NCBI GenBank assembly: GCA_044892505.1
Contig: CM097882.1
Coordinates: forward strand, 393,142,001-393,206,000
Direction: 5' to 3'
Length of the DNA stretch: 64,000 nucleotides
From: Schmidtea nova
Taxonomy: Eukaryota
In this document: positions 1 through 64,000 of the stretch, piece after piece
Position numbering within the stretch: position 1 is the stretch's first letter
Layout of the letters: the number at the start of each line of letters is the position of its first letter
Translations under genes and position numbers: made by a program
Notes under the pieces: generated by a model
What the model saw: the letters and a program-made list of their open reading frames with translations, nothing else
Told to the model about the DNA's origin: nothing
Databases searched by the model: none

Positions 1-997
1 AATATAGATTAATATTTTTATTTATTTAACTCCTTTACCGTGCATTTCGAGTAAGCTCTCGACAGGAATCTGAGCCCATCCCGAAAAAAGGCAATAAAAT
101 TTGAACATTTCAATTTGATTTTCTGAATGACCACGCTGTTTCACTGAAGTTGTTTCACTCAAAATAATGTTCTAAACATTACTCCATGTTTAATAAAAAA
201 TATCATGAAGTAAGTATAAAGAAAAACCAGAAACAATAGAAAGAATAAATGAATAAGAATTATTATAAATAATTTTAAAAGATATAATTCTGAGTGGAAA
301 GAATATGACTGGAAAAAGAATTATCAAGTATTACCAAACTTTAACAAATCCACAAAATGAAGATGTCAACGCCATTATCTTAATATGGTTTGTGAGTTCA
401 TTTTCGAAAAGAAAGTTGAAGATTTTTACAAGAAATTCGATTGCTGTGACGATTTCAAAGTTTTTTATTGGCTTAATCGTTCAAAAAGACGCAGTGTTAA
501 TTATTTGAAAATAAGTGAGAAAACTTAGGTGCACATCAACTAATCGAAGATCAAAATCTATAATCTTCAAAAAAGGCAGCGTCGAAAATTTGTGTTAAAT
601 TGAAAACATTTTTATCTATAATTTGAAAGAATAATTATCAACTCGTAAATAAAAATCAAAGATGAAAATAAGATTTTAATGAAAATACAATTAATAAAAA
701 ATAGAAAGTTTCTCTGGTTAAGTTTTAGATTGACTCCGGGTAATCCGGAAAAGTCAATTTACCTGTTGAAATCTTTTATTTAACAGTACTAAGATGTCCG
801 GTTAATTTGAATGTTACTGTAAAGCAAAAACAAATTTTTATTATTAAAATATTAAAATTAGTTTTTTGCTTTATGTATAATGCATTTGACAAATAGAGGT
901 CAAATTTTAAAACTTTTCAAATTTAAATTCAGAATAATTCATTTAATTATAATATATTGAAAAATAGTATTTGGATAAAATAAATGTAAAATATATA

Positions 998-2251
998 CAG
1001 GGCCAGCCCGAGCTCTTATGGCGCCCTAGGCTAAGGGTCTAAATCTCGCCCCATAAGTTTTAACAAGCAAAAAAAAGAATCAACTAAAAATTTTTTTTTG
1101 TTTAACCTAAATTATGAATTATTAAAAAAATNNNNNNNNNNNNNNNNNNNNNNNNNNNNNNNNNNNNNNNNNNNNNNNNNNNNNNNNNNNNNNNNNNNNN
1201 NNNNNNNNNNNNNNNNNNNNNNNNNNNNNNNNNNNNNNNNNNNNNNNNNNNNNNNNNNNNNNNNNNNNNNNNNNNNNNNNNNNNNNNNNNNNNNNNNNNN
1301 NNNNNNNNNNNNNNNNNNNNNNNNNNNNNNNNNNNNNNNNACATCTGGAGTACAATCAATGATTATTGAATAATATTTATTCAGTTTTATTAAGTTTGTA
1401 ATATTTTCTTTGACTACAGAATTTAACAACGTAATCATTTTATTTTGAATTCTTTTGCCCAAGTAATGTACGTGTAATTCTTTATTTTTTATTTGACGTA
1501 CGTGTTCTTTCAAGATTGGGTCGAATTTGGCTATAAGCTCCAAAATTTTTAAGAATTTTCCATTGTTATCTTCATATAACTTATCAGATGTTCCTCTCAA
1601 AGCACGGTTCTGTGACCCGTGTAACTTAATGATTTCAAATAATCTCTCCAATAGATTTCGCCAACGTATTGTATTTTCATTCACGAGTTTTTTATTAAAT
1701 GAGTCAATAGTTTTTCCTTCATTCAATCTTCTGACTAAGTCATTCCATGTTGATATACATTTTAAGTGTTCAATTGTTTTTTCATGCTCTTTTAATCTGG
1801 CTGACACATTTTTACAATTATTCAATCCATTAACAGTTAGGGAAATTTCGTTATTAGAAAAAAGCTTGCATGCAAAACAGAAAACAGCATCATTAGATTT
1901 TGAATAAACCAACCACTTTCGTTGAATCTTTTCACCGTTAGGAAGTGTTCGATAATAGTTTGTAGAACAAAACTTCCGACTTCTTCCTTCCTTTTCTTGA
2001 ACAGTTAATGGAAAATCAAAATTAATTATTTGCTCTGGTCCACGTCTTACAAGTAAATCGATATTTGGGCCAATATTTTGCGGCCATTTCCCAATATCGG
2101 ACAAATAGTCTTGGATACTTGAAACAACATCTAAAGAATTATGTTCGGAATTTATCGTTTCCGAATGATAATTTATGTCAAATGTGTCATCAATGCTATG
2201 ATCTGATTTGAGATCAGTTTCTGGATTGGAATAATATTCTTCAACGTCCAA
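998..2251 (-). mobile_element. hAT DNA transposon fragment: terminal repeat at 998 plus N-terminal half of a ZMYM1/TTF-zinc-finger type transposase
   Basis: The ORF from 2251 to ~1341 has WLVYS..DAVFCFACKLF (TTF zinc finger), LRG..D...NNGKFL.ILELIAKFD and YYSIIIDCTPD (first catalytic D). CAGGGCCAGCCCGAG...GGCGCCCTAGGC at 998 is a typical hAT end. Too little sequence lies between the ORF and this end to hold the C-terminal half, so it is internally deleted. Confidence 0.85.
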
Positions 2252-2639
2252 TGATTTCGATGAAATCAGATCTGATTCTGTGCAGGTAGACTCTGTCTCA
2301 ATATGTTGGAGCTTTCGCTAATTAAGAGATAAAGCATCGCATCTTTCCAAAGCCTAGACCGCTAGCTTTATTGGTATTAATGCATCCACCAATTCATGAA
2401 TTCTTGTCATATAATCGTCGTTAAAATAATTTGTTTAATTTAAATCTCTTAAAGCTTTCTTAATACTGTCGTATAGTTCTATGAATCGTTCTAGCATAAC
2501 CATAATTAAAATCAAGTATTAAATTTAATTCTTTTCCATGTTGAATTTTTACATAATTTTGTAAAATTGAGTTCTTGATCGGTGACAATCTAAATAATTT
2601 GACTACTTTTCGAACGCTTTTCAAAGTTCTGCCCCCACT

Positions 2640-2890
2640 AAAACAGAGGTGTTCCAGAACTTTGGTTTTATAAAGTTTTCACCAAATCATACGGTTGATG
2701 CTGCAGAGCCACTCTGGACCCCATTTTTGGGCTCCCTTGACCCCGGGGGTTGGGGTCGAAAGCCAGCTAAAAACCTTTTTCCCATCAAGGACTACCCGCG
2801 TGCAAAATTTCATCGAGATTGGTCCAGCTGTTTAGATTTCTATAGAGAATACACAAACGCACAAACATTGTCCTTTAATATATTAGACAT
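2640..2890 (+). mobile_element. Probable non-autonomous Helentron-associated (HINE/DINE-1-like) element
   Basis: GC-rich island with a GACCCC-N7-GGGGTC hairpin, followed by GCAAAATTTCATCGAGATTGGTCCAGCTGTTTAGATTTCTATAGAGAATACACAAAC...CCTTTAATATATTAGA, which resembles the 3' core of HINE-type elements. Boundaries are approximate. Confidence 0.45.
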
Positions 2891-3821
2891 ATTATTTTTT
2901 TAAATAATATAATAAATAATAAATAATATCAAATTTTAGAAAAATCAAATCTGTCTGTAACGGTGGAAGAATAACTCAAAGAAAAAAAAAACTTCTTCCG
3001 TACTCTTTGTCTGATATTAATATCTTCATTAGGATTTGTTGAATATGAATTCAAACAAAAAAAGAATAAAAATTGATTTTAAATGAATCAAATAATTATA
3101 TATTTTAATTGATATTTAAATAAACATTTGTCATTTTNNNNNNNNNNNNNNNNNNNNNNNNNNNNNNNNNNNNNNNNNNNNNNNNNNNNNNNNNNNNNNN
3201 NNNNNNNNNNNNNNNNNNNNNNNNNNNNNNNNNNNNNNNNNNNNNNNNNNNNNNNNNNNNNNNNNNNNNNNNNNNNNNNNNNNNNNNNNNNNNNNNNNNN
3301 NNNNNNNNNNNNNNNNNNTAAATAATAGTGANNNNNNNNNNNNNNNNNNNNNNNNNNNNNNNNNNNNNNNNNNNNNNNNNNNNNNNNNNNNNNNNNNNNN
3401 NNNNNNNNNNNNNNNNNNNNNNNNNNNNNNNNNNNNNNNNNNNNNNNNNNNNNNNNNNNNNNNNNNNNNNNNNTAATAATTAATGATAATGATTAGAAAA
3501 TAATAATGATTAATAATAATGATTAATAATAATGATGAATAATAATTAATAATAATGATTAATAATAATGATTTTTAATAATTAATAATNNNNNNNNNNN
3601 NNNNNNNNNNNNNNNNNNNNNNNNNNNNNNNNNNNNNNNNNNNNNNNNNNNNNNNNNNNNNNNNNNNNNNNNNNNNNNNNNNNNNNNNNNNNNNNNNNNN
3701 NNNNNNNNNNNNNNNNNNNTTGTGATACCCAGTGCAAATCCAAGTGATGTAATATCCAGTGTACCAGGAATGGTATTTAACAAAGTTTTTTCGACTGTTT
3801 TTTTAAATGTTCGCGTGTTCT

Positions 3822-3868
3822 GCATAGCACTGATGAGAGCTAAAAGTTCGAAACTAGTCTGTTTTTGG
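3822..3868 (+). ncRNA. Type I hammerhead ribozyme, copy 1
   Basis: ATAGCA-CTGATGA-GAGC TAAAA GTTC-GAAA-CTAGTC-TGTTTT. Predicted cleavage after C3859. Stem II has one G-U pair. Confidence 0.85.
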
Positions 3869-4330
3869 CGATTTGCACTGGGTATCACAAAGCTTTACTT
3901 AATAATAATGAATAATAATAACTAATAATAATAATTAATGATAATAATAATAAATAATAATAATAATTAACAATAATATAATGATAATGNNNNNNNNNNN
4001 NNNNNNNNNNNNNNNNNNNNNNNNNNNNNNNNNNNNNNNNNNNNNNNNNNNNNNNNNNNNNNNNNNNNNNNNNNNNNNNNNNNNNNNNNNNNNNNNNNNN
4101 NNNNNNNNNNNNNNNNNNNNNNNNNNNNNNNNNNNNNNNNNNNNNNNNNNNNNNNNNNNNNNNNNNNNNNNNNNNNNNNNNNNNNNNNNNNNNNNNNNNN
4201 NNNNNNNNNNNNNNNNNNNNNNNNNNTTGTGATACCCAGTGCAAATCCAAGTGATGTAATATCCAGTGTACCAGGAATGGTATTTAACAAAGTTGTTTCG
4301 ACTGTTTTTTTTTAAATGTTCGCGTGTTCT

Positions 4331-4377
4331 GCATAGCACTGATGAGAGCTAAAAGCTCGAAACTAGTCTGTTATTGG
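4331..4377 (+). ncRNA. Type I hammerhead ribozyme, copy 2
   Basis: ATAGCA-CTGATGA-GAGC TAAAA GCTC-GAAA-CTAGTC-TGTTAT: complete core, perfect stem II, 6-bp stem I, palindromic ACTAGT stem III. Predicted cleavage after 4368. Confidence 0.92.
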
Positions 4378-4937
4378 CGATTTGCACTGGGTATCACAAA
4401 GCTTTACTTAATAATAATGAATAATAATAATTAATAATAATAATTAATGATAATAATAATAAATAATAATAATAATTAACAATAATATAATGATAATGNN
4501 NNNNNNNNNNNNNNNNNNNNNNNNNNNNNNNNNNNNNNNNNNNNNNNNNNNNNNNNNNNNNNNNNNNNNNNNNNNNNNNNNNNNNNNNNNNNNNNNNNNN
4601 NNNNNNNNNNNNNNNNNNNNNNNNNNNNNNNNNNNNNNNNNNNNNNNNNNNNNNNNNNNNNNNNNNNNNNNNNNNNNNNNNNNNNNNNNNNNNNNNNNNN
4701 NNNNNNNNNCATTAATAATAATCATTAATAATAATGATTAATAATAATGATTAATAATAATGATTAATAATAATGATTAATAATTAATAATAATAATACA
4801 TAATAATAGTAAATTAAAATAATAATTAATGATAATGATTAGAAAATAATAATGATTATTAATAATTTTGAAAAAAATTTGTCGGATGAGTATTTGTTTT
4901 TAACAAGTAAAGCTTTGGGATACCCAGTGCAAATCCC

Positions 4938-4983
4938 CAATACCAGACTAGTTTCGAGCTTTTGGCTCTCATCAGTGCTATGC
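4938..4983 (-). ncRNA. Type I hammerhead ribozyme, copy 3 (minus)
   Basis: Reverse strand reads ATAGCA-CTGATGA-GAGC CAAAA GCTC-GAAA-CTAGTC-TGGTAT. Cleavage between 4946 and 4945. Stem I has one G-G mismatch. Confidence 0.85.
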
Positions 4984-5341
4984 AGGAGACGCGGAAATTT
5001 CTCTCCGCGCCAGGTAAGTATAAAACAAAGTCGAAAGATTTTTGTTATATACTATACCTGGTACACTGGATAAAACATCACTTGAATATGCAAGGTCCTA
5101 CAGATAATCTGTAACTTGCAAACATGGCGTATGAATTTCATTTTCGCCTCTGTGCGCTAAAAGCGTTCAACAGGAGCTGTTTGCAAGCGCACCCGACTGC
5201 CTTAGCTTCATTATTTCATTATTTTCATTTTCATTATTTCAATTACTTGAAATATCTTTTGAAAAAAACATTTGTCGGATGACTTATTTGTTTTTAACAA
5301 GTAAAGCTTGTGATTTTTTGTGATACCCTGTGCAAATCCCC

Positions 5342-5386
5342 AAAAGCAGACTAGTTTCGAGCTTTCGGCTCTCATCAGTGCTAAGC
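5342..5386 (-). ncRNA. Type I hammerhead ribozyme, copy 4 (minus)
   Basis: Reverse strand reads TTAGCA-CTGATGA-GAGC CGAAA GCTC-GAAA-CTAGTC-TGCT. Cleavage between 5349 and 5348. Stem I has G-C where the plus copies have G-U. Confidence 0.88.
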
Positions 5387-5783
5387 AGGAGACGCGGAAA
5401 TTTCTCTCCGCACCAGGTAAGTATAAAAAGTGGGAACAACTTTGTTAAATACCATTGTTAGTTCACTGGATATCACAAAACTTGAAAGCGCAAGGTCTTA
5501 CAGATAAACTGTAACTTGCAAACATGGCGTATGAATTTCATTTTCGCCTCTGCGCACTAAGAGTGTTCAACAGAAACTGTTTGCAAGCGCACCTGACTGC
5601 CTTAGCTTTATTATTTCAATCACTTGAAATATATTTTGAATAACATTTTTCTGATGACATTTTTGTCTTTGACAAATAAAGCTTTGTGATACCCAGTGCA
5701 AATCCAAGTGCAAATCCAGTGTACCAGGAATGGTATTTAACAAAGTTGTTTCGACTGTTTTTTTTTAAATGTTCGCGTGTTCT

Positions 5784-5830
5784 GCATAGCACTGATGAGA
5801 GCTAAAAGCTCGAAACTAGTCTGTTATTGG
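5784..5830 (+). ncRNA. Type I hammerhead ribozyme, copy 5
   Basis: Same sequence as copy 2. Predicted cleavage after C5821. Confidence 0.92.
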
Positions 5831-6492
5831 CGATTTGCACTGGGTATCACAAAGCTTTACTTAATAATAATGAATAATAATAACTAATAATAATAATTAA
5901 TGATAATAATAATAAATAATAATAATAATTAACAATAATATAATGATAATGNNNNNNNNNNNNNNNNNNNNNNNNNNNNNNNNNNNNNNNNNNNNNNNNN
6001 NNNNNNNNNNNNNNNNNNNNNNNNNNNNNNNNNNNNNNNNNNNNNNNNNNNNNNNNNNNNNNNNNNNNNNNNNNNNNNNNNNNNNNNNNNNNNNNNNNNN
6101 NNNNNNNNNNNNNNNNNNNNNNNNNNNNNNNNNNNNNNNNNNNNNNNNNNNNNNNNNNNNNNNNNNNNNNNNNNNNNNNNNNNNNNNNNNNNNNNNNNNN
6201 NNNNNNNNNNNNNNNNNNNNNNNNNNNNNNNNNNNNNNNNNNNNNNNNNNNNNNNNNNNNNNNNNNNNNNNNNNNNNNNNNNNNNNNNNNNNNNNNNNNN
6301 NNNNNNNNNNNNNNNNNNNNNNNNNNNNNNNNNNNNNNNNNNNNNNNNNNNNNNNNNNNNNNNNNNNNNNNNNNNNNNNNNNNNNNNNNNNNNNNNNNNN
6401 NNNNNNNNNNNNNNNNNNNNNNNNNNNNNNNNNNNNNNNNNNNNNNNNGTTATTTTTAAAATAATGATTAATTTACAAATCATCCAACTAAC

Positions 6493-7620
6493 ATCTTTCT
6501 CGACAAAACAATAGTATAAAGGCTCCATTGATTTTGCTGGCACCGGAAGACTGAGACACAAATGCGGCTCCAACTTATACTGACGAATACTACATCCAGG
6601 ACAGGTAATCGTCAGTTGTTGATAGGTAGCAAATAGTTTGTGTATTTTCGAACCGTTTTGATCGGCAATTTTCTTTGCTTCATAATTGATATTGTATTTA
6701 ACATCGCGATTATTATTCGTTTTCCTATCGTGAGCATCAAACGGTTGCAACGTTGGCGCTGGCGAAGGTAATTTCAGCGTTTCGTGGCAATAGTTCAACA
6801 GAAACAATAGAAACTCCTGAGCATCCTGTTGATCGTTACTCTGAAAATTTCGATCAACAATTGCCAGCTTTGATTTGAATTCACTGGCTATTACGTCACA
6901 CTTTAAATTTGGCATCCAAAGACTTTTGAGAAAAAGAGCAAAGCTAAACAAAAAAGAAATCGTTTCTTTTCTCTTGCAATTACTGTTATCTGGAATCGTG
7001 AATTTATTAAGTCGACTGAGATCATCTTTAAATTTGTTTAAAACGAAATATTTAGCGAGAGAATCAATGGAATTGACGCATTGTAGCACAGAATTGATGT
7101 AACACGTATTTCCATGGTTGACAATTCCGCAAATTGAAACGGAACTCTCACTGATTTTGCTGTTGTTCTTTATGATAATAGATGAATTCAATTTTCTATC
7201 ATAGTTTTCCAGAGTAGTTTGACTGGAAAATTTACTTGAAGAGCAGCTGAGATTTATCGCTTCTTTCGAGTCTTTGCTGTTAACATTCAAATTCGATGAA
7301 ATACTCATTGATTTCGATCGTTTTGATCGGAAAATCCTTCGGAATGAGAGTTTATTATTAATTTTTAATGACTTAATACGCTCTCGAGAGCTCAGAGTGT
7401 CATTGGAAATAGCTTTCTTGCTGGAAGACTGACTTTGGTCAAAAGATTTGGCTTTAACAAATGATGTACGAATGAGTTTAGTGAAAAAATTTGAATTTTT
7501 ATCGAGTTTTTTATTTTTTTTCAAATTGTCTTCAATAGTTTCATTGTGAATTTTAAGAGAGACTTTTTTTTTATTATCTAGAAAACTTTTTCGTTTTGCC
7601 CAAAAACGATTACTAAACAT
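6493..7620 (-). CDS. Ubiquitin carboxyl-terminal hydrolase (USP/peptidase C19), N-terminal coding exon
   Basis: Cys box GIVNHGNTCYINSVLQC, QQDAQEFL motif, KLF..YQQLTITCPGC and EPHLCLSLPVP. First ATG at 7620. Likely splice donor GAT|GTTAGT at 6492, after which the ORF-track translation turns into low-complexity sequence. No His box was found in the window. Confidence 0.85.
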
Positions 7621-8319
7621 TAAGTAATTCCAAGTTCCAAAAACGAGCACACACACGCACACAGTTATAGATAAATAATGGAAATTTACTCTAAAATCGA
7701 ATCACTGCTGAAATAAGAATCTTAAAATTGTAACAACAGAATAATATCTTAGATTATAAATTAACCGATAAAAAGTAAGTCCGTTAAATATTTATTTCAA
7801 TTTTAAATTACAACATTTTTATATTTATAAATTTACCATTTAACTAACGTAATTTATATATTTAAACAATTAATAACCAAGGTCGTTTAAAATTGAAATT
7901 AAATTTTTTTTTCAATTTTATTTTCAATTTTGTTTTTATTTTACAAAACAAATTTACAATCGTGAATCTATTTGCAATAATAATGTTGAAAGACATTCCT
8001 GGACAAAACTAGATTCAAATATACCGGCTATTTGAATTGTTAGTCAGTATTTAAAAAACTACTCACTGCGCTATATTACCGGTTCTTGGATTCCAATAGA
8101 GAGTCTTCGGCTCACGATTACTCTATTTTTAAATGCCTATTTTATTATTGTTTCATATCTTTCGAGAACATATCATAATACTGTAAGGCTGGTAAAATGA
8201 AATAAAAATTTGTTTAAATGTGTCAAAAGTAAATACTCACAAAAAGACGAATTCAAAGGTCAGTATTACATATAAGAATATTACGCAGTAAAATATCTCA
8301 AAAGAAAAAAATAATAAAG

Positions 8320-8500
8320 CGCAAATAAACACAATTAGTAGGCATTCGAACGGCATTTCATAAGTTCATCTTGGTATGGATAAACGATAAAAAGAGGTGT
8401 CTTAAAATAGAGTACACAATTTGAGTGCAGGTCAAATTTACAAACCAAAGACCTTACGAGAATCGAATGAGAAAGATTATTTCTAATAAAAATGCATGAA
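8320..8500 (+). repeat. Old dispersed repeat with an inverted diverged copy at ~29150-29320
   Basis: Shared core CACAATTTGAGTGCAGGTC(A/G)AATTTACA and flanking blocks (GCGCAAATAA, AAAAGAGG, CGAGAAT). Family not identified. Confidence 0.55.
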
Positions 8501-9141
8501 CGAAAAATAAAATTTGTGTTTAAATAAAGAGAATAATTTATAAAAAAATTATGTAAGAAATCCCAATAAAAATCTCGTTAAAATAACAGAGATAAAGACA
8601 ATATATAAAAGAAGTTGATTATTTCATTAATTAACGAACACAAAATGATGCCATATCGGACATACACACATAATTTATTAGGATTAAAAATAAATATTTA
8701 GAAAATCAATTGTAAAATTAATTTTACTAAAAAACAAATAAATAATTCATTTATTAAAAAATAATTAAAATATTAATATTGTTGGGCAAAAACTTAGGTT
8801 TGTATAAATAACGCGGTAATACAGCATGTAGAAAGCGCGTAAGAAGTATATTTAAAATTCTAGGAGCTAAAACACAGTAATAACAAAACAAATGAAATAA
8901 GTAATTAAAACACGTTTAAAAATTAAAAGAAAAAAAAGCACATTAAGTACACACGTGAAAAACACATATAACATAGAAACACCAATTATGCAATAAAATA
9001 ATAAACTTGGAAAAATTAACATATTTTCTGGAGGAAATTTTTGATTTCATCTTAAAAATCCATAAAAATATCAAAGAAAATTGTTTTAGATAAAAATTAT
9101 GATAAATTAATTAAATTAGAAAAACTTTGATTTTAAAATAA

Positions 9142-10090
9142 TGTTCGGTTCGTATCAGTGGTTTACGACGAACACAGAAAATATATATATAATTGAAACT
9201 TTAATTTGATTATCGGACTCCAAACGATAATCCGCTTATATAATTATAGATAAAATATATGTTTTAGGTTGTGTGTAAAGAAAACAAAACTAATTCTTTT
9301 TAATAAGATTTATTGTGAAATATGTATAACAATGTACAATATAATAAAATAGCTGCAAAGCAAAAGTTAGAAAATCGGTTATTCAAACCGTCCTCAGAGT
9401 TTAAGAACGAAAGCTGGACCTAAAAGGCTCAACAGCTCCGACTAAATGAAAGGACAAGATGAGGGATTCCCGGTAGTTTAATCGCGATAGTGACAACCCA
9501 GAAATGGTTATCACTGTTGCCTAATAAATTTCCTTCTGATATTTAAAGATTTTACTGAAGGAGAAAGATAGTAATACAACTATTTCCCCGTGATCGATTA
9601 AATAAAATATAAACTAAATTTACCAAGACTATGGAGAATATTCTTTTGGTTCCACGAAATTTGCAACTGAACTACAATTTAATTTTAAAACTAAACTTCT
9701 CGTAATATTGTCTCTCAAATTCCCTACTGAAAGTCAATGATTTGTAATTAGTTTAAATAGTAAAGTACTGCCTACACGGCCACGCACAAAAAGTTTACTA
9801 TTATTTTTAGTAATTTTTATTTACTATTTTTAATCTAAATTTATTATTATTATTACTATAATTAGTGTATATCTATTTAGAGCAGTTATTAATTACTATA
9901 TTTATTTCTTTTCTATTTATAGTAATTATTTGTTACTAAAATTACTAATTAAGTATTTAATTATTACTATAATTATTATCTATCTATTTATAGTAATTCT
10001 TAATTGCTATTTATATTTATTTATTTATTTATAATATTTAATTACAAATTTATACAAAACCCCGAGATCCCTTGATCTCGAACCCTAACA
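9142..10090 (-). repeat. 3' LTR of element 1 (949 bp)
   Basis: TGTTCGGTTCG...CGAACCCTAACA. Near-identical to 22908-23747 apart from ~109 extra AT-rich bases. Confidence 0.97.
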
Positions 10091-10092
10091 TG

Positions 10093-10102
10093 TCTTCCCC
10101 CT
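10093..10102 (-). promoter_or_regulatory. Polypurine tract of element 1
   Basis: AGGGGGAAGA on the minus strand, 2 nt before the 3' LTR. Confidence 0.8.
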
Positions 10103-10389
10103 AACAAGATTTTCGTCCCGAAAATTAAAGCGGAAAAGACAAGAAGGTTAAGCAGCCAAAAATAAAAATAAAATAACAACACATGCATATATATACATAG
10201 AATGCGCTTGGCCAATAAAAAATGAGTCTCATAAAACACATAATACATAAGTAATGTTAATCACAATCGATATCAAATAATAACTGTCTGTAAGCGTTAG
10301 ATTGTTGATCGCATAGCCGAAATGCTAATTGTTTGATTGATAGTTGTCATAGCTTATAGCTAGACCTTGGATTGAACGTAGCAGAAATG

Positions 10390-12354
10390 CTAGTTATCCT
10401 TTGCGAATAGGTTTTGAGCTGCTCTCTTGCGAATATGCGCTTGCTCGTTCTTGATGCGATCTTCCACTATATCTGGTCTATAACTGACCACCAATGTTTC
10501 GCGTGTTTCGACTTCCTTATATACCAAAGACGAAATCACGTATGATATTCCGTTGGCCTCCAATACGCCATAGTAAGGGAAGTTTGAAACCGATGATTGG
10601 TGTACCGGTTTCCCGTCGTATTCTTTTATCCGAGGTACCCAATTTCTCTCTGGTCGCTGCCAAAAACTAGGGTCTTCATTGTCCAAATCCTGGGGTGTCT
10701 TTGCTGAATTTCCCGTTCCAACGAAATCCCCTTCTCTTATAATAATAGGTTCGCCCTTAACCTCAGGAATCTGTTCCATATCGGGTGGAACGAATGCTGT
10801 TTCGATTAAATCTTTGTCTTCCGTCGAGAGGAGATTTGGTACTTTCTTTTTGATCTTTAGATCTTGTAACCTTACAACAGGTTCTTGACTTTTCTTCGGG
10901 GATGACTTTTCCACTGAAGTCAACTTTTGAAAAGTCTTAGTAACTTTTTCCAAGAGCTTGTTCTCTTTCTTTGGTGGATTTTCTGGCACGATCTTTGTAA
11001 TTGTACGGCTGTCTCCGTGTAAAGTTAAACGCATCTCTGTTTGCTCCTCACCCTCGCTTTCGCAGGTGGCATAATCGTCTTCATCAGCTAATGATATAGC
11101 TGGAGGGGATAGTGATTCTTCCTCAACTATCTTTTGTAATTTGGTTGATAATGGTTGTTCCTGGGGTAAGCTCTCAATAGCTTTCCTTTTACTCGTTTCT
11201 TGTGGCTGTATTGTATGAACCATTTTGACTTCTGATGTAATCGTCCCACTACGATTACCTGGGGTGATGTCATCTACCCAAACTTCTCTCAGTTTGAGGT
11301 AAATATTACGTGTCGTTTCCACGTCATTTTCCGTTTTCAGATCTGAACGGTTTAGTTCTTCCTTTTCGAGAATTGACTTTGATAAATACGCGAGTCGATA
11401 ATGTCCGTTAGATTTCTTTAGTTCTCTCGCTTCCAGACATTTTGCTGCTCCTAGTTCTCTAATTCCCAAAACTCGTTGAGGGTGTAACTGAACTGCTTCC
11501 AAGAAATCATTGACTTGGAGACCTATTAGGATTTTCCCATCACATAATTTTCTAATACGGTCTGCGCAATCCTCTCCGTCAAATTGTCCGATAATTTCTT
11601 TTTCGGTCATACCATGCGCGTGCGATTGGTAATGTTTGACCTGGTTTCTGGGTGTAACCACCGTGTTTAATATTAAATCACCACAGTAGTTTGCTATCGA
11701 AACAGCCACCAAAGCTGGCTTTAAATAATCTCGCAAAGTTGCGTAATGCGCTGCAATAAATATTGACAATCTATCTTCTTGATTGGGGTGCAGATTCATC
11801 CGAACAAAGGATTTGAATGACTTGAGATCGTTCTCATTCACATTATAGGTCCAGGCAGGTTCGTTTTTCCACAATGATTGCACTGCCTTGCTGGGTTCCA
11901 AAATCTCTAATACCACAATAGTATTATATCCGTCACATTGGATGGAGATATTCTTTTCTCTGCCATCTCCGTTACTAATTTCTAGAGTTGATTCTGGTTG
12001 AAGTAGGATGGGTCCTGTGGCTCCTGCCATGAAGATTGTAAAGGGTTTATTGATCGCGTGAATCAGGAGATGGTGAGTAAATGTTGATCTGTTAAATTCC
12101 GCCATGTGTTCAGTCAACCGGGTGTTCTCACGGCTGGTGATTGTGACTATGCACATTTGTCTCTTAGGCGATCCGAGAAACTTAAAATTGTTCGGGATGC
12201 CGGTGCAGTGCCCGTAATACCAATAGCGACGACCTTTCCGTGCTTCTGCGGATATCGCTTTTTCGATGTTTCGATAAATCAGTTTTTCCTTCTGTACTGT
12301 TTGCACATCGATAGTGCTATAACGCTGCTTGTATTGTGACACTTGATGCTTCAT
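10390..12354 (-). CDS. ORF3 of element 1: N-terminal conserved domain, REX4/ISG20-like DEDDh exonuclease-fold domain (catalytic residues altered), low-complexity linker and conserved C-terminal domain
   Basis: VSIANYCGDLILNTVVTP...HYQSHAHGM...RKLCDGKILIGLQVNDFL...RELG...YRLAYLSKSIL matches the REX4/ISG20 pattern. Start placed at ATG 12354 because a conserved splice acceptor sits just upstream (the ORF track starts at 12426). Confidence 0.75.
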   Translation of the reverse strand: MKHQVSQYKQRYSTIDVQTVQKEKLIYRNIEKAISAEARKGRRYWYYGHCTGIPNNFKFLGSPKRQMCIVTITSRENTRLTEHMAEFNRSTFTHHLLIHAINKPFTIFMAGATGPILLQPESTLEISNGDGREKNISIQCDGYNTIVVLEILEPSKAVQSLWKNEPAWTYNVNENDLKSFKSFVRMNLHPNQEDRLSIFIAAHYATLRDYLKPALVAVSIANYCGDLILNTVVTPRNQVKHYQSHAHGMTEKEIIGQFDGEDCADRIRKLCDGKILIGLQVNDFLEAVQLHPQRVLGIRELGAAKCLEARELKKSNGHYRLAYLSKSILEKEELNRSDLKTENDVETTRNIYLKLREVWVDDITPGNRSGTITSEVKMVHTIQPQETSKRKAIESLPQEQPLSTKLQKIVEEESLSPPAISLADEDDYATCESEGEEQTEMRLTLHGDSRTITKIVPENPPKKENKLLEKVTKTFQKLTSVEKSSPKKSQEPVVRLQDLKIKKKVPNLLSTEDKDLIETAFVPPDMEQIPEVKGEPIIIREGDFVGTGNSAKTPQDLDNEDPSFWQRPERNWVPRIKEYDGKPVHQSSVSNFPYYGVLEANGISYVISSLVYKEVETRETLVVSYRPDIVEDRIKNEQAHIRKRAAQNLFAKDN

Positions 12355-12540
12355 ATCTGAAAGAAAAATAATTAACGTTAATATCAGATATACTGATATG
12401 CCAATATTGGCTAAAAAGAAATGCATAAATCTCGATTTACGGGATCTACTTATGCTGTAAGTTAATGCTACTCGGAGCTCAACAAGATTATAGATTTTAA
12501 TATATATATAAATACAAATATGTGATTTTATCTGTAATTG

Positions 12541-15500
12541 TCATAATCTCGTCATCATAATCCCATCAACCGACTCAATAGCCTGGCTGAAGAATAATTT
12601 CATCCAAACTCCCATTGCTATCAATGTAGTGATCATAGCTAATACTGCTGACGTAATAATCCATACCCCAACGGGTAATTTTCCCAAGTGAGTAATGGGG
12701 TTTACTTCATTAATTTCACACTGACAACTTTTAATATAGCTTTCTGTTGATACTGTTGGTTTTACCATTTTCAATCCTTTCAATCTCTGCCATATTGCAG
12801 GATGAATGACGTAACTCTCTTTCCGTATTAAGGATGTAACCGATTTCGTTGTCGTCGATGATTGAGGTAATTTCAAAGAGATTACTTCATAAAATACCTC
12901 ATTCCATTCATCGACTCCGGGCTTTTGTTTATTATTCATATAAGTGATATGAGCTTCCCACTCCACTGAACTGTTCCACTTAAGATTTTGTTTCTCAATA
13001 TCTTCATTTAGCCACAATTCTTGTACTATTTCCTTGTCGGAATGGATTTCTATCTTTACTCTATCCACTCCTTGTTTTGGTTGGCTGAAGGTAATCATAC
13101 CTTGTTGGATATTTATCTTAACTTTCCTTTTGAAATCTGCTGTCTTCAACTTCCATTGTGACTTTGAAAAATCTGACCATCGTCCAAACATAAAATGTTG
13201 TACAAGTATATCTAATAAATATTCCTTTTCTGCTCGTAAGTCCTTTATGACTTTCACTCTTGTGTTTGAATCCAATGTAAAATGGAAACAACGTCGTTCA
13301 CAAAACGAGAACTTGAATTTGGTATCATTTTCAGCTAATGATATTATCCTAAATTCCTGGAAAGATCTTCTGAATGCGAGATCTTGGATTTGTACCGCTG
13401 TTGGAACAAATGTCTTTACACAGGATATAAGGCAACTTATTATTACCAAAAACGTAACTGATTTTGGCACGCCTCTTGATCGTAATGGATATCTGTCTGA
13501 GACTGGTTCTGACCCTTTATCCTCCTTTTTCTTAATCGGATCTTTCTCCGTGACCGCAACTTTCTTGCATCTGTTAGCATGTACCATTATTGGTTCAGCT
13601 TTTCTATTTGCTACTAATTGCAAGATTAAATTCGTGTCTGTGGTTCTCAAAACCTCATATGGTCCTTTGAAGTTTCTCATTAATTTAGGTGATAAGCCCT
13701 TTTTATTATAATGGCTTTCCAACATCACCTTGTCTCCAACTAACATGCCATGTCCTTTGGCTTTCTTATCATGATAATCTTTCGACGCTTCCTGACTGAA
13801 TTTTATACTAAGACCTGCTTTTGTCCATGCTTCTTGCATTCTTTCTCTCATTTCCATGAGATAATCCTCTTGGTCTAAATACTGCGTTGCTTTTGGGAAA
13901 AACAACAAGTCTATAGGCATTTTACTTTGCCTTAAATACATGAGATAGAACGGCGTTTGTCCCGTACCCTCATGAACAGCATTTCTGTATGCGAATAGGC
14001 ATGATGGAATATGTATATCCCAATCCGTTTGCCCTGAATTTACGTATGATGCTAGCATATTTGCGAGCGTTCCGTTAAATCTCTCTACCAATCCGTCTGT
14101 TTGTGGATGGTATGGAGAGGTATTCAGTTTTAAAATGTCGAAATAATCATTTATTCCTTTTAACAGATTACTCATGAAATCTGCTCCTCTATCTGTAAGT
14201 AGTTTTGTAGGTACTCCATACCTAAAAACAATTTGCTCTACGAAAATCCTGGCTATCGTATCTGCCTTGTGATTCGGTATCGGATAAGCCTCCGGCCATT
14301 TCGTCAAGTAATCGCAAAATACCAATATGTATTTGTTACCACTATTTGATTCTTTGAATGGCCCTAAAACATCCATTGCCGTCATTTCCATCGGTGTGGA
14401 TGGTACTGGCATTGGTTTCATTGGCACATGCGGTTTCTTCCCCGTATTTCTCCTGGTGATACAGATCTTACATGTCTGACACCATTCCTGTACGTCTTGT
14501 TTGATTGTCGGCCAGAAATATTTCTGCTTCAACCTTGACAATGTTTTCCTGGAAGACAAATGCCCTCCCAGTGCTCCATCATGATATTGTAACATCAAGG
14601 CTTCCCGATATTTCTTAGGGACCATTATGACATTATCCCTTACGTCTACATATTTGACTAATCCTTCTTCTAGAATAAATTTGTCTCGATTTTTCTCCCA
14701 ATATTTATTAAATTCCGTCGGTATGAACTTTGCTTCTAAAGCCTGTCTGATTTGGTTTATCTCTTCATCCGATTGTTGTGCTGCCATTAAATCCGCGAGT
14801 CTATTTGCTTCTCTTGTAAGTGCGAAGATTGTTCCTTCTAATCTTCCTTCTTTGATATCTTCTGCTTCATCACCTTGGTCCATTCGCGAAAATGCATCTG
14901 CATTCCCATTTTGATGTCCTTTTCGGTAATGTATTTCGATGTCATATGGCTGCAAGATCAATGCCCATCTAACCAACTTTGATGTATCCATAGTATGCTT
15001 TGTTAACCACTGTAATGGTCTATGATCCGTATACACAATGATCTTTCGACCCCATAAATATGTCCTGAATTGGTGTATAGCATACACAATTGCTAATGCT
15101 TCTAATTCGATAACTGCATAATTCTTTTCATGTGGTTTTAATCCTCTGCTAGCATACGCTATGGCATATTCGTCTCCTAGGTCATCTCTTTGACCTAACA
15201 CAGCACCAATACCCCGAGTGCTGGCATCTGTCATGACCAAAAATTGTTTCTCAAAATCTGGAAACCGTAATATAGGAGGTTCCACGAGCATCCTCTTTAG
15301 CATATCAAATGCTTCCTGTTGCTCTTTTCCCCATACAAATTTGACATTTTTGCCCTCTAATTGTGTTAAAGGAAATGCTATTGCCGAAAAGTTCCTGATG
15401 AACTTCCTGTAATATCCCACTAAGCCCAAAAACCCTTTTATATGTTTAACAGTCTTTGGCTCTGGAAAATTCTTTGCTTTCTCAACATTTGCTGGATCTG

Positions 15501-18500
15501 GCTTTACTCCATCCTTCGAGATAATGTGACCGACATAGACTACTTCTGATTCGGCCCATTTACATTTTGATGGTTTTACCTTGAGATTTGCGTTTATCAA
15601 CCTTTTGAATACGTCCTCTAAATGTTCTAAATGCTTTTCCAAATCTGGAGAGAATACTATGATGTCATCTATGTATACCATTGCATGATGAACATCCATT
15701 AACATTAGATTCATTGCTCTTTGAAACGTTGCCGGCGCTCCTGTGAGACCAAATGGCATTACTGTATATTCGAAATGTCCCAGGCTTGTAGAAAAAGCCG
15801 TAATTGGTATTGTCTCCTCTTTTAACTTGATTTGGTAAAATCCCTTCTGAGCATCCATCACTGAAAAATATTTTGAATTTCTCATACGACCGTAGATGTA
15901 ATCCAGTAATGGTAAGGGGTGACTATCCTTGCAAGTGGCTTCGTTTACCATTCGATAGTCGTTGCATAGTCGTACTGTTCCATCCTTTTTAGCCACTACT
16001 ATCATTGGTGACTGGTATGGTGATTTACTATGCCTGATGATGTTATGTTTTAACATCAGTTTTACCTGCTTATCGACAGGTTCTTCCAAGCTAAACGGAA
16101 TTCGATACGGTCTCAGTTTTATTGGTTTCGTATTGTTAAGAACAATTTCATGTTCCAACAAATTCGTCTTTCCCAGATCATATTCGTGCTTGGCGAATAC
16201 TTGATCATATTTTCTTAATAACATGTTGACTTGGATATTCTCTCTTCGTGAAAGAGCTTTACTATTTGCCGTTGGCGCATCATAGTACTCGATGTCTGGT
16301 TCTCTATTCTCTGCCTTCACTGTCAGGACAGATCCCCCAATCGATAATTGATCCGACTTTGATACTCTCCCTACTCTTGTATCTGGATACAATTTTAATG
16401 GTTTTATATCTAAATTGGCTACCCGAATTGGTATTCTGCCATTTTCAACTTTACCAACGCTATGCGTAATTGATAGATTATATTTTGCTGAGAACCTTTC
16501 ATCTGGTTCGAATACAACTTCTCCTTCCCACTGTTCGCTAGTGGACACGAAACATACTGTTTCTGCTCTGGGTGGTATTATCATTGTATGATCGATGAAA
16601 ACTGTATCATCATTATAAACTTTTCTTTTCTTACCGATTGATCTAACTAACAATCCGGTAGCACAATCGAACACAACTCCTTTTAATCTTCTTAAAAGAT
16701 CCATTCCTAGTAGACATTCTACTGGACAAGTTCTCATGACTATAATATCATGACGAAATTCTTGGTCACATAGCTTGATGTTACAAGCTAGAGTACCAAT
16801 AATATTCAATGATGTGCCTCTAGCACCTGTTAGCGAAACTCTTGAGGTTTCCATTGATTCCAATTCTTTTAGATTTAATAGTGTTGCCTCTATGATAGTG
16901 CCGTCTGCTCCTGAATCTATCACTGCATTAACTGTGTGTCTGTTTATTTTTATCTTTATCATGGGTTTCTTATCCAAGTTCACCCCATTTGCCATCAAAA
17001 TAGTAGCATGCGTTATCCCGATGGTATTTGCTCTGAATTTCTCTGCTTCATCTTGTTCGGTATCACTCAATTTTGGATTATATTCCTTGAATTTAGCTTT
17101 TATTGCTTCTAACGACTCGATAGGATACAGTTTCCCTTCATTTTCTAACGATAGTGATATGCTTTTACCTGTTTCTCGAGCATCTTTATCGCGAATTTGT
17201 TGATGTTTAGAAGTGTAAATTTTGTTTCTTGGAATGGTTAAAGCATAATTTAGTTTGCCCTCTCCTGATGTCTTTTGAAACTCTGGCGATTCCCCCTTTG
17301 GCGCTGTTGGTAAGCTTCTAAGATACGGCAATTGCATATATCTTGGGCTTCTTTTCAATCTAGGCGATGTTGTATTGATTGCAAATTTCTGGTCTGCACT
17401 ATCGTCTTCATCTTCTGAAATCATACTTTTGTCGAAAATCTGTTTTGTCGCTTCGTAAGGTGGTTGATAATCCCGATATTTCATTTTCCTTAATTGATGA
17501 TTCGGTTTTTTATTGTAGTTTCTTTTTCGACTTCTACTTTGCCTCTGAACTGTATTAAGAGAGTCTCCATTACCTCCTCCTTCCGAATTGTTATCGTCCC
17601 GATAACTTGTATTACCCTCCATTTCGATTCCAATAATCTCGTGTTTTACCAAGCTTCTCTGTTTGATTGTCTTTATTTCTTTACGATGATGTTTAAACAA
17701 TGCAAATTCCGCACACATAGGACACAATCCTAGTATCAACTTCCAAGACCATCCACCGATTTTGAATATGCTGTATGTGGAAATTAATTGTGTTATTATT
17801 AACTTTAGAATTACGAATATTGCATATATTCCTGAGCAGCCTGCCACGAAAATACCAAAATTGGTAAACCTTCCCCATATTTTCATCATCACATTTTTAG
17901 CTGCTTCTTTATAATGATCTGGACCGAATAATAAATTGTAATCTGGTCTCATTTCGTTTGCTTGGTAAATTGTTCTTATGATTTCAGTGATACATCTTTC
18001 TCTTACTTGAGGGAATAGCAATGTCTGTCTTGCCTCCTCAATATCTGCTGGAGTGTAAATTCCTCCTTGTGATAATTCATCGAGTGATTTAAATTCCATG
18101 TTTTCCTCGAGTTTCGTGACTTCCAATGTTTCCACCTTTCTATTAGATGGTTTTCTGTCAGGTAATGAGATCCATCTATCATTTACCTTGTATAACGGTG
18201 ATATTGCTGGATTGCAAATTGAAGGTTGAGGCTTTTGTTTTTCATCCAAAAGTCTCCTCGTAACTGGCATTACAAATCGTATTTTGTTTTGATATGACAC
18301 TGGTAATTCTAGAGTACATTCATTATACCGAGTTAATTGTACCTCTATGGGTTGACATTGATAGCTGTATATAGCTTCCCCCATAATTCTGCCAAACATT
18401 CCATCTTCTAGCAACATAGGTGTCACTAGATCCGGATTCACGATTGATATCGCTAATCGATTTCGAACTATTTCGCGATTTAGTTTGCAATCATTGAGTA

Positions 18501-19044
18501 TTACTTCCTGATACATTTCCTGCATTTGTCCTTGCAGATCATGATATAAATAATCTATTTTATTATTTATATAGTTCGTGATTTTGATATCCTGGCTGTG
18601 AATATTCTTGGCTTTTTGGATAAATGTTTTTGACAAATATAATCCTTTATAGTTGGTCTCATACACCACTTTTCCGCATTTTGTCTTCTTATCTTTTCTG
18701 ACAAATCTGATTGCATCTTTCTTATCTTCTGATACTAATACTAGAGGTGTGATTTCTTCACTAATATCCTCTTTTTGCTGTTTGTTGATCCTTTTCAACG
18801 TCTTTTCTTTATCCCAAATTCTTTCTCTTTTGGGTAAATCTCGATACTTTGTCCCGTTCAACTTATGGAAATTAATTTTCTTTAGTAATGACAATTCGCA
18901 ATGGTCTAGTATTTGATCGTATAATAATGTAATGACCCCTGTTCTGCAGCTTCCAAATTTCGCAAGGCACTGAGGGTGTGCCATTAATCTTCCTGATAAT
19001 ACATCGAAAGTCCCTTCGTATTCTCTTAATTCGATTGAATAGTC
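12541..19044 (-). CDS. pol: Second part of element 1 polyprotein: C-terminal part of glycoprotein, aspartic protease, RT, RNase H, integrase, second type I membrane protein
   Basis: VIDSGA (~16910), PYRIP/CNDYR/YIDD RT motifs, TDAS...ELEALAI...TDHRPL RNase H, H-x6-H...C-x2-C and D,D(35)E integrase with GPY motif. In frame with the upstream ORF across TAG 19045-19047. Confidence 0.95.
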   Translation of the reverse strand, partial: DYSIELREYEGTFDVLSGRLMAHPQCLAKFGSCRTGVITLLYDQILDHCELSLLKKINFHKLNGTKYRDLPKRERIWDKEKTLKRINKQQKEDISEEITPLVLVSEDKKDAIRFVRKDKKTKCGKVVYETNYKGLYLSKTFIQKAKNIHSQDIKITNYINNKIDYLYHDLQGQMQEMYQEVILNDCKLNREIVRNRLAISIVNPDLVTPMLLEDGMFGRIMGEAIYSYQCQPIEVQLTRYNECTLELPVSYQNKIRFVMPVTRRLLDEKQKPQPSICNPAISPLYKVNDRWISLPDRKPSNRKVETLEVTKLEENMEFKSLDELSQGGIYTPADIEEARQTLLFPQVRERCITEIIRTIYQANEMRPDYNLLFGPDHYKEAAKNVMMKIWGRFTNFGIFVAGCSGIYAIFVILKLIITQLISTYSIFKIGGWSWKLILGLCPMCAEFALFKHHRKEIKTIKQRSLVKHEIIGIEMEGNTSYRDDNNSEGGGNGDSLNTVQRQSRSRKRNYNKKPNHQLRKMKYRDYQPPYEATKQIFDKSMISEDEDDSADQKFAINTTSPRLKRSPRYMQLPYLRSLPTAPKGESPEFQKTSGEGKLNYALTIPRNKIYTSKHQQIRDKDARETGKSISLSLENEGKLYPIESLEAIKAKFKEYNPKLSDTEQDEAEKFRANTIGITHATILMANGVNLDKKPMIKIKINRHTVNAVIDSGADGTIIEATLLNLKELESMETSRVSLTGARGTSLNIIGTLACNIKLCDQEFRHDIIVMRTCPVECLLGMDLLRRLKGVVFDCATGLLVRSIGKKRKVYNDDTVFIDHTMIIPPRAETVCFVSTSEQWEGEVVFEPDERFSAKYNLSITHSVGKVENGRIPIRVANLDIKPLKLYPDTRVGRVSKSDQLSIGGSVLTVKAENREPDIEYYDAPTANSKALSRRENIQVNMLLRKYDQVFAKHEYDLGKTNLLEHEIVLNNTKPIKLRPYRIPFSLEEPVDKQVKLMLKHNIIRHSKSPYQSPMIVVAKKDGTVRLCNDYRMVNEATCKDSHPLPLLDYIYGRMRNSKYFSVMDAQKGFYQIKLKEETIPITAFSTSLGHFEYTVMPFGLTGAPATFQRAMNLMLMDVHHAMVYIDDIIVFSPDLEKHLEHLEDVFKRLINANLKVKPSKCKWAESEVVYVGHIISKDGVKPDPANVEKAKNFPEPKTVKHIKGFLGLVGYYRKFIRNFSAIAFPLTQLEGKNVKFVWGKEQQEAFDMLKRMLVEPPILRFPDFEKQFLVMTDASTRGIGAVLGQRDDLGDEYAIAYASRGLKPHEKNYAVIELEALAIVYAIHQFRTYLWGRKIIVYTDHRPLQWLTKHTMDTSKLVRWALILQPYDIEIHYRKGHQNGNADAFSRMDQGDEAEDIKEGRLEGTIFALTREANRLADLMAAQQSDEEINQIRQALEAKFIPTEFNKYWEKNRDKFILEEGLVKYVDVRDNVIMVPKKYREALMLQYHDGALGGHLSSRKTLSRLKQKYFWPTIKQDVQEWCQTCKICITRRNTGKKPHVPMKPMPVPSTPMEMTAMDVLGPFKESNSGNKYILVFCDYLTKWPEAYPIPNHKADTIARIFVEQIVFRYGVPTKLLTDRGADFMSNLLKGINDYFDILKLNTSPYHPQTDGLVERFNGTLANMLASYVNSGQTDWDIHIPSCLFAYRNAVHEGTGQTPFYLMYLRQSKMPIDLLFFPKATQYLDQEDYLMEMRERMQEAWTKAGLSIKFSQEASKDYHDKKAKGHGMLVGDKVMLESHYNKKGLSPKLMRNFKGPYEVLRTTDTNLILQLVANRKAEPIMVHANRCKKVAVTEKDPIKKKEDKGSEPVSDRYPLRSRGVPKSVTFLVIISCLISCVKTFVPTAVQIQDLAFRRSFQEFRIISLAENDTKFKFSFCERRCFHFTLDSNTRVKVIKDLRAEKEYLLDILVQHFMFGRWSDFSKSQWKLKTADFKRKVKINIQQGMITFSQPKQGVDRVKIEIHSDKEIVQELWLNEDIEKQNLKWNSSVEWEAHITYMNNKQKPGVDEWNEVFYEVISLKLPQSSTTTKSVTSLIRKESYVIHPAIWQRLKGLKMVKPTVSTESYIKSCQCEINEVNPITHLGKLPVGVWIITSAVLAMITTLIAMGVWMKLFFSQAIESVDGIMMTRL

Positions 19045-22000
19045 CTAGATATCTACTACAAAACTTACCAACTCCGATCCGCGAGTTTTCTTTCTTCCCG
19101 TACAGGTACCATCTGATCCAATTGATCCTCCTCTTGTAATGGTTACTCCCAGTGTTTTCCCTACTTCCGCGGCGATGGTTACCTCGTTATCGATTCTTAA
19201 AGTACCTTTTCGAAAGGCATCCAGACAATCCTCTGGCAATATGTTGACAGGTCTAGGTATTAGAGTGGCTGATAGAAAAGCCGTGTAGCTGTGTGAACCA
19301 CAATAATATTCAAATGTCGCTCTTTGGACTCTACATTCTCTTATCTTAGTTCTGAAGAATTCACTTTCTTGATAGACATAGTATTCGACCTTTTCTCCTG
19401 TTTGGACTTTCTCTGGATATGCCTCTTTGCACTCAATTGCATCTACGAGCGAATATATCCGAGCTAACTTTGGATCACTGCAATCAAACGCTGTCATTGT
19501 GTTTGTCTGTTTCATTATCCCCATCATTACTAAAAACATTAATATCATATTCGTCATATTCCCCATTCCTCCATTTCCGAGGTGGTTGTTATTCATAGCC
19601 TCTTCCACAAATTCATATCGTGGTTTATGTTTCTCCTCTTCCCAGAAGTTATTTTCACTCATCCACGTTCCGAGATAATGCTCCGTTATCTCCGTGATCT
19701 GGTCTATTTCTCGATTAATAAGTTTCTTCTCATTGCCTGCGCGGGCTAAGGCGTCTTGAATCAACATAGATAATGCTGTCACTATTTTTCCTTTAGATAA
19801 CCCATCTTGTATGAGTGTCTCTAACATATTCTGTATCTCGTTTTGAGGTACCCCTTTAGGTAATCTCCTCATCGTCTTCGCGATTGTCTGTGTCACTTTA
19901 TCCACTTGAATTCCTTTAATCCGAGTGATCTGCCATTCCGGCTTTAATATTCCTATGATCTGTTTTAATCTCTTCCATGTCAGAGATTTTTCTGGTATAT
20001 GTACTCCCTCGTCTCTCATATCAACATCCCTGGCTATTCCTGACAGGGTTTTCATCTGAACCTGTTTAATGGTTTCTTGGTTTAATTGCTCCGTTGGGGG
20101 AGGTTTCATTTGATCTTTCCTAGGCCTTCCTCGCCTATCTTTCTTTGTCTGCCATGCTGGCCTGACATTTTCTACCGCCTGAGAAGTTGAAGCTCCCACG
20201 TTAGTTTCCTCATTATTGAGTCTGATTTTCTCTTCTCCGTGATTATCGGCATCGATATCTACATTAAGTGGTTGTGTCTCAACGTTACCAATGACCATTT
20301 CATCTGGTAACCGTAATGCTGACCATTGAGATTCAGGTGGCTCTACGGGAATGATTGCTACCGTTGTAGTTTCAAATGGTAGACATCCCACATCTACTAA
20401 ATATTCATCATCATCCACTTGCCCTCCATGAATCATAATCAAGAATATACCGGTAGTCTGCCCAGTATCTATTAAATCTTTTCTCAACGTTATCACTTTG
20501 CTAAAACAACGATATAATCTCGTCATGGGTTCTTTTCCCAATATTCGAATGTCTAAAGTTATCATGCCTTGTCGGTGTGCTTGATGACGTATTGCTGTTC
20601 CATTTTTCCTCATTAACATTTTTATTTCTGTTTGAAAAGAACTAGTTTCTTTTACTACAGGTAGTAATATAGGAATTATACTCTCCAATGATTCTACTGG
20701 TATGCGCAATACCAACATCCAGTCTAATATTTCCTTGATTGTTTCTCCATCCCTCGGAGATTTCTGCAACTCTATCTTCAGACGTTGCTCTATTTGTTGG
20801 ACTTCCTCCAACTGTGCAATTTCCATTTGTGTGAGTAGAAACACACTGTCTTGATCCACTACTGGGACCGATATTCCTGTCAGTTTTGTTGTGAGTTTCG
20901 TTACCCTTCCTGGTAATACACCATTTTGTAGTAGTGTTTCCCCAACTACTAACTTTTCTCCATATAGATAAAAATCATATCTATTATGTTTCAATTTCGT
21001 CATTGTATCTGACAACTTATCTGTTCGACATCTTACATTCATGTCGATGTTAAACTCCTGCTCCTGAGGAAGTTTTATGTTTAAATGCGAATCCTGAAGA
21101 TCCCATTCATGTTCCATTGCTGTCCCTATCTTTCGTAGGATTCTATGTATGTCGCTATGATACCTTGGATCATCTTCGACCTGAGATATTAACTGTAATA
21201 TCTTTCCAATTTCGCTATTCTTGATATCACCTTGTGATAATTTCTCTAATTCTCTAGTCAGTCTCTGCTGATACTCATATCTGGAATCCACCAGTTTTAA
21301 ACATTTTGCTAGGGTATCTGACCCTTTCTTGGCCTTTGTTTCCTTGAACAAAGCCTGGTCGAACTCGCTCAGTATGGTACTCATACTGAGTTCGTCATCA
21401 TTATCAGAATTTGTTTCTGATTCTATTACCTCATGATTCTCGCTGCTGGAATCCATGGGTTCACTATTTCCTTGCTCATCTGTGTAAGCATCATGATTTT
21501 TCTCAGCTGAAATCATCAAAACTGTTCCTTGCCCAACTGTGTGAGCATCATCGCTTTCCTCAATGGGATTCATTATAACTGTTCCTCGCCCATCCATGTG
21601 AGCATGATTTTTCTCAGCTGAAATCATAAAAACTGTCTCTTGCCCAACTGTGTGAGTCTCATTTATTTCTTCAATTGTATTCATCAAAACTGTTCCTCGC
21701 TCATCTGTGTGAGCATGATTTTTCTCAGCTGAAATCATAAAAACTGTATCATCTCGAACCATTAGCCGTGCTAATCGATTTTTCTCCTCCTGGATTTCCA
21801 TTTCCAGTTGTTGCAAATACGTCAATTCTTTATCGTGATTGACCATGAACGTAGTTTTTGGCTTGCTGACATTACCACTATTGGTAGTCCTACTATTCGT
21901 ATGATTACTCTGATTTTGAGGACACGACCTCAGGATATGCCCGAATTTTCCACACCCGTGGCATTTTATCTTTCCTGATGAATTTACATCATCCCTTTTT

Positions 22001-22806
22001 ATATTAAAATTCCCATTCGTTGGGAGATTCCTAACTCTACAAACGGAAGCAACATGCCCTCTGCGTTTGCATTTATCACACTGCAAGTTCGTGACTCTAC
22101 AGTTCTCAACACTATGATTATTCATACCACATTTAGTACACTGAATACCCCTACGAGTATCAGCTACCTTCTTACTGTGGCAATCTTTTGATATATGCCC
22201 CTTCTTATGGCAGTTAAAACATTCAATTGCTGGCTTCTCATTATTTACCATAAATGAGGTAGCCTTTTCTAAGCTGCTTTCGATTACGACAGCTTTTCTT
22301 GTTAATTCCCAAAAATCATCTCCCGTGTGGAGAATCAATGCATTTCTCATAACATTTGTGAATCCAGCTAATAATTGGTCTTTAACCATAGCTTTAGTTG
22401 CATCATTCCAGGTAGTTCTGAGCCCAAATGCTCTTTCTGCTAATAACAATAATTGGTAGGAAAATTCTCCTACATGTTCATTTGCATTCTGCTTCCTGTG
22501 ATAAAACTGTTGTCGGAAAATTCTACTTGAATCTCCCGGTAATATTCTAGCTGTTAGTGATTCTCTCATCTTTTCCCATGTAGCTGGTTTATCTGCTGCT
22601 GGTAACGCCATAATATCATTGTAGTTTTCCCTTGCCATACCCTTAAGGTAAATTGGCAATCTTTGTATCATTATCGCATCTGGATACCCATAGGCCTTTG
22701 CCATCTGATAATACTCTGACATAAACTCCGGAAATTCCCCTGGATCTCCGCTAAATGCCTTGACAGGTAAAGCGGGATATCTAGCAAAAACATTTTCCTC
22801 CACCAT
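19045..22806 (-). CDS. gag: First part of element 1 polyprotein: Gag with four CCHC knuckles, accessory domains, signal/TM segment and N-terminal part of glycoprotein
   Basis: Retrotransposon Gag core (FSGDPGEF...YLKGMA...RKQNANEHVGEF), four CX2CX4HX4C knuckles, then MILMFLVMMGIM followed by AFDCS...CGSHS. Confidence 0.9.
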   Translation of the reverse strand: MVEENVFARYPALPVKAFSGDPGEFPEFMSEYYQMAKAYGYPDAIMIQRLPIYLKGMARENYNDIMALPAADKPATWEKMRESLTARILPGDSSRIFRQQFYHRKQNANEHVGEFSYQLLLLAERAFGLRTTWNDATKAMVKDQLLAGFTNVMRNALILHTGDDFWELTRKAVVIESSLEKATSFMVNNEKPAIECFNCHKKGHISKDCHSKKVADTRRGIQCTKCGMNNHSVENCRVTNLQCDKCKRRGHVASVCRVRNLPTNGNFNIKRDDVNSSGKIKCHGCGKFGHILRSCPQNQSNHTNSRTTNSGNVSKPKTTFMVNHDKELTYLQQLEMEIQEEKNRLARLMVRDDTVFMISAEKNHAHTDERGTVLMNTIEEINETHTVGQETVFMISAEKNHAHMDGRGTVIMNPIEESDDAHTVGQGTVLMISAEKNHDAYTDEQGNSEPMDSSSENHEVIESETNSDNDDELSMSTILSEFDQALFKETKAKKGSDTLAKCLKLVDSRYEYQQRLTRELEKLSQGDIKNSEIGKILQLISQVEDDPRYHSDIHRILRKIGTAMEHEWDLQDSHLNIKLPQEQEFNIDMNVRCRTDKLSDTMTKLKHNRYDFYLYGEKLVVGETLLQNGVLPGRVTKLTTKLTGISVPVVDQDSVFLLTQMEIAQLEEVQQIEQRLKIELQKSPRDGETIKEILDWMLVLRIPVESLESIIPILLPVVKETSSFQTEIKMLMRKNGTAIRHQAHRQGMITLDIRILGKEPMTRLYRCFSKVITLRKDLIDTGQTTGIFLIMIHGGQVDDDEYLVDVGCLPFETTTVAIIPVEPPESQWSALRLPDEMVIGNVETQPLNVDIDADNHGEEKIRLNNEETNVGASTSQAVENVRPAWQTKKDRRGRPRKDQMKPPPTEQLNQETIKQVQMKTLSGIARDVDMRDEGVHIPEKSLTWKRLKQIIGILKPEWQITRIKGIQVDKVTQTIAKTMRRLPKGVPQNEIQNMLETLIQDGLSKGKIVTALSMLIQDALARAGNEKKLINREIDQITEITEHYLGTWMSENNFWEEEKHKPRYEFVEEAMNNNHLGNGGMGNMTNMILMFLVMMGIMKQTNTMTAFDCSDPKLARIYSLVDAIECKEAYPEKVQTGEKVEYYVYQESEFFRTKIRECRVQRATFEYYCGSHSYTAFLSATLIPRPVNILPEDCLDAFRKGTLRIDNEVTIAAEVGKTLGVTITRGGSIGSDGTCTGRKKTRGSELVSFVVDI

Positions 22807-22886
22807 GTTATTCGCAAGTTTTACTTTCGAACGAGTTGCTAAAGCTATTTTGTATATATGAAAATATGCCCACTGACAATAATTGT

Positions 22887-22904
22887 ATCACGTCGGGCTC
22901 ACCA
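22887..22904 (-). promoter_or_regulatory. Primer-binding site, tRNA-Trp type
   Basis: TGGTGAGCCCGACGTGAT, 3 nt after the 5' LTR. It is complementary to the AUCACGUCGGG(G/C)UCACCA 3' end typical of eukaryotic tRNA-Trp. Confidence 0.85.
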
Positions 22905-22907
22905 AAA

Positions 22908-23747
22908 TGTTCGGTTCGTATCAGTGGTTTACGACGAACACAGAAAATATATATATAATTGAAACTTTAATTTGATTATCGGACTCCAAACGATAATCCG
23001 CTTATATAATTATAGATAAAATATATGTTTTAGGTTGTGTGTAAAGAAAACAAAACTAATTCTTTTTAATAAGATTTATTGTGAAATATGTATAACAATG
23101 TACAATATAATAAAATAGCTGCAAAGCAAAAGTTAGAAAATCGGTTATTCAAACCGTCCTCAGAGTTTAAGAACGAAAGCTGGACCTAAAAGGCTCAACA
23201 GCTCCGACTAAATGAAAGGACAAGATGAGGGATTCCCGGTAGTTTAATCGCGATAGTGACAACCCAGAAATGGTTATCACTGTTGCCTAATAAATTTCCT
23301 TCTGATATTTAAAGATTTTACTGAAGGAGAAAGATAGTAATACAACTATTTCCCCGTGATCGATTAAATAAAATATAAACTAAATTTACCAAGACTATGG
23401 AGAATATTCTTTTGGTTCCACGAAATTTGCAACTGAACTACAATTTAATTTTAAAACTAAACTTCTCGTAATATTGTCTCTCAAATTCCCTACTGAAAGT
23501 CAATGATTTGTAATTAGTTTAAATAGTAAAGTACTGCCTACACGGCCACGCACAAAAAGTTTACTATTATTTTTAGTCATTCTTATTTACTATTTTTAAT
23601 CTAAATTTAGTATTTAATTATTACTATAATTATTATCTATCTATTTATAGTAATTCTTAATTGCTATTTATATTTATTTATTTATTTATAATATTTAATT
23701 ACAAATTTATACAAAACCCCGAGATCCCTTGATCTCGAACCCTAACA
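22908..23747 (-). repeat. 5' LTR of element 1 (840 bp)
   Basis: Matches 9142-10090 and is flanked by the PBS and the TSD. Confidence 0.97.
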
Positions 23748-26399
23748 ATAAAATTTTAGATAAAAAATAGATTATTTAAAGTTTATTTAAAATTTTATGC
23801 AAAAATAATAATTTAATCTTACTTAAAATTATTAAAATTAATTTTGAAAGAATCGAAAATTCCTTCTAGAACAATTTGTTTTGATGCATCAACGAAAATA
23901 ACAGTTTGAACAACTATATTTTCCGCCATCAAAATGAATTTCATCAGAATTTGAGTATAGCCAACCGGTAAAACCCTAACCCAAAGATTTTCCAAGTTTT
24001 CAAAGAAAATTTTCCGATTTCTAAGTCGAATTATTTCAGAGGCAGGCCTCTACAAAAAAGAAAATTTATTTGCGATAGTCCAAACAAACTCTATCAAACC
24101 ACAGCATCTTGCAACAATCGAAACTCGCTGATCGCTATTCCGTCCGAATTTTGCCGAAAACATTTTCGATTTTAATAGTTTAACCGGACAACCTCAGTGG
24201 AACGTAAGATTCTTAATTGCTTAGTGTGGGTTGACCCGTCATGCCCCGTCAACCCAGGCTCAGTATTTTATTTTATGCTCATATTATTTTTATTATTTAA
24301 ATATCAGTGTAGGTCATCTTTATTATTTATGGTTGTATTAATCGTTTAATAATTATATTATTTCTTTATATCAATATTATTTTTTGAATTTATTCACTAA
24401 ATTTTTTTATGCGTCATTTTTTCAGATAAACTATTTTTATTATTCCTCTGTCACACGACCTACCAAGTTAAATTAAATATCATATTAATTTTATGTTTAT
24501 CATATTATTTTTTCATTAAAATGAATTTTCCATAAGTCTGATGATGGTCCACCAAGTCCTCGTACCATCATTAGTCGCTTTGGTGAATCATTAGTTTGCT
24601 CTAGTCCTTTCAGTTAGCTGATCTATATTTTCATCGAAGTGAGCTCAAACATCCAACAACGCTTCATCTTATACCTGGCTATATGAGGAGTAGTGGATTG
24701 GCCAAGTACAAGGTTTTGTTCAAATTAAATTTATTTTTATTATAATATAGTAGCTATTTTTATTTACAACTGAATTTATCAAGTATTTCAAGATTTAAAA
24801 AACGTCTACATAATAAAAGCTATCGAATAGTACACAAATTCTTGAATTTCACCTTCATCCAAGTGTACATACATTCATCTCGTTCCAAAAGAAATCACGA
24901 GTTATCTGAAAGTTAGAATCGTATTATTCGCAACTTCAAAAAGAAAAGAAACAAAAAGATTGCATTAAATTATAAAAAGGACAATCGATTCTGTCTAGTC
25001 AAACCTCATTTTTATCTAAAAGTATTTATAAAAGTTATTTCTTTCAAATCTAATTTCGGGTATCTGAAGTTTTCGGACAGAGCGACTTGAAAATTTCGTA
25101 TCCACTTTGTTCGAAATACTCATATGCTATCGAAATTAGAATTCCTCAAAACCTATTGTTAAATACACTACAATGTGAAGAACCGAACTTAGTCGTTGAA
25201 GAGTATAAAAATTTCTTAATCTAAAATTCCTATTATTTTATAAACATTAAAAAATTTCTTAGTTGAATATAATTGGATTCGTATGGAAAAATATTAGAAC
25301 CTAGAAATTTTATTACAAATTTAATATTACCATATATTCTATTTTTTAATTTATTTTAGAATTTTAGATTTTAATGCAAACTTTTTATATTTAATTTTAT
25401 TATTTTATAAATGTGGTAAAAATTAGAATTCGAATGCTACCCAAACTACCTAGGAAAATTAGCAATTTGAAATTTTATCCTTATGTGATTTCATAAAATT
25501 CTGAATTTAGGTATTTATAAAATTTTATAAATATTAAAAATTAAATTACATTTTCAGAAAATTAGGAAAATCAATTTATGTATACCACCATATCATAAAT
25601 CACCTCACATAAAAACTCAAAATAAATCATAAAACCTTTTTCAATACATTACATCCATACCATTCAATAACATTCTCTATAAGAAATACTATACCAGATA
25701 ATATATTCATTTACTAACACACACACACTATATCATTCCATTCAATAACATCCAGAAAATCTCACAAGCACTCATCCAATCTCTCCCATCACTAAATTAC
25801 TTAATTCACCTAACATTCTATCCAACATACAGTCACATATAAACAGCATACTACATCCGGAGAATCTATGTAGAGATCCAATTATCAATCACCTCACTCA
25901 GCGAATTCCCATTTAAATTTATCCATTTATATTGTCAAATAGAATCCATCATGGCATCAAACAACATATCATGCCTTAACTCATTAAATTCAGAATTCTC
26001 TCACCTAGCCTAACTCTTAGAAAACCATTAAGATAGTAATCCGTATCGTCATAAAATTCAATTTTTACTTAGAATTTATCAAACGTGGACCGTAGTATCG
26101 GTAATTAACGAAACGTAGTTTATTAAGCGTCGAGATCTATCTTACTCAATATAAAATTCAACCAATTCACGTCTAGTTTACCTTTATAATGTTTTATATC
26201 GTCTTGGAAAAGGTAAATTGAAAAATTTAAGGTACGAAAGCCATCACATGTGTTGGCTACCCAGCGTCGTCTAAATCAATAAAGTATGATTGAAGAGATA
26301 CCAATGATGAAATTTTGTTGCAAATCATGTTGATCATAGATAAAAATGATACATGTTCATAAATACACTAAAAGGGAAAAGGGGGGATTAACAAAACAA

Positions 26400-27900
26400 C
26401 ACTACGACAAAATTTAATAAATTGTCTCATAACAAAATATAACAAAGAAATTAAAAGAAATAACTTCATAAATTTGAGTAGAATTACTCAGTATTACGGA
26501 GGTCTACCGCTCAATCATGTCGCTGAAATATGGAAGTGATGAAATTTATATAACTACCAAGAAATCATCATAGAAATCATGTTCACTTCCAAGAAGTTGA
26601 CGACTTACACATTGATTCTTGTCATGAGAATTATTATTTTAACCACGCCATGAGGACAATGTTTTACGAGCTCAGTCTTAGAGTTCTCATAGAAGTGAAA
26701 ACAAGCTACTCTATTTCGGTAGAGTATTTTATCAATTAACGGCATTCCCGAGGAAGGTGATTTTTAAAGGAGAGACAATGAAAGATGAAATTCAAATTCC
26801 TTTGCCACCCAATTGAGAAGAACAAAATGCAAATGGCAAACTGAGAACAATAACCAATCACCGAACCCAGAGCAGAGGAACCAATTACGACAGAAGTTAC
26901 TAAAATTCAAAGGAACAAGTTGAACAAAAAAGGATGATGTCGCTTACGCCTTAAGAAGCAAGAAGAAAACCAGCGAATCCGAATTCATCAACTGCACAAG
27001 AAGGTAGAGATGACTGAAGGTGAAATGATCACTGAGAGCGAACGAAAACAAGTTTATTTGAAATAAATATATAACTTTGTTGTCCTAAATCGTTTTATTT
27101 TTATTTGTTTATATTCATTCAGTTTTCATTTTCTAAAGTTAATGTGTATTTCTGCAAATATCTTTGTTTGACTGAGTAAAAGTAAAAGCGGACAAAATTA
27201 CCATAGGAGTCGATTATAATTAAAAATGCTTCGAAAATAGGCGAGAGACAGATGAGATAATGAAAGATAACAACTGGCTTCGATTAGAGGCAGAGTGCAG
27301 AGCGAATAACGTGATACAGTGATGCTAGAAACATTATCACACTTGGTTCAGTCTGGATAGAATGACGAAAGCTCAGCAACAAGATGAAACCCTCAAAGAG
27401 CAGTTAGCTCAGAGTGAGACTGAAATTAGAGCGCTCAATGAATCTGGAACTGGTTCACAAGACTATATCCAGAGCCAAAGCCGTTACCGGTTTTCTTTGA
27501 AAATAAGACCAGTCTTATTCATATAAATTTAATAAAACAGCAAAAATTCAAAAATAAGACCAGCTCTTATTTTCGAAGAAAACCAGTTAATTATTCTGAG
27601 AGTGAACTGTTTCCGAGTGATGACAGATTTACCATACACAGTACCATTAAAGGAATTAGAGCAAAAAGGTCGAATCCAAGAAGAGTTGAACACAAGAAGC
27701 GTCAAATGAGAAAGATGACTCGAATCGCCGGGCACAATTGATTCCACCGTTAAATTTAATTGACCGACTTAAGTGAAATATATGTATTGTTGTATCTTAT
27801 TGTATTGTCACTTTATTTCTTATTTTAATGTTTATCAACGACATTTTGCCTTAGCCGCAAATTTATACATTAAGAGGGATATGATTTTGTTGGTGTTATG
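26400..27900 (+). pseudogene. Heavily decayed LTR-retrotransposon integrase/3' region
   Basis: Broken motifs GQCFTS and NGIPE, a KAQQQDETLK coiled segment, and a purine tract AAGAGGG near 27871. Many stops. Confidence 0.3.
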
Positions 27901-30900
27901 GGTTCTTATGATAGGGATAACTACAACCCACGCCCCATCATAAAAGGTTAAGTACCTCACTCGTGTAACTATTGTTACACGTTTGTTTTCTATGTTGGTA
28001 ATGTACACGGTTGTGAAAATCTAGTGAGCAGTTGAGCTTCGTTGTCAAAACTACTTATCCTTATATTAACTCTATCGGATTCCTGCTACTGATAGAAGGA
28101 CTTACGCACATATATATTCTACGGTCATTTCGCATTATCATTTTTCTAGCTTTATATTACTTTATCTTATATCAGATCGACGCTTGTTTATCCCCCAAAA
28201 TATAAAAATTACCTCCTACCTATATTCTTCAGACCACTTTAACCTACTCTTAAATGACTTTAAATTTAGTCATTTAATTATTATATATCATGACTTTATG
28301 TTAGGCAAAATTAAATTGAACAGAGCATGCAAACTAAAATTCCTACTTCAAGCATGCGACGCAGGATTTCCCTCCCCTCTCTTTAAGATAGTAAATTTGA
28401 TAAATTATATTCTACTCGTTTTTCATAGAAATGTGTCACTGCGCCCCCTAACTCTGAGGGTCACGACGGTTATGGCTTTCGCCTCTCGGCTTTCACCACA
28501 AAGGCTGCAATCATATGAATTTTGTGTGGGAAAACATATATGAGGGTTTACCCAATTTTTAAAATAACAAAGAAAAAAAACACCTTTATTTCTCAATTAT
28601 TTTTAAAGTATACAACAAAATCAATAGACTCTTGAACAGTCTTGCATATCGTTCAGGTACAATAAACTGATGTTTTCTAGTAGAATTCCTCCGTTTAATG
28701 TTTGAACAAGTTAAAAAAAATTGACTATCCACAAAATTATGGTTAAAGTTATGATTTTCCAGCGTCTATTTATACTAATTCTAAATGACACCTGCGTAAT
28801 TTGTTCGTTAAATAAGAATACTAATAATTAAATTTATATATCTATTTTAATATTTAACTCATTTATTTCAATAAATGATTATTTATTTATTCTCCATAAT
28901 TTTAATTTTATAATTTATTTTCTAAATATTTATTTTTAGTTCCATTAAATGGCATGTGTCCATTTTTTGCGCACGTTAATTGATTAATTAAAATAATCAA
29001 ATTTATTTTAATTTAATTTTCTTCCTATCTCTGTTATTTTTACGATATTTTAATTGAGATTTCTTCTATAATTTTAATACATTGTTCTCTCGTTTTTGAT
29101 ACCCATTTTATTCTTTGATCATGATTTTTCGTATTTACTATACAAGCAATGATCTGTTCCATTCAATTCTCGTGTGGTCATTTGTATGTAAATTCGACCT
29201 GCACTCAAATTGTGGACTCTCTTCTGAGATGCCTCTTTTCTATCGTTTTCTCCTTAACTCGACCGACTTATGGTATGCGGTTTGTTTGACTATTATTTGC
29301 GCTTTAATATTCTATAGACTTTGGTGCTGTTTTTGTGCATAATGCTTTTATGTATTATCATGCGTTTAAATTCGTTTTTTTCGTACCTTTAATTTTCAAT
29401 GCGTTTAAACAAAGTTTCTTCTCGATTCTACTAGTATAACAATTTTAAAGGTGTTAAGTTGAGAAGGAGTAAAAGAAAAGTAGAATAAAATTAAACGGTT
29501 TCATCAGTATCAATTGTAATTGTTTGTTTATTCGACAAATAAATATTTGGAAAGTAATAATGAATAAAGATAAAGTAGATATATAGTGATGAAGCCAGGA
29601 TAAAGAGTAGCATAATCTCCTATAGGTGGTACCTGAACCCAATAAAATGCCTGGACATTAGTAGTCACGAAGACGCAGTCTACCTTTTACAGGCTTATTC
29701 AACCACTTTGTACAATACCGACGTTACCAAGCGGACGGGGTCAGTATTTTCATGATGGAGTATTGTTGGTTTATCGCAGAGAATTAGTTCATTTGTTTTA
29801 AGTCGATTTTTTATTTGATTTCTAGCGCTCCTATAATTGAAAATCACCAAAATCAAACACAATGAATTTTATTGAATTCCACAAATTACAAACGATAAAT
29901 CAATACAATTTATATTTTTTGCAAAACGCTCAGCACTTCTTTATTCAAACGATAGGGGTAGGTCTACCAAGATAGATTGCCCTTTCTGGTACGTTTCACG
30001 CTTTTTATTTGCTAATGTTAGGTTTCACACTCTCTTCGTTTTACTAACCAAATGTGTTTTTCTTTTTTTCTTTTATTGCTCCGGACAAGAATTACGGTTC
30101 GACCAAACTGGCACTGGATGTTGTAATGCGTCTCTTTTATAGTCTTCTCTTAATAACAATATAATTGAATTTTACCACAAATTTCCATTAATTATTTTTA
30201 GTTGTTGTAATTTAATTGTTCTGATGGAAAACAAAGCTAAATTTAATTAACCTAAGCAATAATTTTTTTAGACCTGCCACAATTAAATTTAGCATCCCAT
30301 TACTCTGGGTTTCCCATGCGTTCGGGTTTCCATTGTTTCAGGCTTCCCCCATAACTAATAAATTATTCATTAATTTTTAATTAATTTCTATTTATTAAAT
30401 CTCTTTATCTAGGTAACCCCATTCGTTATGTTCAACGGGAAATGGGTTAAAGATAACACAAGCAATTTTGTGAGAGAGTTAAATTAGTTATTAATCGATT
30501 TATTTATTTATTGATCTAACTCCAAATTATTCAATTATCTTTATATATAAATATTATTAGTCATATTATTAAATCAGATTACTTTCTCTCTTTTTAAAAC
30601 TTTTATTTAGAACTATTGTACAAATTTACTAAAGAAATAAAAGACCATGATCGATTGATCAATCCCTCACTTATCAGCAAGCAACACGATGCATTTTAAT
30701 GGTAGGACATCGTTGATTAAAAATAAATTCAGAGGATAAGAAGTTTTAATATTGGGGCTACCCAGGTACACTAAAGCGGTCAATTACGGAAATTACACAA
30801 TAGATTTTTCAAACTAGTTTCGATGAACTAAAATCTATCTAAGTTGAATATGCCTTTATAATAAGTTTCGTATTCGGTTGCTTTCACAAAACCCTGATTG

Positions 30901-31880
30901 ATTTATATGTCAATGACTGATAAAATATTTTACTTTCCATACAAATTTGTTTCTAAATGTCATTTATCCGATAAAATATTTCTATCGTGCTAACTCGTTT
31001 GTAAAGGTCAAAATTGATTTTCTGGTTTAATTAAACCTCAGGATCTTTCAATCCTTTTATATTTCTTTTTTCCTCGCAAATTTAATATATATTCTTGGTA
31101 ATTGCCAATCTATTATTAGCAACAAAAATTACTAAAAATAGACATTTTAAATTTATTTAAATTATTACCTAATGTTAACGTTGAGGCCTAAGGGCCTATC
31201 CGTAACATATCTCCCCCAGAAGATTTTCGTCTCGAAAATAAAGACATTATAACACTATAACAATAAAATAATAAAAATTATACATAAAGATCACAATATA
31301 TAAATAATAGTTCACATATAATTGTTTTAGTAATGATCAAAATGTCTTTAGCAGGATTTGCTTCTGATTTTCTCTGGCGATTTTAGCGCGTCTGGCTACT
31401 TCATTGGGTCGGTAAATGACTACCAAAGGCTCTCTATTGAAGGCACTAACTCAGATGTTAGTTGCCAAGATTTGAGGTACCCCACTCACATCAGGAACTC
31501 GATGATGAGGGTAATTTGTGATTTCCATATAAGAAACTGGTTTTCCATAAAATCTTTCACCTAAAGGTATCCATTGTCTGTCTGTCCGTTACCACTACAT
31601 AGAGCAGTCTTCGTCTAAGTCAATGGACACGTAGTTACGAATGATGTTGTCGTTTGGATCGTTAATTCTTTTTTATGTCACTGTCTTCAATAATGTGTGT
31701 TGGCGGCTGGAAACTAAGTTCTTCCAATTCTTCCGTGGGTGTCGAAGGTTTCACTTTTGGGACTGTAACATCAACTTTGCTGGTTGTGCTTTGTTTGGGT
31801 GTTTTGTGAAGCTTAAGCTTCTCTTTATCTCTTTTCTTGGCCTTGGCTGGAATCATCTTTATCAGGATCTTTTTAACTGT

Positions 31881-32567
31881 TTATTTTGTTGCTGCTGGTT
31901 TTTTTATCTTTTTAGTTTTGCTCGCGCATGTTTTGTATGTGTTTTCTTCCTTTTTTAAGGAGATTGGAGGTGGTAGTATAAGATCGTCAATAATTTCTGT
32001 CTCCTTGGGCTTAGATAATTTAGGTATGCTAGATTCTGGATGAGTTTCTTCTTTCATTTTTGAGGATTTTAAAACAATGCTTCTGTTTGATACCTCTGAC
32101 GACTGTTTTTGTTGGCTGGTTCCTGGTGTGGTTTTTGCATGGTTCGCCTCCATTGCTAATTGGATGACATTTGTTCTTGATATACGTAAATGCATTTGTT
32201 TGCCCCGCAGAAAACCGGCATCAAGATTTCGAATTGCCGTCATAGCTTGTGGGTGAATTGCAAACAGCACCAAAGCCGTATTCTTTTTGTTAAACGTAAT
32301 TGTAACATTTGCGTTAACCATCATGATATTGTTTGCTTTGATCTGTTCGTCTTTATTTCGACCGTGCGTCATTAGAGAGCATATTAATCGCCCAACAATT
32401 GGACATTGTGCTTTTCTAAATCGTTCTGTTCTATAACGACCAGCAGACTGGGGAATTATTTTTGCATATTTTCCACTATAATTAGTGTAATCTGTTAATG
32501 ATAGATCGGTAGCGTGAACATCATCAGTGCTCCATTTAATGAAAAGTTTAAAGTCAGATATATTCAT
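31881..32567 (-). pseudogene. Chimeric ORF: 40S ribosomal protein S5 (uS7) N-terminal fragment, PTB/hnRNP-L-type RRM fragment, and ORF3 linker of element 2
   Basis: KLF.KWSTDDV..DLSL.DY....KYAK..P.SAGRY...[19 protein letters not shown] is RPS5. [10 protein letters not shown]......AM.AI..L....L.GK...L..S....IQL resembles PTB RRM3. Confidence 0.8.
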
Positions 32568-35500
32568 AGTTTAACACACAATTATTCATATAAATAAATT
32601 CAACAATGCAAAACGTATATTTTAAAATACCACAAAATTAAAACAAGCGTTTTTTTATCTTTAGTTTTTTTATACAATTTCTTTTTTTATATAATAAAAT
32701 ATATATTCAATATACTCTTAATATATATTTAATTTATATTTAATATAAATATTATATTTATTTATATATTAATTATATCACCACGCCTGGGTTTTCGTTA
32801 TCTCTCAGGACTTTATCCGATGAAATAAATTCATAATCTTCACTAGGTGGTGGGAAATGATCAACCCATTTATTTCGAAATTTAATATATACCGCCATAA
32901 TTGTTCGAGTTTCGTTTTCTGCCACCAAGTCTCGACTTTGGCAAAGTTTGTCGTACAGTATTGTTTAGCTAAGAAGCAGAGTTTGTACGCTCCGTTGAAT
33001 TTTTCTAGACCTTTGTCTTCAAAAAATTTGGTGGATCCCAGGTCTCTGATTCCTAAAACTCGTTGTTAGGGTAACTTGGCTATTGCAAGGAGATCATTTA
33101 ATTGGATTCTAACTATTATTTTGCCGTCACACAATCTTTTAATTCATCACCGTCGAGGTTTTCCCAGATGCCAGATTCTTGTAGTCTGTGTTTGATAGAG
33201 TCACATGGAGTGACCACTGAATTCAATAAAGGTTTTCCTTTAATATCTAGGATTGAGATTGCGACTATTGCCGAACTCATATTCGTGCGTAGTACTAAAA
33301 CATTTACCGCAATAAATACAGTAAGTGAATCTTCCTGCTGTTTTGTTAAATTCTTTCTTACAAAAAATTTGCCTTTGTTACAATCTTCGTCTTTTATGTG
33401 GTAATATCAATCAATTTCCTTATCCCTGATTATAGGGTAGGGTTTTCTATAATTTAGGATTTCCAGCACAATAAATGTAGGATATTCTGTCCCTTGAATG
33501 GGCATGTTTTTCTCTCTTCCATCGGAGTTATTAATCTCCAGACTGCTATTTAATTCCATATCTATATGTCCGGCCGCACCTGCGATGAATATAGTAAAAG
33601 TTTCGTGATTGGATGTATCCATAAATATTTCGTATTCTGACACGACTTGAATTCTCGGAATAAATCAGTTAATAGGATGATTCCCTTACTTCCAAGGATA
33701 GTGATGATCATTTGTCTATGAGGACTGTTTGGGCATTTGAAATTGTTTGGTATATTTACCCATCTCGGGTAGTACCTATAAATTTCTCGTTTCTCTTTGA
33801 ATCGGCCCAGAATGGCCTCGGACATAAATTTCTAAACGTATTCCTCTTTGAATACTGTGTTGATTTCAACTGGACTAGCGATATCCTTGGGGTACGATGA
33901 CACTGAATGGCTCATCCGAGATCTGAAAGAAAATATTAATTTCTCGCTTTTTAAGCTATAAATTCCTAATAAATAGATATACATAAAGATAAATAAATTA
34001 TCTGTAATTGTCATAATTGGAAGTCATATAAATTGTTTATATTTTGGATTTGGTAATTTACCCTTTTGTTTACCCAATACGCAATTAATAATAAAATTAT
34101 TATTATACTTTTAATCCCCTTGGCATTCTGCCAAGTATTGCCTTGTGACTTTTATGTCGTGTCAAAATCTCTGATCACATAACCTAATTTCACAATCGAG
34201 TGTTCCAATTACGTAAATTAATTGACCGTTAGCTCCTGTGGCTGAGGCCAAAGTTGGATTAAATGCTTGAATTCCGTTTTCATTTCGTAAATATGCTTCT
34301 ATCATCGTTAGATCTGGGCCAAAATCAATTAGCGCATGCACAATGTGTCTGTTTACTTTGATTTTGATTGTCGATTTGTTTTCCAGGTTACTTGATTTAA
34401 CAATACAAATTGTTGACATTCCCATCAGCTTTTCTCTCAATCTTTGTTCATCACTCTTATCCATATTGTTTTGTATTTGTTCTAGCATAAGAAATGGGTA
34501 ACTTGGTATCTGATTATTCCAAGCTGATCCCATTTGGGGTAAAGATTCACCCTTTCTTTCGTGCTTTTTTAAGGATTTACTCATTTTTCAAAACATCTCA
34601 GAAGCCTTCGTTTCCCGTCTTTACTTTATCCGGAATAATTTGTTTATTTGATTGATAAGGCGGTATGTATTCCTAATAATACTGAGTTTTTCTTCTCTTT
34701 GAAAAGTTAATATTGTCTGATTTGTTTGAAAAAGTAGTTTTTGTGTGGTCTAGGAGAGAATATCTTTTGGGCTATGTTATCATCTTGATTATCTCCCTCC
34801 TCAGAATAGCCGTCTTCTCAATGACTATAATTCTGATTTATTTCTCGTACAATTTCATGTTTGATTACATTTCTCTTTGGATTTTTCTAATTTCTTTATG
34901 CTGATGTCTAAATAATGCGAACTCTGCGCACATAGAGCAAATCCTTAGAAGCAATTTCCAAGACCATTCTCTGATCTGGAATATGCTGTATGTAGATATG
35001 AGCTGTGAAATTATAATTTTTATTATAATTATGGCATAAATGCCTGAATAGCTTGCTACGAATATGACAAAACCTTTACATCTTCCCCAGATTCTTTTTA
35101 TTACATTTTTTTCCATTTAATTTCTTTATAACATTTAATAATAATAAAAGGTTATAATTTGGTTTACTATCTATTTCTCGATATATTCTTTCTATTAATT
35201 CCATTACTCTCCTGTCTCTTGCTTGAGGAAATATAATTGCTCTCCTTGCTACCTCGATATTTTCTGCAGTGTAGGAACCTTTTTGTGCCATTTCGTTAAG
35301 TGTTATAAATTATACTTTATTGTCTAGCTTCGATGCTTACAGAGTTTCAACTGATTTGGCTACCAAGTTTCTGTCAGGTTAATATATCCAATAATTACCT
35401 ATCTTGTATAATGATGATGTCGCCGGATTACATGCTGTTGATCTTGGTGCCGTCTCTTTATTTAAAAATTGGTACGTAACATGTAACATGAACCTTATTT

Positions 35501-38500
35501 CCCCCCTGAGCATGACTGGGAATTCTAGTGTGCAACTATTATATTTAGCCACTTCCACTTCTTCTGCTGCATATAAGTAGCTATATATTGCTTCTCCCAT
35601 GATCCTGACAAAAGTACCCTGCTCGGTAACCATAGGCATGACTAGATCCGGGTTTATTATTGAAATTGATAATCGATTTCTAATTATTTCGCTATCTAAT
35701 CGGCAATCATGCAGAATAACCTCCTGATACATGTCTTGCATATTTTTCTGTAGATTGTGATACAGAAAATCTACTTAGTTATTAACGTAATTTGTTATTT
35801 TGATATCTTTTTATGTAGTTTTTCTGCCGCTAAGATATATTTATCTGATATAAATATTCACTGATAATTTGTTTCGTGTACCGTCACACCACATCTGATT
35901 TTCTGGATTTTCCTAACCAGTCTAATAACGCCTGTTACCTCCTTGGATACCAATACAAGTAGAGTACTTTTTTTCATGAATTTCCTCCCTTACTAATCTT
36001 TTGATTTTTCGTCCACCCCATACTTTTCCTTTATTTTTATTACTTGAAAACCTTGTTCCGTTTAATTTTTGGAATACCATTTTCTTTAGGTATCCAAGCT
36101 TACAGTAATCTTTCATTGTCTGATATATTAAGGTAGCGGACAAAGTTCTACAGAATCCACACTTAATATTGCATTCCGGACGGGTCATCATTTTTCCGGA
36201 CCTCACGTTAAACGTACCTTCATATTCACGAAGTTCCACTACATAATCTTCCACTTCCACTACATAATTTATCACATTTTTTCCTCTTATCTTGGTCCGT
36301 TCTTGACATGAACCATCATCTTCCATTGTTCCTCCTCGAAATATGGTTATAGCTAGAGCCTTTCCCACTTCAGCCGTAATAAGTACTTCGTCATCTATTT
36401 TAAGTGCTCTTGTTCGGAAAGCATTCTCACAATCGTCTGATAGTATCGCTATATATCTAGGTACCAGATTTGCTCCTAAGAACGCCGTATAGCTATGTCT
36501 ACCACAAAAATATTCAAACGTTGCCATTTGCAAACTACATTCTATGATAGTAGTTCTGTAAAGTTCATTCTGCTGATATACATGATACAAGACCTCTTCT
36601 TCTAATATCACTTTATCGGGATATGATTCCTTGTATTCCACTGCATCAACTAGTGAGAATATCCAACTCATACTTAGATTGCTGTTATCATAAGCTATTA
36701 TAGAGTTCGTCAGGCGTAACATACCCATAGTCACTAAGACATTACTAGTCAGTTTAGGAAGCTACCTCCTCCTACCTGGTTATTTGGTTTTAGTGGATTA
36801 ACTGCATATCTTCAGCTATCACATATCTTAAGGGTTTATCCTTCTTGGGATCTCAAAATTTGCTTACTTCTAGCCATTGCTCAAAGTTTGCATCAATGAT
36901 TTCTCACATTTGTTCAATTTCTGATTCGATTAGCATTTGATTATTGCTCACTGATTTTACAACATTGTGTATTATTATTTTTTCTCTAGTGAGTCCATTT
37001 TAATCCTTTTCTCAAGTTTCTAACTTGATGGTAACATGAATATCTCTGTAACAACTTTTCTTGTCCACGAATTCTAATATCGAACATTATTAGCTCTTGT
37101 CTGTCCTTTTGGTGTGTCATGGCATGTCCATATTTCATCATTAACATTCTCAACTGAGTCTAGTAGGGCGTTACTTCCCTCATGATTGGTATAAGAAACG
37201 ATGCTAGATAGACAAAGTCTCTACTGGTACGCGTAGCATGAGCATACAGTCCATTATATTTTTAATATTTTCCCTATTTCTCGTGGTTTTCATTAATTCG
37301 TACCCCAACCTTTGTGGGATTTCTTTAGTTTGATCAAATTGTTCAANNNNNNNNNNNNNNNNNNNNNNNNNNNNNNNNNNNNNNNNNNNNNNNNNNNNNN
37401 NNNNNNNNNNNNNNNNNNNNNNNNNNNNNNNNNNNNNNNNNNNNNNNNNNNNNNNNNNNNNNNNNNNNNNNNNNNNNNNNNNNAGGTACCTTTACTACTG
37501 GTGGACATGCTATAACAAGATTGAGTCAGTTAGGCAACAACGCGCTAACCAATATTGTCTCGTTATTATTTAATTTGACATTGTAATAGTACAGCTCTCA
37601 AACCTTGACGGGTGTGCTAACGTTAAGCACCTTTATAAATTGCTTCATTCTCTTATTGGGATCTAAATTAAATATGTATAGATGTCAACTTGGGTCCATC
37701 AAATGTACTTAAATTATCTCATTCATTCATCAAAACCTCTGTAATTCGCCGATTTTTCTCAATAATTTGAGTGTGTACTCATAACATTTCTGTTTCTTTA
37801 ATTTTAGATACGAGTTTTAATAGCTCTCGTATCTCTTCAACTTGAATTTAAGATTCTAGTATATCTTGTAAATACTCTTCTACTTTATGATGGTGCTCTT
37901 TCCGAGTCAGTTATTCTTAAACATAGATCTATGTGATGTTCTTCATGAACCCTCTGCGACCTCTCCTCTAGTGTCTCAATGGGCTGAATAGTCACTTTTT
38001 TCTGTGCTATGCCCAAATACCTTGTGGCTGGAGACGAAACCTGTTTCATTCCCCGCCCTCTTCTCACAACCCTCTTTCCACGGAGTTGTGGAATTATTAA
38101 CATCAGTTTTTTGCTGATTTCTCTGGGTGGAAATAACAAAATCCCTTTCATACTCATCTATAGTGAATCTCGCAATTCGATTTCTCTCCTCTTGACTTTC
38201 TAGTTCAAGTTGTTGCAAATATGTTAAATTTTGATTTAAAGCTAATGACGTGTGCCTTGGTTTCTCAACATAATTAGATTCATTATTATGTACTCTCTGA
38301 GTTTGTGTACATGACCTCAAATATGACTAAATTTCCCACAATTGAAACAATTGATTTTCCCCCTAGAATTAACTTCATCTCTTTTTATATTATTATTATA
38401 ATTGGATAATTATTATTATTACTATTATCATTTTTATAATTATTATATAGAAAATTAGTACTTGGACTTTTATTCCAACTTCTATCATTATTATTACCTT

Positions 38501-38794
38501 CATTATCATTATTAATATTATTATTATTGAATCGAGCCAAACCCACTTTTAATGCATTTTTATTTTCATCAGTAAACAATTCCTCTGTCATAATGTCAAA
38601 GATATCACTGTTTAACCTGAAATCATCAAAAGAAGCATTGGATTGTTGACGTACGTCAGATGTTTGAATTCTCGATATTAAAATTGAATTTGAATCACAA
38701 TTAACTTTTTTAAATTGAAAAGTAGGATTGATATCACTTGGGAATATAATATTATTTTCACAATCTATAGAAATACACTCTTTCGTTTCCAAAG

Positions 38795-39322
38795 CAGAGG
38801 CGGACTGGCTACTTATTCTCAGGGTTGCTGATGTACCTCAGGGGCCCGTAATTGCATGCAGGGTCACGAATTCTTTCTAAACAAATTTTACCTCTATGTT
38901 AAATTTACGTGAAAAATGACAAAGAAACGAAAGAGTCCTTTAAATAGCGTTATTTTTATGAAATTTTATAATAATAAATTTAATATCACAGTTGAACTTA
39001 CTTCAAAATGATCCGTTAATGAAATAAAATTGCATGCACAATGCAGAAATGATAATTCACGAGAATTCTCTGATAGCGCGGTTAAGTTATACTAACAAAC
39101 TTAGCAATTAAAACAAATATATAAAAAATGTTCGTAAATCAGCCTGATTATTATAATTCTATACTTGCATTGTTGATTTAAATAAATTTTTTTCATAAAG
39201 TACAAATCAATAGGTATTAACTAAAATATATATTTTTATTCTACATTGGGCCCGGATCCCTAACATTTGGAAAGGGCCCGGGTTGCTAACGCAACCCGGC
39301 AACCCGGGTCAGTCCGCCACTG
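38795..39322. mobile_element. Non-autonomous hAT element (528 bp)
   Basis: TIRs CAGAGGCGGACTG / CAGTCCGCCACTG with perfect 8-bp TSD TTCCAAAG. Confidence 0.93.
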
Positions 39323-40360
39323 TTCCAAAGCATCGTCTTCAGTTTGAATGACAACCATCGAATTAGAGTCTTCTTGTGTCAGAACGTTGCCGATATGATC
39401 AAAATGTGATGCGATTAGCACTGAAGTCATTTGAATCATACAGAACAATATCATTCTTCTAAATCCACAGAAATCCAAATAAATCTCCAAATTAAAACTC
39501 AAAACTTACTCAAAATTCGATTGCCAAAAATATCAGTCCTTCCACTAAGCCAAATTCGAAAACAACAAAATTCCAATTTTCAAATTGGATTGACTAAACC
39601 AATTTTCCAGAAATCAATTCTAAAAAATTATTCACCAAAAAATCTCTAAAACCCAAGACTCGACAAAACAACCAGGAATAAAAAACCATTAATAACAAAC
39701 ATTTAAAATCATTTCATTTACATTCGACAAAATTCCAAAAATCAATCCATGCATAACAAATGCGCATACAGAAGACCAGTATCAAAGCTCCGAACACACA
39801 GGCGCGAGAAAAAATCACAACATTGACAACGCGCACACATACGCGATAAGTCTAAAAGCAATGCGCACACTAATCAGCCGAAACAATTATTATTATTATT
39901 ATTATTGAGTTTAATTAAAACAGATATTATAGTCGGTGTCTGACTTCTCGTGTTCAATTAAATCAATAAGTAAAAACACTCCCAACGTATATTTGTTTAT
40001 ATCGATATAATCCTTTTACAATTCACAGCAATAATAATACAGCGTCTAATTATTCGATCGAGCTCCGCCGTGGGATGTCTTAACCTCGTGCGCTTTATAA
40101 TAATAATCACCTTGTATATCAGAATCCTCTGGATTGATCTTTTTTCTTATATATTTTCGTCTTCTTTCGATTCAGCTCCTTTTAGATTTCTTTACTCTTT
40201 TTCTCTCGTCTTTTCCTATTTCTTCTGACTCTGCTACGTTTAACCTAATCTCGGTTTGTTCTCCTTAACTGAGGCAAAATGCCGATTGTTTTCAATTTAG
40301 AGTTTCCTTATATACTAAGATAATCATTTTGATTAATTAGTTTTTTGGCCAAATCGCCTA

Positions 40361-43300
40361 TGTTGGATTTAATTAACTCATTTTGTTAATTAATTCCAAA
40401 CTTCTTTAAAATATATATAAACAAGTAAAATTTGTTTATATAAGAAGAATTGTTATAAAATACAAAATTTAAATTATGTCTACTTCTTTTAATTAATGTA
40501 ACAATGGTGTCAGAAATGCCTCAGAATCTTCAGTAGAAGAGCTGGAAATTCAATCCAACTCAATCAAATTACCGATATACAACAGTGATTTTCCCACATG
40601 GATCAAACAGCTGGAAATTGCATTTGCTTTCTCTAAAATCAAGTTAGAAAGAAGCCAATTTCAACACTTAGTAATGGCAATCCCAACAGCAATCGCAAGA
40701 AGATTCTTTCACTTGCTAGAAAAAGAAAGCAAATTGTCCTATACAGATCTTAAAGAAGCAATGCTGGAAGATTACAACAGAAACAATCCCGTATCACTTC
40801 AAAGTCTCCTAAACGATCGTTATTTAGGAGATTGTACTTCCTCAGAAGCACTCCATGACATTCATTCTAATCTATTTAAATACGGTAATGGAACTGTATC
40901 TCTAGTTCTACTAAAGGACATATTCTTCAGAATGTTACCAGTAAACATTCAAAATACGCTGATCCTTCAGTCCGAAGAAGACATTTGGAAGATAGCGAAA
41001 ATGGCGGACAACATAATGGATAAAAAGAAAGCTATGCATAACCTAATGAAAATAAACAATGTTGAAGACCAAATAGCAGCACTGAAGTACAGTCAGACAC
41101 TCAAATCACCTTCCCAATCACTGGATACTCAATGTTATTATTATAGAACGTTTAGAGAAAAAGCCCGGAAATGTCAACCCCCCTGCTCATGGGAACAAAA
41201 GAATCAGAAACAGGGAAACGAGAGAAGGTTCCAGTAAATTCGGTACCTGGAACCTTTGAGATCACATCAGTCTACAATCCGAAGCAAAATCAAACTTTCA
41301 CCGTACCGGTAATTGTCTCCAACAACCACAGCGTTGACTTTCTCATAGATTCGGGTGCCGATGCCAGCGTATTGCCATCAAAACTGTTTGAACCGAATCT
41401 ATCACTTGACAGAAAGCGAACATTAATCAGCGCCAACAAATCCATCATCGAGTATTATGGTGACAGAGAAATATCGCTAAAATTTGAAGGCTTTCAAAAA
41501 CCATTCAAATGGATATTTGCCGTAGCAAATCTCAGCAGACCAATAATAAAAGCAGACTTTTTGGCTCACTTTGATCTGAATGTCAGTTGCAAGAACAGGC
41601 AAATTTCCAACATCAATACTTCAGAATGCGCAAAAGGCTATCAAAAAGTATCAAAGATAAATAGTATATTTTGTGAATATGATGACATTATCTTTGACCC
41701 ACAAAAGCCAATAATCAGCACCAAACCAGATGTTCAATTGCAAATAATAACAAAAGGAGAAGCAATATCTCAAAAGTCTCGTAAGCTTTTTGGAGAACGA
41801 CTAAGAGCAACCAAAGTCGAATTTGATCGACTACTAAAAGAAAATGTCATTCAAGTCAGCAAAAGTAGTTGGCCCTCACCTTTAGTTGTCGTAAAAAAAC
41901 ATGATGGAACGTGGAGATCCTGCGGTGACTACAGACTCATCAACAATCGTACAATTCCAGATAAATATCCTCTTCCCAGAATCCAGGATATTCTTGATGG
42001 CTTGATTGGGAGCAAATACTTCACCAAATTAGACATGATCATAGCCTACCACCAGATACCGATTGCAGAAGAAGACAGAGACAAAACTGCAGTGATAACC
42101 CCATTTGGATTATTCCAATATAATACGATGCCATTTGGCTTACGGAATGCATCTCAGACATTCCAACGATACATAGATAAAATTTCAGAGACTTGCAATC
42201 ATTCTGTGTCGCCTATGTAGATGATGTTCTAATATTTTCAGACAGAACAGTTCTGAAAAACCTCTATGCAGCCGGTCTCAAAGTCAACATTAGCAAATGC
42301 GAATTTAATAAAGAAAGGATCCAATTTCTCGGAGTCGAATTTGACAAAAATGGAATCAGAACATCTCAAGAAAAGACTTCAAACATTCTTAAAATAGAAA
42401 AACCGAAATGTGTACGCATGCTAAGAAGCTTCATTGGCGCCATCGGATATTACCACTGGTTGACTCCACATTTATCCGATATTTTGGCTCCATTGCATGA
42501 TTTAATAACAATAGCTTCAGGAAACAAGAATAAGTTCATTTGGAACAAAATCTATGATAGAATATTTGAACAAGCTAAAGCAGCCCTATGCAGAGCAGTG
42601 CCTACTGGATATCCAGACCCATCCAGGCCATTCACACTATGCACGGATGCATCATCAGTAGCCGTTGGAACAAGCCTAAATCAAACAGATACAGAAAATC
42701 GTTTAATACCAATCGCATTTTATTCTCAGAAACTATCCAAATCTGAAATAAAATATTCGACATTTGACAGGGACCTGCTAGCAATACAACACTTCAAACA
42801 CTATTTCTTAGCCTCTTCATTCAAAATAAATACTGACCACAAGCCACTCATTCACATAATGTCGATGAAAGAGCCATCTACAAGACAATGGAGAATCATT
42901 GAACATCTCTCTCAGTTTACCTTCAAGATCGAATATATTAAAGGTAAAGAGAATGCAACTGCTGACCTGCTACCAAGACAACATTCTATGGAGATAGACA
43001 TGATCCAGATGGATGCAATCAATATCTTTGATAATGCAAAGCTCCTAACAGAACAAAAGTCCGACAAGTCATTGGCAAACCTAAAGATGACTTCACTGGA
43101 TCTGTGTGAATCTAAAGATGGTATCTTTGTAGATATCAGTCTGGGGAAGCCGAGAATCATCCTTCCTAAATCACTCAGATTCCAGGAATTTCAAAGGCTA
43201 CACAGCATCTCACATCCTGATTACAAACCAATGATGCGATTATTAGCATCAAGATATGTTTGGCCAAAAATGCGATCTAATATTAGAACTTGGAATCGTC

Positions 43301-44316
43301 AGTGTCAGAAATGTCAACAATCAAAGATAAGCCGTCATACTAAGACCTCTCTCGGAGATATTCCAACAACTGGGCGATTCAAAACCATTCACATTGATCT
43401 CGTGGGACCATTACCCCCCAGTAAACAATAAGAGATTCATCCTTACAATGATTGATAGATCAACGTCGTGGGGGGAAGCAATTCAAATTAATGAAATCTC
43501 AAGTACTAGCGTGGTAACAATACTGAATAGAGAATGGATAAGTAGATACGGTGTACCTGAAGTTATCATCAGTGATCAAGGGTTGCAATTTGAATTTACC
43601 TTATTTAACAATTTTTTCAGAAATATGGGCATTGAACTTAGACGAATCACAGCATACCATCCACAATGCAATGGGAAGGTAGAAAGATGGCATAGATGTC
43701 TCAAGAACTCGCTCAAGGCTCATGCGGCAGTCGCAAATAAAACATGGGCTCATGATCTCCCGACAGTACTACTAGGTTTACGCAGCTGTTGCACCTCAGA
43801 TAACTCACCATCACCAGCTGAACTCGTGTTTGGAACTAAACTCAGATTACCTGGCGATTTATCGATCATAACCTCAGAAGTTAACGAAGAAGAATCCAAT
43901 ATCCCAACCATCTACAATCCTATACCAAAAGAAAAGAAGATAGATCCAAAACAAAACAGTTTTATACAGAAAGAACTGGCCACATGCACCAGGGTATGGT
44001 TACAGAAGCCAATCACCAAAGGACTCGATCTTCCATATGATGGTCCATTTAAAGTAGTGGAAAGATCGCCAGACCTCAAGACATTCAAAATATCAATAAA
44101 CGACAAAAACAAAATCGTCTCTGCTGATCGACTGCGAGCAACAATAGAGCCGGAACCCAATCTTTGAGGGGAGTTATGTTGGATTTAATTAACTCATTTT
44201 GTTAATAATTTCCAAACTTCTTTAAAATATATATAAACAAGTAAAATTTGTTTATATAAGAATTGTTATAAAATACAAAATTCAAATTATGTCTACTTCT
44301 TTTAATGAATGTAACA
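40361..44316 (+). mobile_element. Defective compact Ty3/Gypsy element (CsRN1-like) with ~140 bp LTRs
   Basis: LTRs 40361-40503 and 44177-44316, TSD GCCTA, PBS TGGTGTCAGAA (tRNA-Leu type), PPT GAGGGGAG. gag ~40520-41237. pol ~41171-44167 (DSGA, YVDD, RH, IN) is broken by frameshifts near 42200 and 43420. Confidence 0.93.
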
Positions 44317-45329
44317 GCCTATGTCTGAAAATGCTTTGACAATCGGTTTTCTTGAATCTCGTGTGAGAGCTTATAGTTATTGATTGCCCTCTTCTGTTAC
44401 CCTTTCGTATTAACCAATTTTGTTTACTCCTATTACTCATAATGACAAGATAATGGCTTTTCCGAAATTCACTTTGTTTACTCTCCTTGTTTGCCGAGCT
44501 CGGGTTCTCTTCATCGCTCGGGTTCTCCATTAGCTTGGGCTTCCCCTTAGCTCGGGTTTTCCATTATCCAATTAATTAAATAATTAACGGTTTTCTGTTT
44601 TTATGCATTTGCATGCTTTTCGACACTTTCTGACCGATTCCTAATCATTATGTTCTTCACCAATAGCTAATCTATACCTGCCCCGTTTTCCACATTCAAT
44701 TTCGATAAATTAACCATTTATTCATTTTTTCTCAATTTACACATTTGCATTTCGAATCTCACTGTACCATATCTTAACTCTGTTTCCATTATAATTTCCT
44801 TGGTTATTCGTTCTGTGCTTGATCACACTTTTTTATCTACCTGTTTCATTCAATTTCCATCTAGAATTTCATTTAAAATTTTATCTATAATTTTATTTAA
44901 AATAATTTTGATTTAAAGACCTCAACATTATTATTATTTTTTTTGCGCTGGTTACTATTGTTACCCTCAAATTTTTTGGTTTTACTTACTGAAGCGACAT
45001 GACCCCTATGCCAACATTTATCGCAGCTTAAGTCCAAACGTTTGCAATTTGACGCATCATGGTTATTTCTCCCGCATTTTGTACATTATTTACACCCGGG
45101 TAATTGTTTCTTTTATTCGCTCTACAATCTTTAGCTACATGCCCTTTCTACGACAATTATAACACTCTACTTTATTAACTACAAAATTACTAAATTACTC
45201 TACTGCTTTCTATATAGTGCTTTTCTAGTTAACTCCTCAAAATTATCTTCTATATGTAAGTGTTTGGCTATTAATCTGAGCCGGTTTAGTTTCTAACTCC
45301 TCGTGCTCCGTTAAAAAATAAAATGACTA

Positions 45330-45840
45330 AAACATAACACAACAAATTTTATTTATTCAAATCTGATAATTCACGACGACTAAATCAATACAACTTTTCA
45401 AGTTTCTGCACACACCTTTTACACTCTTTTTTAAGCAATATACTAGATTGCCCTTTCTGATACGCTTGATTGGCTTATGTTTTCTTTACAGCAATGTCCT
45501 ATTCACTTACCCACTCTTTTAAATACTGTTAATTTTCTGTTTATCTTGCCACTTTTATAGTTTACCAATTTGTCAACAGATTGGTTAAGTTTTCCAAACT
45601 TGTTGTCAAATTCGATTATGACTTTCCGTAATTGGAATTTTGCTAAATAGAATTTGTTCTAATTTGATTTATTTGATCCGCGCTTTTGGTAGTTCGATTT
45701 CCTCTCGGGTTTCTCTTTGCCATGATCTCACATGCACTCGGGCTTCCCCATTGACTCAGTTTTTCTACATGACTAATAAATTATTCATAAATTTTTAATT
45801 AATTTCTATTTCCTGAATATCTTTTTCTGGGGACCCCCAC
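45330..45840 (+). repeat. Unclassified dispersed repeat with CTCGGGTT(T/C)CC subrepeats; other copies at ~29930-30420 and ~44490-44600
   Basis: Shared blocks TAGATTGCCCTTTCTG.TACG and CTAATAAATTATTCAT.AATTTTTAATTAATTTCTATT, plus the tandem GGGTT(T)CC motifs. Confidence 0.6.
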
Positions 45841-48800
45841 TGATATTTTATTATCATATTCGTACTCGGCTCCCTACATAGCAATTTCACTTGTTAATTC
45901 TTTATTTTGAATTTTTCAAATTTTGAATTAATTTTTGAACATTAATTATTCTTTTTTGATTTTGTGTTTTTTAATTGATTTGCAGTTTTTGTGCTTTTTA
46001 TTTTATTTGATGCTTATATAAGCATGACCCCAACATAAGCTAAGAGCATTTCTCATATCTGTGCTTAACCCTGGCCAAAATTGGTCCTTAATAATTGCTC
46101 TAGTTGTTTCATTCCACTCTGCTCTAGCTCTAAATGGTCTTTCCGCTAATAAATTTACTTGGCAGACTAATTCCCCTACATTACCCCCCTTGATTTTGCT
46201 TTCTATTATAAAATTTCTGTCTCTGTATTATGGTGGCATCCTCTGGTAAAATTCCGTAGGTCGATGCAACTCACAAATTACTCCGTTATACTGGATGGTC
46301 ACCTAAAATAACATCATTGTATTTCTCTCTGGCCATCCCCTTTAAATATAACAATAAACTCAAAATCATCACGATTTCGGGAATTCCTTATGCTCTTGCC
46401 ATCTGGAAATATTCGGACATAAACTCGAGAAAATCCCCTGGGTTCCTATTAAAAGATTTTATTGGTATCGTTGGGTGCCTCATAAACTCTGCTGCTTGTC
46501 CCCGCGCTCCTATTTGTAAATAATTTCTAATGGATCAAAATATGCCATTTTATTGTTTATCGCGCTCACCAAAATGTTATGTTCAACGAGAAAAGGGCTG
46601 AAAATAACACAAGTAATTTTGTGAGTTAAATTATTTATTAATCGATTTATTTATTTATTGATATGACTCCAAATTATCCTATTATCTTTATAAATAAATA
46701 CATTACTATTTGGTTGTGTTGAATATCTAATGATATTATTAAATCAAAACTCTCTCCCTTCACGTGAGAAAACACAAAAACAACATAAAACAATATATTA
46801 ATTCAGTTAAATCGTAAGACAGAAAAATTCAAGAAATTTTATCTGAAAATCATTTTAATTTTACGAGAATAAATTACGAAAAAGATCAAAGGAAAATACT
46901 TTATATAAAATTTCAAAAACAGAATTATAATAGTAAAATGAAATGATAATAAACAAATCGGAAGATGAGTCACTTTATTCAAAATTATTCAGTCTGTGTC
47001 CTCATTTTATCCCACCCTTTTCCGCTTATGTTACAATTTTAGGGGCCTGTTCTTACCTTTTTTGGGACCCTGAACATTCACACCATTCGTAAAGTATCAA
47101 TTTGTTATATGAGACGGTGTTAGTCGCGATGGAGGCCATGTAAACGCTGATGCCATGCAACCTATCTAAAGCTTTTGCGTCCATTAACTGGTGGGATTTT
47201 TAGTATGACTACAATTTCCCCGCAATTCTTTACGATAATCTTCTGTAGGAATGGACTACGAACTATCTTCGAAAATTTCCTTTTCATTCTTAGTTGGAAT
47301 CGATTCTTCCATAACGAACATCAATACGGCTACTAATTCTGGTAGCTCCTAAAACGAATGAATAAATTTCAGGAAAATTTTATTGCAATTATATTATTAC
47401 TTCACCGCATCTATCGAAGCTTGGTAAGTGGAGTTCCTCTCATCTACTTGTGTAACTTAATATTGCTTTGCTACACTACATGTACTTTAGCAGGAAAGGA
47501 GACTCATTGATGAAATTACTTTAGTGATATTTATCTAAACGGTTTTATTCTCACATTAAGTTGAAATAGTAATTATCGTAGTAATTATTTCAGTCAATAT
47601 TGTTCTGGATTTCTAGAGAATAGTTGTTTGTTAGGTCCGTCAAAAAACTGAAACTAAGGATTGTTACACACGTTCTACGCATATTTATATCGGAGCACAC
47701 ACCTGAAGAGTCCCAATTGGTGCGCGTTACAATTTTCGCTTTGTCTTTGTTGTGTGTCGAACGATGACTCACTGAATTTAATGTTGAACTGAGTCGTCAG
47801 GTTGTTTGAACAATTGAATGTATTGTTTATGTGCAAGGGTGACTACTCAGTCAATTAAAATCATTTATTTCCCAATTTAAGTTAAATTAAAATTTTCGAA
47901 TTTGCATTAAATATGAAATATTTGTTTTCATTAGAATTAATTATCATTTTATTTCGCCTTCAAATATTTCTCTTTACGACAGTATCTGCGTTTTATTTGT
48001 CAATAACACATACATGCGTGTTGAATTCGCCCTTTACTTGTTCATTGAATGTAATTCCAATTAGAATTTAGAACCACAATGGTTGCCATTGTTCGATTAG
48101 TTTTTGTATTGTGATAATGTAATATTTTTTTAACTTTAAATTCAGAAGTTCACACCCAGCGAGTTACTTGTCGACATAATTATAAAAGGTCAATGAAGAG
48201 TAGCTAGTAAATTAGGACAGAAGAATATCTATACCTTGTTGTCTAGATGCATTCATATTCTGTTTATTTTATTGATATGGTTTTTCATCACTATTCAAAT
48301 TTCATAAATGATTTTAATATATAATTTAATTAATTTATCCACGGGAATTTTTTTGTTTTGCTGTTGCAAACTATCAATTACTGCCAGTCTGTAACATGTT
48401 GGATATTTTGTTTTGTTGCAATAACTTGGTCAGTCTCATGTTAACACTTGTTTGTATTATTATAAATTTATTATTCATTGTGTATATTTTGAAATTATTA
48501 TGTCAATTTATGGTTTAAAGATTTTTCTCTCTAGGATCAAAACAGAACTCTCTATATTACTACTGTTAATTCTGTTTGGGGACCTGTTAAAACTTATCCG
48601 ACTATGCTTTGAAGCTTATTCAGTTAATTCATATCATGGGATCATCCAAAAAGAATGTCTCAGAAAGATTTTCTTTAATGAACAAATGTTAAAAATGAGG
48701 ACTACATTGAGAATAGCGTTCGTTTCAAAAAAAATATAATTACTGTATAATAACAATGATGATTTATAATAATAATTATGATAATAATAATAATAATATA

Positions 48801-48843
48801 ATATTAATAATTAACAACAAATGACAATCCAAATATATATTTT

Positions 48844-48884
48844 GCACAATATATTTCGAGAACTTAATTCTCTTCATCAGGTGC
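48844..48884 (-). ncRNA. Variant type I hammerhead ribozyme (family 2, minus)
   Basis: GCAC-CTGATGA-A-GAGAAT TAA GTTCTC-GAAA-TATATT-GTGC. Confidence 0.75.
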
Positions 48885-49723
48885 TACCCAATCTTACATC
48901 GAAATATAAATCACTTAAATCGATTTATTCGAACAAATTAGTATTAATTTTTAAAATAAAATATATATTTTAAATTCTATTATAGTCAAAAAATTTATAT
49001 CGTTTAAAAATTTAAAAATTTAAATAAATCAATCTTAAAAATATAATATTCTTTTATTTTTATACAAAAAAAAAAAAAGTTTTCTGTATTGCTCTTTGCT
49101 CTGTTCTCGTTTATATTTTCAAACGTCATGGGTGAAATGCCACATACATTGGAAAAGACTGCCCGTCTTCTCTGTATTCGAGTTTCAGAGCGGAGTCAAT
49201 TAATGGGATTTAGCGTTGTTTTCAGTCATATCGTTGTTTGTGAATATGTGAGTATGAGAGTTTTGAGTCCGTGTGTTTGCCTCATTTTTTGCGGTTTAAG
49301 TAAATTAACTGATGTGGTTGTTGATGATGTTTATTTTCTTCTTTTGATTTGTGTTCTATACTCGTTTAATTTTTCAAATGTCATGGGTGTAATGCCACAT
49401 ACTTTGGACAAGACTGACCGTCTTTTCTGTACTCGAGTTTTAGAGCATTTTCAATTGGGGATTATGGATTTCGTTTTCAATCATTCTGTTGTTTATAAAT
49501 ATGAAAATATTTATAATATATTCTTAAAAAAAATATTTTTTTGTATAAAAATAAAAGAATATTATATTTTTAAGATTAATTTATTTAAATTAAAAACTTT
49601 TAAATAGATATAAATTTTTTGACTATAATAAAATTTAAAATATATATTTTATTTTAAAAATTAATACTAATTTGTTCGAATAAATCGATTTAAGTGATTT
49701 ATATTTCGATGTAAGATTGGGTA

Positions 49724-49764
49724 GCACCTGATGAAGAGAATTAAGTTCTCGAAATATATTGTGC
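49724..49764 (+). ncRNA. Variant type I hammerhead ribozyme (family 2, plus)
   Basis: Identical to the minus copy. Stem I GCAC/GTGC, palindromic ATATAT stem III, AUU cleavage triplet, predicted cut after 49760. Confidence 0.75.
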
Positions 49765-52700
49765 AAAATATATATTTGGATTGTCATTTGTTGTTAATTA
49801 TATTAGTGCCATGCTGGTTGTGTTATGTATTAAAGAATAATATTAATAATTATAATGATAATAATAATAATGATAATATTAATAATTATAATGATGATAA
49901 TAATATTAATAATAAATAATAATAATAATATTATTACTATAAATAATCATTGTTATATAGTAGTAGTGATAATAATTATAATTTTTTGAAACGAACACTA
50001 TTCTTAATGTAGTTTAAAAATGATGTTATGACTTTGGTAATCAGACAGCATGAAATTCTCATTTCCCATGTTTTGAGCTATTTGGTGAGCTATTTGATTA
50101 CCCAGTAAGACGGAAAAGGTCATTCGACGGTATTCCACCGCTTAAGTTATGCTTCTCTTACGTAGATGTGCTGGCGTTGGAATAGGCATGTAAAGTCATA
50201 TGTATAGATTTTATTGTCTTGCTACTAATAGTGTATGTGTCAAATTACGTCATAGGAGGTCTCGAATAAGAATTCAAGCTTAAATTTAATGTTTTAATAA
50301 AACAAAACCAATTTATTTTAGATTCATGGTTCGACTGATGGATTAAAAAATAATACAAGATAAAGAGTTGACCGAAATATTTTATATCAAACAATCAAAA
50401 AAAAATTTTGAAAATTATATGAAAATTATTTAATTAAAAATAATTATAAAAATTACTTTCAAATTCAAAATAACGATACTTGTGTCAATATTGATTTCAG
50501 TAGCTGTTTTATATACTGATATTTCAATAATCTTAAAATAGTCATTAAAACAAGAGGTTTTCTTTTAAAATGATAATAATTTAATTTGGTTTTTAAATTC
50601 TTTTCTATTCTCTTATTATTTTTCGAATATTTTAATAATAATTCCCAAATTTATTTGTACTAAAACTTTCACTATATTTAAAATCTGAATTTAATTTAAT
50701 ATATTTAATTTAAAAAATCCCACGTTTTATTTTTTATATTTTATGGAAAATTAATGTTGACAAATAGCGTACACACAACAAAATTGAGTGGGCAGTGAGC
50801 GGGTTAACTTACATAAATGAGATACGTAAGTAAATATAAATGATCACAAATGCGTTATCAACTTCACAGAGAGATGATCAGAAATAATAAATTATATATA
50901 AAAGTTAGAACACGAAATAAATGATAAAGGTAAAATGTTCAATTTAGTTCGACTTGAATTAGGTTATATAATTTCATAACTATTATGTTTTAATATCTTG
51001 CACATGTACATTTACTTTTATCCGATAATATTTATTTATTTCATAAATGTATATAGGTTTCGCGGTATCTAACAGATATGATGATCTATCTGTGAAAATG
51101 GGGAACTGTAATATTCAAATTCAGCGCACTACCTGCTAATTACATATTTAAAGAGTTGATATCAATCACAAGACAAGAATAATTATAATATTACATCAAA
51201 GAAGTAATCAGTCGAAGGAAATAAGAGCTTTATTGGTTTTTTGGATTGTGGCCAACTGGATCCGCAAAACTGACAACCATTTAGACTTTTATCTGATTTA
51301 TCACTAAATCGCGCATGACAAATATAATTATCTTTTTAGCGCGAATTTTACATGTTTTATCTACTTATATATATGATAGAAATACATGTTCAAAGTTCTC
51401 AGTGAAGAATTCTGGTTGTTTTAATTTCGACAAACGAAATTTCTTTCTAAATGAACAACGTTATCTATTTCAGTGGTCATTTAAGCATGTGTGACTAACA
51501 GTAGGAAACTTATTGGTTGACTATACACACTATACTCTGCAGCAATCTTGTGGGTATTGTACGCCATTTTGGCATATAATGAATATCGTCAAGTGTATAA
51601 ATTGAGTGTACAAAAGAAGAATTGATTTCTCGAATCTCTCCAAGGTCTACTACTATCTACTGTAGGAACTCCGAAAGTTACCCTCATCAAGCGACTAAAT
51701 AAAGATCTTAAAAATGTTTAACATTTATTAACTAGTTCCCAGAAAGGTTTAAAGAGTACCTATAAATTATAAACAGCCATAAAAGTTGAAAAGCTAAAAC
51801 ATTGAGTTTTAAGTTGTGCTCAAAGTCGAAAAAGCTTTGATTTGACACCATGGGATATTTGGTGGTGGATTTACTGAGTAACATTTATATTTACATGTAT
51901 CTTATCTATGTGAGTTAACAATTTTAGTAAGTAACAGAAAAGCGAAATGAAGTAAATAATACTAGAACCATGGATTAATTTTAAGAGATAATGATGAGCA
52001 CCAAAAGCAGAGATTAAGCTACATATAGGAGTTTGAATGAAAACACTGAAATTAAATTTCCTAGTGTTTCGAGTATCAGATTAAATTTATATCATTTTTA
52101 AACTAAGTCACTTTCCTATAAAGTCTTCTCACCTCGTTATCAACAAAATTCTGTATCGTTAAATGAAAACAATTGATACTAAGGCAACTTATGTATGCTA
52201 AAAATTGTTGTATGTTAGCTTTAAATAAACAGCAATTTCATAATTCATTGAAATTTATTATTTATGTTTCTTTCAACAAATAGTAATTTTAGAATAAAAA
52301 ATATTATTAAAACAAAAATCAAATGCCATACAAAATTCAAGAACTTTATTTGAAATCATAATTTTCACTGAAATTTAATATTTTAGGTAGTAACACAAAA
52401 TGTCAAATACAAGAAAATTTATAAAAAATATTTTTTTCAAAGCATAAATTTCAAAATTATAGTTAAGACTCGATAATCAAAACCATATCCGAATTGTTTC
52501 AAAACTTGTATAACACATAAATCAAACAATTCATGGATAGCAAAATCCACGATCGAATTTGAAACAATTAAATTAGAAAAATAACTACTCAGCAATTATA
52601 ATGGCATTTTAAAAACAGTTATTAATTATAAATCTAAATATAAAAAAATTAAGAAATTTCCGAGTTTTTTTGTACACTGGGATTCAGTAATACATTTAAA

Positions 52701-53314
52701 TGCATAACTTAATTAAATATTTTATAATTTTTTAATAGTTTCATTTTCATTAAATTTTCTCTTTTTGTTTTGATTATCAATAATATAACTATTTGAATAA
52801 TTATTTACATCACTATTGGAATAAACACTGGTAATTCTATAGGGTTGGTTGACTTTGATCTTTTCGACAGGATTTACTCGATAATGATTAATGCTAGTCC
52901 TAAAGAAAATTTTGTATTAAATCATCGTTAAAAATTATCATAAATCAAAGTTATTAGGACATTATTGGATCATGCTTTTATAAGTTAAACATGAAAATTT
53001 GAAATATTTATTTCTAATTGCAATAAGTGTTCCCACTGACTCACATTTTGACAACCACCTTACTATCAGGTATTGAAAGTCGAAATCTTTAGCGAAATTG
53101 AAAGTGAAAAAAGTATTTTCTCAGGATTCTTCAAAGAAAATTTTTCGATAAAATAAAACAGCTTTTTCGCTAAATAAGATTTTCCAGGTCGAATTACGTT
53201 AGAAAAAGAAGACGGTGATGGTTTAATAAAAGTAAAGCTATTAGTGAAATTGAATTAAGAATTTATGAAAGCATTATCGAAATAGCAGAGAAAAATGATA
53301 GAAAATAAAAACTT

Positions 53315-54224
53315 GGTAATCTTTTACTTTACCGGTCCTTGCTCGTAGTCTATAGGAACACACCTATTTTACTTTACCGGTCCTACATAGAAATATATTA
53401 TCTTAATAATTTCTTAATATTAATATTAAGATATAATTTTAAGATATTGATATTATTATTATCATTATTATTATTATTATTAATATTAATAATATAAAAT
53501 GGTGATTCCTTGGTAGCAGCATTAAGTATTAAATTAATTAATAGATAAGTAACAAAATAAGCCTTTGCTGCAAGAATAATTTTATTAATTGAGAAAATTA
53601 TTTTTGCAGCAAAGGCTTATTTTGTTACTNNNNNNNNNNNNNNNNNNNNNNNNNNNNNNNNNNNNNNNNNNNNNNNNNNNNNNNNNNNNNNNNNNNNNNN
53701 NNNNNNNNNNNNNNNNNNNNNNNNNNNNNNNNNNNNNNNNNNNNNNNNNNNNNNNNNNNNNNNNNNNNNNNNNNNNNNNNNNNNNNNNNNNNNNNNNNNN
53801 NNNNNNNNNNNNNNNNNNNNNNNNNNNNNNNNNNNNNNNNNNNNNNNNNNNNNNNNNNNNNNNNNNNNNNNNNNNNNNNNNNNNNNNNNNNNNNNNNNNN
53901 NNNNNNNNNNNNNNNNNNNNNNNNNNNNNNNNNNNNNNNNNNNNNNNNNNNNNNNNNNNNNNNNNNNNNNNNNNNNNNNNNNNNNNNNNNNNNNNNNNNN
54001 NNNNNNNNNNNNNNNNNNNNNNNNNNNNNNNNNNNNNNNNNNNNNNNNNNNNNNNNNNNNNNNNNNNNNNNNNNNNNNNNNNNNNNNNNNNNNNNNNNNN
54101 NNNNNNNNNNNNNNNNNNNNNNNNNNNNNNNNNNNNNNNNNNNNNNNNNNNNNNNNNNNNNNNNNNNNNNNNNNNNNNNNNNNNNNNNNNNNNNNNNNNN
54201 NNNNNNTTATTGTAATTATTATTA

Positions 54225-54287
<63 letters not shown>

Positions 54288-54388
54288 TTAATATTAATAA
54301 TAATAATGCTAATTGGTATGTTGTTTAAATCATTCAAAATTATATTGGATTACTTTGAATTTCGGGACCGGTAAAGTAAAAGATTACC
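53315..54388. repeat. 24-bp perfect inverted repeat pair enclosing AAT-rich/N sequence
   Basis: GGTAATCTTTTACTTTACCGGTCC (53315-53338) and GGACCGGTAAAGTAAAAGATTACC (54365-54388), with a partial third copy near 53368. No TSD found. Confidence 0.7.
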
Positions 54389-56443
54389 TAGACTTTATGT
54401 CAAGAAAGTCGACTTATTATTTCCTGAAATGGTATAAAATGTAGCCAGTGTTACTGCACTACCACCAATCCAAAACAGTGTTAAACAATTATCTTAACTG
54501 TGCGTTTAATTAATCTGATATGCAGGCTAATTTGAAAGAAGAACTTAGTAATACACCTATGGTTTCTCGATAGAGACATTAAGTAATTTACACGAATAAT
54601 TTATTTATTATTACTTTAAAATATTGAAAAGTTCAATAGTCAAAGTCAGTTTGTTTTGTTTTTATTTATCTTGTAACCATTCTACGTATTTATTCAAATG
54701 TATCATCATTTATCATAATTATTAAAAATTTACGTTTTCTACAATGTTATTCTTATATTTCATTTTTTTGTATTTTATTAGTGAAACGTCAAAAAAGCAA
54801 TATAACAATTGTTTATAAAGAAAGCTTAAAAAATATAAACTTACAATAAATGAAATGCAGACAAAAGGCATCATTGAACTTCTAACTGTAATTCTCGCAA
54901 ACACCTACTTTACATTTGAACAGAAAGTATACCAACAAGTGAGAGGCCTGCCAATGGGCTCTAGTATATCAGCAATACTAGCGATTTTATTCATGGATTA
55001 TCTCGAACAACAAACACTGATAACCATAAATACCATTGGTATATACGCAAGATATCTAGATGATATCTTTATCACGACAAATAGCAAAAAGGAAATGGGA
55101 GAAATATTTCGTATCTTCAATGCGGCACACAATGACATAAAATTTGAGATTGAATACCCGAAAGAAGACGGATCCCTCGAACTATTGGATCTGAGAATAA
55201 AAATAAACTCAGACACACCAACGTATGGGTTCTACAGAAAATCAGCCCGCAAAGAAATATTTATGCACCAAAGATCAGCACTTCCTCATCTGCAGAAGTT
55301 AAACTTTATTAGAAATGAGAGACAAAGGATAGCTAATCGATGCACAAATGAAGAGGACAATTCAGCACAGCAAACAATATTTACTGAAGTCTTGCATCGT
55401 AATGGATACCATAATATTAACGAGATCAACAAAGTAAAATTCAACCAGGGAAGGCAGAAAGACCTACAAAAGGAAAAGAAATATTTCTACCTTCGAATTC
55501 CTTTCATTAGTGACCAAATAAATTTCATGATCATCAAAGAACTTAATCTCACTGGCCTTCCGATTCGTTTGGCACATAGATCTAAGACATTAAGGCAAGC
55601 TCTAGCTAACAACACGAGAAAGGAAAATACATGTAAGATGGAAAATTGCCAAACACCAAAGAAATTATGCTTTCGCAAGAACATTGTCAATAGCATCATG
55701 TGCAATAAATGCAAAGAAATTTACATCGGAAGCACCCTTCGGACTCTGCTTCAGAGAATTAAAGAACATCTTGATCCTGGTGAAAAGTCATCTGTATATA
55801 GACATCTTCACCAATGTCAGACAGAAAATAAGGAAAAATTAATATCAGTGAGAATATTGACAAACGAAAACGACGAAAAAAATCTCAGACTTAAAGAAGC
55901 TATTCTCATTAGAGACAAACACCCAAAAATTAACTCTAAAAAGGAAGTTAGTGAAATCGCCCATTTACTATCTTGTTAAAAACATGTGGTTCTACAAAGA
56001 AGAAAGTAAAAAAGGAAGAGGGAAAAGGGGGAAGAAAAAAGATAGTTCAGAGAATTTATGGGCATTTTAAAGAGATATAATTTAATTTCAAAAAATTCAA
56101 ATATAAAGGCTTGGAAAATTGAAATATAAAATACACACTTTTATTTTTTTTACAGTTTTTATTTTAAATTTTTAACAAAAAACATTTAAAAAACAATTTA
56201 AAATTTAAAATTTATATTGATCAGATTAACATCCAATGAAAAAGAAGATAATTCACGAGAAAGAAACGGCAGAAATGAATAAAGATACCAGCTATTTGCC
56301 GAATTAGATATTGACGAGGATTATTTTATAATCGAAAATTTTCTCACTTAATAAAATTGTTTTTGCAGGAAAGGCTTATTTTGTTACTTATTTATTAATT
56401 AATTTAATACTTAATGCTGCTACCAAGGAATCACCATTTTATA
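53493..56443 (+). mobile_element. Penelope-like element, 5'-truncated, with inverted upstream pLTR
   Basis: 53493-~53595 is the reverse complement of ~56340-56443. A hairpin at 53548-53629 marks the inversion junction. The RT plus GIY-YIG ORF lies between. Confidence 0.85.
54855..55979 (+). CDS. Penelope-like reverse transcriptase (C-terminal part) plus GIY-YIG endonuclease
   Basis: GLPMGSSIS, RYLDDIF, LLDLRI, YRKS, then C..C.EIYIGST.RTL.QRIKEH and RL.EAILI...HPKIN. The N-terminal RT motifs are missing. Confidence 0.92.
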   Translation: MQTKGIIELLTVILANTYFTFEQKVYQQVRGLPMGSSISAILAILFMDYLEQQTLITINTIGIYARYLDDIFITTNSKKEMGEIFRIFNAAHNDIKFEIEYPKEDGSLELLDLRIKINSDTPTYGFYRKSARKEIFMHQRSALPHLQKLNFIRNERQRIANRCTNEEDNSAQQTIFTEVLHRNGYHNINEINKVKFNQGRQKDLQKEKKYFYLRIPFISDQINFMIIKELNLTGLPIRLAHRSKTLRQALANNTRKENTCKMENCQTPKKLCFRKNIVNSIMCNKCKEIYIGSTLRTLLQRIKEHLDPGEKSSVYRHLHQCQTENKEKLISVRILTNENDEKNLRLKEAILIRDKHPKINSKKEVSEIAHLLSC

Positions 56444-58019
56444 CAATCAATATAACACAGTAGCAAATAGTTTCATCGACCGAAACCCTCTTTAAAAATG
56501 AAAACTTTTCACGTCTCTTTGTTTATTTACTTGTTTGATAAAGGATTGAATAAAAATAAAAAATTTTATTTTGTCAGTTTAATCTACAAAATAATATTAA
56601 AATTTATTATCAGTTGCCTAAGTATATATATATATTTAATTAAATCTAAAACAGATAATGAGAAACTTGAGGCTGTTTTAGCACCTAAATATTGAATATC
56701 TGGAATTATAATGAACGACTTTAGGCATAGGTTGATTCAAATACATTTTAAGAGAAAATACTAACATCATGTTTGTGGTCTAGTAATATCGTCTTGTTTC
56801 CTAACATTATTTTTTAATTCTCCGCATACTTTATATAGCACATTTAAGATAAGAAATATTTTCTTCTTGCATACCACAAATTGTTGCTTTATGTACCACC
56901 AATGATATATGCACCACCGTTTTGGTATATCCTATTATCTGGAGATATTTAAAAAAATATTAATTCATTTGTTATTTTTTTCATGAAATATATAAAGTCT
57001 TGACAAAAGTATTTTTTGAAAGTATGATTTATATGTTCAAATCTTTTTTACTTTAAATGAAGATACTAATTCTATATGAAAATGATATTAAAATATTTAA
57101 AATCCACTGACGAATGTAATTATTCTTAAATATCTAGCGACATTGTTATAACTCTGTAAAAGTTAATATGACAAAGTCGTTATTGATCAAACCTATTCTA
57201 ATTGGACCAAAATATCTAATGACAGAAATTTTGAAGTGTCCGATGCAGAGAGCCTTGGACAACTTTCAAAGAATTCTTGAGAAGCGTCTTTTTTGCGCCC
57301 GTTATTCGATCAACTGAAGAGAACAATACACAGAAACGATGAATCATTCTTACAGAAGAATGAAACTGACAGCTAGATACCACATCATGAAAAAAAAATC
57401 ATAAAATGAAGCAAATAAATAAATAATATTTTTAAATGGCTCCAGATAACTAATCTGCTTTAAAGAAAACCACACGCTCACTATAATATATTAAATTTTG
57501 ATTTTAAAAAGTCCGTTCCAATGAATTTTAATATTACATAGAAATTTATTTTTAATCACTTCATGGAGGAAATCCAACTTCCCATATGCATGGCTCGTAC
57601 AGTTTGAGATTGTTAAGGAGAGCATAGCTTTCAAAGACGCTATGGAAATTGTGTTTTCCATTAATAACCAAATCTGTATTAATTTTGCTGTTAAATTTCA
57701 ATTATTGTAGAGTACTGATCAAGTGTATATAAAAACATTATGAATTATTGTCTATATTTTGATGGCCGTATATCGAAAACATTTTAGTTGTACATAGAAT
57801 CTGACTAGTAAACTAGGCGTACGGGAAACTCATACCATCACTTTGTCATCAAATAGGTGTAAGCACAGTTAAAATTTATAAAACCATCCCTATAGCGTTA
57901 AATAATTTAATACTATCAAATGGTTTCGGTTTTTGATTGAATTATTGACTAATATGAATACATCTGATAAATAATCTGACACATGTATAATATGATATAT
58001 GTATTTGTAAGATAAATAA

Positions 58020-60880
58020 TCATATTTATTTAATTATTAATTATGTTTAATTAATGTATTTATTATTATTCTTGTATGACTGCAAAGTTTGATGAATCGC
58101 TTATAACATGAAAACAAAATTTTACATAAATAAATGTTTTGTACATATTGTTATATAATACATATTGTTATTGCGTTAATTCAAAATGACTTGTTTTGAT
58201 TCTAACAAGGCGACCACGCCAGGACAAATGATTCAGTTCATTAAGTCAACGAAATTATTCAAGTCAGAAGTTGATTTTCAAAATTTTCATTGAAGTTGAA
58301 CAATTTGTTGAATTAATACGAAGATCGCAAATCAAAGTTGGTAAAAGTTTTTAATCAATCGATAAAATTAAGAAATACGAAAAATCTGAATTAAAAAATG
58401 ATTATAAGAAACATCTTATTCATTCAAGAAACTAGCAATTTTAGCATCAGATTTTGGGTTTTGTTTTATCCTATCAAAAAAGTAACGACTTGATAGGCGA
58501 ATTTTTCAGAAAAATTGGCTAAAAATATTTTGAGACATTGTTTTTTAAAGGAAGAATTGAAAGCCTTTTATTACAAAATGTGCTGAATGATCATGAATTG
58601 AAGAAAGAAATAAAAATTTCTATTACTAGTTAAAGAAAAGTGTGAAGAAAACCAATATATTACAGGCAAAATAAAAGATCAAAATAAGTCGGATTTGAAA
58701 GAAGATAAAGAAAACATCAGAAAAAGCAAATATATGGATTCCTAGGTATAAAAAAAGTTGATTTTAGAGAATATACACATAAAATTTAGTCATGCATTAC
58801 AAGAAATTTCGACATGGAGAATTAAAAACACAAATAATTCGAGATATGATATAATGTTGTTTACTGTGCTAAAACGAAAAGACTTGACAGTTTTAGTGCC
58901 TTATATTATATTTTTTTAGTTAATTAACTTATTTAATAGTTATCGAATGAGAGTTTAAAGGACATTGTTTTAATATTCACTTTTTTCGACATACTTTTTC
59001 AAAAAAATCCAAAATGGTCCAACAAGAACTCACTATCTTTAATTCAAAATCAAAAAAAAGAAGTCAAATGAAATATTTTTAAATCCAAGCGTTGTGACGA
59101 ATCAGAGATGTGGAAATACCGAGTGTAAAGAAGCTATCTGAATCTAATACTTATAAACTATCGGATTGTGTCAGTAACAATCATCAGTCATCGAATACGG
59201 GAATTCTTTCATCTTCATCTCAGTTATATACTCGGCTTGGAATGGCAAATTCTCATTTACTCAAACAATTTCAAAACAATCCCCAATATGTCTCGTTCTT
59301 AAACATTCCTAATGAGTCTTCGATTTTCAGTGGCTGCAATATAAATCAGGTCAATGAATTTTCCGATGTAGGTCTAATGGATGATAATCAGAATCCGCAA
59401 TCGTTTATACCAGTGGTTCTCAAACTTTTTGAAGTCGGGGAACACTAAACTCTGATACATTTTTAGGCGGAACATCTACAATACAACATAAACTCTAAAA
59501 CAGGTGGCGCGGGTAGTTAACCTTTTTAAAATCAAAAGAGCAATAAAAAATAGAATAATGTTCGCAAAAACACTCCATTATGTTTGTATTTATACAAAGC
59601 CGAATGGTATGTATAAATTTTATATTGAATTGATTTTTATTAGCGAACAATTTTTAATTGAATTATACATTTGATTTTTTCGCGAAACACTTGAAAGTGA
59701 TCGCCGGAACACCAGTGTTGCGGAACACGCTTTGAGAACCACTGGTTTATACAGAGCGAAACCAATAAAGAATTCAACCTAAAACCATCGAATCTCAAAC
59801 ACAATGTGTAAAGTGCAAACAATGCTGAATCCCAGCACAATCAATCAAAATCAACGGACTAGGCTGTCAAAGATGCCATCAATGTCAATGTCGAATATAT
59901 GTTATTTTTATCCGGCTTATATTAAATTAATTGTTTTTCTACAACAGTAAAAACGAAAGAACCTCTTCAAATTTAGTATGTACCTGAATTATTCGAAACC
60001 ATATTTATCGAATTCTGTGGCCCACTAAAAGTGAAAATATTTGGGAAACGTTTCATCATGGCAATTATAGATGAATTTAGTAAATTAGCCTCTTTACACA
60101 CTGTGTCAAAAAAGATGAGTACACAACGGTAACAGTAATACGTGATTATTGGATTCTAAAATAAGGCGCACAAAAAATTATTCGTTATGATCGAGAGAAG
60201 CCATTCAAGTCAAAATTATTTAAAGATTTGTCAAATAATTATAATATAAGTATAGGATACTCCAGCCCTTACTACCGCTCAGCAAACGGGTTGATAGAAA
60301 AGAAATTTGGGACAATTTGAGATGCAATTCATATTTCACTACAGGACAAAGAGCATAAAAATTGGGTAGATAGTTTTTCCAAATATTGCATTTTTGTTAA
60401 ATGCAACTGTACAAAACACTATTGGTCGCAGTCCAGCAGAATTAATGTATGGTAAGAAAATTAATAAAATGTGGTATCCAGTATTGGACGAAAATTCAAA
60501 TACAGATTATACTAAACATGAAAATGGAAAGTTTTTTGAATTTTTAAAATATTTGCCCTTGACCTCAAGATGACCTTAGATAATGATGAGACGACGGAAT
60601 CAAAAACTAGAAACTTTGAAGTGGAATAGATGGTTCTTGTAAGGAAGAGACAAACGCAATAAATAAAATGATCAATATGAAAGGCCAATTAAAATAATAA
60701 GAAAAATACATGACTGTAGTTGCATATTAGTACTTAAAAACAGCTAAGAAATGCTAAGAAATACTGAATGGCTGAAATCTTTAAAACAACAGGAGAATAT
60801 TTACATATTTATTTAATTATTAATTATATTTAAATAATATATTTATTATTATTACTGTATCACTGCAAAGTTTGATGAAT
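58020..60880 (+). pseudogene. Decayed Gypsy remnant with integrase core at ~59945-60450, bounded by ~80 bp direct repeats
   Basis: FETIFIEFCGPL...IIDEFSK...IIRYDREKPFKS...YSSPYYRSANGLIEK with stops. Direct repeats ...CTGCAAAGTTTGATGAAT at ~58080 and ~60863. Confidence 0.7.
59411..59744. mobile_element. Non-autonomous hAT (Charlie/Buster-type) MITE, 334 bp
   Basis: TIRs CAGTGGTTCTCAAA / TTTGAGAACCACTG with 8-bp TSD GTTTATAC. Confidence 0.95.
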
Positions 60881-61312
60881 TCAATAAATGGGTATTTATT
60901 CTTATTTATAATTTTAAAATATTTTTGGTTAAAATCATTTCTTGTAAAATTCAACAAAATAACATTGAAACTTTTAACCAAACTAAACTTTCATTGTATT
61001 TTAATAAATATAATTTTTTTCAAACCCCAATTAAAAATTTATATACCTATTCAATGATTCTTGGGTTGATTTAACAGTATTAGTTACTGCTTGGTTAATA
61101 TATTGAAGTTGACTTAGCAGAACTTCTTTTTCGGCTTCAAGCTTCTTTATAATAGCAGTTTTTTCCCGATTTTCTGATGTTAACTATAATAATTAAAATA
61201 AATGATAAAAAGCAATCTAGACAAGATTTACTATTTAATTGAACAGTACACCAATAATTCGATTTAAGTCATTAATTGGTTTCAAAAAAAATAAGATATA
61301 AATCATAATTGC

Positions 61313-61705
61313 TTTTTTACATAAACATGATTGGAAACTAACTTTTGTCGAGTTATGAATTATCATGTTTATATATTTGTAATTATTATTGGTTGTAAAA
61401 TTATGGAAATAAGTACTTTTTATTTATTGGCATACTATATTAAAAATAAATTAAAATGTATGCATTTTGTTTTTCAGAAAATATAAAAGTTCATTATCTA
61501 ATCGCGTTTTTTTACATATACATGATTGGAAACTAACTTTTGTCGAGTTATGAATTATCATGTTTATATATTTGTAATTATTATTGGTTGTAAAATTATG
61601 GAAATAAGTACTTTTTATTTATTGGCATACTATATTAAAAATAAATTAAAATTTATGCATTTTGTTTTTCAGAAATTAGAAAAGTTCATTATCTAATCGC
61701 GTGTT
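61313..61705 (+). repeat. Tandem duplication with 195-bp period
   Basis: CATGATTGGAAACTAACTTTTGTCG... at 61326 and 61521, near-identical. Confidence 0.9.
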
Positions 61706-61799
61706 TCTAATTACATCAATAAATTTCGACAGAAAAGACACGCAAATTAATATACTACTGTTGGAAGCGTGGATAAGCAACACCAGACATCCATTGGGA

Positions 61800-62545
61800 T
61801 ATGACAGATATTCTAAGTGATGAACTCGTCAGTCTACGAATGTGCTTCCAATGGATGTAAAAATTTCGAGATGGTCTTTACATCGTGGGCAACGAAGAGC
61901 GCTCTCGATGGTCATTCTACAACCTGACCAACAAATTGAATAATTTTGAAAAATCAAACGTCATTTAACTATGATAATGAATGTCGAGGAACTCAAGATT
62001 AGTTTCATACCGGTACCGAAGAATCTATTCAAGATTGGAAACCTCAATCTGAATAATGTATGGATACCACATGAATTAGATGATTCATCCAAGGCGAAAG
62101 TTGTTCGAGATCGATGGCAATAACAACTTCCTCCGCCGCCTAATTACCGTTAAAGAGATATGGATAAACTGCGAGAACAGCATCGATCGTATTTCAAAGG
62201 TCATGGATGAGTACTGGAATGATAAAGAAAACGAGGAGCTAAGAAAACTGATGGATGTCTACACCTTCAGCAAGATAATGCCAGGCTTCATTCGGATGCA
62301 GTCATATTTTGGTTTAAATTTCCTACTTCATCCTCCATACTCACCATACTTGACACCATTGGATTTTTATCTTTTCTATTTTTCTGAAATCTGCTTTGAA
62401 TAGAAAAAATTACATTAATGCTGAAGAAATTTCTGAGGATATTCAAGTCTTAATCGATACAAAAACACAACAATTTGTTAAAACTGGCATAAAAATGCTT
62501 CATAATAGCTGGAAGCGATGTATAAATAAATGTGGGATTTATTTC
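61800..62545 (+). pseudogene. Mariner (Tc1/mariner) transposase remnant
   Basis: W..KFRDG, WIPHEL, FLRRLIT..E.WI and LLHPPYSP.L.P.DF.LF motifs, with frameshifts and a deletion. Confidence 0.85.
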
Positions 62546-63437
62546 GAATTCGGTAAAGATGGTGGTACATAAACTGTTGCTGTTTCGTAGTTCCTTTGCT
62601 ATTCATTCCAATAACTCATTAGAAATTAAGCTTCCAACACTATTTTAAAATTTTTTAAATGATTTCACGAAAAGTGCATAGAATCTGTAAAAATGTTTTC
62701 CAAAGAGAAAAGCATAATGTTAAAACTGTTAAAAGCTACTATATTAATGTGAGAGATTAATACTATCGAACTGGAAGAAAAATAAGTATTATAATTATTC
62801 TTGTTTTAAAATTCACTATGATATAAAAAATATTATCTTTTATATTAAGTATTTACAAATTTGCAATGAAATTATTAGAAGATATAATTATATTATTTAA
62901 CACTCAAACTGAGTTTGGGGGCCAAAAATAAAACCAAAGCATATTATAGATTTTTAAATATCTAATTACACCTAATACATAAAGAAAAATTTCATTGTAA
63001 TTTAATTATCATTTTTTGTAAATAAGAATAAATTCGATGTGGTTGAAATTATAAACGTGAAATTAGTTATTTTTGGAATGGGGTCAAAAATGATTCTAAA
63101 CTCATCTTAGGTTAAAAAATAAACTCAGTATGAGTGTTAACAACTATAAAATGTCAATAACATTGTATTAACTTTAATACTTTGATTTATTTATAAAGAT
63201 AAAAATAATAATTTAAATCTGTAACAGAACTATATATATAATTTCAATGTTTTTTAATTTAATTTAAGACAATGTACATGATATAATGTACACGATATAA
63301 TGTACATGATATTTTTAATTTGAATTTTTAATTTAAACTTTTAATCAATTTAAATAATTTTTGATCAATTTAATTAAACATTTGATCAAGTTAGTTAGTT
63401 AGTTTATGGTATTTAAAAAATAATTAGTTGTTCCCTA

Positions 63438-64000
63438 ATGCATTTCGAAAACGAACTTGAAGAAATTATACAATTGAATGACGAGCAAGTTGTTTCTAGA
63501 CTAATGCATCTGGGATTTATTCATTCTCACATGGAATGTCCTTGGTGCAGTGTGGAAATGATTCTGAAGCCTTGCAAAGGCAAGATTGATAAGTTTGAGT
63601 GGCGATGCATGCACTCAGGATGCATCAAGAAGCAGGCAAGCCTCTCAATTAGGCATTCTAGCTGGATGGAGGAGTATAGACTTACCGCAAAGTCTATACT
63701 AAAAGTGCTATTATACTGGTCTAAAGACATTAATCAAAATGTCATTTTAAGATTTGTGGACATTAGTAGAGGCACATTGTCAAAACTAAGAAAATTTTAT
63801 ATATCCAGGATTGAGGAATACTATAATATTCATCCAATATTATTAGGTGGCCCAGGATGTGTGATTAATGTTGACGAAACAATGATAAATCACAAGGTGA
63901 AGGCCCATAGAGGAAGAGCCCCTCACATTCAGACTTGGGTTTTATGTATTGTGGATACATCATTTGTTCCTTCTCGAGGTTTTTGTACTATCCTAGAGAA
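63438..64000 (+). CDS. Merlin (IS1016/ISXO2-like) transposase, 5' part, running off the window
   Basis: Open frame from ATG 63438: CPWC...WRC...C.K..S.SIR..SW zinc-ribbon, then LGGPG..INVDET.INHK.K..RGR...TWVL.IVD. Not listed in the ORF track, probably because it has no stop inside the window. Confidence 0.88.
   Translation, partial: MHFENELEEIIQLNDEQVVSRLMHLGFIHSHMECPWCSVEMILKPCKGKIDKFEWRCMHSGCIKKQASLSIRHSSWMEEYRLTAKSILKVLLYWSKDINQNVILRFVDISRGTLSKLRKFYISRIEEYYNIHPILLGGPGCVINVDETMINHKVKAHRGRAPHIQTWVLCIVDTSFVPSRGFCTILE

What the first reader, a model, noticed from the sequence alone, without database searches (positions are those of the whole stretch)
3474..5951. Retrozyme-like array: five dimer-type hammerheads that could release a 403-nt monomer
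Seen: five complete CUGAUGA/GAAA cores. Stem II is conserved while its loop varies (UAAAA, CAAAA, CGAAA), and stem III is the self-complementary ACUAGU. The two minus copies are head-to-tail, with predicted cuts at 5349/5348 and 4946/4945, giving a 403-nt unit. Established: minimal type I hammerheads with a palindromic stem III (newt satellite 2, Penelope pLTRs, animal retrozymes) cleave as dimers and can yield circular RNAs. Inference: this is a non-autonomous retrozyme family copied by a Penelope-type RT, and the inverted 3' piece at the start of each plus unit is the Penelope-style 5' inversion.
Basis: partly seen in the sequence, partly recalled or inferred. Interest (0 to 1): 0.8.

Follow-up and report, generated by a model that had tools for sequence, protein, structure and literature searches.

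The report
Old hammerhead retrozyme copies in microsatellite
The five ribozyme motifs are real, but they are old, partly duplicated copies of a very abundant non-coding repeat of a published kind (animal "retrozymes") that inserts the way Penelope-like retrotransposons do, so this locus is an ordinary member of a known class.

Summary
All five hammerhead cores are present at the stated places, and the two minus-strand cut sites are 403 nt apart inside uninterrupted sequence. The motif is the usual animal type I hammerhead: helix I 6 bp, helix II 4 bp, helix III 2 bp plus a 2-nt palindromic loop, so it should act only as a dimer.

It belongs to a non-coding family with 3,985 perfect cores in this 1.25-Gb genome. 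The main period is 380-382 nt and arrays reach at least 20 units. Copies lie in (AAT)n or (TA)n microsatellites, are 5'-truncated, and often sit 5'-to-5' in pairs. This matches the published non-LTR retrozyme and Penelope-like insertion pattern.

The window copies are old and degenerate. Unit A is 91% identical to the main family, and units A and B are only 80% alike. The three plus units share one inversion junction and 89-90 nt of flank, so they reflect one event copied locally or by the assembly, not three insertions.

No autonomous element with this ribozyme was found. The dominant Penelope-like family shares the target preference but not the sequence. The scan had already noted this family elsewhere in the genome.

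The parts
4946..5348 (-). Unit A: the full 403-nt unit between the two predicted cut sites. It is of main-family type and carries a private 23-nt AT-rich insertion.
   Evidence: 100% self-match and 91% identity to the 380-nt main family. Main-type state at 12 of 12 diagnostic sites. Fold -117.2 kcal/mol, z -6.4.
5349..5705 (-). Unit B: the 5'-most unit of the minus array. It is truncated about 12 nt after the position of a cut site and is of the older subfamily type.
   Evidence: 80% identity to A, 85% to the main family, and up to 89% to 357-362 nt copies elsewhere. Old-type state at 10 of 12 diagnostic sites.
4866..4945 (-). Terminal partial unit ('tail') after unit A's ribozyme. This is the 3' end of the minus array and it abuts AAT-rich repeat.
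   Evidence: Matches unit positions 6-92 at 83%. It lacks the 9-nt insertion present in A's own head.
4946..4975 (-). Hammerhead core of unit A (loop II CAAAA); cut predicted at 4946|4945.
   Evidence: Exact pattern match. Helix I has one G-G mismatch.
5349..5378 (-). Hammerhead core of unit B (loop II CGAAA); cut predicted at 5349|5348.
   Evidence: Exact pattern match. Inner helix I is reduced to 4 bp.
5706..5862 (+). Plus unit 3: a 5'-truncated old-type copy joined head-to-head (5'-to-5') to the minus array at 5705/5706. Its core is at 5792-5821.
   Evidence: Its 3' end ...AAGCTTTACTT is followed directly by AAT-rich repeat.
4227..4409 (+). Plus unit 2: the same block as plus unit 3, beginning directly after an N run. 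Its core is at 4339-4368.
   Evidence: 97% identity to plus unit 3, with the same junction and the same flank.
3720..3900 (+). Plus unit 1: the same block, beginning directly after an N run. Its core is at 3830-3859, with a G.U pair in helix II and a weakened helix I.
   Evidence: 94% identity to plus unit 3.
5863..5951 (+). AAT-rich right flank that is duplicated together with the plus unit. The other copies are at 3901-3989 and 4410-4498. All three end at the same base before an N run.
   Evidence: One difference in 89-90 nt among the three copies.
4710..4865 (.). AATAATAATGATT-type 13-nt minisatellite flanking the 3' end of the minus array. A related stretch lies at 3474-3589.
   Evidence: Repeat family D2. 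Family copies elsewhere also sit in (AAT)n or (TA)n.

Best explanation
The region holds old copies of one abundant, non-coding retroelement family of the animal 'non-LTR retrozyme' kind.

Shown here. The locus lies in an AAT-rich micro/minisatellite. It consists of a minus-strand partial tandem (unit B, unit A, then a terminal tail) joined 5'-to-5' to a short 5'-truncated plus-strand copy, with both element 3' ends pointing outwards into the repeat. This is the twin head-to-head layout described for Penelope-like insertions. A block of at least 270 bp (plus copy and flank) then appears three times, by local duplication or through the assembly.

Inferred life cycle, following published retrozymes. 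Arrays are transcribed as multimers. Pairs of hammerheads fold together through the palindrome ACUAGU into a double hammerhead and cut after GUC. Helix I brings the two ends of the strongly self-paired monomer together, and a host RNA ligase may close the circle. A Penelope-type RT/GIY-YIG protein acting in trans nicks AT-rich microsatellite DNA and primes on A/U-rich tracts 50-90 nt after the cut site. It copies the circular or multimeric RNA into in-register tandem cDNA, often from both nicks.

The window copies themselves are probably dead or weak. They are 9-25% diverged from the main family, and their helix I is mismatched or shortened.
For: Family size and layout:
- The exact core occurs 3,985 times in the genome, against 0 for the reversed control. 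Arrays are spaced 380-382 nt and reach at least 20 units.
- 1,762 first-look matches to the unit.
- The unit is non-coding and 37% GC.

Insertion pattern:
- Insertions sit inside (AAT)n, (ATT)n or (TA)n. Their 5' ends vary (unit positions 229-351), their 3' ends fall 50-92 nt after the cut, and short inverted tail pieces lie at the 5' side with different junctions in different loci.
- All 6 adjacent opposite-strand pairs among the first 100 listed cores are (-,+), i.e. 5'-to-5'.
- Units within an array are 99.5-100% identical in four of five arrays (98.95% in a two-unit array), against 98.3% between arrays.

Selection on the RNA:
- Across 14 diverged copies the ribozyme (unit positions 341-380) and the first 20 nt after the cut are 96-97% conserved. 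Neighbouring segments are 64-85% conserved.
- Monomer fold: -124.3 kcal/mol, z -7.2, with helix I closing the ends.
- For the main family, the double-hammerhead fold costs only 1 kcal/mol relative to the unconstrained dimer optimum (-38.2 vs -39.2).

Candidate partner:
- A Penelope-like family (856-aa RT + GIY-YIG ORF, 3,136-nt tandem period, 23,006 first-look matches) has its 3' ends in (AAT)n or (ATT)n in 10 of 15 cases and forms head-to-head pairs.

Published descriptions that match: PMC7229834, PMC4209133, PMC8557442, bioRxiv 10.64898/2026.07.22.740005.
Against: - No RNA evidence.
- No autonomous element carrying this ribozyme or any similarity to the unit was found. The dominant Penelope-like family shows no match to the unit.
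- Rfam does not recognise the motif at its curated thresholds.
- For the window copies the double-hammerhead fold is 3.6 to 14 kcal/mol worse than the best fold.
- Units A and B belong to different subfamilies although they are in register. A simple rolling-circle copy of one circle does not predict this.
- N runs hide the left sides of two plus blocks.
Confidence: 0.8

Rival explanations
1. The three plus units are not three genomic copies. Only one head-to-head locus exists, and the two N-flanked 270-bp blocks are allelic or collapsed-repeat variants that the assembler or scaffolder placed nearby.
For: Blocks 1 and 2 begin at the same base after an N run. All three blocks end at the same base before an N run, and they share the junction and flank. 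Complex tandem/inverted Penelope-type structures are reported to break short-read assemblies (PMC8557442).
Against: The blocks differ by private substitutions and indels: 4 in block 1, 1 in block 2, and a 4-nt deletion plus 2 substitutions in block 3. They are therefore not exact duplicates. Real tandem duplication within a minisatellite is just as plausible.
Confidence: 0.3
2. The units are leftover terminal repeats (pseudo-LTRs) of an autonomous hammerhead-bearing Penelope-like element, not a separate non-autonomous family.
For: Penelope-like elements carry hammerheads in their terminal repeats and form partial tandems (PMC4209133, PMC8557442). In frogs, retrozymes resemble these terminal repeats (bioRxiv 10.64898/2026.07.22.740005).
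Against: Arrays of 2 to at least 20 units have an exact 380-nt period with no ORF between units. The dominant Penelope-like family has no similarity to the unit in 30 loci or in a full tandem. None of the roughly 40 loci examined links the unit to an RT ORF, apart from one unrelated neighbour (L059).
Confidence: 0.08
3. It is a satellite DNA that spread and grew only by DNA-level processes (unequal crossing-over, segmental duplication). The hammerhead is a passenger with no role in spread.
For: The arrays are tandem, units within an array are nearly identical, and there is clear local DNA duplication in this window.
Against: There are thousands of dispersed short insertions on all three chromosomes. 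They have variable 5' ends, outward-facing 3' ends at a few preferred positions, and microsatellite targets. The ribozyme is conserved well above the rest of the unit across subfamilies.
Confidence: 0.05
4. The motifs are chance matches or inactive look-alikes with no ribozyme function.
For: Rfam scores are far below the gathering cut-off. No activity data exist.
Against: Five matches against 0 expected in the window, and 3,985 against 0 in the genome. All core positions, three helices and the dimer-type palindrome are present. Decayed old copies show mutated cores, as expected only if intact cores are kept by selection in the propagating lineages.
Confidence: 0.03

Closest known systems
Animal non-LTR retrozymes (Cervera and de la Pena 2020, PMC7229834)
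   Same: Tandem repeats in the reported 170-400 nt monomer range with one type I hammerhead each, low GC, no ORF, no LTR/PBS/PPT, a strongly self-paired monomer RNA, and Penelope-like elements in the same genome.
   Different: circRNA expression is not shown here. Most invertebrate retrozyme ribozymes are reported to cut well as monomers, whereas this one has the dimer-only helix III. The strong (AAT)n/(TA)n target preference and the frequent twin head-to-head insertions are documented here for the retrozyme itself.
Newt satellite 2 and axolotl retrozymes with dimer-acting hammerheads (Forster et al. 1988 as cited in PMC4209133; PMC7229834)
   Same: Units of about 330-400 nt, a helix III too short to form in one molecule, and a palindromic loop that allows a double hammerhead in tandem transcripts.
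   Different: A different animal group (an AT-rich genome with three large chromosomes; species unknown to me) and no sequence relationship tested. The copy number here is in the thousands, not the roughly 10^5 reported for axolotl.
Hammerheads in the terminal repeats of Penelope-like elements (Cervera and de la Pena 2014, PMC4209133; Craig et al. 2021, PMC8557442)
   Same: A type I ribozyme followed by a short tail at the element 3' end, partial tandems, an inverted 5'-truncated copy at the 5' side, and microsatellite insertion bias.
   Different: The published Penelope-type motifs are 'min' variants: a long helix II, an extra base after A9, and a short helix I. The retrozyme here has the canonical 6/4/2-bp layout. 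The coding Penelope-like family in this genome carries only a min-type look-alike with U at core position 3.
Plant LTR retrozymes (PMC4918200)
   Same: A non-autonomous retroelement whose ribozymes excise a unit that can circularise.
   Different: Plant retrozymes have type III hammerheads in LTRs, PBS/PPT, 600-1000 nt circles, and Gypsy-type mobilisation. None of these applies here.

Membership tests
Hammerhead ribozyme, type I | Conserved core: C3 U4 G5 A6 N7 G8 A9, G12 A13 A14, the A15.1-U16.1 pair, and H17 (not G). | tested here: met
   All five copies read CUGAUGA ... GAAA-C-UA-GU-C.
Hammerhead ribozyme, type I | Three helices around the core, with helix I open. | tested here: met
   Helix II is 4 bp in all copies (one G.U in plus unit 1). 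Helix I is 6 bp plus 5 outer bp in the main family, 6 bp with one G.U in plus units 2 and 3, 5 of 6 bp in unit A, and 4 bp in unit B. Helix III is 2 bp around a 2-nt loop in cis, which is not feasible, but 6 bp in a dimer.
Hammerhead ribozyme, type I | Score at or above the curated Rfam threshold. | tested here: not met
   No hit at gathering score. The best hit is HH9 at 20.2 bits against a cut-off of 52, E 0.12. The missing helix III hairpin explains the low score.
Hammerhead ribozyme, type I | Self-cleavage after H17. | not testable with these tools
   Needs in vitro transcription or RNA end mapping.
Animal non-LTR retrozyme | Short tandem repeats (about 150-450 bp), each with a type I hammerhead, from dimers to long multimers. 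| tested here: met
   403-nt period in the window. In the genome the period is 380-382 nt and arrays run from 2 to at least 20 units.
Animal non-LTR retrozyme | Non-coding, low GC, no LTR/PBS/PPT. | tested here: met
   GC is 37-38%. The longest stop-free frame in a trimer is 60-78 codons. Flanks are microsatellite, not LTRs.
Animal non-LTR retrozyme | Highly self-paired monomer RNA. | tested here: met
   z -7.2 for the main unit and -6.4 for unit A against dinucleotide shuffles. Two compensatory pair changes occur among 7 diverged copies.
Animal non-LTR retrozyme | Expressed as linear and circular unit-length RNAs. | not testable with these tools
Non-autonomous partner of a Penelope-like element | Penelope-type insertion architecture: 5' truncation, partial tandem, inverted 5'-truncated copy, microsatellite bias. 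| tested here: met
   compared with the description in PMC8557442.
Non-autonomous partner of a Penelope-like element | An RT + GIY-YIG element present in the same genome. | tested here: met
   RVT_1 + GIY-YIG ORF at window 54855-55979. The full ORF is 856 aa, the family is very abundant, and it shares the (AAT)n target.
Non-autonomous partner of a Penelope-like element | Sequence kinship between the unit and the terminal repeat of an autonomous element. | tested here: not met
   No similarity to the one Penelope-like family examined (30 loci plus one full tandem).

The most novel reading that the evidence does not exclude
The minus array is a mosaic. An old-subfamily unit (B) and a main-lineage unit (A) are joined in exact register within the conserved ribozyme region, and the tail after A again looks old-type. 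This would be a footprint of joining through a unit-length intermediate. Either an RT jumped between different self-cleaved or circular monomer RNAs, or a circular monomer (cDNA or extrachromosomal DNA) integrated by one crossover into a resident copy. If so, arrays can grow by adding foreign monomers at existing copies, and not only by rolling-circle copying at new sites.
Probability: 0.15. Interest if true: 0.5.

Novelty: new member of a known kind. Interest (0 to 1): 0.25.

Why it matters
It adds one more well-delimited animal retrozyme family of about 4,000 intact ribozymes, this one with a dimer-type hammerhead.

In this genome the insertion signatures are unusually easy to read: microsatellite targets, twin 5'-to-5' copies, and near-identical units within arrays. 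That makes the genome a convenient place to test whether Penelope-type enzymes copy circular ribozyme RNAs.

The locus in this window adds little. Its copies are old and partly duplicated, and the same family has already been reported by this scan elsewhere in the genome.

Tried and rejected
1. Rfam at gathering score gave nothing. In E-value mode only weak HH9 matches appeared, so Rfam cannot decide the case.
2. Plain minimum-energy folding of 63-nt ribozyme segments pairs CUGA with UAGU and does not return the catalytic fold. I replaced it with a constrained double-hammerhead evaluation.
3. I looked for the autonomous partner in three ways: the Penelope-like ORF in the window and 30 genomic copies, a full tandem copy (L062), and blastn of the unit against them. 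There was no similarity. One neighbouring retrozyme copy (L059) is a coincidental insertion.
4. My first regex reported that this Penelope-like family has no hammerhead at all. A closer look found a min-type look-alike with U at core position 3, so I dropped the claim that the family lacks a hammerhead.
5. I tried to identify the organism by exact-protein look-up of the 854-aa ORF. It is not on record, and I did not pursue the species.
7. I considered whether 5' ends of copies cluster at the cut site, which would be physical evidence of cleavage in vivo. The hit list is sorted by length and so biased, and the few junctions I could read are scattered (unit positions 229-351). I rejected this as untestable with the data on hand.
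9. N runs: the alignment coordinates start 14 nt inside the N runs at 3706 and 4213. This hints that the runs are masks rather than physical gaps. I did not read those letters or use them.
Full report
**Observation**

The stated motifs are all present. The 30-nt pattern covering the core, helix II and the cut site matches five times in the window and never in shuffled sequence. A looser core pattern gives 5 matches against 0.22 expected. The plus-strand copies are at 3830-3859, 4339-4368 and 5792-5821. The minus-strand copies are at 4975..4946 and 5378..5349.

The minus-strand cut sites (after GUC) fall at 5349|5348 and 4946|4945, so they are 403 nt apart. Repeat analysis finds the same 403-nt period. 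The stretch 4710-5951 contains no N. Both minus ribozymes, the 403-nt unit and plus unit 3 are therefore in uninterrupted sequence, and the core claim does not depend on any gap.

Rfam does not call the motif at gathering score. The best sub-threshold hit is HH9 at 20 bits. The model expects a helix III hairpin that is missing here.

**The ribozyme**

Helix II is 4 bp (GAGC/GCUC) with a 5-nt loop that varies among copies (UAAAA, CAAAA, CGAAA). Helix III is A-C-[UA]-G-U: two pairs around a two-base loop. That cannot close in one molecule but gives six pairs between two copies. In the main family, helix I is 6 bp, then a small internal loop, then 5 more pairs. PMC4209133 describes exactly this layout as the canonical animal type I hammerhead, which works as a dimer in tandem transcripts. 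It is not the 'minimal' Penelope variant.

I compared a constrained double-hammerhead fold with the unconstrained dimer optimum:

| Copy | Double hammerhead (kcal/mol) | Unconstrained optimum (kcal/mol) |
|---|---|---|
| Main family | -38.2 | -39.2 |
| Unit B | -33.4 | -37.0 |
| Unit A | -30.0 | -36.4 |
| Plus units 2 and 3 | -21.8 | -31.3 |
| Plus unit 1 | -14.6 | -28.9 |

The active fold is competitive for the main family and progressively worse for the window copies. Their helix I carries a G-G mismatch (A), is shortened to 4 inner pairs (B), or has lost its outer part (plus units).

**The family**

The window lies on a 612-Mb chromosome of a 1.25-Gb assembly. The exact core occurs 3,985 times in the genome, and the reversed control occurs 0 times. 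The main family has a 380-382 nt period, and arrays run from 2 to at least 20 units. The unit is 37% GC and non-coding. Its RNA folds to -124.3 kcal/mol (z -7.2), with helix I pairing the two ends of the monomer. Unit A of the window gives z -6.4.

Across 14 diverged copies, the ribozyme and the first 20 nt after the cut are 96-97% conserved, and a central domain is 92-96% conserved. The neighbouring segments drop to 64-85%. Among seven diverged copies the consensus structure is kept, with two compensatory pair changes. Old single copies elsewhere show mutated cores. Intact cores therefore seem to be maintained in the propagating lineages and not after insertion.

**How copies are inserted**

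In the loci I read, copies sit inside (AAT)n, (ATT)n or (TA)n tracts, with the repeat on both sides. They start at different unit positions (229, 290, 338, 348, 351). They end 50-57 or about 92 nt after the cut, within A/T-rich tracts of the unit. Several carry a short inverted piece of the 3' tail at their 5' side, each with its own junction. Among the first 100 listed cores, all six close pairs of opposite orientation are (-,+), i.e. 5'-to-5' with both 3' ends outwards. Units within an array are 99.5-100% identical in four of the five arrays measured (98.95% in a two-unit array), against 98.3% between arrays. That fits one template copied repeatedly.

These are the features reported for Penelope-like insertions: 5' truncation, partial tandems, an inverted 5'-truncated copy at the 5' end, and microsatellite bias (PMC8557442). 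They also fit the retrozyme model of tandem cDNA made from a circular RNA (PMC7229834).

**Candidate enzyme**

The window holds a 5'-truncated RT + GIY-YIG ORF at 54855-55979. Its family is very large (23,006 first-look matches), with an 856-aa ORF and a 3,136-nt tandem period. Its copies form head-to-head pairs, and their 3' ends lie in (AAT)n or (ATT)n in 10 of 15 cases.

This family shares the retrozyme's target but has no sequence similarity to the unit. About 100 nt from its 3' end it carries a conserved min-type hammerhead look-alike with U at core position 3. Mobilisation by a Penelope-type enzyme is therefore a well-founded inference from architecture and co-occurrence. It is not a demonstrated link, and the kinship test used in the 2026 preprint (10.64898/2026.07.22.740005) is not met for this family.

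**What this locus is**

On the minus strand, reading 5' to 3', unit B starts about 12 nt after the position of a cut site (5705). It is followed in register by unit A (5348..4946) and an 80-nt terminal tail (4945..4866) that abuts a 13-nt AAT-rich minisatellite. At 5705/5706 the array is joined 5'-to-5' to plus unit 3. This is a 155-nt copy truncated at CAAGTG that ends at ...AAGCTTTACTT, followed by AAT-rich repeat.

The three plus blocks (3720-3989, 4227-4498, 5683-5951) align with a mean column identity of 98%. They share the identical junction and 89-90 nt of non-element flank. Blocks 1 and 2 begin at the same base after an N run, and all three end at the same base before one. Independent insertions elsewhere have different junctions. 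The three blocks are therefore one event copied later, either by local duplication or by the assembly. Private differences show they are not exact duplicates.

The window copies are old:

- Unit A is 91% identical to the main family.
- Unit B is 85% identical to the main family and at most 89% to any other copy.
- The plus units are 74-76% identical to the main family.
- Units A and B are only 80% alike.

**An unexplained detail**

I compared the window units at 12 sites that separate the main family from older copies. Unit B has the old state at 10 sites and unit A has the main state at all 12. The tail after A lacks the 9-nt insertion that A's own head has. Two units in exact register but from different lineages cannot be explained by decay in place. 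Possible causes are template switching, ligation of unlike monomers, a crossover with a circular monomer, or gene conversion. The evidence for the second switch rests on one indel.

**Limits**

- I did not read letters in the N runs. Alignment coordinates begin 14 nt inside two of them, which suggests masking rather than physical gaps.
- The species is unknown to me.

**Verdict**

This is a new member of a known class, and the scan had already noted it on other DNA of this genome (s1-411042, s1-396006). Interest is low to moderate.

Noticed in passing
window 56311-56344 (+); L062 3760-3800: The abundant Penelope-like family has a conserved hammerhead look-alike in its 3' UTR: UUGACGA-G-GAUUAU-UUG-AUAAUC-GAAA-AUUUUC. 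It has a 6-bp helix II, an extra base after A9, a palindromic AAUU and a 4-bp helix I, but U instead of C at core position 3. It is present in 38 of 38 copies on hand.
   Followed up: partly
window 48838-48880 (-) and 49728-49770 (+): A second, unrelated ribozyme element. Two outward-facing min-type hammerheads (CUGAUGA-A-GAGAA...UUCUC-GAAAUAUAUU) lie about 880 nt apart in a head-to-head pair inside AAT-rich repeat. The extra base after A9 is a published trait of Penelope-type motifs (PMC4209133). Copies also lie next to Penelope-like elements elsewhere (L036, L043).
   Followed up: partly
window 5008-5021 and 5411-5424 (read on the minus strand): Each unit carries AUACUUACCUGGCG about 35 nt upstream of the ribozyme core. 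From memory, this equals the 5' end of U1 snRNA, and its complement is a consensus 5' splice site. It is nearly universal in main-family copies. However, it lies in the least conserved stretch of the unit and is deleted in the plus units and in several old copies.
   Followed up: partly
window 10390-22806 (-): A giant Ty3-like retroelement with three long ORFs (678, 2147 and 1253 aa). It carries protease, RT, RNase H and integrase domains plus Monjiviricetes-type viral fusion glycoprotein domains. Another glycoprotein fragment lies at 35922-36734. Observed only.
   Followed up: no
window 40674-44167 (+): A second Ty3-like pol region, split over four overlapping ORFs (protease/RT, RNase H/integrase zinc domain, integrase core). 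It is probably a frameshifted old copy.
   Followed up: no
window 53497-53629 and 56340-56440: The truncated Penelope-like copy at 54855-55979 is bracketed by inverted copies of its own 3' end, with (ATT)n and a 577-nt N run between them. This is the same twin architecture as the retrozyme.
   Followed up: partly
N runs 3590-3719 and 3990-4226: The genome search aligned plus units 1 and 2 from coordinates 3706 and 4213, i.e. 14 nt inside the N runs. The runs may therefore be masks rather than physical gaps. The letters were not read.
   Followed up: no
unit positions 121-220 (e.g. window 5129-5228, minus strand): The central domain of the unit is 92-96% conserved across subfamilies. It contains a 10-bp inverted repeat (CUUGCAAACA / UGUUUGCAAG) and two compensatory pair changes. 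Its function is unknown; it could be a promoter or a protein-binding structure.
   Followed up: partly

What the first reader, a model, noticed from the sequence alone, without database searches (positions are those of the whole stretch)
4990..5424. U1 snRNA 5'-end motif built into the hammerhead monomer
Seen: about 30 nt upstream of the ribozyme, both minus units read ATACTTACCTGG(C/T)GCGG (5021-5005 and 5424-5408), followed by a GCGGA/TCCGC hairpin. The plus units lack this ~20-nt block. Established: AUACUUACCUGG is the U1 5' arm that pairs with splice donors, and in U1 it is also a single strand followed by a helix. The rest of U1 (70K loop, Sm site) is not here. Inference: either a captured U1 head, giving a self-cleaving RNA that could mask 5' splice sites, or simply a perfect CAG|GTAAGTAT donor used on the plus strand. 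A chance 12-mer somewhere in 128 kb of both strands is roughly a 1% event, and the two copies are not independent.
Basis: partly seen in the sequence, partly recalled or inferred. Interest (0 to 1): 0.7.

Follow-up and report, generated by a model that had tools for sequence, protein, structure and literature searches.

The report
Hammerhead retrozyme carrying a U1 fragment
A roughly 380-base self-cleaving-ribozyme repeat present in thousands of copies in this animal genome carries the first 17 bases of the host's own U1 splicing RNA. Those bases are predicted to be locked in a hairpin beside the ribozyme, so they look like an old captured fragment and not a working U1 mimic.

Summary
The 12-mer sits on the minus strand at 5021-5010 and 5424-5413. 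The match to the host's best U1 genes runs 17 nt, not 12 (17/17 in unit 1, 16/17 in unit 2), and nothing else of U1 is present.

The block is the consensus of a hammerhead "retrozyme" tandem-repeat family of about 380 nt. The exact 17-mer occurs at 3,687 places and the exact ribozyme core at 3,924. An older, roughly 10% diverged subfamily has the block too.

The three plus-strand units that lack the block are a private deletion. Their signature occurs only in this window.

The block is not predicted to be single-stranded. It forms the 3' arm of a 51-nt hairpin (-21 kcal/mol, z -8.6), paired with a donor-like complement 27 nt upstream. A second hairpin and the ribozyme follow.

Best reading: a U1 5' fragment was captured once, probably by reverse-transcriptase template switching, and kept as a structural arm. 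A free splice-site-masking arm is disfavoured. Use as a plus-strand donor could not be tested because no RNA run was available.

This scan had already reached the same reading on other copies in this genome. It is a curiosity on a known kind of element.

The parts
4946..5348 (-). Complete 403-nt retrozyme monomer bounded by two hammerhead cleavage sites (after GTC at 5349 and at 4946).
   Evidence: 100% self-hit, 88-92% to other genomic copies; alignment to the 380-nt family consensus.
5005..5021 (-). U1-identical 17-mer ATACTTACCTGGCGCGG in unit 1.
   Evidence: Identical to nt 1-17 of host U1 genes L001-L004.
5408..5424 (-). The same block in unit 2, 16/17 (T for C at U1 position 13).
5010..5061 (-). 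Hairpin whose 3' arm is the U1 12-mer and whose 5' arm (5061-5049, CCAGGTATAGTAT) is a donor-like complement.
   Evidence: -17.4 kcal/mol for 5010-5060, z -6.4; consensus copy -21.2, z -8.6. (pairing probability about 1.0).
4990..5009 (-). Second hairpin CGCGGA..TCCGCG; its 5' arm holds U1 nt 13-17.
4935..4993 (-). Type I hammerhead of unit 1: helix I strands, CTGATGAG, helix II GAGCC/GCTC, CGAAAC, palindromic ACTAGT helix III (dimer type), GTC cleavage site.
   Evidence: (HH9, 20 bits, below the gathering score of 52).
5338..5396 (-). Hammerhead of unit 2.
   Evidence: 15.7 bits.
5349..5678 (-). Unit 2, a decayed and partial monomer about 80% identical to unit 1. Its hairpin 5' arm is lost, so its U1 block would be unpaired.
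   Evidence: 5413-5470 folds no better than shuffles.
3719..3900 (+). Blockless short unit (private deletion variant) with an inverted 5' piece, flanked by TAA-rich microsatellite.
4228..4408 (+). Blockless short unit, local duplicate.
5680..5860 (+). Blockless short unit, local duplicate.

Best explanation
The locus holds copies of an abundant non-LTR (animal-type) hammerhead retrozyme. This is a tandem repeat of about 380 nt whose transcript would be cut by dimer-type type I hammerheads into unit-length RNA. The family's genomic habits match elements moved by Penelope-like reverse transcriptases: tandem and head-to-head arrays, 5' truncation, and TAA-microsatellite flanks. The founder of the family acquired nt 1-17 of the host's U1 snRNA, most likely when a reverse transcriptase switched templates at the 5' end of the abundant U1 RNA. 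Every later subfamily inherited the fragment. In the RNA, the first 12 nt form the 3' arm of a stable 51-nt hairpin and nt 13-17 open the next hairpin. Both branch from the extended helix I of the ribozyme. The fragment therefore acts, if at all, as a structural arm of the compact folded RNA and not as a free 5'-splice-site-binding arm. Shown here: the identity, its limits, its family-wide retention and the predicted pairing. Inferred: the capture mechanism, the structural role and the mobilising enzyme.
For: The host U1 genes scoring 111 bits begin with the same 17 nt as the element. The identity starts exactly at U1 +1 and ends at +17. The rest of U1 is absent: local alignment is no better than 121 of 500 shuffles, and there is no Rfam U1 hit at E<=10. 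The exact 17-mer occurs at 3,687 places and the exact ribozyme core at 3,924, with 0 for the reversed controls. Of the first 82 cores, 48 have the exact 17-mer at a fixed offset. Most of the others have 1-3 changes, and the remainder are 5'-truncated array edges. The older subfamily, about 10% diverged against about 1% for the young one, carries the block too. The blockless signature occurs only at three places, all in this window. For the fold, pairing probability is about 1.0 in both linear and circular form, and the hairpin is -21.2 kcal/mol with z -8.6. The young subfamily's 5' arm has a U where the old one has an A.A mismatch, while the U1 arm is unchanged. RT plus GIY-YIG elements are very abundant in the genome, and arrays are tandem or inverted with (TAA)n flanks, as described for Penelope-like elements in PMC8557442. 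There is precedent for U1 capture by template switching in SINEU elements (PMC4494074).
Against: The independent evidence for a U1 origin beyond the 12-mer that triggered the finding is only the 5-nt extension, worth roughly 1 in 300 to 1 in 1,000 by chance. A simple template switch explains the exact U1 +1 junction. It does not explain the internal 3' junction at nt 17, nor how a 12-bp complementary arm came to lie upstream. No RNA data show that the element is transcribed, cleaved or circular in this animal. The sampled Penelope-like element shares no sequence or ribozyme with the repeat. The structure is only predicted, and the copies are too alike to give covariation.
Confidence: 0.6

Rival explanations
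1. Chance or convergence: the hairpin arm merely happens to equal the complement of a consensus donor, with no U1 ancestry.
For: Only 17 nt match, and nothing else of U1 is present.
Against: The match extends 5 nt further, into the host-specific CGCGG. It spans two separate helices, so hairpin symmetry does not explain it. It begins exactly at U1 +1.
Confidence: 0.12
2. Working U1 mimic or U1 sponge: the abundant retrozyme RNA opens the hairpin so that its U1-like arm binds 5' splice sites, or its donor-like arm titrates U1 snRNP and so modulates host splicing.
For: The U1 arm is perfect and was kept unchanged from the old to the young subfamily. Retrozyme circular RNAs are highly expressed in other animals (PMC7229834). 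In decayed copies such as window unit 2, the arm would be free.
Against: The arm is predicted to be paired with probability about 1.0 in a local hairpin that can form during transcription. There is no Sm site, no U1-70K loop and no other U1 part. The donor-like arm reads GA instead of GU in the older subfamily, so it was not a conserved U1 binding site.
Confidence: 0.1
3. The plus (antisense) strand reading CAG|GTAAGTAT is a functional splice donor, for example one that exonises or traps host transcripts.
For: The match to the donor consensus is perfect and is kept in thousands of copies.
Against: The conserved CCGCG upstream of the donor is unexplained by donor function but is explained by U1. 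On that strand the donor lies in a -25.6 kcal/mol hairpin. The ribozyme defines the other strand as the processed one.
Confidence: 0.08
4. The block marks a transcription start. The repeat would have taken over an snRNA-type promoter together with the first bases of U1, as newt satellite 2 uses an snRNA-type promoter, giving a capped short U1-headed ribozyme RNA.
For: Identity begins exactly at U1 +1. There is precedent in Coats et al. 1994, as cited in PMC2220036.
Against: There is no similarity between the 110 nt upstream of the block and the upstream regions of six U1 and two U5 genes. The only shared word (ATATGCAA) is in reverse orientation. The 5' ends of truncated copies do not pile up at the block.
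Confidence: 0.05

Closest known systems
Metazoan non-LTR hammerhead retrozymes (Cervera and de la Pena 2020, PMC7229834) and newt satellite 2
   Same: Tandem repeats a few hundred nt long, each with a type I hammerhead. The very short palindromic helix III implies action as a dimer. There are thousands of copies and a highly self-paired predicted RNA.
   Different: No U1-derived segment is mentioned in PMC7229834 or in the 2026 preprint on retrozymes and Penelope-like elements. Here the consensus carries 17 nt of host U1.
SINEU, SINEs with U1/U2-derived heads (Kojima 2015, PMC4494074)
   Same: A non-autonomous retroelement that has taken up U1 sequence, with template switching proposed as the cause.
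   Different: SINEU heads are long snRNA pieces at the 5' end of a polyA-tailed SINE. Here only 17 nt are present, they are internal to a ribozyme-bounded unit, and there is no polyA.
U1 snRNA (Rfam RF00003)
   Same: Identical first 17 nt, including the 5'-splice-site-pairing arm.
   Different: No stem-loops I-IV, no Sm site and no promoter similarity. The arm is paired in cis.
Penelope-like element pseudo-LTRs with hammerheads (Cervera and de la Pena 2014; PMC8557442)
   Same: Minimal dimer-type hammerhead, tandem and inverted copies, 5' truncation, microsatellite insertion bias. Penelope-like elements are abundant in the same genome.
   Different: There is no RT/GIY-YIG ORF between the units here, and the sampled autonomous element shows no similarity.

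Membership tests
Non-LTR hammerhead retrozyme | Type I hammerhead with conserved catalytic core (CUGAUGA, GAAA, GUC cleavage triplet; helices I and II). | tested here: met
   Five cores in the window against 0.01 expected. Helix I and II pairing read from the sequence. Rfam HH9 gives only 20 bits against a gathering score of 52, so this is met by motif and not by the Rfam threshold.
Non-LTR hammerhead retrozyme | Short head-to-tail repeats (about 170-400 bp), one ribozyme per unit, many genomic copies. | tested here: met
   Period 380-403. Arrays of up to dozens of units. 3,924 exact cores.
Non-LTR hammerhead retrozyme | Self-cleavage, and expression as linear and circular unit-length RNA. | not testable with these tools
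   The only runs found are of unknown kind and kept as contigs.
U1 snRNA gene or pseudogene | 5' arm ACUUACCUG at the RNA's 5' end. | tested here: inconclusive
   The sequence is present, but it is internal to the ribozyme-bounded unit and no start-site data exist.
U1 snRNA gene or pseudogene | Four stem-loops and an Sm site. | tested here: not met
   No RF00003 hit at E<=10 on 3400-6000. The remainder aligns no better than shuffles.
SINEU-type snRNA-headed SINE | A long snRNA-derived head at the 5' end plus a LINE-type tail or polyA. | tested here: not met
   Only 17 nt, internal, and no polyA tail in the consensus.
Penelope-like element pseudo-LTR | Repeat flanking an RT plus GIY-YIG ORF. 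| tested here: not met
   No such ORF lies between the units. The sampled element L070 shares no sequence.
Functional 5' splice donor on the plus strand | Spliced reads with the junction at 5013/5014. | not testable with these tools
   No RNA run was available.

The most novel reading that the evidence does not exclude
The retrozyme RNA carries an intramolecular copy of the U1:5'-splice-site duplex. This either engages U1 snRNP or spliceosomal proteins, or breathes open so that a very abundant circular RNA acts as a U1 decoy or sponge. That would link a selfish ribozyme repeat to control of host splicing.
Probability: 0.07. Interest if true: 0.8.

Novelty: new variant of a known kind. Interest (0 to 1): 0.35.

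Why it matters
If the reading holds, hammerhead retrozymes can pick up and fix pieces of spliceosomal RNA, as crocodilian SINEU elements did. That would give a dated marker for how Penelope-type reverse transcription switches templates. It also offers a cheap test case for whether an abundant structured repeat RNA with a perfect U1 arm interacts with the splicing machinery. As it stands, the evidence points to a passenger turned structural arm, so the practical value is mainly for annotation. Thousands of perfect U1 5'-end or consensus-donor 12-mers in this genome belong to one repeat family and should not be read as U1 genes or splice sites.

Tried and rejected
- **Rfam:** nothing at gathering threshold on the whole window. 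A genome-wide RF00163 search scored too few candidates to be useful.
- **Rest of U1:** the remainder of U1 aligned against the permuted consensus is not significant.
- **Promoter capture:** upstream regions of six U1 and two U5 genes were compared with the element. No shared motif in the same orientation was found. The U2 search failed on the server.
- **Autonomous partner:** Penelope-like elements are abundant. The sampled copies have no hammerhead by pattern or by Rfam, and no blastn similarity.
- **Expression:** The look-up of sequencing runs gave four runs of one study, of unknown kind, with Nextera adapter ends and kept as contigs. They show only that the repeat is abundant.
- **Relatives elsewhere:** three pattern scans of metagenome and viral contigs found nothing.
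- **Block decay in old copies:** the block looks less decayed (4%) than the core (10.5%). I rejected this as evidence because I had chosen those copies by eye.
- **Inversion junctions:** head-to-head array junctions do not fall systematically at the hairpin. One case does (L056), the others do not.

Full report
**Observation.** The minus strand reads ATACTTACCTGG at 5021-5010 and 5424-5413. These are the only two matches in the 64-kb window even with one mismatch allowed (expected 0.17; no shuffle reached two). In both units a 20-nt hairpin follows, then a hammerhead core 29 nt further on. Five cores are present: two on the minus strand (4975-4951, 5378-5354) and three on the plus strand (3830, 4339, 5792). 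Rfam gives only sub-threshold HH9 matches (20 bits against a gathering score of 52). Even so, the catalytic boxes, helix II and helix I can be read directly from the sequence. Helix III is the palindrome ACTAGT with no room for a loop, which is the dimer-type minimal hammerhead. The two minus-strand cleavage sites bound a 403-nt monomer (4946-5348).

**How far the U1 identity goes.** The window lies in a 1.25-Gb genome. Its best U1 genes score 111 bits and sit in two clusters on C1. All begin ATACTTACCTGGCGCGG and then continue TTTAACC. Unit 1 of the window matches all 17 of these bases and unit 2 matches 16 of 17. After nt 17 the sequences part. The rest of U1 aligned to the circularly permuted family consensus scores no better than 121 of 500 shuffles. 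No U1 hit appears even at E<=10. Upstream of the block only three T's are shared with the U1 genes. No motif is shared in the same orientation with the upstream regions of six U1 and two U5 genes. The identity therefore starts at U1 +1 and ends at +17. Because the 12-mer is what triggered the finding, the independent evidence is the 5-nt extension into a host-specific variant. Other U1 paralogues of this genome read CGTGA at those positions. By chance the extension is worth roughly 1 in 300 to 1 in 1,000.

**Family census.**
- The 403-nt unit matches more than 100 scored places at 88-92% identity, out of 1,783 first-look candidates. Many lie in arrays with a period of 380-382.
- The exact 17-mer occurs at 3,687 places and the exact 32-nt ribozyme core at 3,924, with zero for the reversed controls.
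- Of the first 82 cores on C1, 48 have the exact 17-mer at the fixed offset. Most of the rest carry it with one to three substitutions. About seven are 5'-truncated array edges or inversion junctions.
- A 380-nt consensus built from 35 non-redundant monomers is very homogeneous, with median divergence 0.3%.
- An older subfamily was picked up by an anchor outside the block (143 places, dispersed, about 10% diverged). It carries the block almost without exception.
- The two subfamily consensuses differ at eight positions in the 75 nt upstream. They do not differ at all in the 125 nt that run from the hairpin's 3' arm through the block, the second hairpin and the ribozyme.

**The blockless plus units.** The three plus-strand units align to the consensus with a clean 21-nt gap where the block and four following bases should be. 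Their junction signature occurs exactly three times in the genome, all in this window. This is one deletion followed by local duplication, together with the adjacent TAA-rich microsatellite. It is not a second kind of monomer.

**Structure.** Folding the consensus as linear or circular RNA gives the same picture.
- Ribozyme helix I extends into a junction from which two hairpins branch.
- The first hairpin (consensus 266-316) pairs the U1 12-mer with CCAGGUAUAGUAU lying 27 nt upstream. That is 12 bp with one bulge, continued by 10 more pairs, and every base of the 12-mer has pairing probability 0.91-1.0.
- U1 nt 13-17 form the 5' arm of the second hairpin.
- The first hairpin alone folds at -21.2 kcal/mol (z -8.6). 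Its complement folds at -25.6 kcal/mol (z -9.4).
- Window unit 1 keeps the hairpin (-17.4 kcal/mol, z -6.4). Unit 2 has lost the 5' arm, and there the block would be free, but that unit is a decayed copy.
- In the older subfamily the 5' arm reads GA where a donor would need GU, which makes an A.A mismatch. The young subfamily has U at that position and pairs, while the U1 arm is unchanged. This is consistent with selection for the hairpin and argues against the arm being a conserved U1 binding site.
- The copies are too similar for a covariation test.

**Context.**
- Arrays are often head-to-head and begin in (TAA)n tracts.
- Dispersed copies are 5'-truncated.
- The genome holds thousands of RT plus GIY-YIG candidates with intact ORFs of about 855 aa, themselves arranged in tandem and inverted copies.
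- These are the habits described for Penelope-like elements (PMC8557442). A 2026 preprint argues that animal retrozymes are their non-autonomous derivatives (10.64898/2026.07.22.740005).
- The sampled autonomous copies share neither a ribozyme nor any sequence with the repeat, so the partner element is not identified.

**Literature.** Neither the founding paper on metazoan retrozymes (PMC7229834) nor the 2026 preprint mentions snRNA or splice motifs in these elements. U1 and U2 pieces are known to be added to non-autonomous retroelements, with template switching as the proposed cause (SINEU, PMC4494074). Newt satellite 2, a hammerhead repeat, is reported to use an snRNA-type promoter (Coats et al. 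1994, cited in PMC2220036). I could not read that paper.

**Expression.** They confirm abundance and variant junctions. They say nothing about RNA, strand, ends or splicing. Pattern scans of metagenome and viral contigs found no relatives.

**Verdict.** This is a known kind of element, an animal hammerhead retrozyme, with an unreported feature: a 17-nt piece of the host's U1 5' end fixed in the family consensus and predicted to be locked in a hairpin next to the ribozyme.
- I put 0.6 on capture followed by a structural or passenger role.
- About 0.12 goes on coincidence.
- About 0.1 goes on a real U1 mimic or sponge.
- About 0.08 goes on a used antisense donor.
- About 0.05 goes on a start-site or promoter origin.

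Earlier notes of this scan on six other copies in the same genome reached the same reading. They are not independent evidence. One of them calls the host a flatworm, which I did not test.

Noticed in passing
window 3474-3589, 3900-3988, 4409-4497, 4711-4867, 5862-5950; L040:960-1315: Retrozyme units and arrays abut TAA-rich microsatellites, here and at other loci. This suggests insertion bias into (TAA)n, like the microsatellite bias reported for Penelope-like elements.
   Followed up: partly
G000 C1:338222000-338238000 (L069), L070:1786-4350: Very abundant Penelope-like elements (RT plus GIY-YIG, intact ORF of 854-856 aa, 3,407 first-look candidates) in tandem and head-to-head copies with a period of about 3.1 kb. 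No hammerhead was detected in the sampled family.
   Followed up: partly
G000 C2:312959679-313028186 and 314005095-314031634: Long tandem arrays (period about 2.5 kb) of a divergent U1-like gene (86-91 bits) that starts ATACTTACCTGGCGTGAAG. Further variants with altered 5' arms (AAACTAACCTGG, AAACTTACTTGG) lie beside the canonical U1 genes.
   Followed up: no
G000 C1:508465527-508470671: U5 and U1 genes lie together in a palindromic cluster, with mirror-image copies on both strands. Upstream regions share an ATGYAAA-like word at about -65 to -75, a candidate proximal element.
   Followed up: partly
L056 (G000 C1:13551151-13552276): Two arrays meet head-to-head exactly inside the U1 block and hairpin, giving a long perfect palindrome. 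Other inversion junctions lie elsewhere in the unit.
   Followed up: partly
window 1343-2251 (-): Open frame of about 300 codons running into an N block. The only Pfam hit is a weak zinc-finger match (PF25431, E 0.01). It may be a transposase remnant.
   Followed up: partly
window 21492-21747 and 61313-61706: Tandem repeats of 111 bp (2.3 copies, 88%) and 195 bp (2.0 copies, 97%), unrelated to the retrozyme.
   Followed up: no

Follow-up and report, generated by a model that had tools for sequence, protein, structure and literature searches.

Exonucleases of the REX4/ISG20/ISG20L2 type (PF00929; PDB 1wlj, 7yw5) share a DEDDh-type fold, and DEDD exonucleases have also been captured by retroelements. 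Bdelloid Juno and Vesta LTR elements as well as Athena/Terminons encode one as a separate third ORF, which, according to the parts of the source covered here, is RNase D-like (DEDDy), intact and carried by rotifer elements without env (PMC5408684). The same parts describe Maelstrom and EXD1 as inactive derivatives retaining RNA binding (PMC5408684); together with Exuperantia these are host genes from other DEDD branches, in which the fold persists without the acidic set. Orchid Ty3/Gypsy elements carry a 2OG-dioxygenase fold as an extra ORF, an AlkB (2-ODD) closely related to plant AlkB and presented in the sections consulted as active in m6A demethylation (PMC9289625). Flatworm, bryozoan and nematode GAG-ENV-POL errantiviruses are multicopy elements of about 14.5 kb with a gB-type env; the word "exonuclease" does not occur in the main text and seven supplements describing them, and the text examined does not describe a downstream ORF (PMC13524379). 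Planarian Burro elements also have env between gag and pol, with a different cargo as far as the consulted part of the source goes (PMC6431247). Our literature search retrieved no REX4-type DEDDh ORF, no dioxygenase-exonuclease fusion and no dead lineage in errantiviruses; subscription papers, Repbase reports, the nematode GAG-ENV-POL paper and bioRxiv supplements, which may mention such an ORF, were outside its scope.

The gene analysed here, ORF3, lies on the minus strand of the window, i.e. the whole stretch of 64,000 nucleotides under study. It resembles the REX4/ISG20/ISG20L2 enzymes in its predicted DEDDh-type fold, but differs from them by the loss of four of the five catalytic DEDDh residues, a fusion to a predicted dioxygenase-type fold and its location on an element. 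Unlike the rotifer ORF3 described in the accessible parts of PMC5408684, it is of the DEDDh type, has two domains, is carried by an element with env and belongs to a long-lived dead lineage; it falls outside the rotifer DEDDy type, its intact relatives having the ExoIII His and matching PF00929.

The element that carries ORF3 (23747-9142, minus strand, as are all its parts) has TG...CA ends and is flanked by a 4-bp target duplication (ATAA). Its 5' LTR (22908..23747) is directly followed by a primer-binding site (22904-22887), and a polypurine tract (10102-10091) stands ahead of the 3' LTR (9142..10090). The primer-binding site is putatively of the tRNA-Trp type. Since 837 of 839 aligned columns are identical between the LTRs, the insertion is young. 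A single frame (12541..22806) encodes a GAG-ENV-PR-RT-RH-IN-tail polyprotein, in which Pfam matches to gag are weak and a gB-type envelope region (PF24664, 17665..19551) is found upstream of the protease in two parts (E 3.9e-69 and 2.5e-19). By its gene order and terminal features the element is a Ty3/gypsy GAG-ENV-POL errantivirus, similar in gene order, env type, size and multicopy nature to those described above; it is retrovirus-like and has been spreading recently. The window polyprotein is disrupted by one stop within env (19047-19045), whereas many sister copies have 3,446-3,453 uninterrupted codons. Past the integrase, the polyprotein tail (13473-12544) has two hydrophobic segments separated by about 240 residues; it gave no match in a Pfam search and is possibly a second membrane protein. 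Compared with a sister family, identity is 79% in the RT but 26% in the tail. An env fragment from a sister family looks, by eye, like a published planarian element, which makes a planarian host probable.

Elsewhere in the window, a second element (about 30300-46700) is internally deleted, with most or all of pol missing and the ORF3 region kept, and is interrupted by another gypsy element (about 40359-44262). By eye, we take 5929-7701 (minus strand) to be an exon from a gene for a ubiquitin-specific protease, 1112-2317 (minus strand) to be a hAT-like transposase fragment and 54819-55979 (plus strand) to be a Penelope-like RT with a GIY-YIG end.

The stop-to-stop frame of ORF3 (12540-10390) comprises 716 codons, from which all residue numbers are counted; 654 codons (10390..12354) remain from the first Met past a candidate 3' splice acceptor (12357..12375; TTAAT, a T-rich tract and CAG, with an ATG two bases after). 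According to an ad hoc score, applied to hand-picked sites, this acceptor comes first out of the 252 AG sites scored for the window copy. Each of the 11 loci scored has a T-rich tract and YAG ahead of ORF3, at ranks from 1st to 24th among 172-479 AG sites per locus, and in ten of them the next ATG follows within 16 bases. ORF3 is therefore likely to be expressed from a spliced RNA. The protein comprises an N-terminal domain (aa 63-217, 11890..12354), a pseudo-exonuclease domain (aa 258-424, 11269..11769), a variable charged linker (10744..11268; 27-45% identity between families) and a C-terminal domain with a short beta-rich motif (aa 618-697, 10450..10689). The initial annotation had noted conserved flanking domains without being able to name them; both are indeed conserved, and the N-terminal one now has a predicted dioxygenase-type fold.

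The same annotation had recognized a REX4/ISG20 pattern with AAH in place of the ExoI D-x-E and without the ExoIII His, and all of this could be confirmed. By sequence the domain matches ISG20L2 (E 6.7e-6; profile E 7e-34), and the structure prediction, in a two-domain model with a pTM of 0.90, yields an RNase H-like DEDD fold closest to ISG20L2 and ISG20. A Pfam search with the window protein gave no match, RNase_T included; of the 79 relatives in the alignment, 35 match this family when E values up to 10 are admitted, the best reaching 6.9e-11. ExoI reads IFIAAHY, with A263 (11754-52) and H265 (11748-46); ExoIII reads DLKTENDV, in which the His is replaced by L401 (11340-38) and D406 is retained (11325-23). 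In addition, the ExoII Asp is lost to F346 (11505-03), so that the motif is A-H-F-L-D instead of D-E-D-H-D. From these replacements we infer that the domain is incapable of metal-dependent cutting. The suggested antiviral connection through ISG20 is weak, since ISG20 is co-orthologous to Rex4 in vertebrates (PMC10899777), while the host looks like an invertebrate and has an intron-split REX4 of its own (C1:10.19 Mb), and the element-type proteins form a separate long branch apart from cellular REX4 in the tree.

The loss of catalytic residues is not restricted to one damaged copy. Among the best 150 of 1,872 candidates, at least 86 are near full-length genomic copies of ORF3 at 95% identity or more, and the matches listed also include families at 40-57% identity with frames open to 703 codons. 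A-H-F-L-D is found in all 30 top copies, chosen by score and including that of the window. The frame was recovered from 19 of 20 divergent loci, none of which has either the ExoI pair or the ExoIII His, in one case owing to a deletion. A search of 1.84 billion representatives returned 109 matches; 127 sequences were pooled, of which 102 span all five catalytic columns, 24 being cellular REX4-like and 78 element-type as divided by match rank and tree position. After collapsing at 90%, 72 element-type sequences remained, the majority of which keep all five residues (41), while the 31 degenerate homologues keep two (1), one (19) or none (11). The initial annotation had proposed a nuclease-dead fold retained in two family members; the fold, these homologues and the selection described below support its retention, but two members is far too narrow. 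Its second member, element 2, does contain the VFIAVN motif, at 33319-33302 rather than near 33270, in a decayed ORF3 relic (31382..33927, minus strand), which, riddled with stops and frameshifts, is weak support on its own.

Full-motif families occur in the same genome (84 matches), where the ORF comes after env and pol in L091 and after integrase in L093 and L095. Of four metagenome loci, both long ones show env-PR-RT-RH-IN and then an intact-motif ORF, and around the two short ones no element context was found; the remaining proteins probably come from elements too. Element-type proteins have their own signatures (G-x-D-L, PR, DE, GIRDL, W-x-D), and dead forms are derived in the REX4-rooted tree. 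The window ORF3 falls into a dead clade of eight (support 99/94), or of seven (98/91) when the catalytic columns are removed from the alignment. Catalytic residues may have been lost more than once (AU p 0.112). Further high-copy families with frames of 483 and 484-515 codons match REX4 at 28-32%, so that several additional families with an exonuclease are present in the genome. Between L051 and L065 (G000:C2:30.35 Mb and C1:58.35 Mb), identity is 94-99% across pol and drops to 50-77% at the pol stop, staying there across ORF3 and past its end, which points to a swap of the ORF3 region between backbones. A single-copy homologue (L067/L087, G000:C1:264.55 Mb) with an open frame of 601 codons and the motif D-T-K-F-K is nested among intact members and has no adjacent gag or pol, which makes it a candidate for a domesticated or stranded gene. 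Another locus (L089, G000:C3:103.50 Mb) is internally deleted, with most or all of pol gone and the ORF3 region retained, and a metagenome element has an additional open frame of 222 codons between polyprotein and exonuclease ORF (L102:9105-9770).

ORF3 of the dead families is under purifying selection. Using the Nei-Gojobori method on 12 pairs of natural copies, dN/dS of the exonuclease domain was 0.04-0.23 in the five pairs with finite dS, with bootstrap intervals ending below 0.35 in four and at 0.48 in one. In the other seven, including all three with the window copy, for which no finite value was obtained, synonymous sites are saturated at protein identities of 41-79%. Intact families gave 0.07-0.21 (three pairs, two near saturation), and this comparison shows no sign of relaxed selection after the loss of catalysis.

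Since the catalytic residues are gone yet selection persists, ORF3 likely binds RNA rather than cutting it, and as the fold, unlike catalysis, is indispensable, binding would be the function shared by dead and intact forms. We give roughly even odds (about 0.5) to the reading that ORF3, as a likely spliced accessory gene of a GAG-ENV-POL errantivirus, binds RNA and thereby shields the element from host RNA surveillance. The ancestral protein would have bound and trimmed its ligand, and the window lineage would have retained binding only, holding RNA in the old exonuclease cleft, now presumably lined by Lys/Arg. A nucleic acid is favoured as ligand because the dead clade has near-invariant Lys/Arg, absent from the intact sets, several of which sit on pocket-forming elements. 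Speculatively, the ligand could be small RNAs of the host or the element's RNA, held at its 3' ends, and ORF3 could counteract silencing. This role draws on the analogy with arenavirus ExoN (bioRxiv 2021.02.01.429129) and the orchid AlkB (PMC9289625), in the parts of these sources covered here, and on the exchange between L051 and L065. Two features count against RNA binding, namely the loss of canonical substrate contacts (ISG20L2 R226 aligns to Q305, W229 to A308, and G-x-D-L, L383 and Q396 are degenerate) and a window domain that is not net basic (charge -1, compared with +5 to +8 in sister families).

The conserved Lys/Arg could also reflect an acidic protein partner or common ancestry. 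Viral pseudo-enzymes are known to act as protein-binding decoys, and it is conceivable, at clearly lower probability, that the dead folds act as decoy or antagonist by binding a factor of host defence or another protein, such as the active ORF3 of sister elements; the gain of basic residues around the old pocket and the nucleic-acid-acting relatives among the top matches of both folds speak against this.

The 2OG-Fe(II) dioxygenase motif consists of an HxD/E...H iron triad and a 2OG-binding Arg. The N-terminal domain is predicted to have a fold of this type, built on a double-stranded beta-helix core to which strands and a helix are added at the N-terminus, with no clear leaning towards either AlkB or the prolyl hydroxylases; it conserves Y89, IPN115-117, K120, H161 and E212 within the family. 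The full motif was not found: with strands II and VII located from the predicted model, HxD/E lies near strand II in two of 60 homologues, His near strand VII in eight and both in none. Its identity to solved dioxygenases is 3-12%, which, together with the missing triad and the fusion to an exonuclease fold, sets it apart from the orchid AlkB as described in the consulted sections (PMC9289625). H161 (88%) and an acidic residue at 212 (93%) are conserved in dead and intact homologues alike, and the N-terminal domain modelled alone reaches a pLDDT of 81.8 (with a shallower alignment) compared with the two-domain pTM of 0.90, as would be expected if the exonuclease fold only packed against and stabilized an N-terminal domain working via His161, Glu212 and Lys120. 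We regard this as unlikely, since the dead domain is the more conserved of the two in 10 of 12 pairs and has clade-specific invariant surface residues of its own.

Slightly less likely still is an alternative metal or catalytic site built from D345, which immediately precedes the lost ExoII Asp, together with D/E406, H303 and H307. Maelstrom, in which ECHC replaces DEDD, offers a precedent in the part of the source covered (bioRxiv 2021.02.01.429129), and in the seven closest lineages D/E345 is present in six, D/E406 as well as H303 and H307 in all seven and C325 and C333 in six. Nevertheless, the ECHC site is not seen in ORF3, both beta-1 ligands are lost, only 29% of the wider dead group have D at position 345, H303 alone of the proposed residues is near-invariant in eight more divergent dead lineages, and 11 of the 31 dead homologues retain none of the five residues. 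Neutral decay of a formerly active cargo gene, as in element 2 and perhaps in dead homologues on very long branches, is very improbable and largely refuted by dN/dS far below 1. It is also opposed by frames that stay open for 690-716 codons in several families, which are 40-57% identical and saturated at synonymous sites.

More broadly, and only tentatively, invertebrate errantiviruses may carry an accessory gene in the manner of retroviruses, in which a dioxygenase-fold reader joined to a 3'-end nuclease disarms small-RNA or RNA-surveillance defence of the host; lineages like that of the window would then have made it a pure clamp or decoy, would swap it between backbones and may free-ride on active versions of co-resident families. 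Ty3/gypsy elements carrying env have been described as three-gene viruses, to which a fourth, separately encoded gene of undescribed two-domain architecture is added here, in the same position in elements of this genome and on two metagenome contigs. ORF3 adds an element-borne case of a pseudo-enzyme maintained by selection, and the natural active-motif and dead versions, which coexist as high-copy families in a single host, are a ready pair with which to ask what role captured nucleases play in retroelements, something that the rotifer work did not settle.

Follow-up and report, generated by a model that had tools for sequence, protein, structure and literature searches.

Here we document the anatomy, domain order and copy number of a 14.6-kb Ty3/gypsy element, and the selection acting on it, on the minus strand of the window, i.e., the whole 64,000-nucleotide stretch of Schmidtea nova DNA that was analysed. 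The element probably represents a family of errantiviruses that is autonomous, has recently expanded and belongs to the flatworm GAG-ENV-POL (Burro-related) type; one stop codon in env disables the copy in the window.

Structure and Integrity of the Element

The LTR pair is 97.4% identical over 795 bp, and the element is flanked on both sides by the target duplication TTAT and carries a tRNA-Trp primer site. ORF1 extends on the minus strand from the ATG at 22806 to the TGA at 12541-12543 (3421 codons) and encodes Gag, followed by ubiquitin-like and Bcl-2-like domains, then a signal peptide with its glycoprotein, and finally PR-RT-RH-IN. The features of the element are:

22908..23747, minus: 5' LTR (TG...CA, 840 bp; LTR ends mapped)
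22887..22904, minus: primer-binding site, tRNA-Trp (complement matching tRNA-Trp(CCA) genes of the genome at their 3' end)
21916..22806, minus: Gag, capsid-like region and four CCHC knuckles (zf-CCHC E 1.7e-7)
21435..21713, minus: 111-nt tandem repeat within the Gag linker
20368..21090, minus: two ubiquitin-like repeats, approximate bounds (four-family profile)
19621..20064, minus: Bcl-2-like domain, approximate bounds, directly 5' of the Env signal (profile against Bcl-xL, E 1e-4)
19489..19557, minus: internal Env signal sequence (hydropathy)
17854..19488, minus: Env ectodomain, chuvirus/gB-type, broken by the TAG at 19045-19047 (PF24664)
17794..17853, minus: Env transmembrane (TM) helix, aa 1652-1671 (hydropathy)
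16678..16974, minus: aspartic protease (DSGA; RVP E 5e-11)
14944..15993, minus: reverse transcriptase (YIDD) and RNase H (RVT_1 E 3e-33; RT_RNaseH E 3e-37)
13567..14622, minus: integrase (H2C2, rve core, GPY motif; Pfam and motif reading)
12544..13461, minus: type I membrane protein in frame after the integrase (signal, two FN3-like domains, TM, C-terminus T-R-L)
12355..12543, minus: ORF1 stop (TGA CAA TTA) and AT-rich spacer
10390..12354, minus: ORF2, 654 aa (cupin-like domain, ISG20-like exonuclease fold, disordered tail)
9142..10104, minus: polypurine tract and 3' LTR (10090-9142, 949 bp)

TG...CA LTRs, target duplication, primer site, polypurine tract and PR-RT-RH-IN order together identify a Ty3/gypsy element, and Pfam RT_RNaseH, H2C2 and the GPY motif agree with gypsy, the RT tree being one without named reference elements. 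The primer site was unchanged in six of seven other copies and differed by one base in the seventh; of the genomic loci matching the primer motif, ARAGORN recognized nine tRNAs in a tandem array and none at three dispersed loci. A sequence search for a dUTPase-like segment between PR and RT gave no match.

Codon 1254 of ORF1 is an in-frame TAG inside env, which divides the frame of the window copy into 1280 and 2167 codons, counted stop to stop. The same position was open in all 19 other copies fetched, indicating that the TAG is private to the window copy among the copies examined, and ruling out an alternative genetic code as its cause. The Gag-glycoprotein-PR-RT-RH-IN order on the minus strand given by the original prediction was borne out over 3421 codons, whereas neither the single frame nor the complete glycoprotein that it assigned to the window copy withstood the analysis.

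Copies and Related Families

In the same genome, open frames of at least 3400 codons surrounded 26 of 95 matches, 78 matches had a full-length env at 97% identity or more, and multiple near-identical intact copies were present. The gag-env-pol order is common to four families, with RT identities to the window element of 55-76%; in these families a frame of about 3400 codons is open with no stop or frameshift after gag. Twelve public homologues were scanned; env preceded the protease in one chain in nine of them and stood alone in three. The branching of the four families was identical in the RT and Env trees, and LTR pairs of the sister families were 99.6-100% identical in nine out of ten cases (90.8% in the remaining one). 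Chance insertion of env is ruled out by the shared order in four families, the purifying selection described below and the matching RT and Env trees, in accordance with the earlier view of the layout as a family trait.

The window contains a second, decayed relative (Element 2), for which the same order had been claimed:

30423..46700, minus: Element 2, gag-linker-env-PR followed by ORF2
40359-44316, plus: nested env-less gypsy element splitting Element 2

The claim holds for gag (46486-46018), env (36710-34922) and protease (34377-34123), but Element 2 is frameshifted and split by the nested element, and no RT/RH/IN or post-integrase match was found between its PR and ORF2.

Domains Encoded by ORF1

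The Retrotrans_gag match to Gag (E 0.027) was below cut-off. A four-family profile matched ubiquitin in the first ubiquitin-like repeat (E 7e-4 to 2e-3), and the second repeat showed a weak match to the UHRF1 Ubl (E 0.03). Pfam Bcl-2 matched a sister family at E 6e-4, below cut-off.

The Env signal has its hydrophobic core at aa 1086-1098 (19551-19513), with FDC at 19488 and the Env TM at 17853-17794, confirming the positions predicted for signal and TM. A hydrophobic run followed by A/G-[FY]DC is common to all four families and nine public homologues; the hydrophobicity of the signal is moderate only. We also observed that the signal occupies the place expected for a Bcl-2 tail anchor, and that a second hydrophobic stretch (aa 1690-1704) follows the Env TM. 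The original assignment of the glycoprotein to chuvirus/gB-type fusogens was upheld by Pfam PF24664 (Monjiviricetes_fusion), with one match on each side of the break (E 2.4e-19 and 3.9e-69). Env also matched BDV_G weakly (E 3e-4, below cut-off), a sequence search of Env against PDB gave no match, and no R-x-[KR]-R furin site was found in the ectodomain. Between two sister families, the ectodomain of about 545 aa, cysteines included, is 85% identical with an omega of 0.04 (dN 0.084, dS 2.3; RT and IN similar), omega values being rough because dS is saturated in most comparisons. Judged from these substitution rates, env is under strong purifying selection.

A second glycoprotein layout after the integrase had likewise been predicted correctly, since hydropathy places a signal (aa 3116-3134) and a TM (aa 3379-3400; 12672-12607) on either side of an ectodomain with two FN3-like domains at about 13392-12862. 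The AF2 model of this protein, built from four sequences, is of low to moderate confidence (mean pLDDT 55); it matched fibronectin FN3 pairs in Foldseek (E 3e-6) and FN3 by structure comparison (Z 9.7, rmsd 6.5 over 164 aligned), and Atlas placed the protein with FN3 membrane proteins at 0.91, with recognition below the Atlas threshold. Pfam gave no match for it. The C-terminal T-x-[VL] (PDZ-type) is kept in all four families. Homology between the post-integrase proteins of the window family and P0006 was not detected, and thus only topology is shared.

ORF2

The spacer downstream of ORF1 ends in a 3' splice-acceptor-like TTTTTCTTTCAG directly 5' of the ORF2 ATG, its AG lying at 12358-12357. 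An AG acceptor-like site shortly 5' of an ATG was present at all 15 ORF2 junctions inspected, across which frame and spacer length vary. In contigs from four runs, which carry tagmentation-adapter-like loose ends, none of the joints listed led to the ORF2 acceptor; these contigs are uninformative on splicing.

The N-terminal part of ORF2 (about 12324-11890) is a cupin/double-stranded beta-helix-like domain (cupin/AlkB-like by structure comparison, Z 9-10), for which Atlas gave no match. It is followed by an ISG20-like DEDDh fold (about 11796-11266), identified by ISG20L2 (E 1e-5), profile (E 8e-8) and Foldseek (E 3e-8) matches and by structure comparison with ISG20 (Z 15.7, rmsd 2.9 over 154). 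ORF2 had no homologue in a large protein collection and no Pfam match. By alignment, most catalytic residues are gone from the window family, with the ExoI D/E and the ExoIII His absent, and families L042 and L048 still carry D-A-E, E and H...D. Two families thus apparently retain an intact catalytic site in the exonuclease, which is degenerate in the other two. An exonuclease-like N-terminus suspected in P0018 was unsupported when checked.

Proposed Expression and Membrane Topology

Signals and TM segments alternate along the ORF1 polyprotein, as read from Kyte-Doolittle hydropathy and not from a trained predictor. This pattern fits the earlier proposal of a polyprotein threaded through the ER, and we infer that genomic RNA may be translated into one polyprotein with four ER-membrane crossings. 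The hydrophobic run behind the Bcl-2-like domain would start translocation, signal peptidase would release the Env N-terminus while Gag-Ubl-Bcl-2 stays tethered via the same helix, and the Env TM would bring the chain back to the cytosol, so that PR-RT-RH-IN would sit on the Env tail, and not on Gag, until the viral protease cuts. A second signal, after the integrase, would yield the FN3 membrane protein as a product of its own, with a free C-terminus that may bind PDZ scaffolds for attachment or choice of budding site. ORF2 would be translated from a dedicated mRNA, either spliced or initiated internally, its product possibly serving as an RNA-binding or RNA-trimming accessory factor. By analogy with Drosophila errantiviruses, Env could enable passage of particles between cells. 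The moderate hydrophobicity of the Env signal and the lack of a furin site in the ectodomain speak against this model, as does the single frame itself: it implies a Gag:Env:Pol ratio of 1:1:1, and enveloped particles do not usually have such a ratio unless it is adjusted by splicing or degradation.

Read jointly, these flatworm elements could be endogenous viruses that obtain two glycoproteins from a single four-pass polyprotein, a possibility that we put forward tentatively and regard as rather doubtful. Such viruses would combine a gB-type fusogen whose cytoplasmic tail bears Pol, a Gag with a Bcl-2 anchor, an FN3 receptor-like protein with a PDZ ligand for attachment or budding at cell junctions, and an exchangeable cupin and ISG20-like (pseudo)nuclease module that counters host RNA defence. 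If true, the division of labour would be closer to that of herpesviruses or flaviviruses than to that of known retrotransposons.

Errantivirus env is normally expressed from a spliced mRNA, and an acceptor-like site is already present for ORF2, both of which would suit a model where spliced messages (e.g., an env-skipping Gag-Pol or a Gag-only message) supply most proteins in the usual proportions and only a small share comes from the full frame. The uninterrupted frame kept by four diverged families after gag argues against this model, which we consider unlikely. Alternatively, stop-codon readthrough in the window family could fuse ORF2 to ORF1, adding a TM-like stretch and the pseudo-nuclease. 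The ORF1 stop context resembles the CAR-YYA leaky-stop signal, the spacer of 62 codons has no in-frame stop, a state reached in 0.6% of shuffles, and encodes a hydrophobic run, and 50 of the first 77 ORF2 matches begin right at the stop (716-codon frame). However, stop context and open spacer are both absent from the other three families, copy L027 of the same family is shifted by 4 nt, the conserved C-terminus of ORF1 requires a free end, and the hydrophobic run falls on the T-rich acceptor tract, making readthrough quite improbable. That Env no longer serves cell-to-cell spread, and is only a membrane anchor or topology switch co-locating Gag and Pol for intracellular assembly, is very unlikely: by hydropathy, the return of Pol to the cytosol would rely on the Env TM once translocation opens, so part of the env constraint may be structural, but conservation of the whole ectodomain goes far beyond the need of an anchor, and the gypsy element inserted in the same window is env-less.

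Comparison with Known Systems

The layout had tentatively been taken as undescribed, which is contradicted by PMC6431247 and PMC13524379. Since the gag-env-pol order already appears in both, novelty of the layout is unsupported; an in-frame env at this position was published in 2019, and the GAG-ENV-POL errantivirus of the window thus adds a young, high-copy family and not a new layout. The post-integrase FN3-like membrane protein and the cupin/ISG20-like ORF2 look to be the only undescribed parts, as a search confined to the literature returned no description of an FN3 protein or ISG20-like ORF in such elements. With the fuller parts list, an architecture that was catalogued but unexplained raises questions open to test in a tractable group of animals: how Pol enters particles despite being separated from Gag by Env, what role the second FN3/PDZ membrane protein has, and why purifying selection keeps the ISG20-like nuclease both as an apparently active and as a dead enzyme.

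GAG-ENV-POL gB-type errantiviruses have been catalogued in flatworms, nematodes and bryozoans (Chary and Hayashi, PMC13524379), and the Platyhelminthes HSV/gB-type members share with the window element the GAG-ENV-POL order, a gB-type env and the multi-copy state. The size is similar, the listed spans being 14.5-18 kb with flanks, and a count by eye over the first 100 aligned residues gave about 67 identities between the window Env and Smed_errantivirus_4. An AlphaFold model is listed for the relative Smed_errantivirus_3, and no tRNA type is given for the Smed elements. The main text does not mention fibronectin, exonuclease, Bcl, polyprotein or fused, nor do the seven text supplements mention fibronectin, exonuclease or Bcl. 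According to the same paper, the env/pol order is flipped in non-canonical nematode ERVs (Sacco et al., 2022).

In the giant planarian gypsy elements Burro/GYPSM1, env lies in frame downstream of gag and upstream of the protease (Arkhipova and Yushenova, 2019, PMC6431247, citing Jurka, 2007 and Grohme, 2018). In both Burro and the window element, a single polyprotein runs from Gag with its knuckles through Ubl and BCL2 to an in-frame env before the protease, and the Burro env matches mononegavirus-type fusion proteins. In contrast, Burro exceeds 30 kb with an ORF1 of 4873 aa, compared to 14.6 kb and 3421 aa here, and its ORF1 has MATH, BIR, ankyrin and Smc motifs, none of which Pfam found in the window element. 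MATH, BIR, ankyrin and the dUTPase-like domain of Burro had no Pfam or PDB match in the window element by methods less sensitive than HHpred. Within the extract cited, the description of Burro does not mention an FN3 membrane protein or an exonuclease ORF.

Bdelloid rotifer Vesta/Juno LTR elements carry a DEDDy exonuclease as ORF3 (Rodriguez, 2017, PMC5408684), and thus share with window-type elements an accessory 3'-5' exonuclease ORF after pol. The DEDD motif is changed to DEED in Vesta/Juno ORF3, as in the catalytically intact sister families described here. However, the Vesta/Juno ORF3 is DEDDy/RNase D-like and replaces env, whereas ORF2 of the window element joins a DEDDh/ISG20-like fold to a cupin-like domain and is present alongside env.

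Gene order of the main element

The main element is a Ty3/gypsy LTR element on the minus strand, and the following features were annotated in the window.

23747-9142, minus strand: whole main element, with LTRs of 840 and 949 bp, a TTAT duplication, a PPT and a primer site
40359-44316, plus strand: gypsy element lacking env, nested within element 2; its 145-bp LTRs are 95% alike
54819-55979, plus strand: Penelope-like fragment encoding an RT and a GIY-YIG endonuclease
5929-7701, minus strand: frame encoding a UCH (ubiquitin C-terminal hydrolase) domain, E 7e-23, amid AAT-rich repeats
48807-49801: MITE-like element, a 266-bp inverted repeat (97% complementary) with arms 463 bp apart

The original prediction had placed Gag, Env and Pol, in that order, in a single polyprotein frame at 12541..22806. 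Translation of ORF1 (22806-12541, minus strand) gave 3421 codons, interrupted once by a TAG at codon 1254 (19045-19047), which falls within the glycoprotein. Pfam domains followed the order zinc knuckles, Monjiviricetes_fusion (PF24664), protease, RT, RNase H and integrase, with PF24664 matched on both sides of the TAG (E 2.4e-19 and 3.9e-69), and the predicted signal, ectodomain and TM of the glycoprotein coincided with the hydropathy profile. Since domain order and hydropathy both agree with the prediction, the gene order is real, though the window copy is broken by the TAG and its frame is not uninterrupted. Element 2, a decayed relative, carries gag, env and PR in the same order, plus ORF2; no match to RT-IN was found in it.

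The two LTRs of the main element are 97.4% identical over 795 bp and its primer site is complementary to tRNA-Trp, tRNA-Trp(CCA) being the primer tRNA in all four element families described below. A tandem tRNA-Trp(CCA) array, repeating every 282 bp or so, was also observed at G000:C3 near 128.02-128.07 Mb (L070), and its motif has about 2000 exact genome matches.

Copies, families and selection

A genome search with a C-terminal env piece returned at least 95 matches (a lower bound), 78 of them full length at ≥97% identity. Of the 95, 26 were free of stops and lay in open frames 3400 codons or longer, and the position of the TAG was open in all 19 other fetched copies. Seventeen copies, retrieved in 34 pieces, formed four families sharing one domain order, with frames near 3448 (the window's), 3546, 3401 and 3393 codons. 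RT and Env trees (10 and 9 rows, respectively, without named reference elements) agreed on pairing the window's family with 3546, and 3401 with 3393. Env is 85% identical between the latter two (dN 0.084, dS 2.3), near the RT and IN values; the post-integrase protein (omega about 0.15) and the N-part of ORF2 (about 0.13) are constrained too, with dS saturated in many rows.

Among 1.84 billion representatives, 1147 relatives were found at E ≤0.001, and in nine of the 12 long ones scanned a single chain carries env and then protease or RT, the other three having env only. Two or three protease-like domains lie downstream of Env in the public homologues P0002, P0005 and P0011. P0006 (HBK71150.1) is another polyprotein of this kind (Env-PR-RT-RH-IN). 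It is deposited under a Flavobacteriaceae MAG as a hypothetical protein; the DNA is probably of animal origin and was misbinned.

Accessory domains of ORF1

The region separating Gag from Env holds two ubiquitin-like repeats, the first matched by profile at E about 1e-3 and the second weakly, followed by a Bcl-2-like domain, which ends about 20 residues upstream of the Env signal. The latter domain has a profile match to Bcl-xL (E 1e-4) and, in a sister family, a Pfam match below cut-off.

Past the integrase, the same frame is predicted to encode another signal, then a luminal stretch of about 245 residues and a TM. A model built from four sequences (mean pLDDT 55) gives moderate support for FN3 domains in tandem (E 3e-6 by Foldseek; Z 9.7 by VIA). 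Although the proteins of the other families share only 17-29% of residues with that of the window, all four families keep a C-terminal T-x-[VL] (TRL, TEV, TFV, TFV), a putative class I PDZ ligand. Signal-like and TM-like stretches were present in all three long public homologues reaching this region (P0005, P0006 and P0018), of which only P0006 has a PDZ-like end; in the one public homologue tested, no homology to the window's post-integrase protein was detected. Directly upstream of the post-integrase signal, an RYPLR motif (13494-13471, minus strand) recurs in five of the seven sequences extending past integrase. It presumably resembles the motifs with which foamy-virus Gag and LANA bind the acidic patch of the nucleosome, and could tether integrase to chromatin.

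ORF2 and its proposed expression

ORF2 combines an N-domain that is tentatively cupin-like in the models (VIA Z 9-10) with a DEDDh fold of ISG20-like type (E 1e-5 and 8e-8 to ISG20L2; VIA Z 15.7 to ISG20). The catalytic D-E-E-D and His of this fold persist in families 3401 and 3393 but have been lost from the other two, the window's and 3546. Copies L036 and L038 are near-identical in integrase and post-integrase regions (pS 0.11-0.14), whereas ORF2 is saturated (pS 0.73-0.90), which points to exchange of the ORF2 module by recombination; similarity switches near a purine run immediately after the ORF1 stop.

The ORF2 ATG at 12354 has an acceptor-like AG two bases upstream, and such a site shortly precedes the ATG in all 15 junctions printed, with variable frame and spacer length. 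In the 3401 and 3393 families the spacer (L042:3190-3590, L046:3036-3451) contains ATTGG, a G-run with TATATA, a GGTAA donor-like site and an acceptor, possibly an internal promoter with a short intron. In the window's family, the stop context TGA CAA TTA and a 62-codon spacer without stops, as in 0.6% of shuffles, could permit readthrough from ORF1 into ORF2. Translation of ORF2 from its own message would complete a plausible mechanism, in which we infer membrane crossings, cuts and separate products alongside the observed anatomy, conservation and folds. The polyprotein would cross the membrane four times, signal-peptidase cuts would leave Gag-Ubl-Bcl-2 anchored through the Env signal helix, Pol would be held on the Env tail until released by the viral protease, and the FN3 membrane protein would be a separate product. 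No canonical furin site was found in the Env ectodomain, and a single frame implies 1:1:1 stoichiometry; both may count against the mechanism.

Comparison with known systems

While its interpretation of the element is plausible, the original prediction had also suggested that the layout might be undescribed, and this does not hold, as GAG-ENV-POL elements of gB type are catalogued in PMC13524379 from Nematoda, Bryozoa and Platyhelminthes. Homology suggests a flatworm as the host. The accessory modules appear unannotated so far: the literature searched, as far as accessible, yielded no description of the FN3 protein and ISG20-like ORF2, which figures, GitHub files, Grohme's supplement and Repbase entries may mention. 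Other reports describe LTR elements of rotifers whose ORF3 encodes a DEDDy exonuclease (PMC5408684) and BURRO1 RNA in differentiated cells upon smedwi-2 RNAi (PMC8532177). The catalogue includes six such Schmidtea mediterranea elements, present in as many as 215 copies, and to one of these, Smed_errantivirus_4, the window's Env is identical at about 67 of 100 residues compared by eye (PMC13524379).
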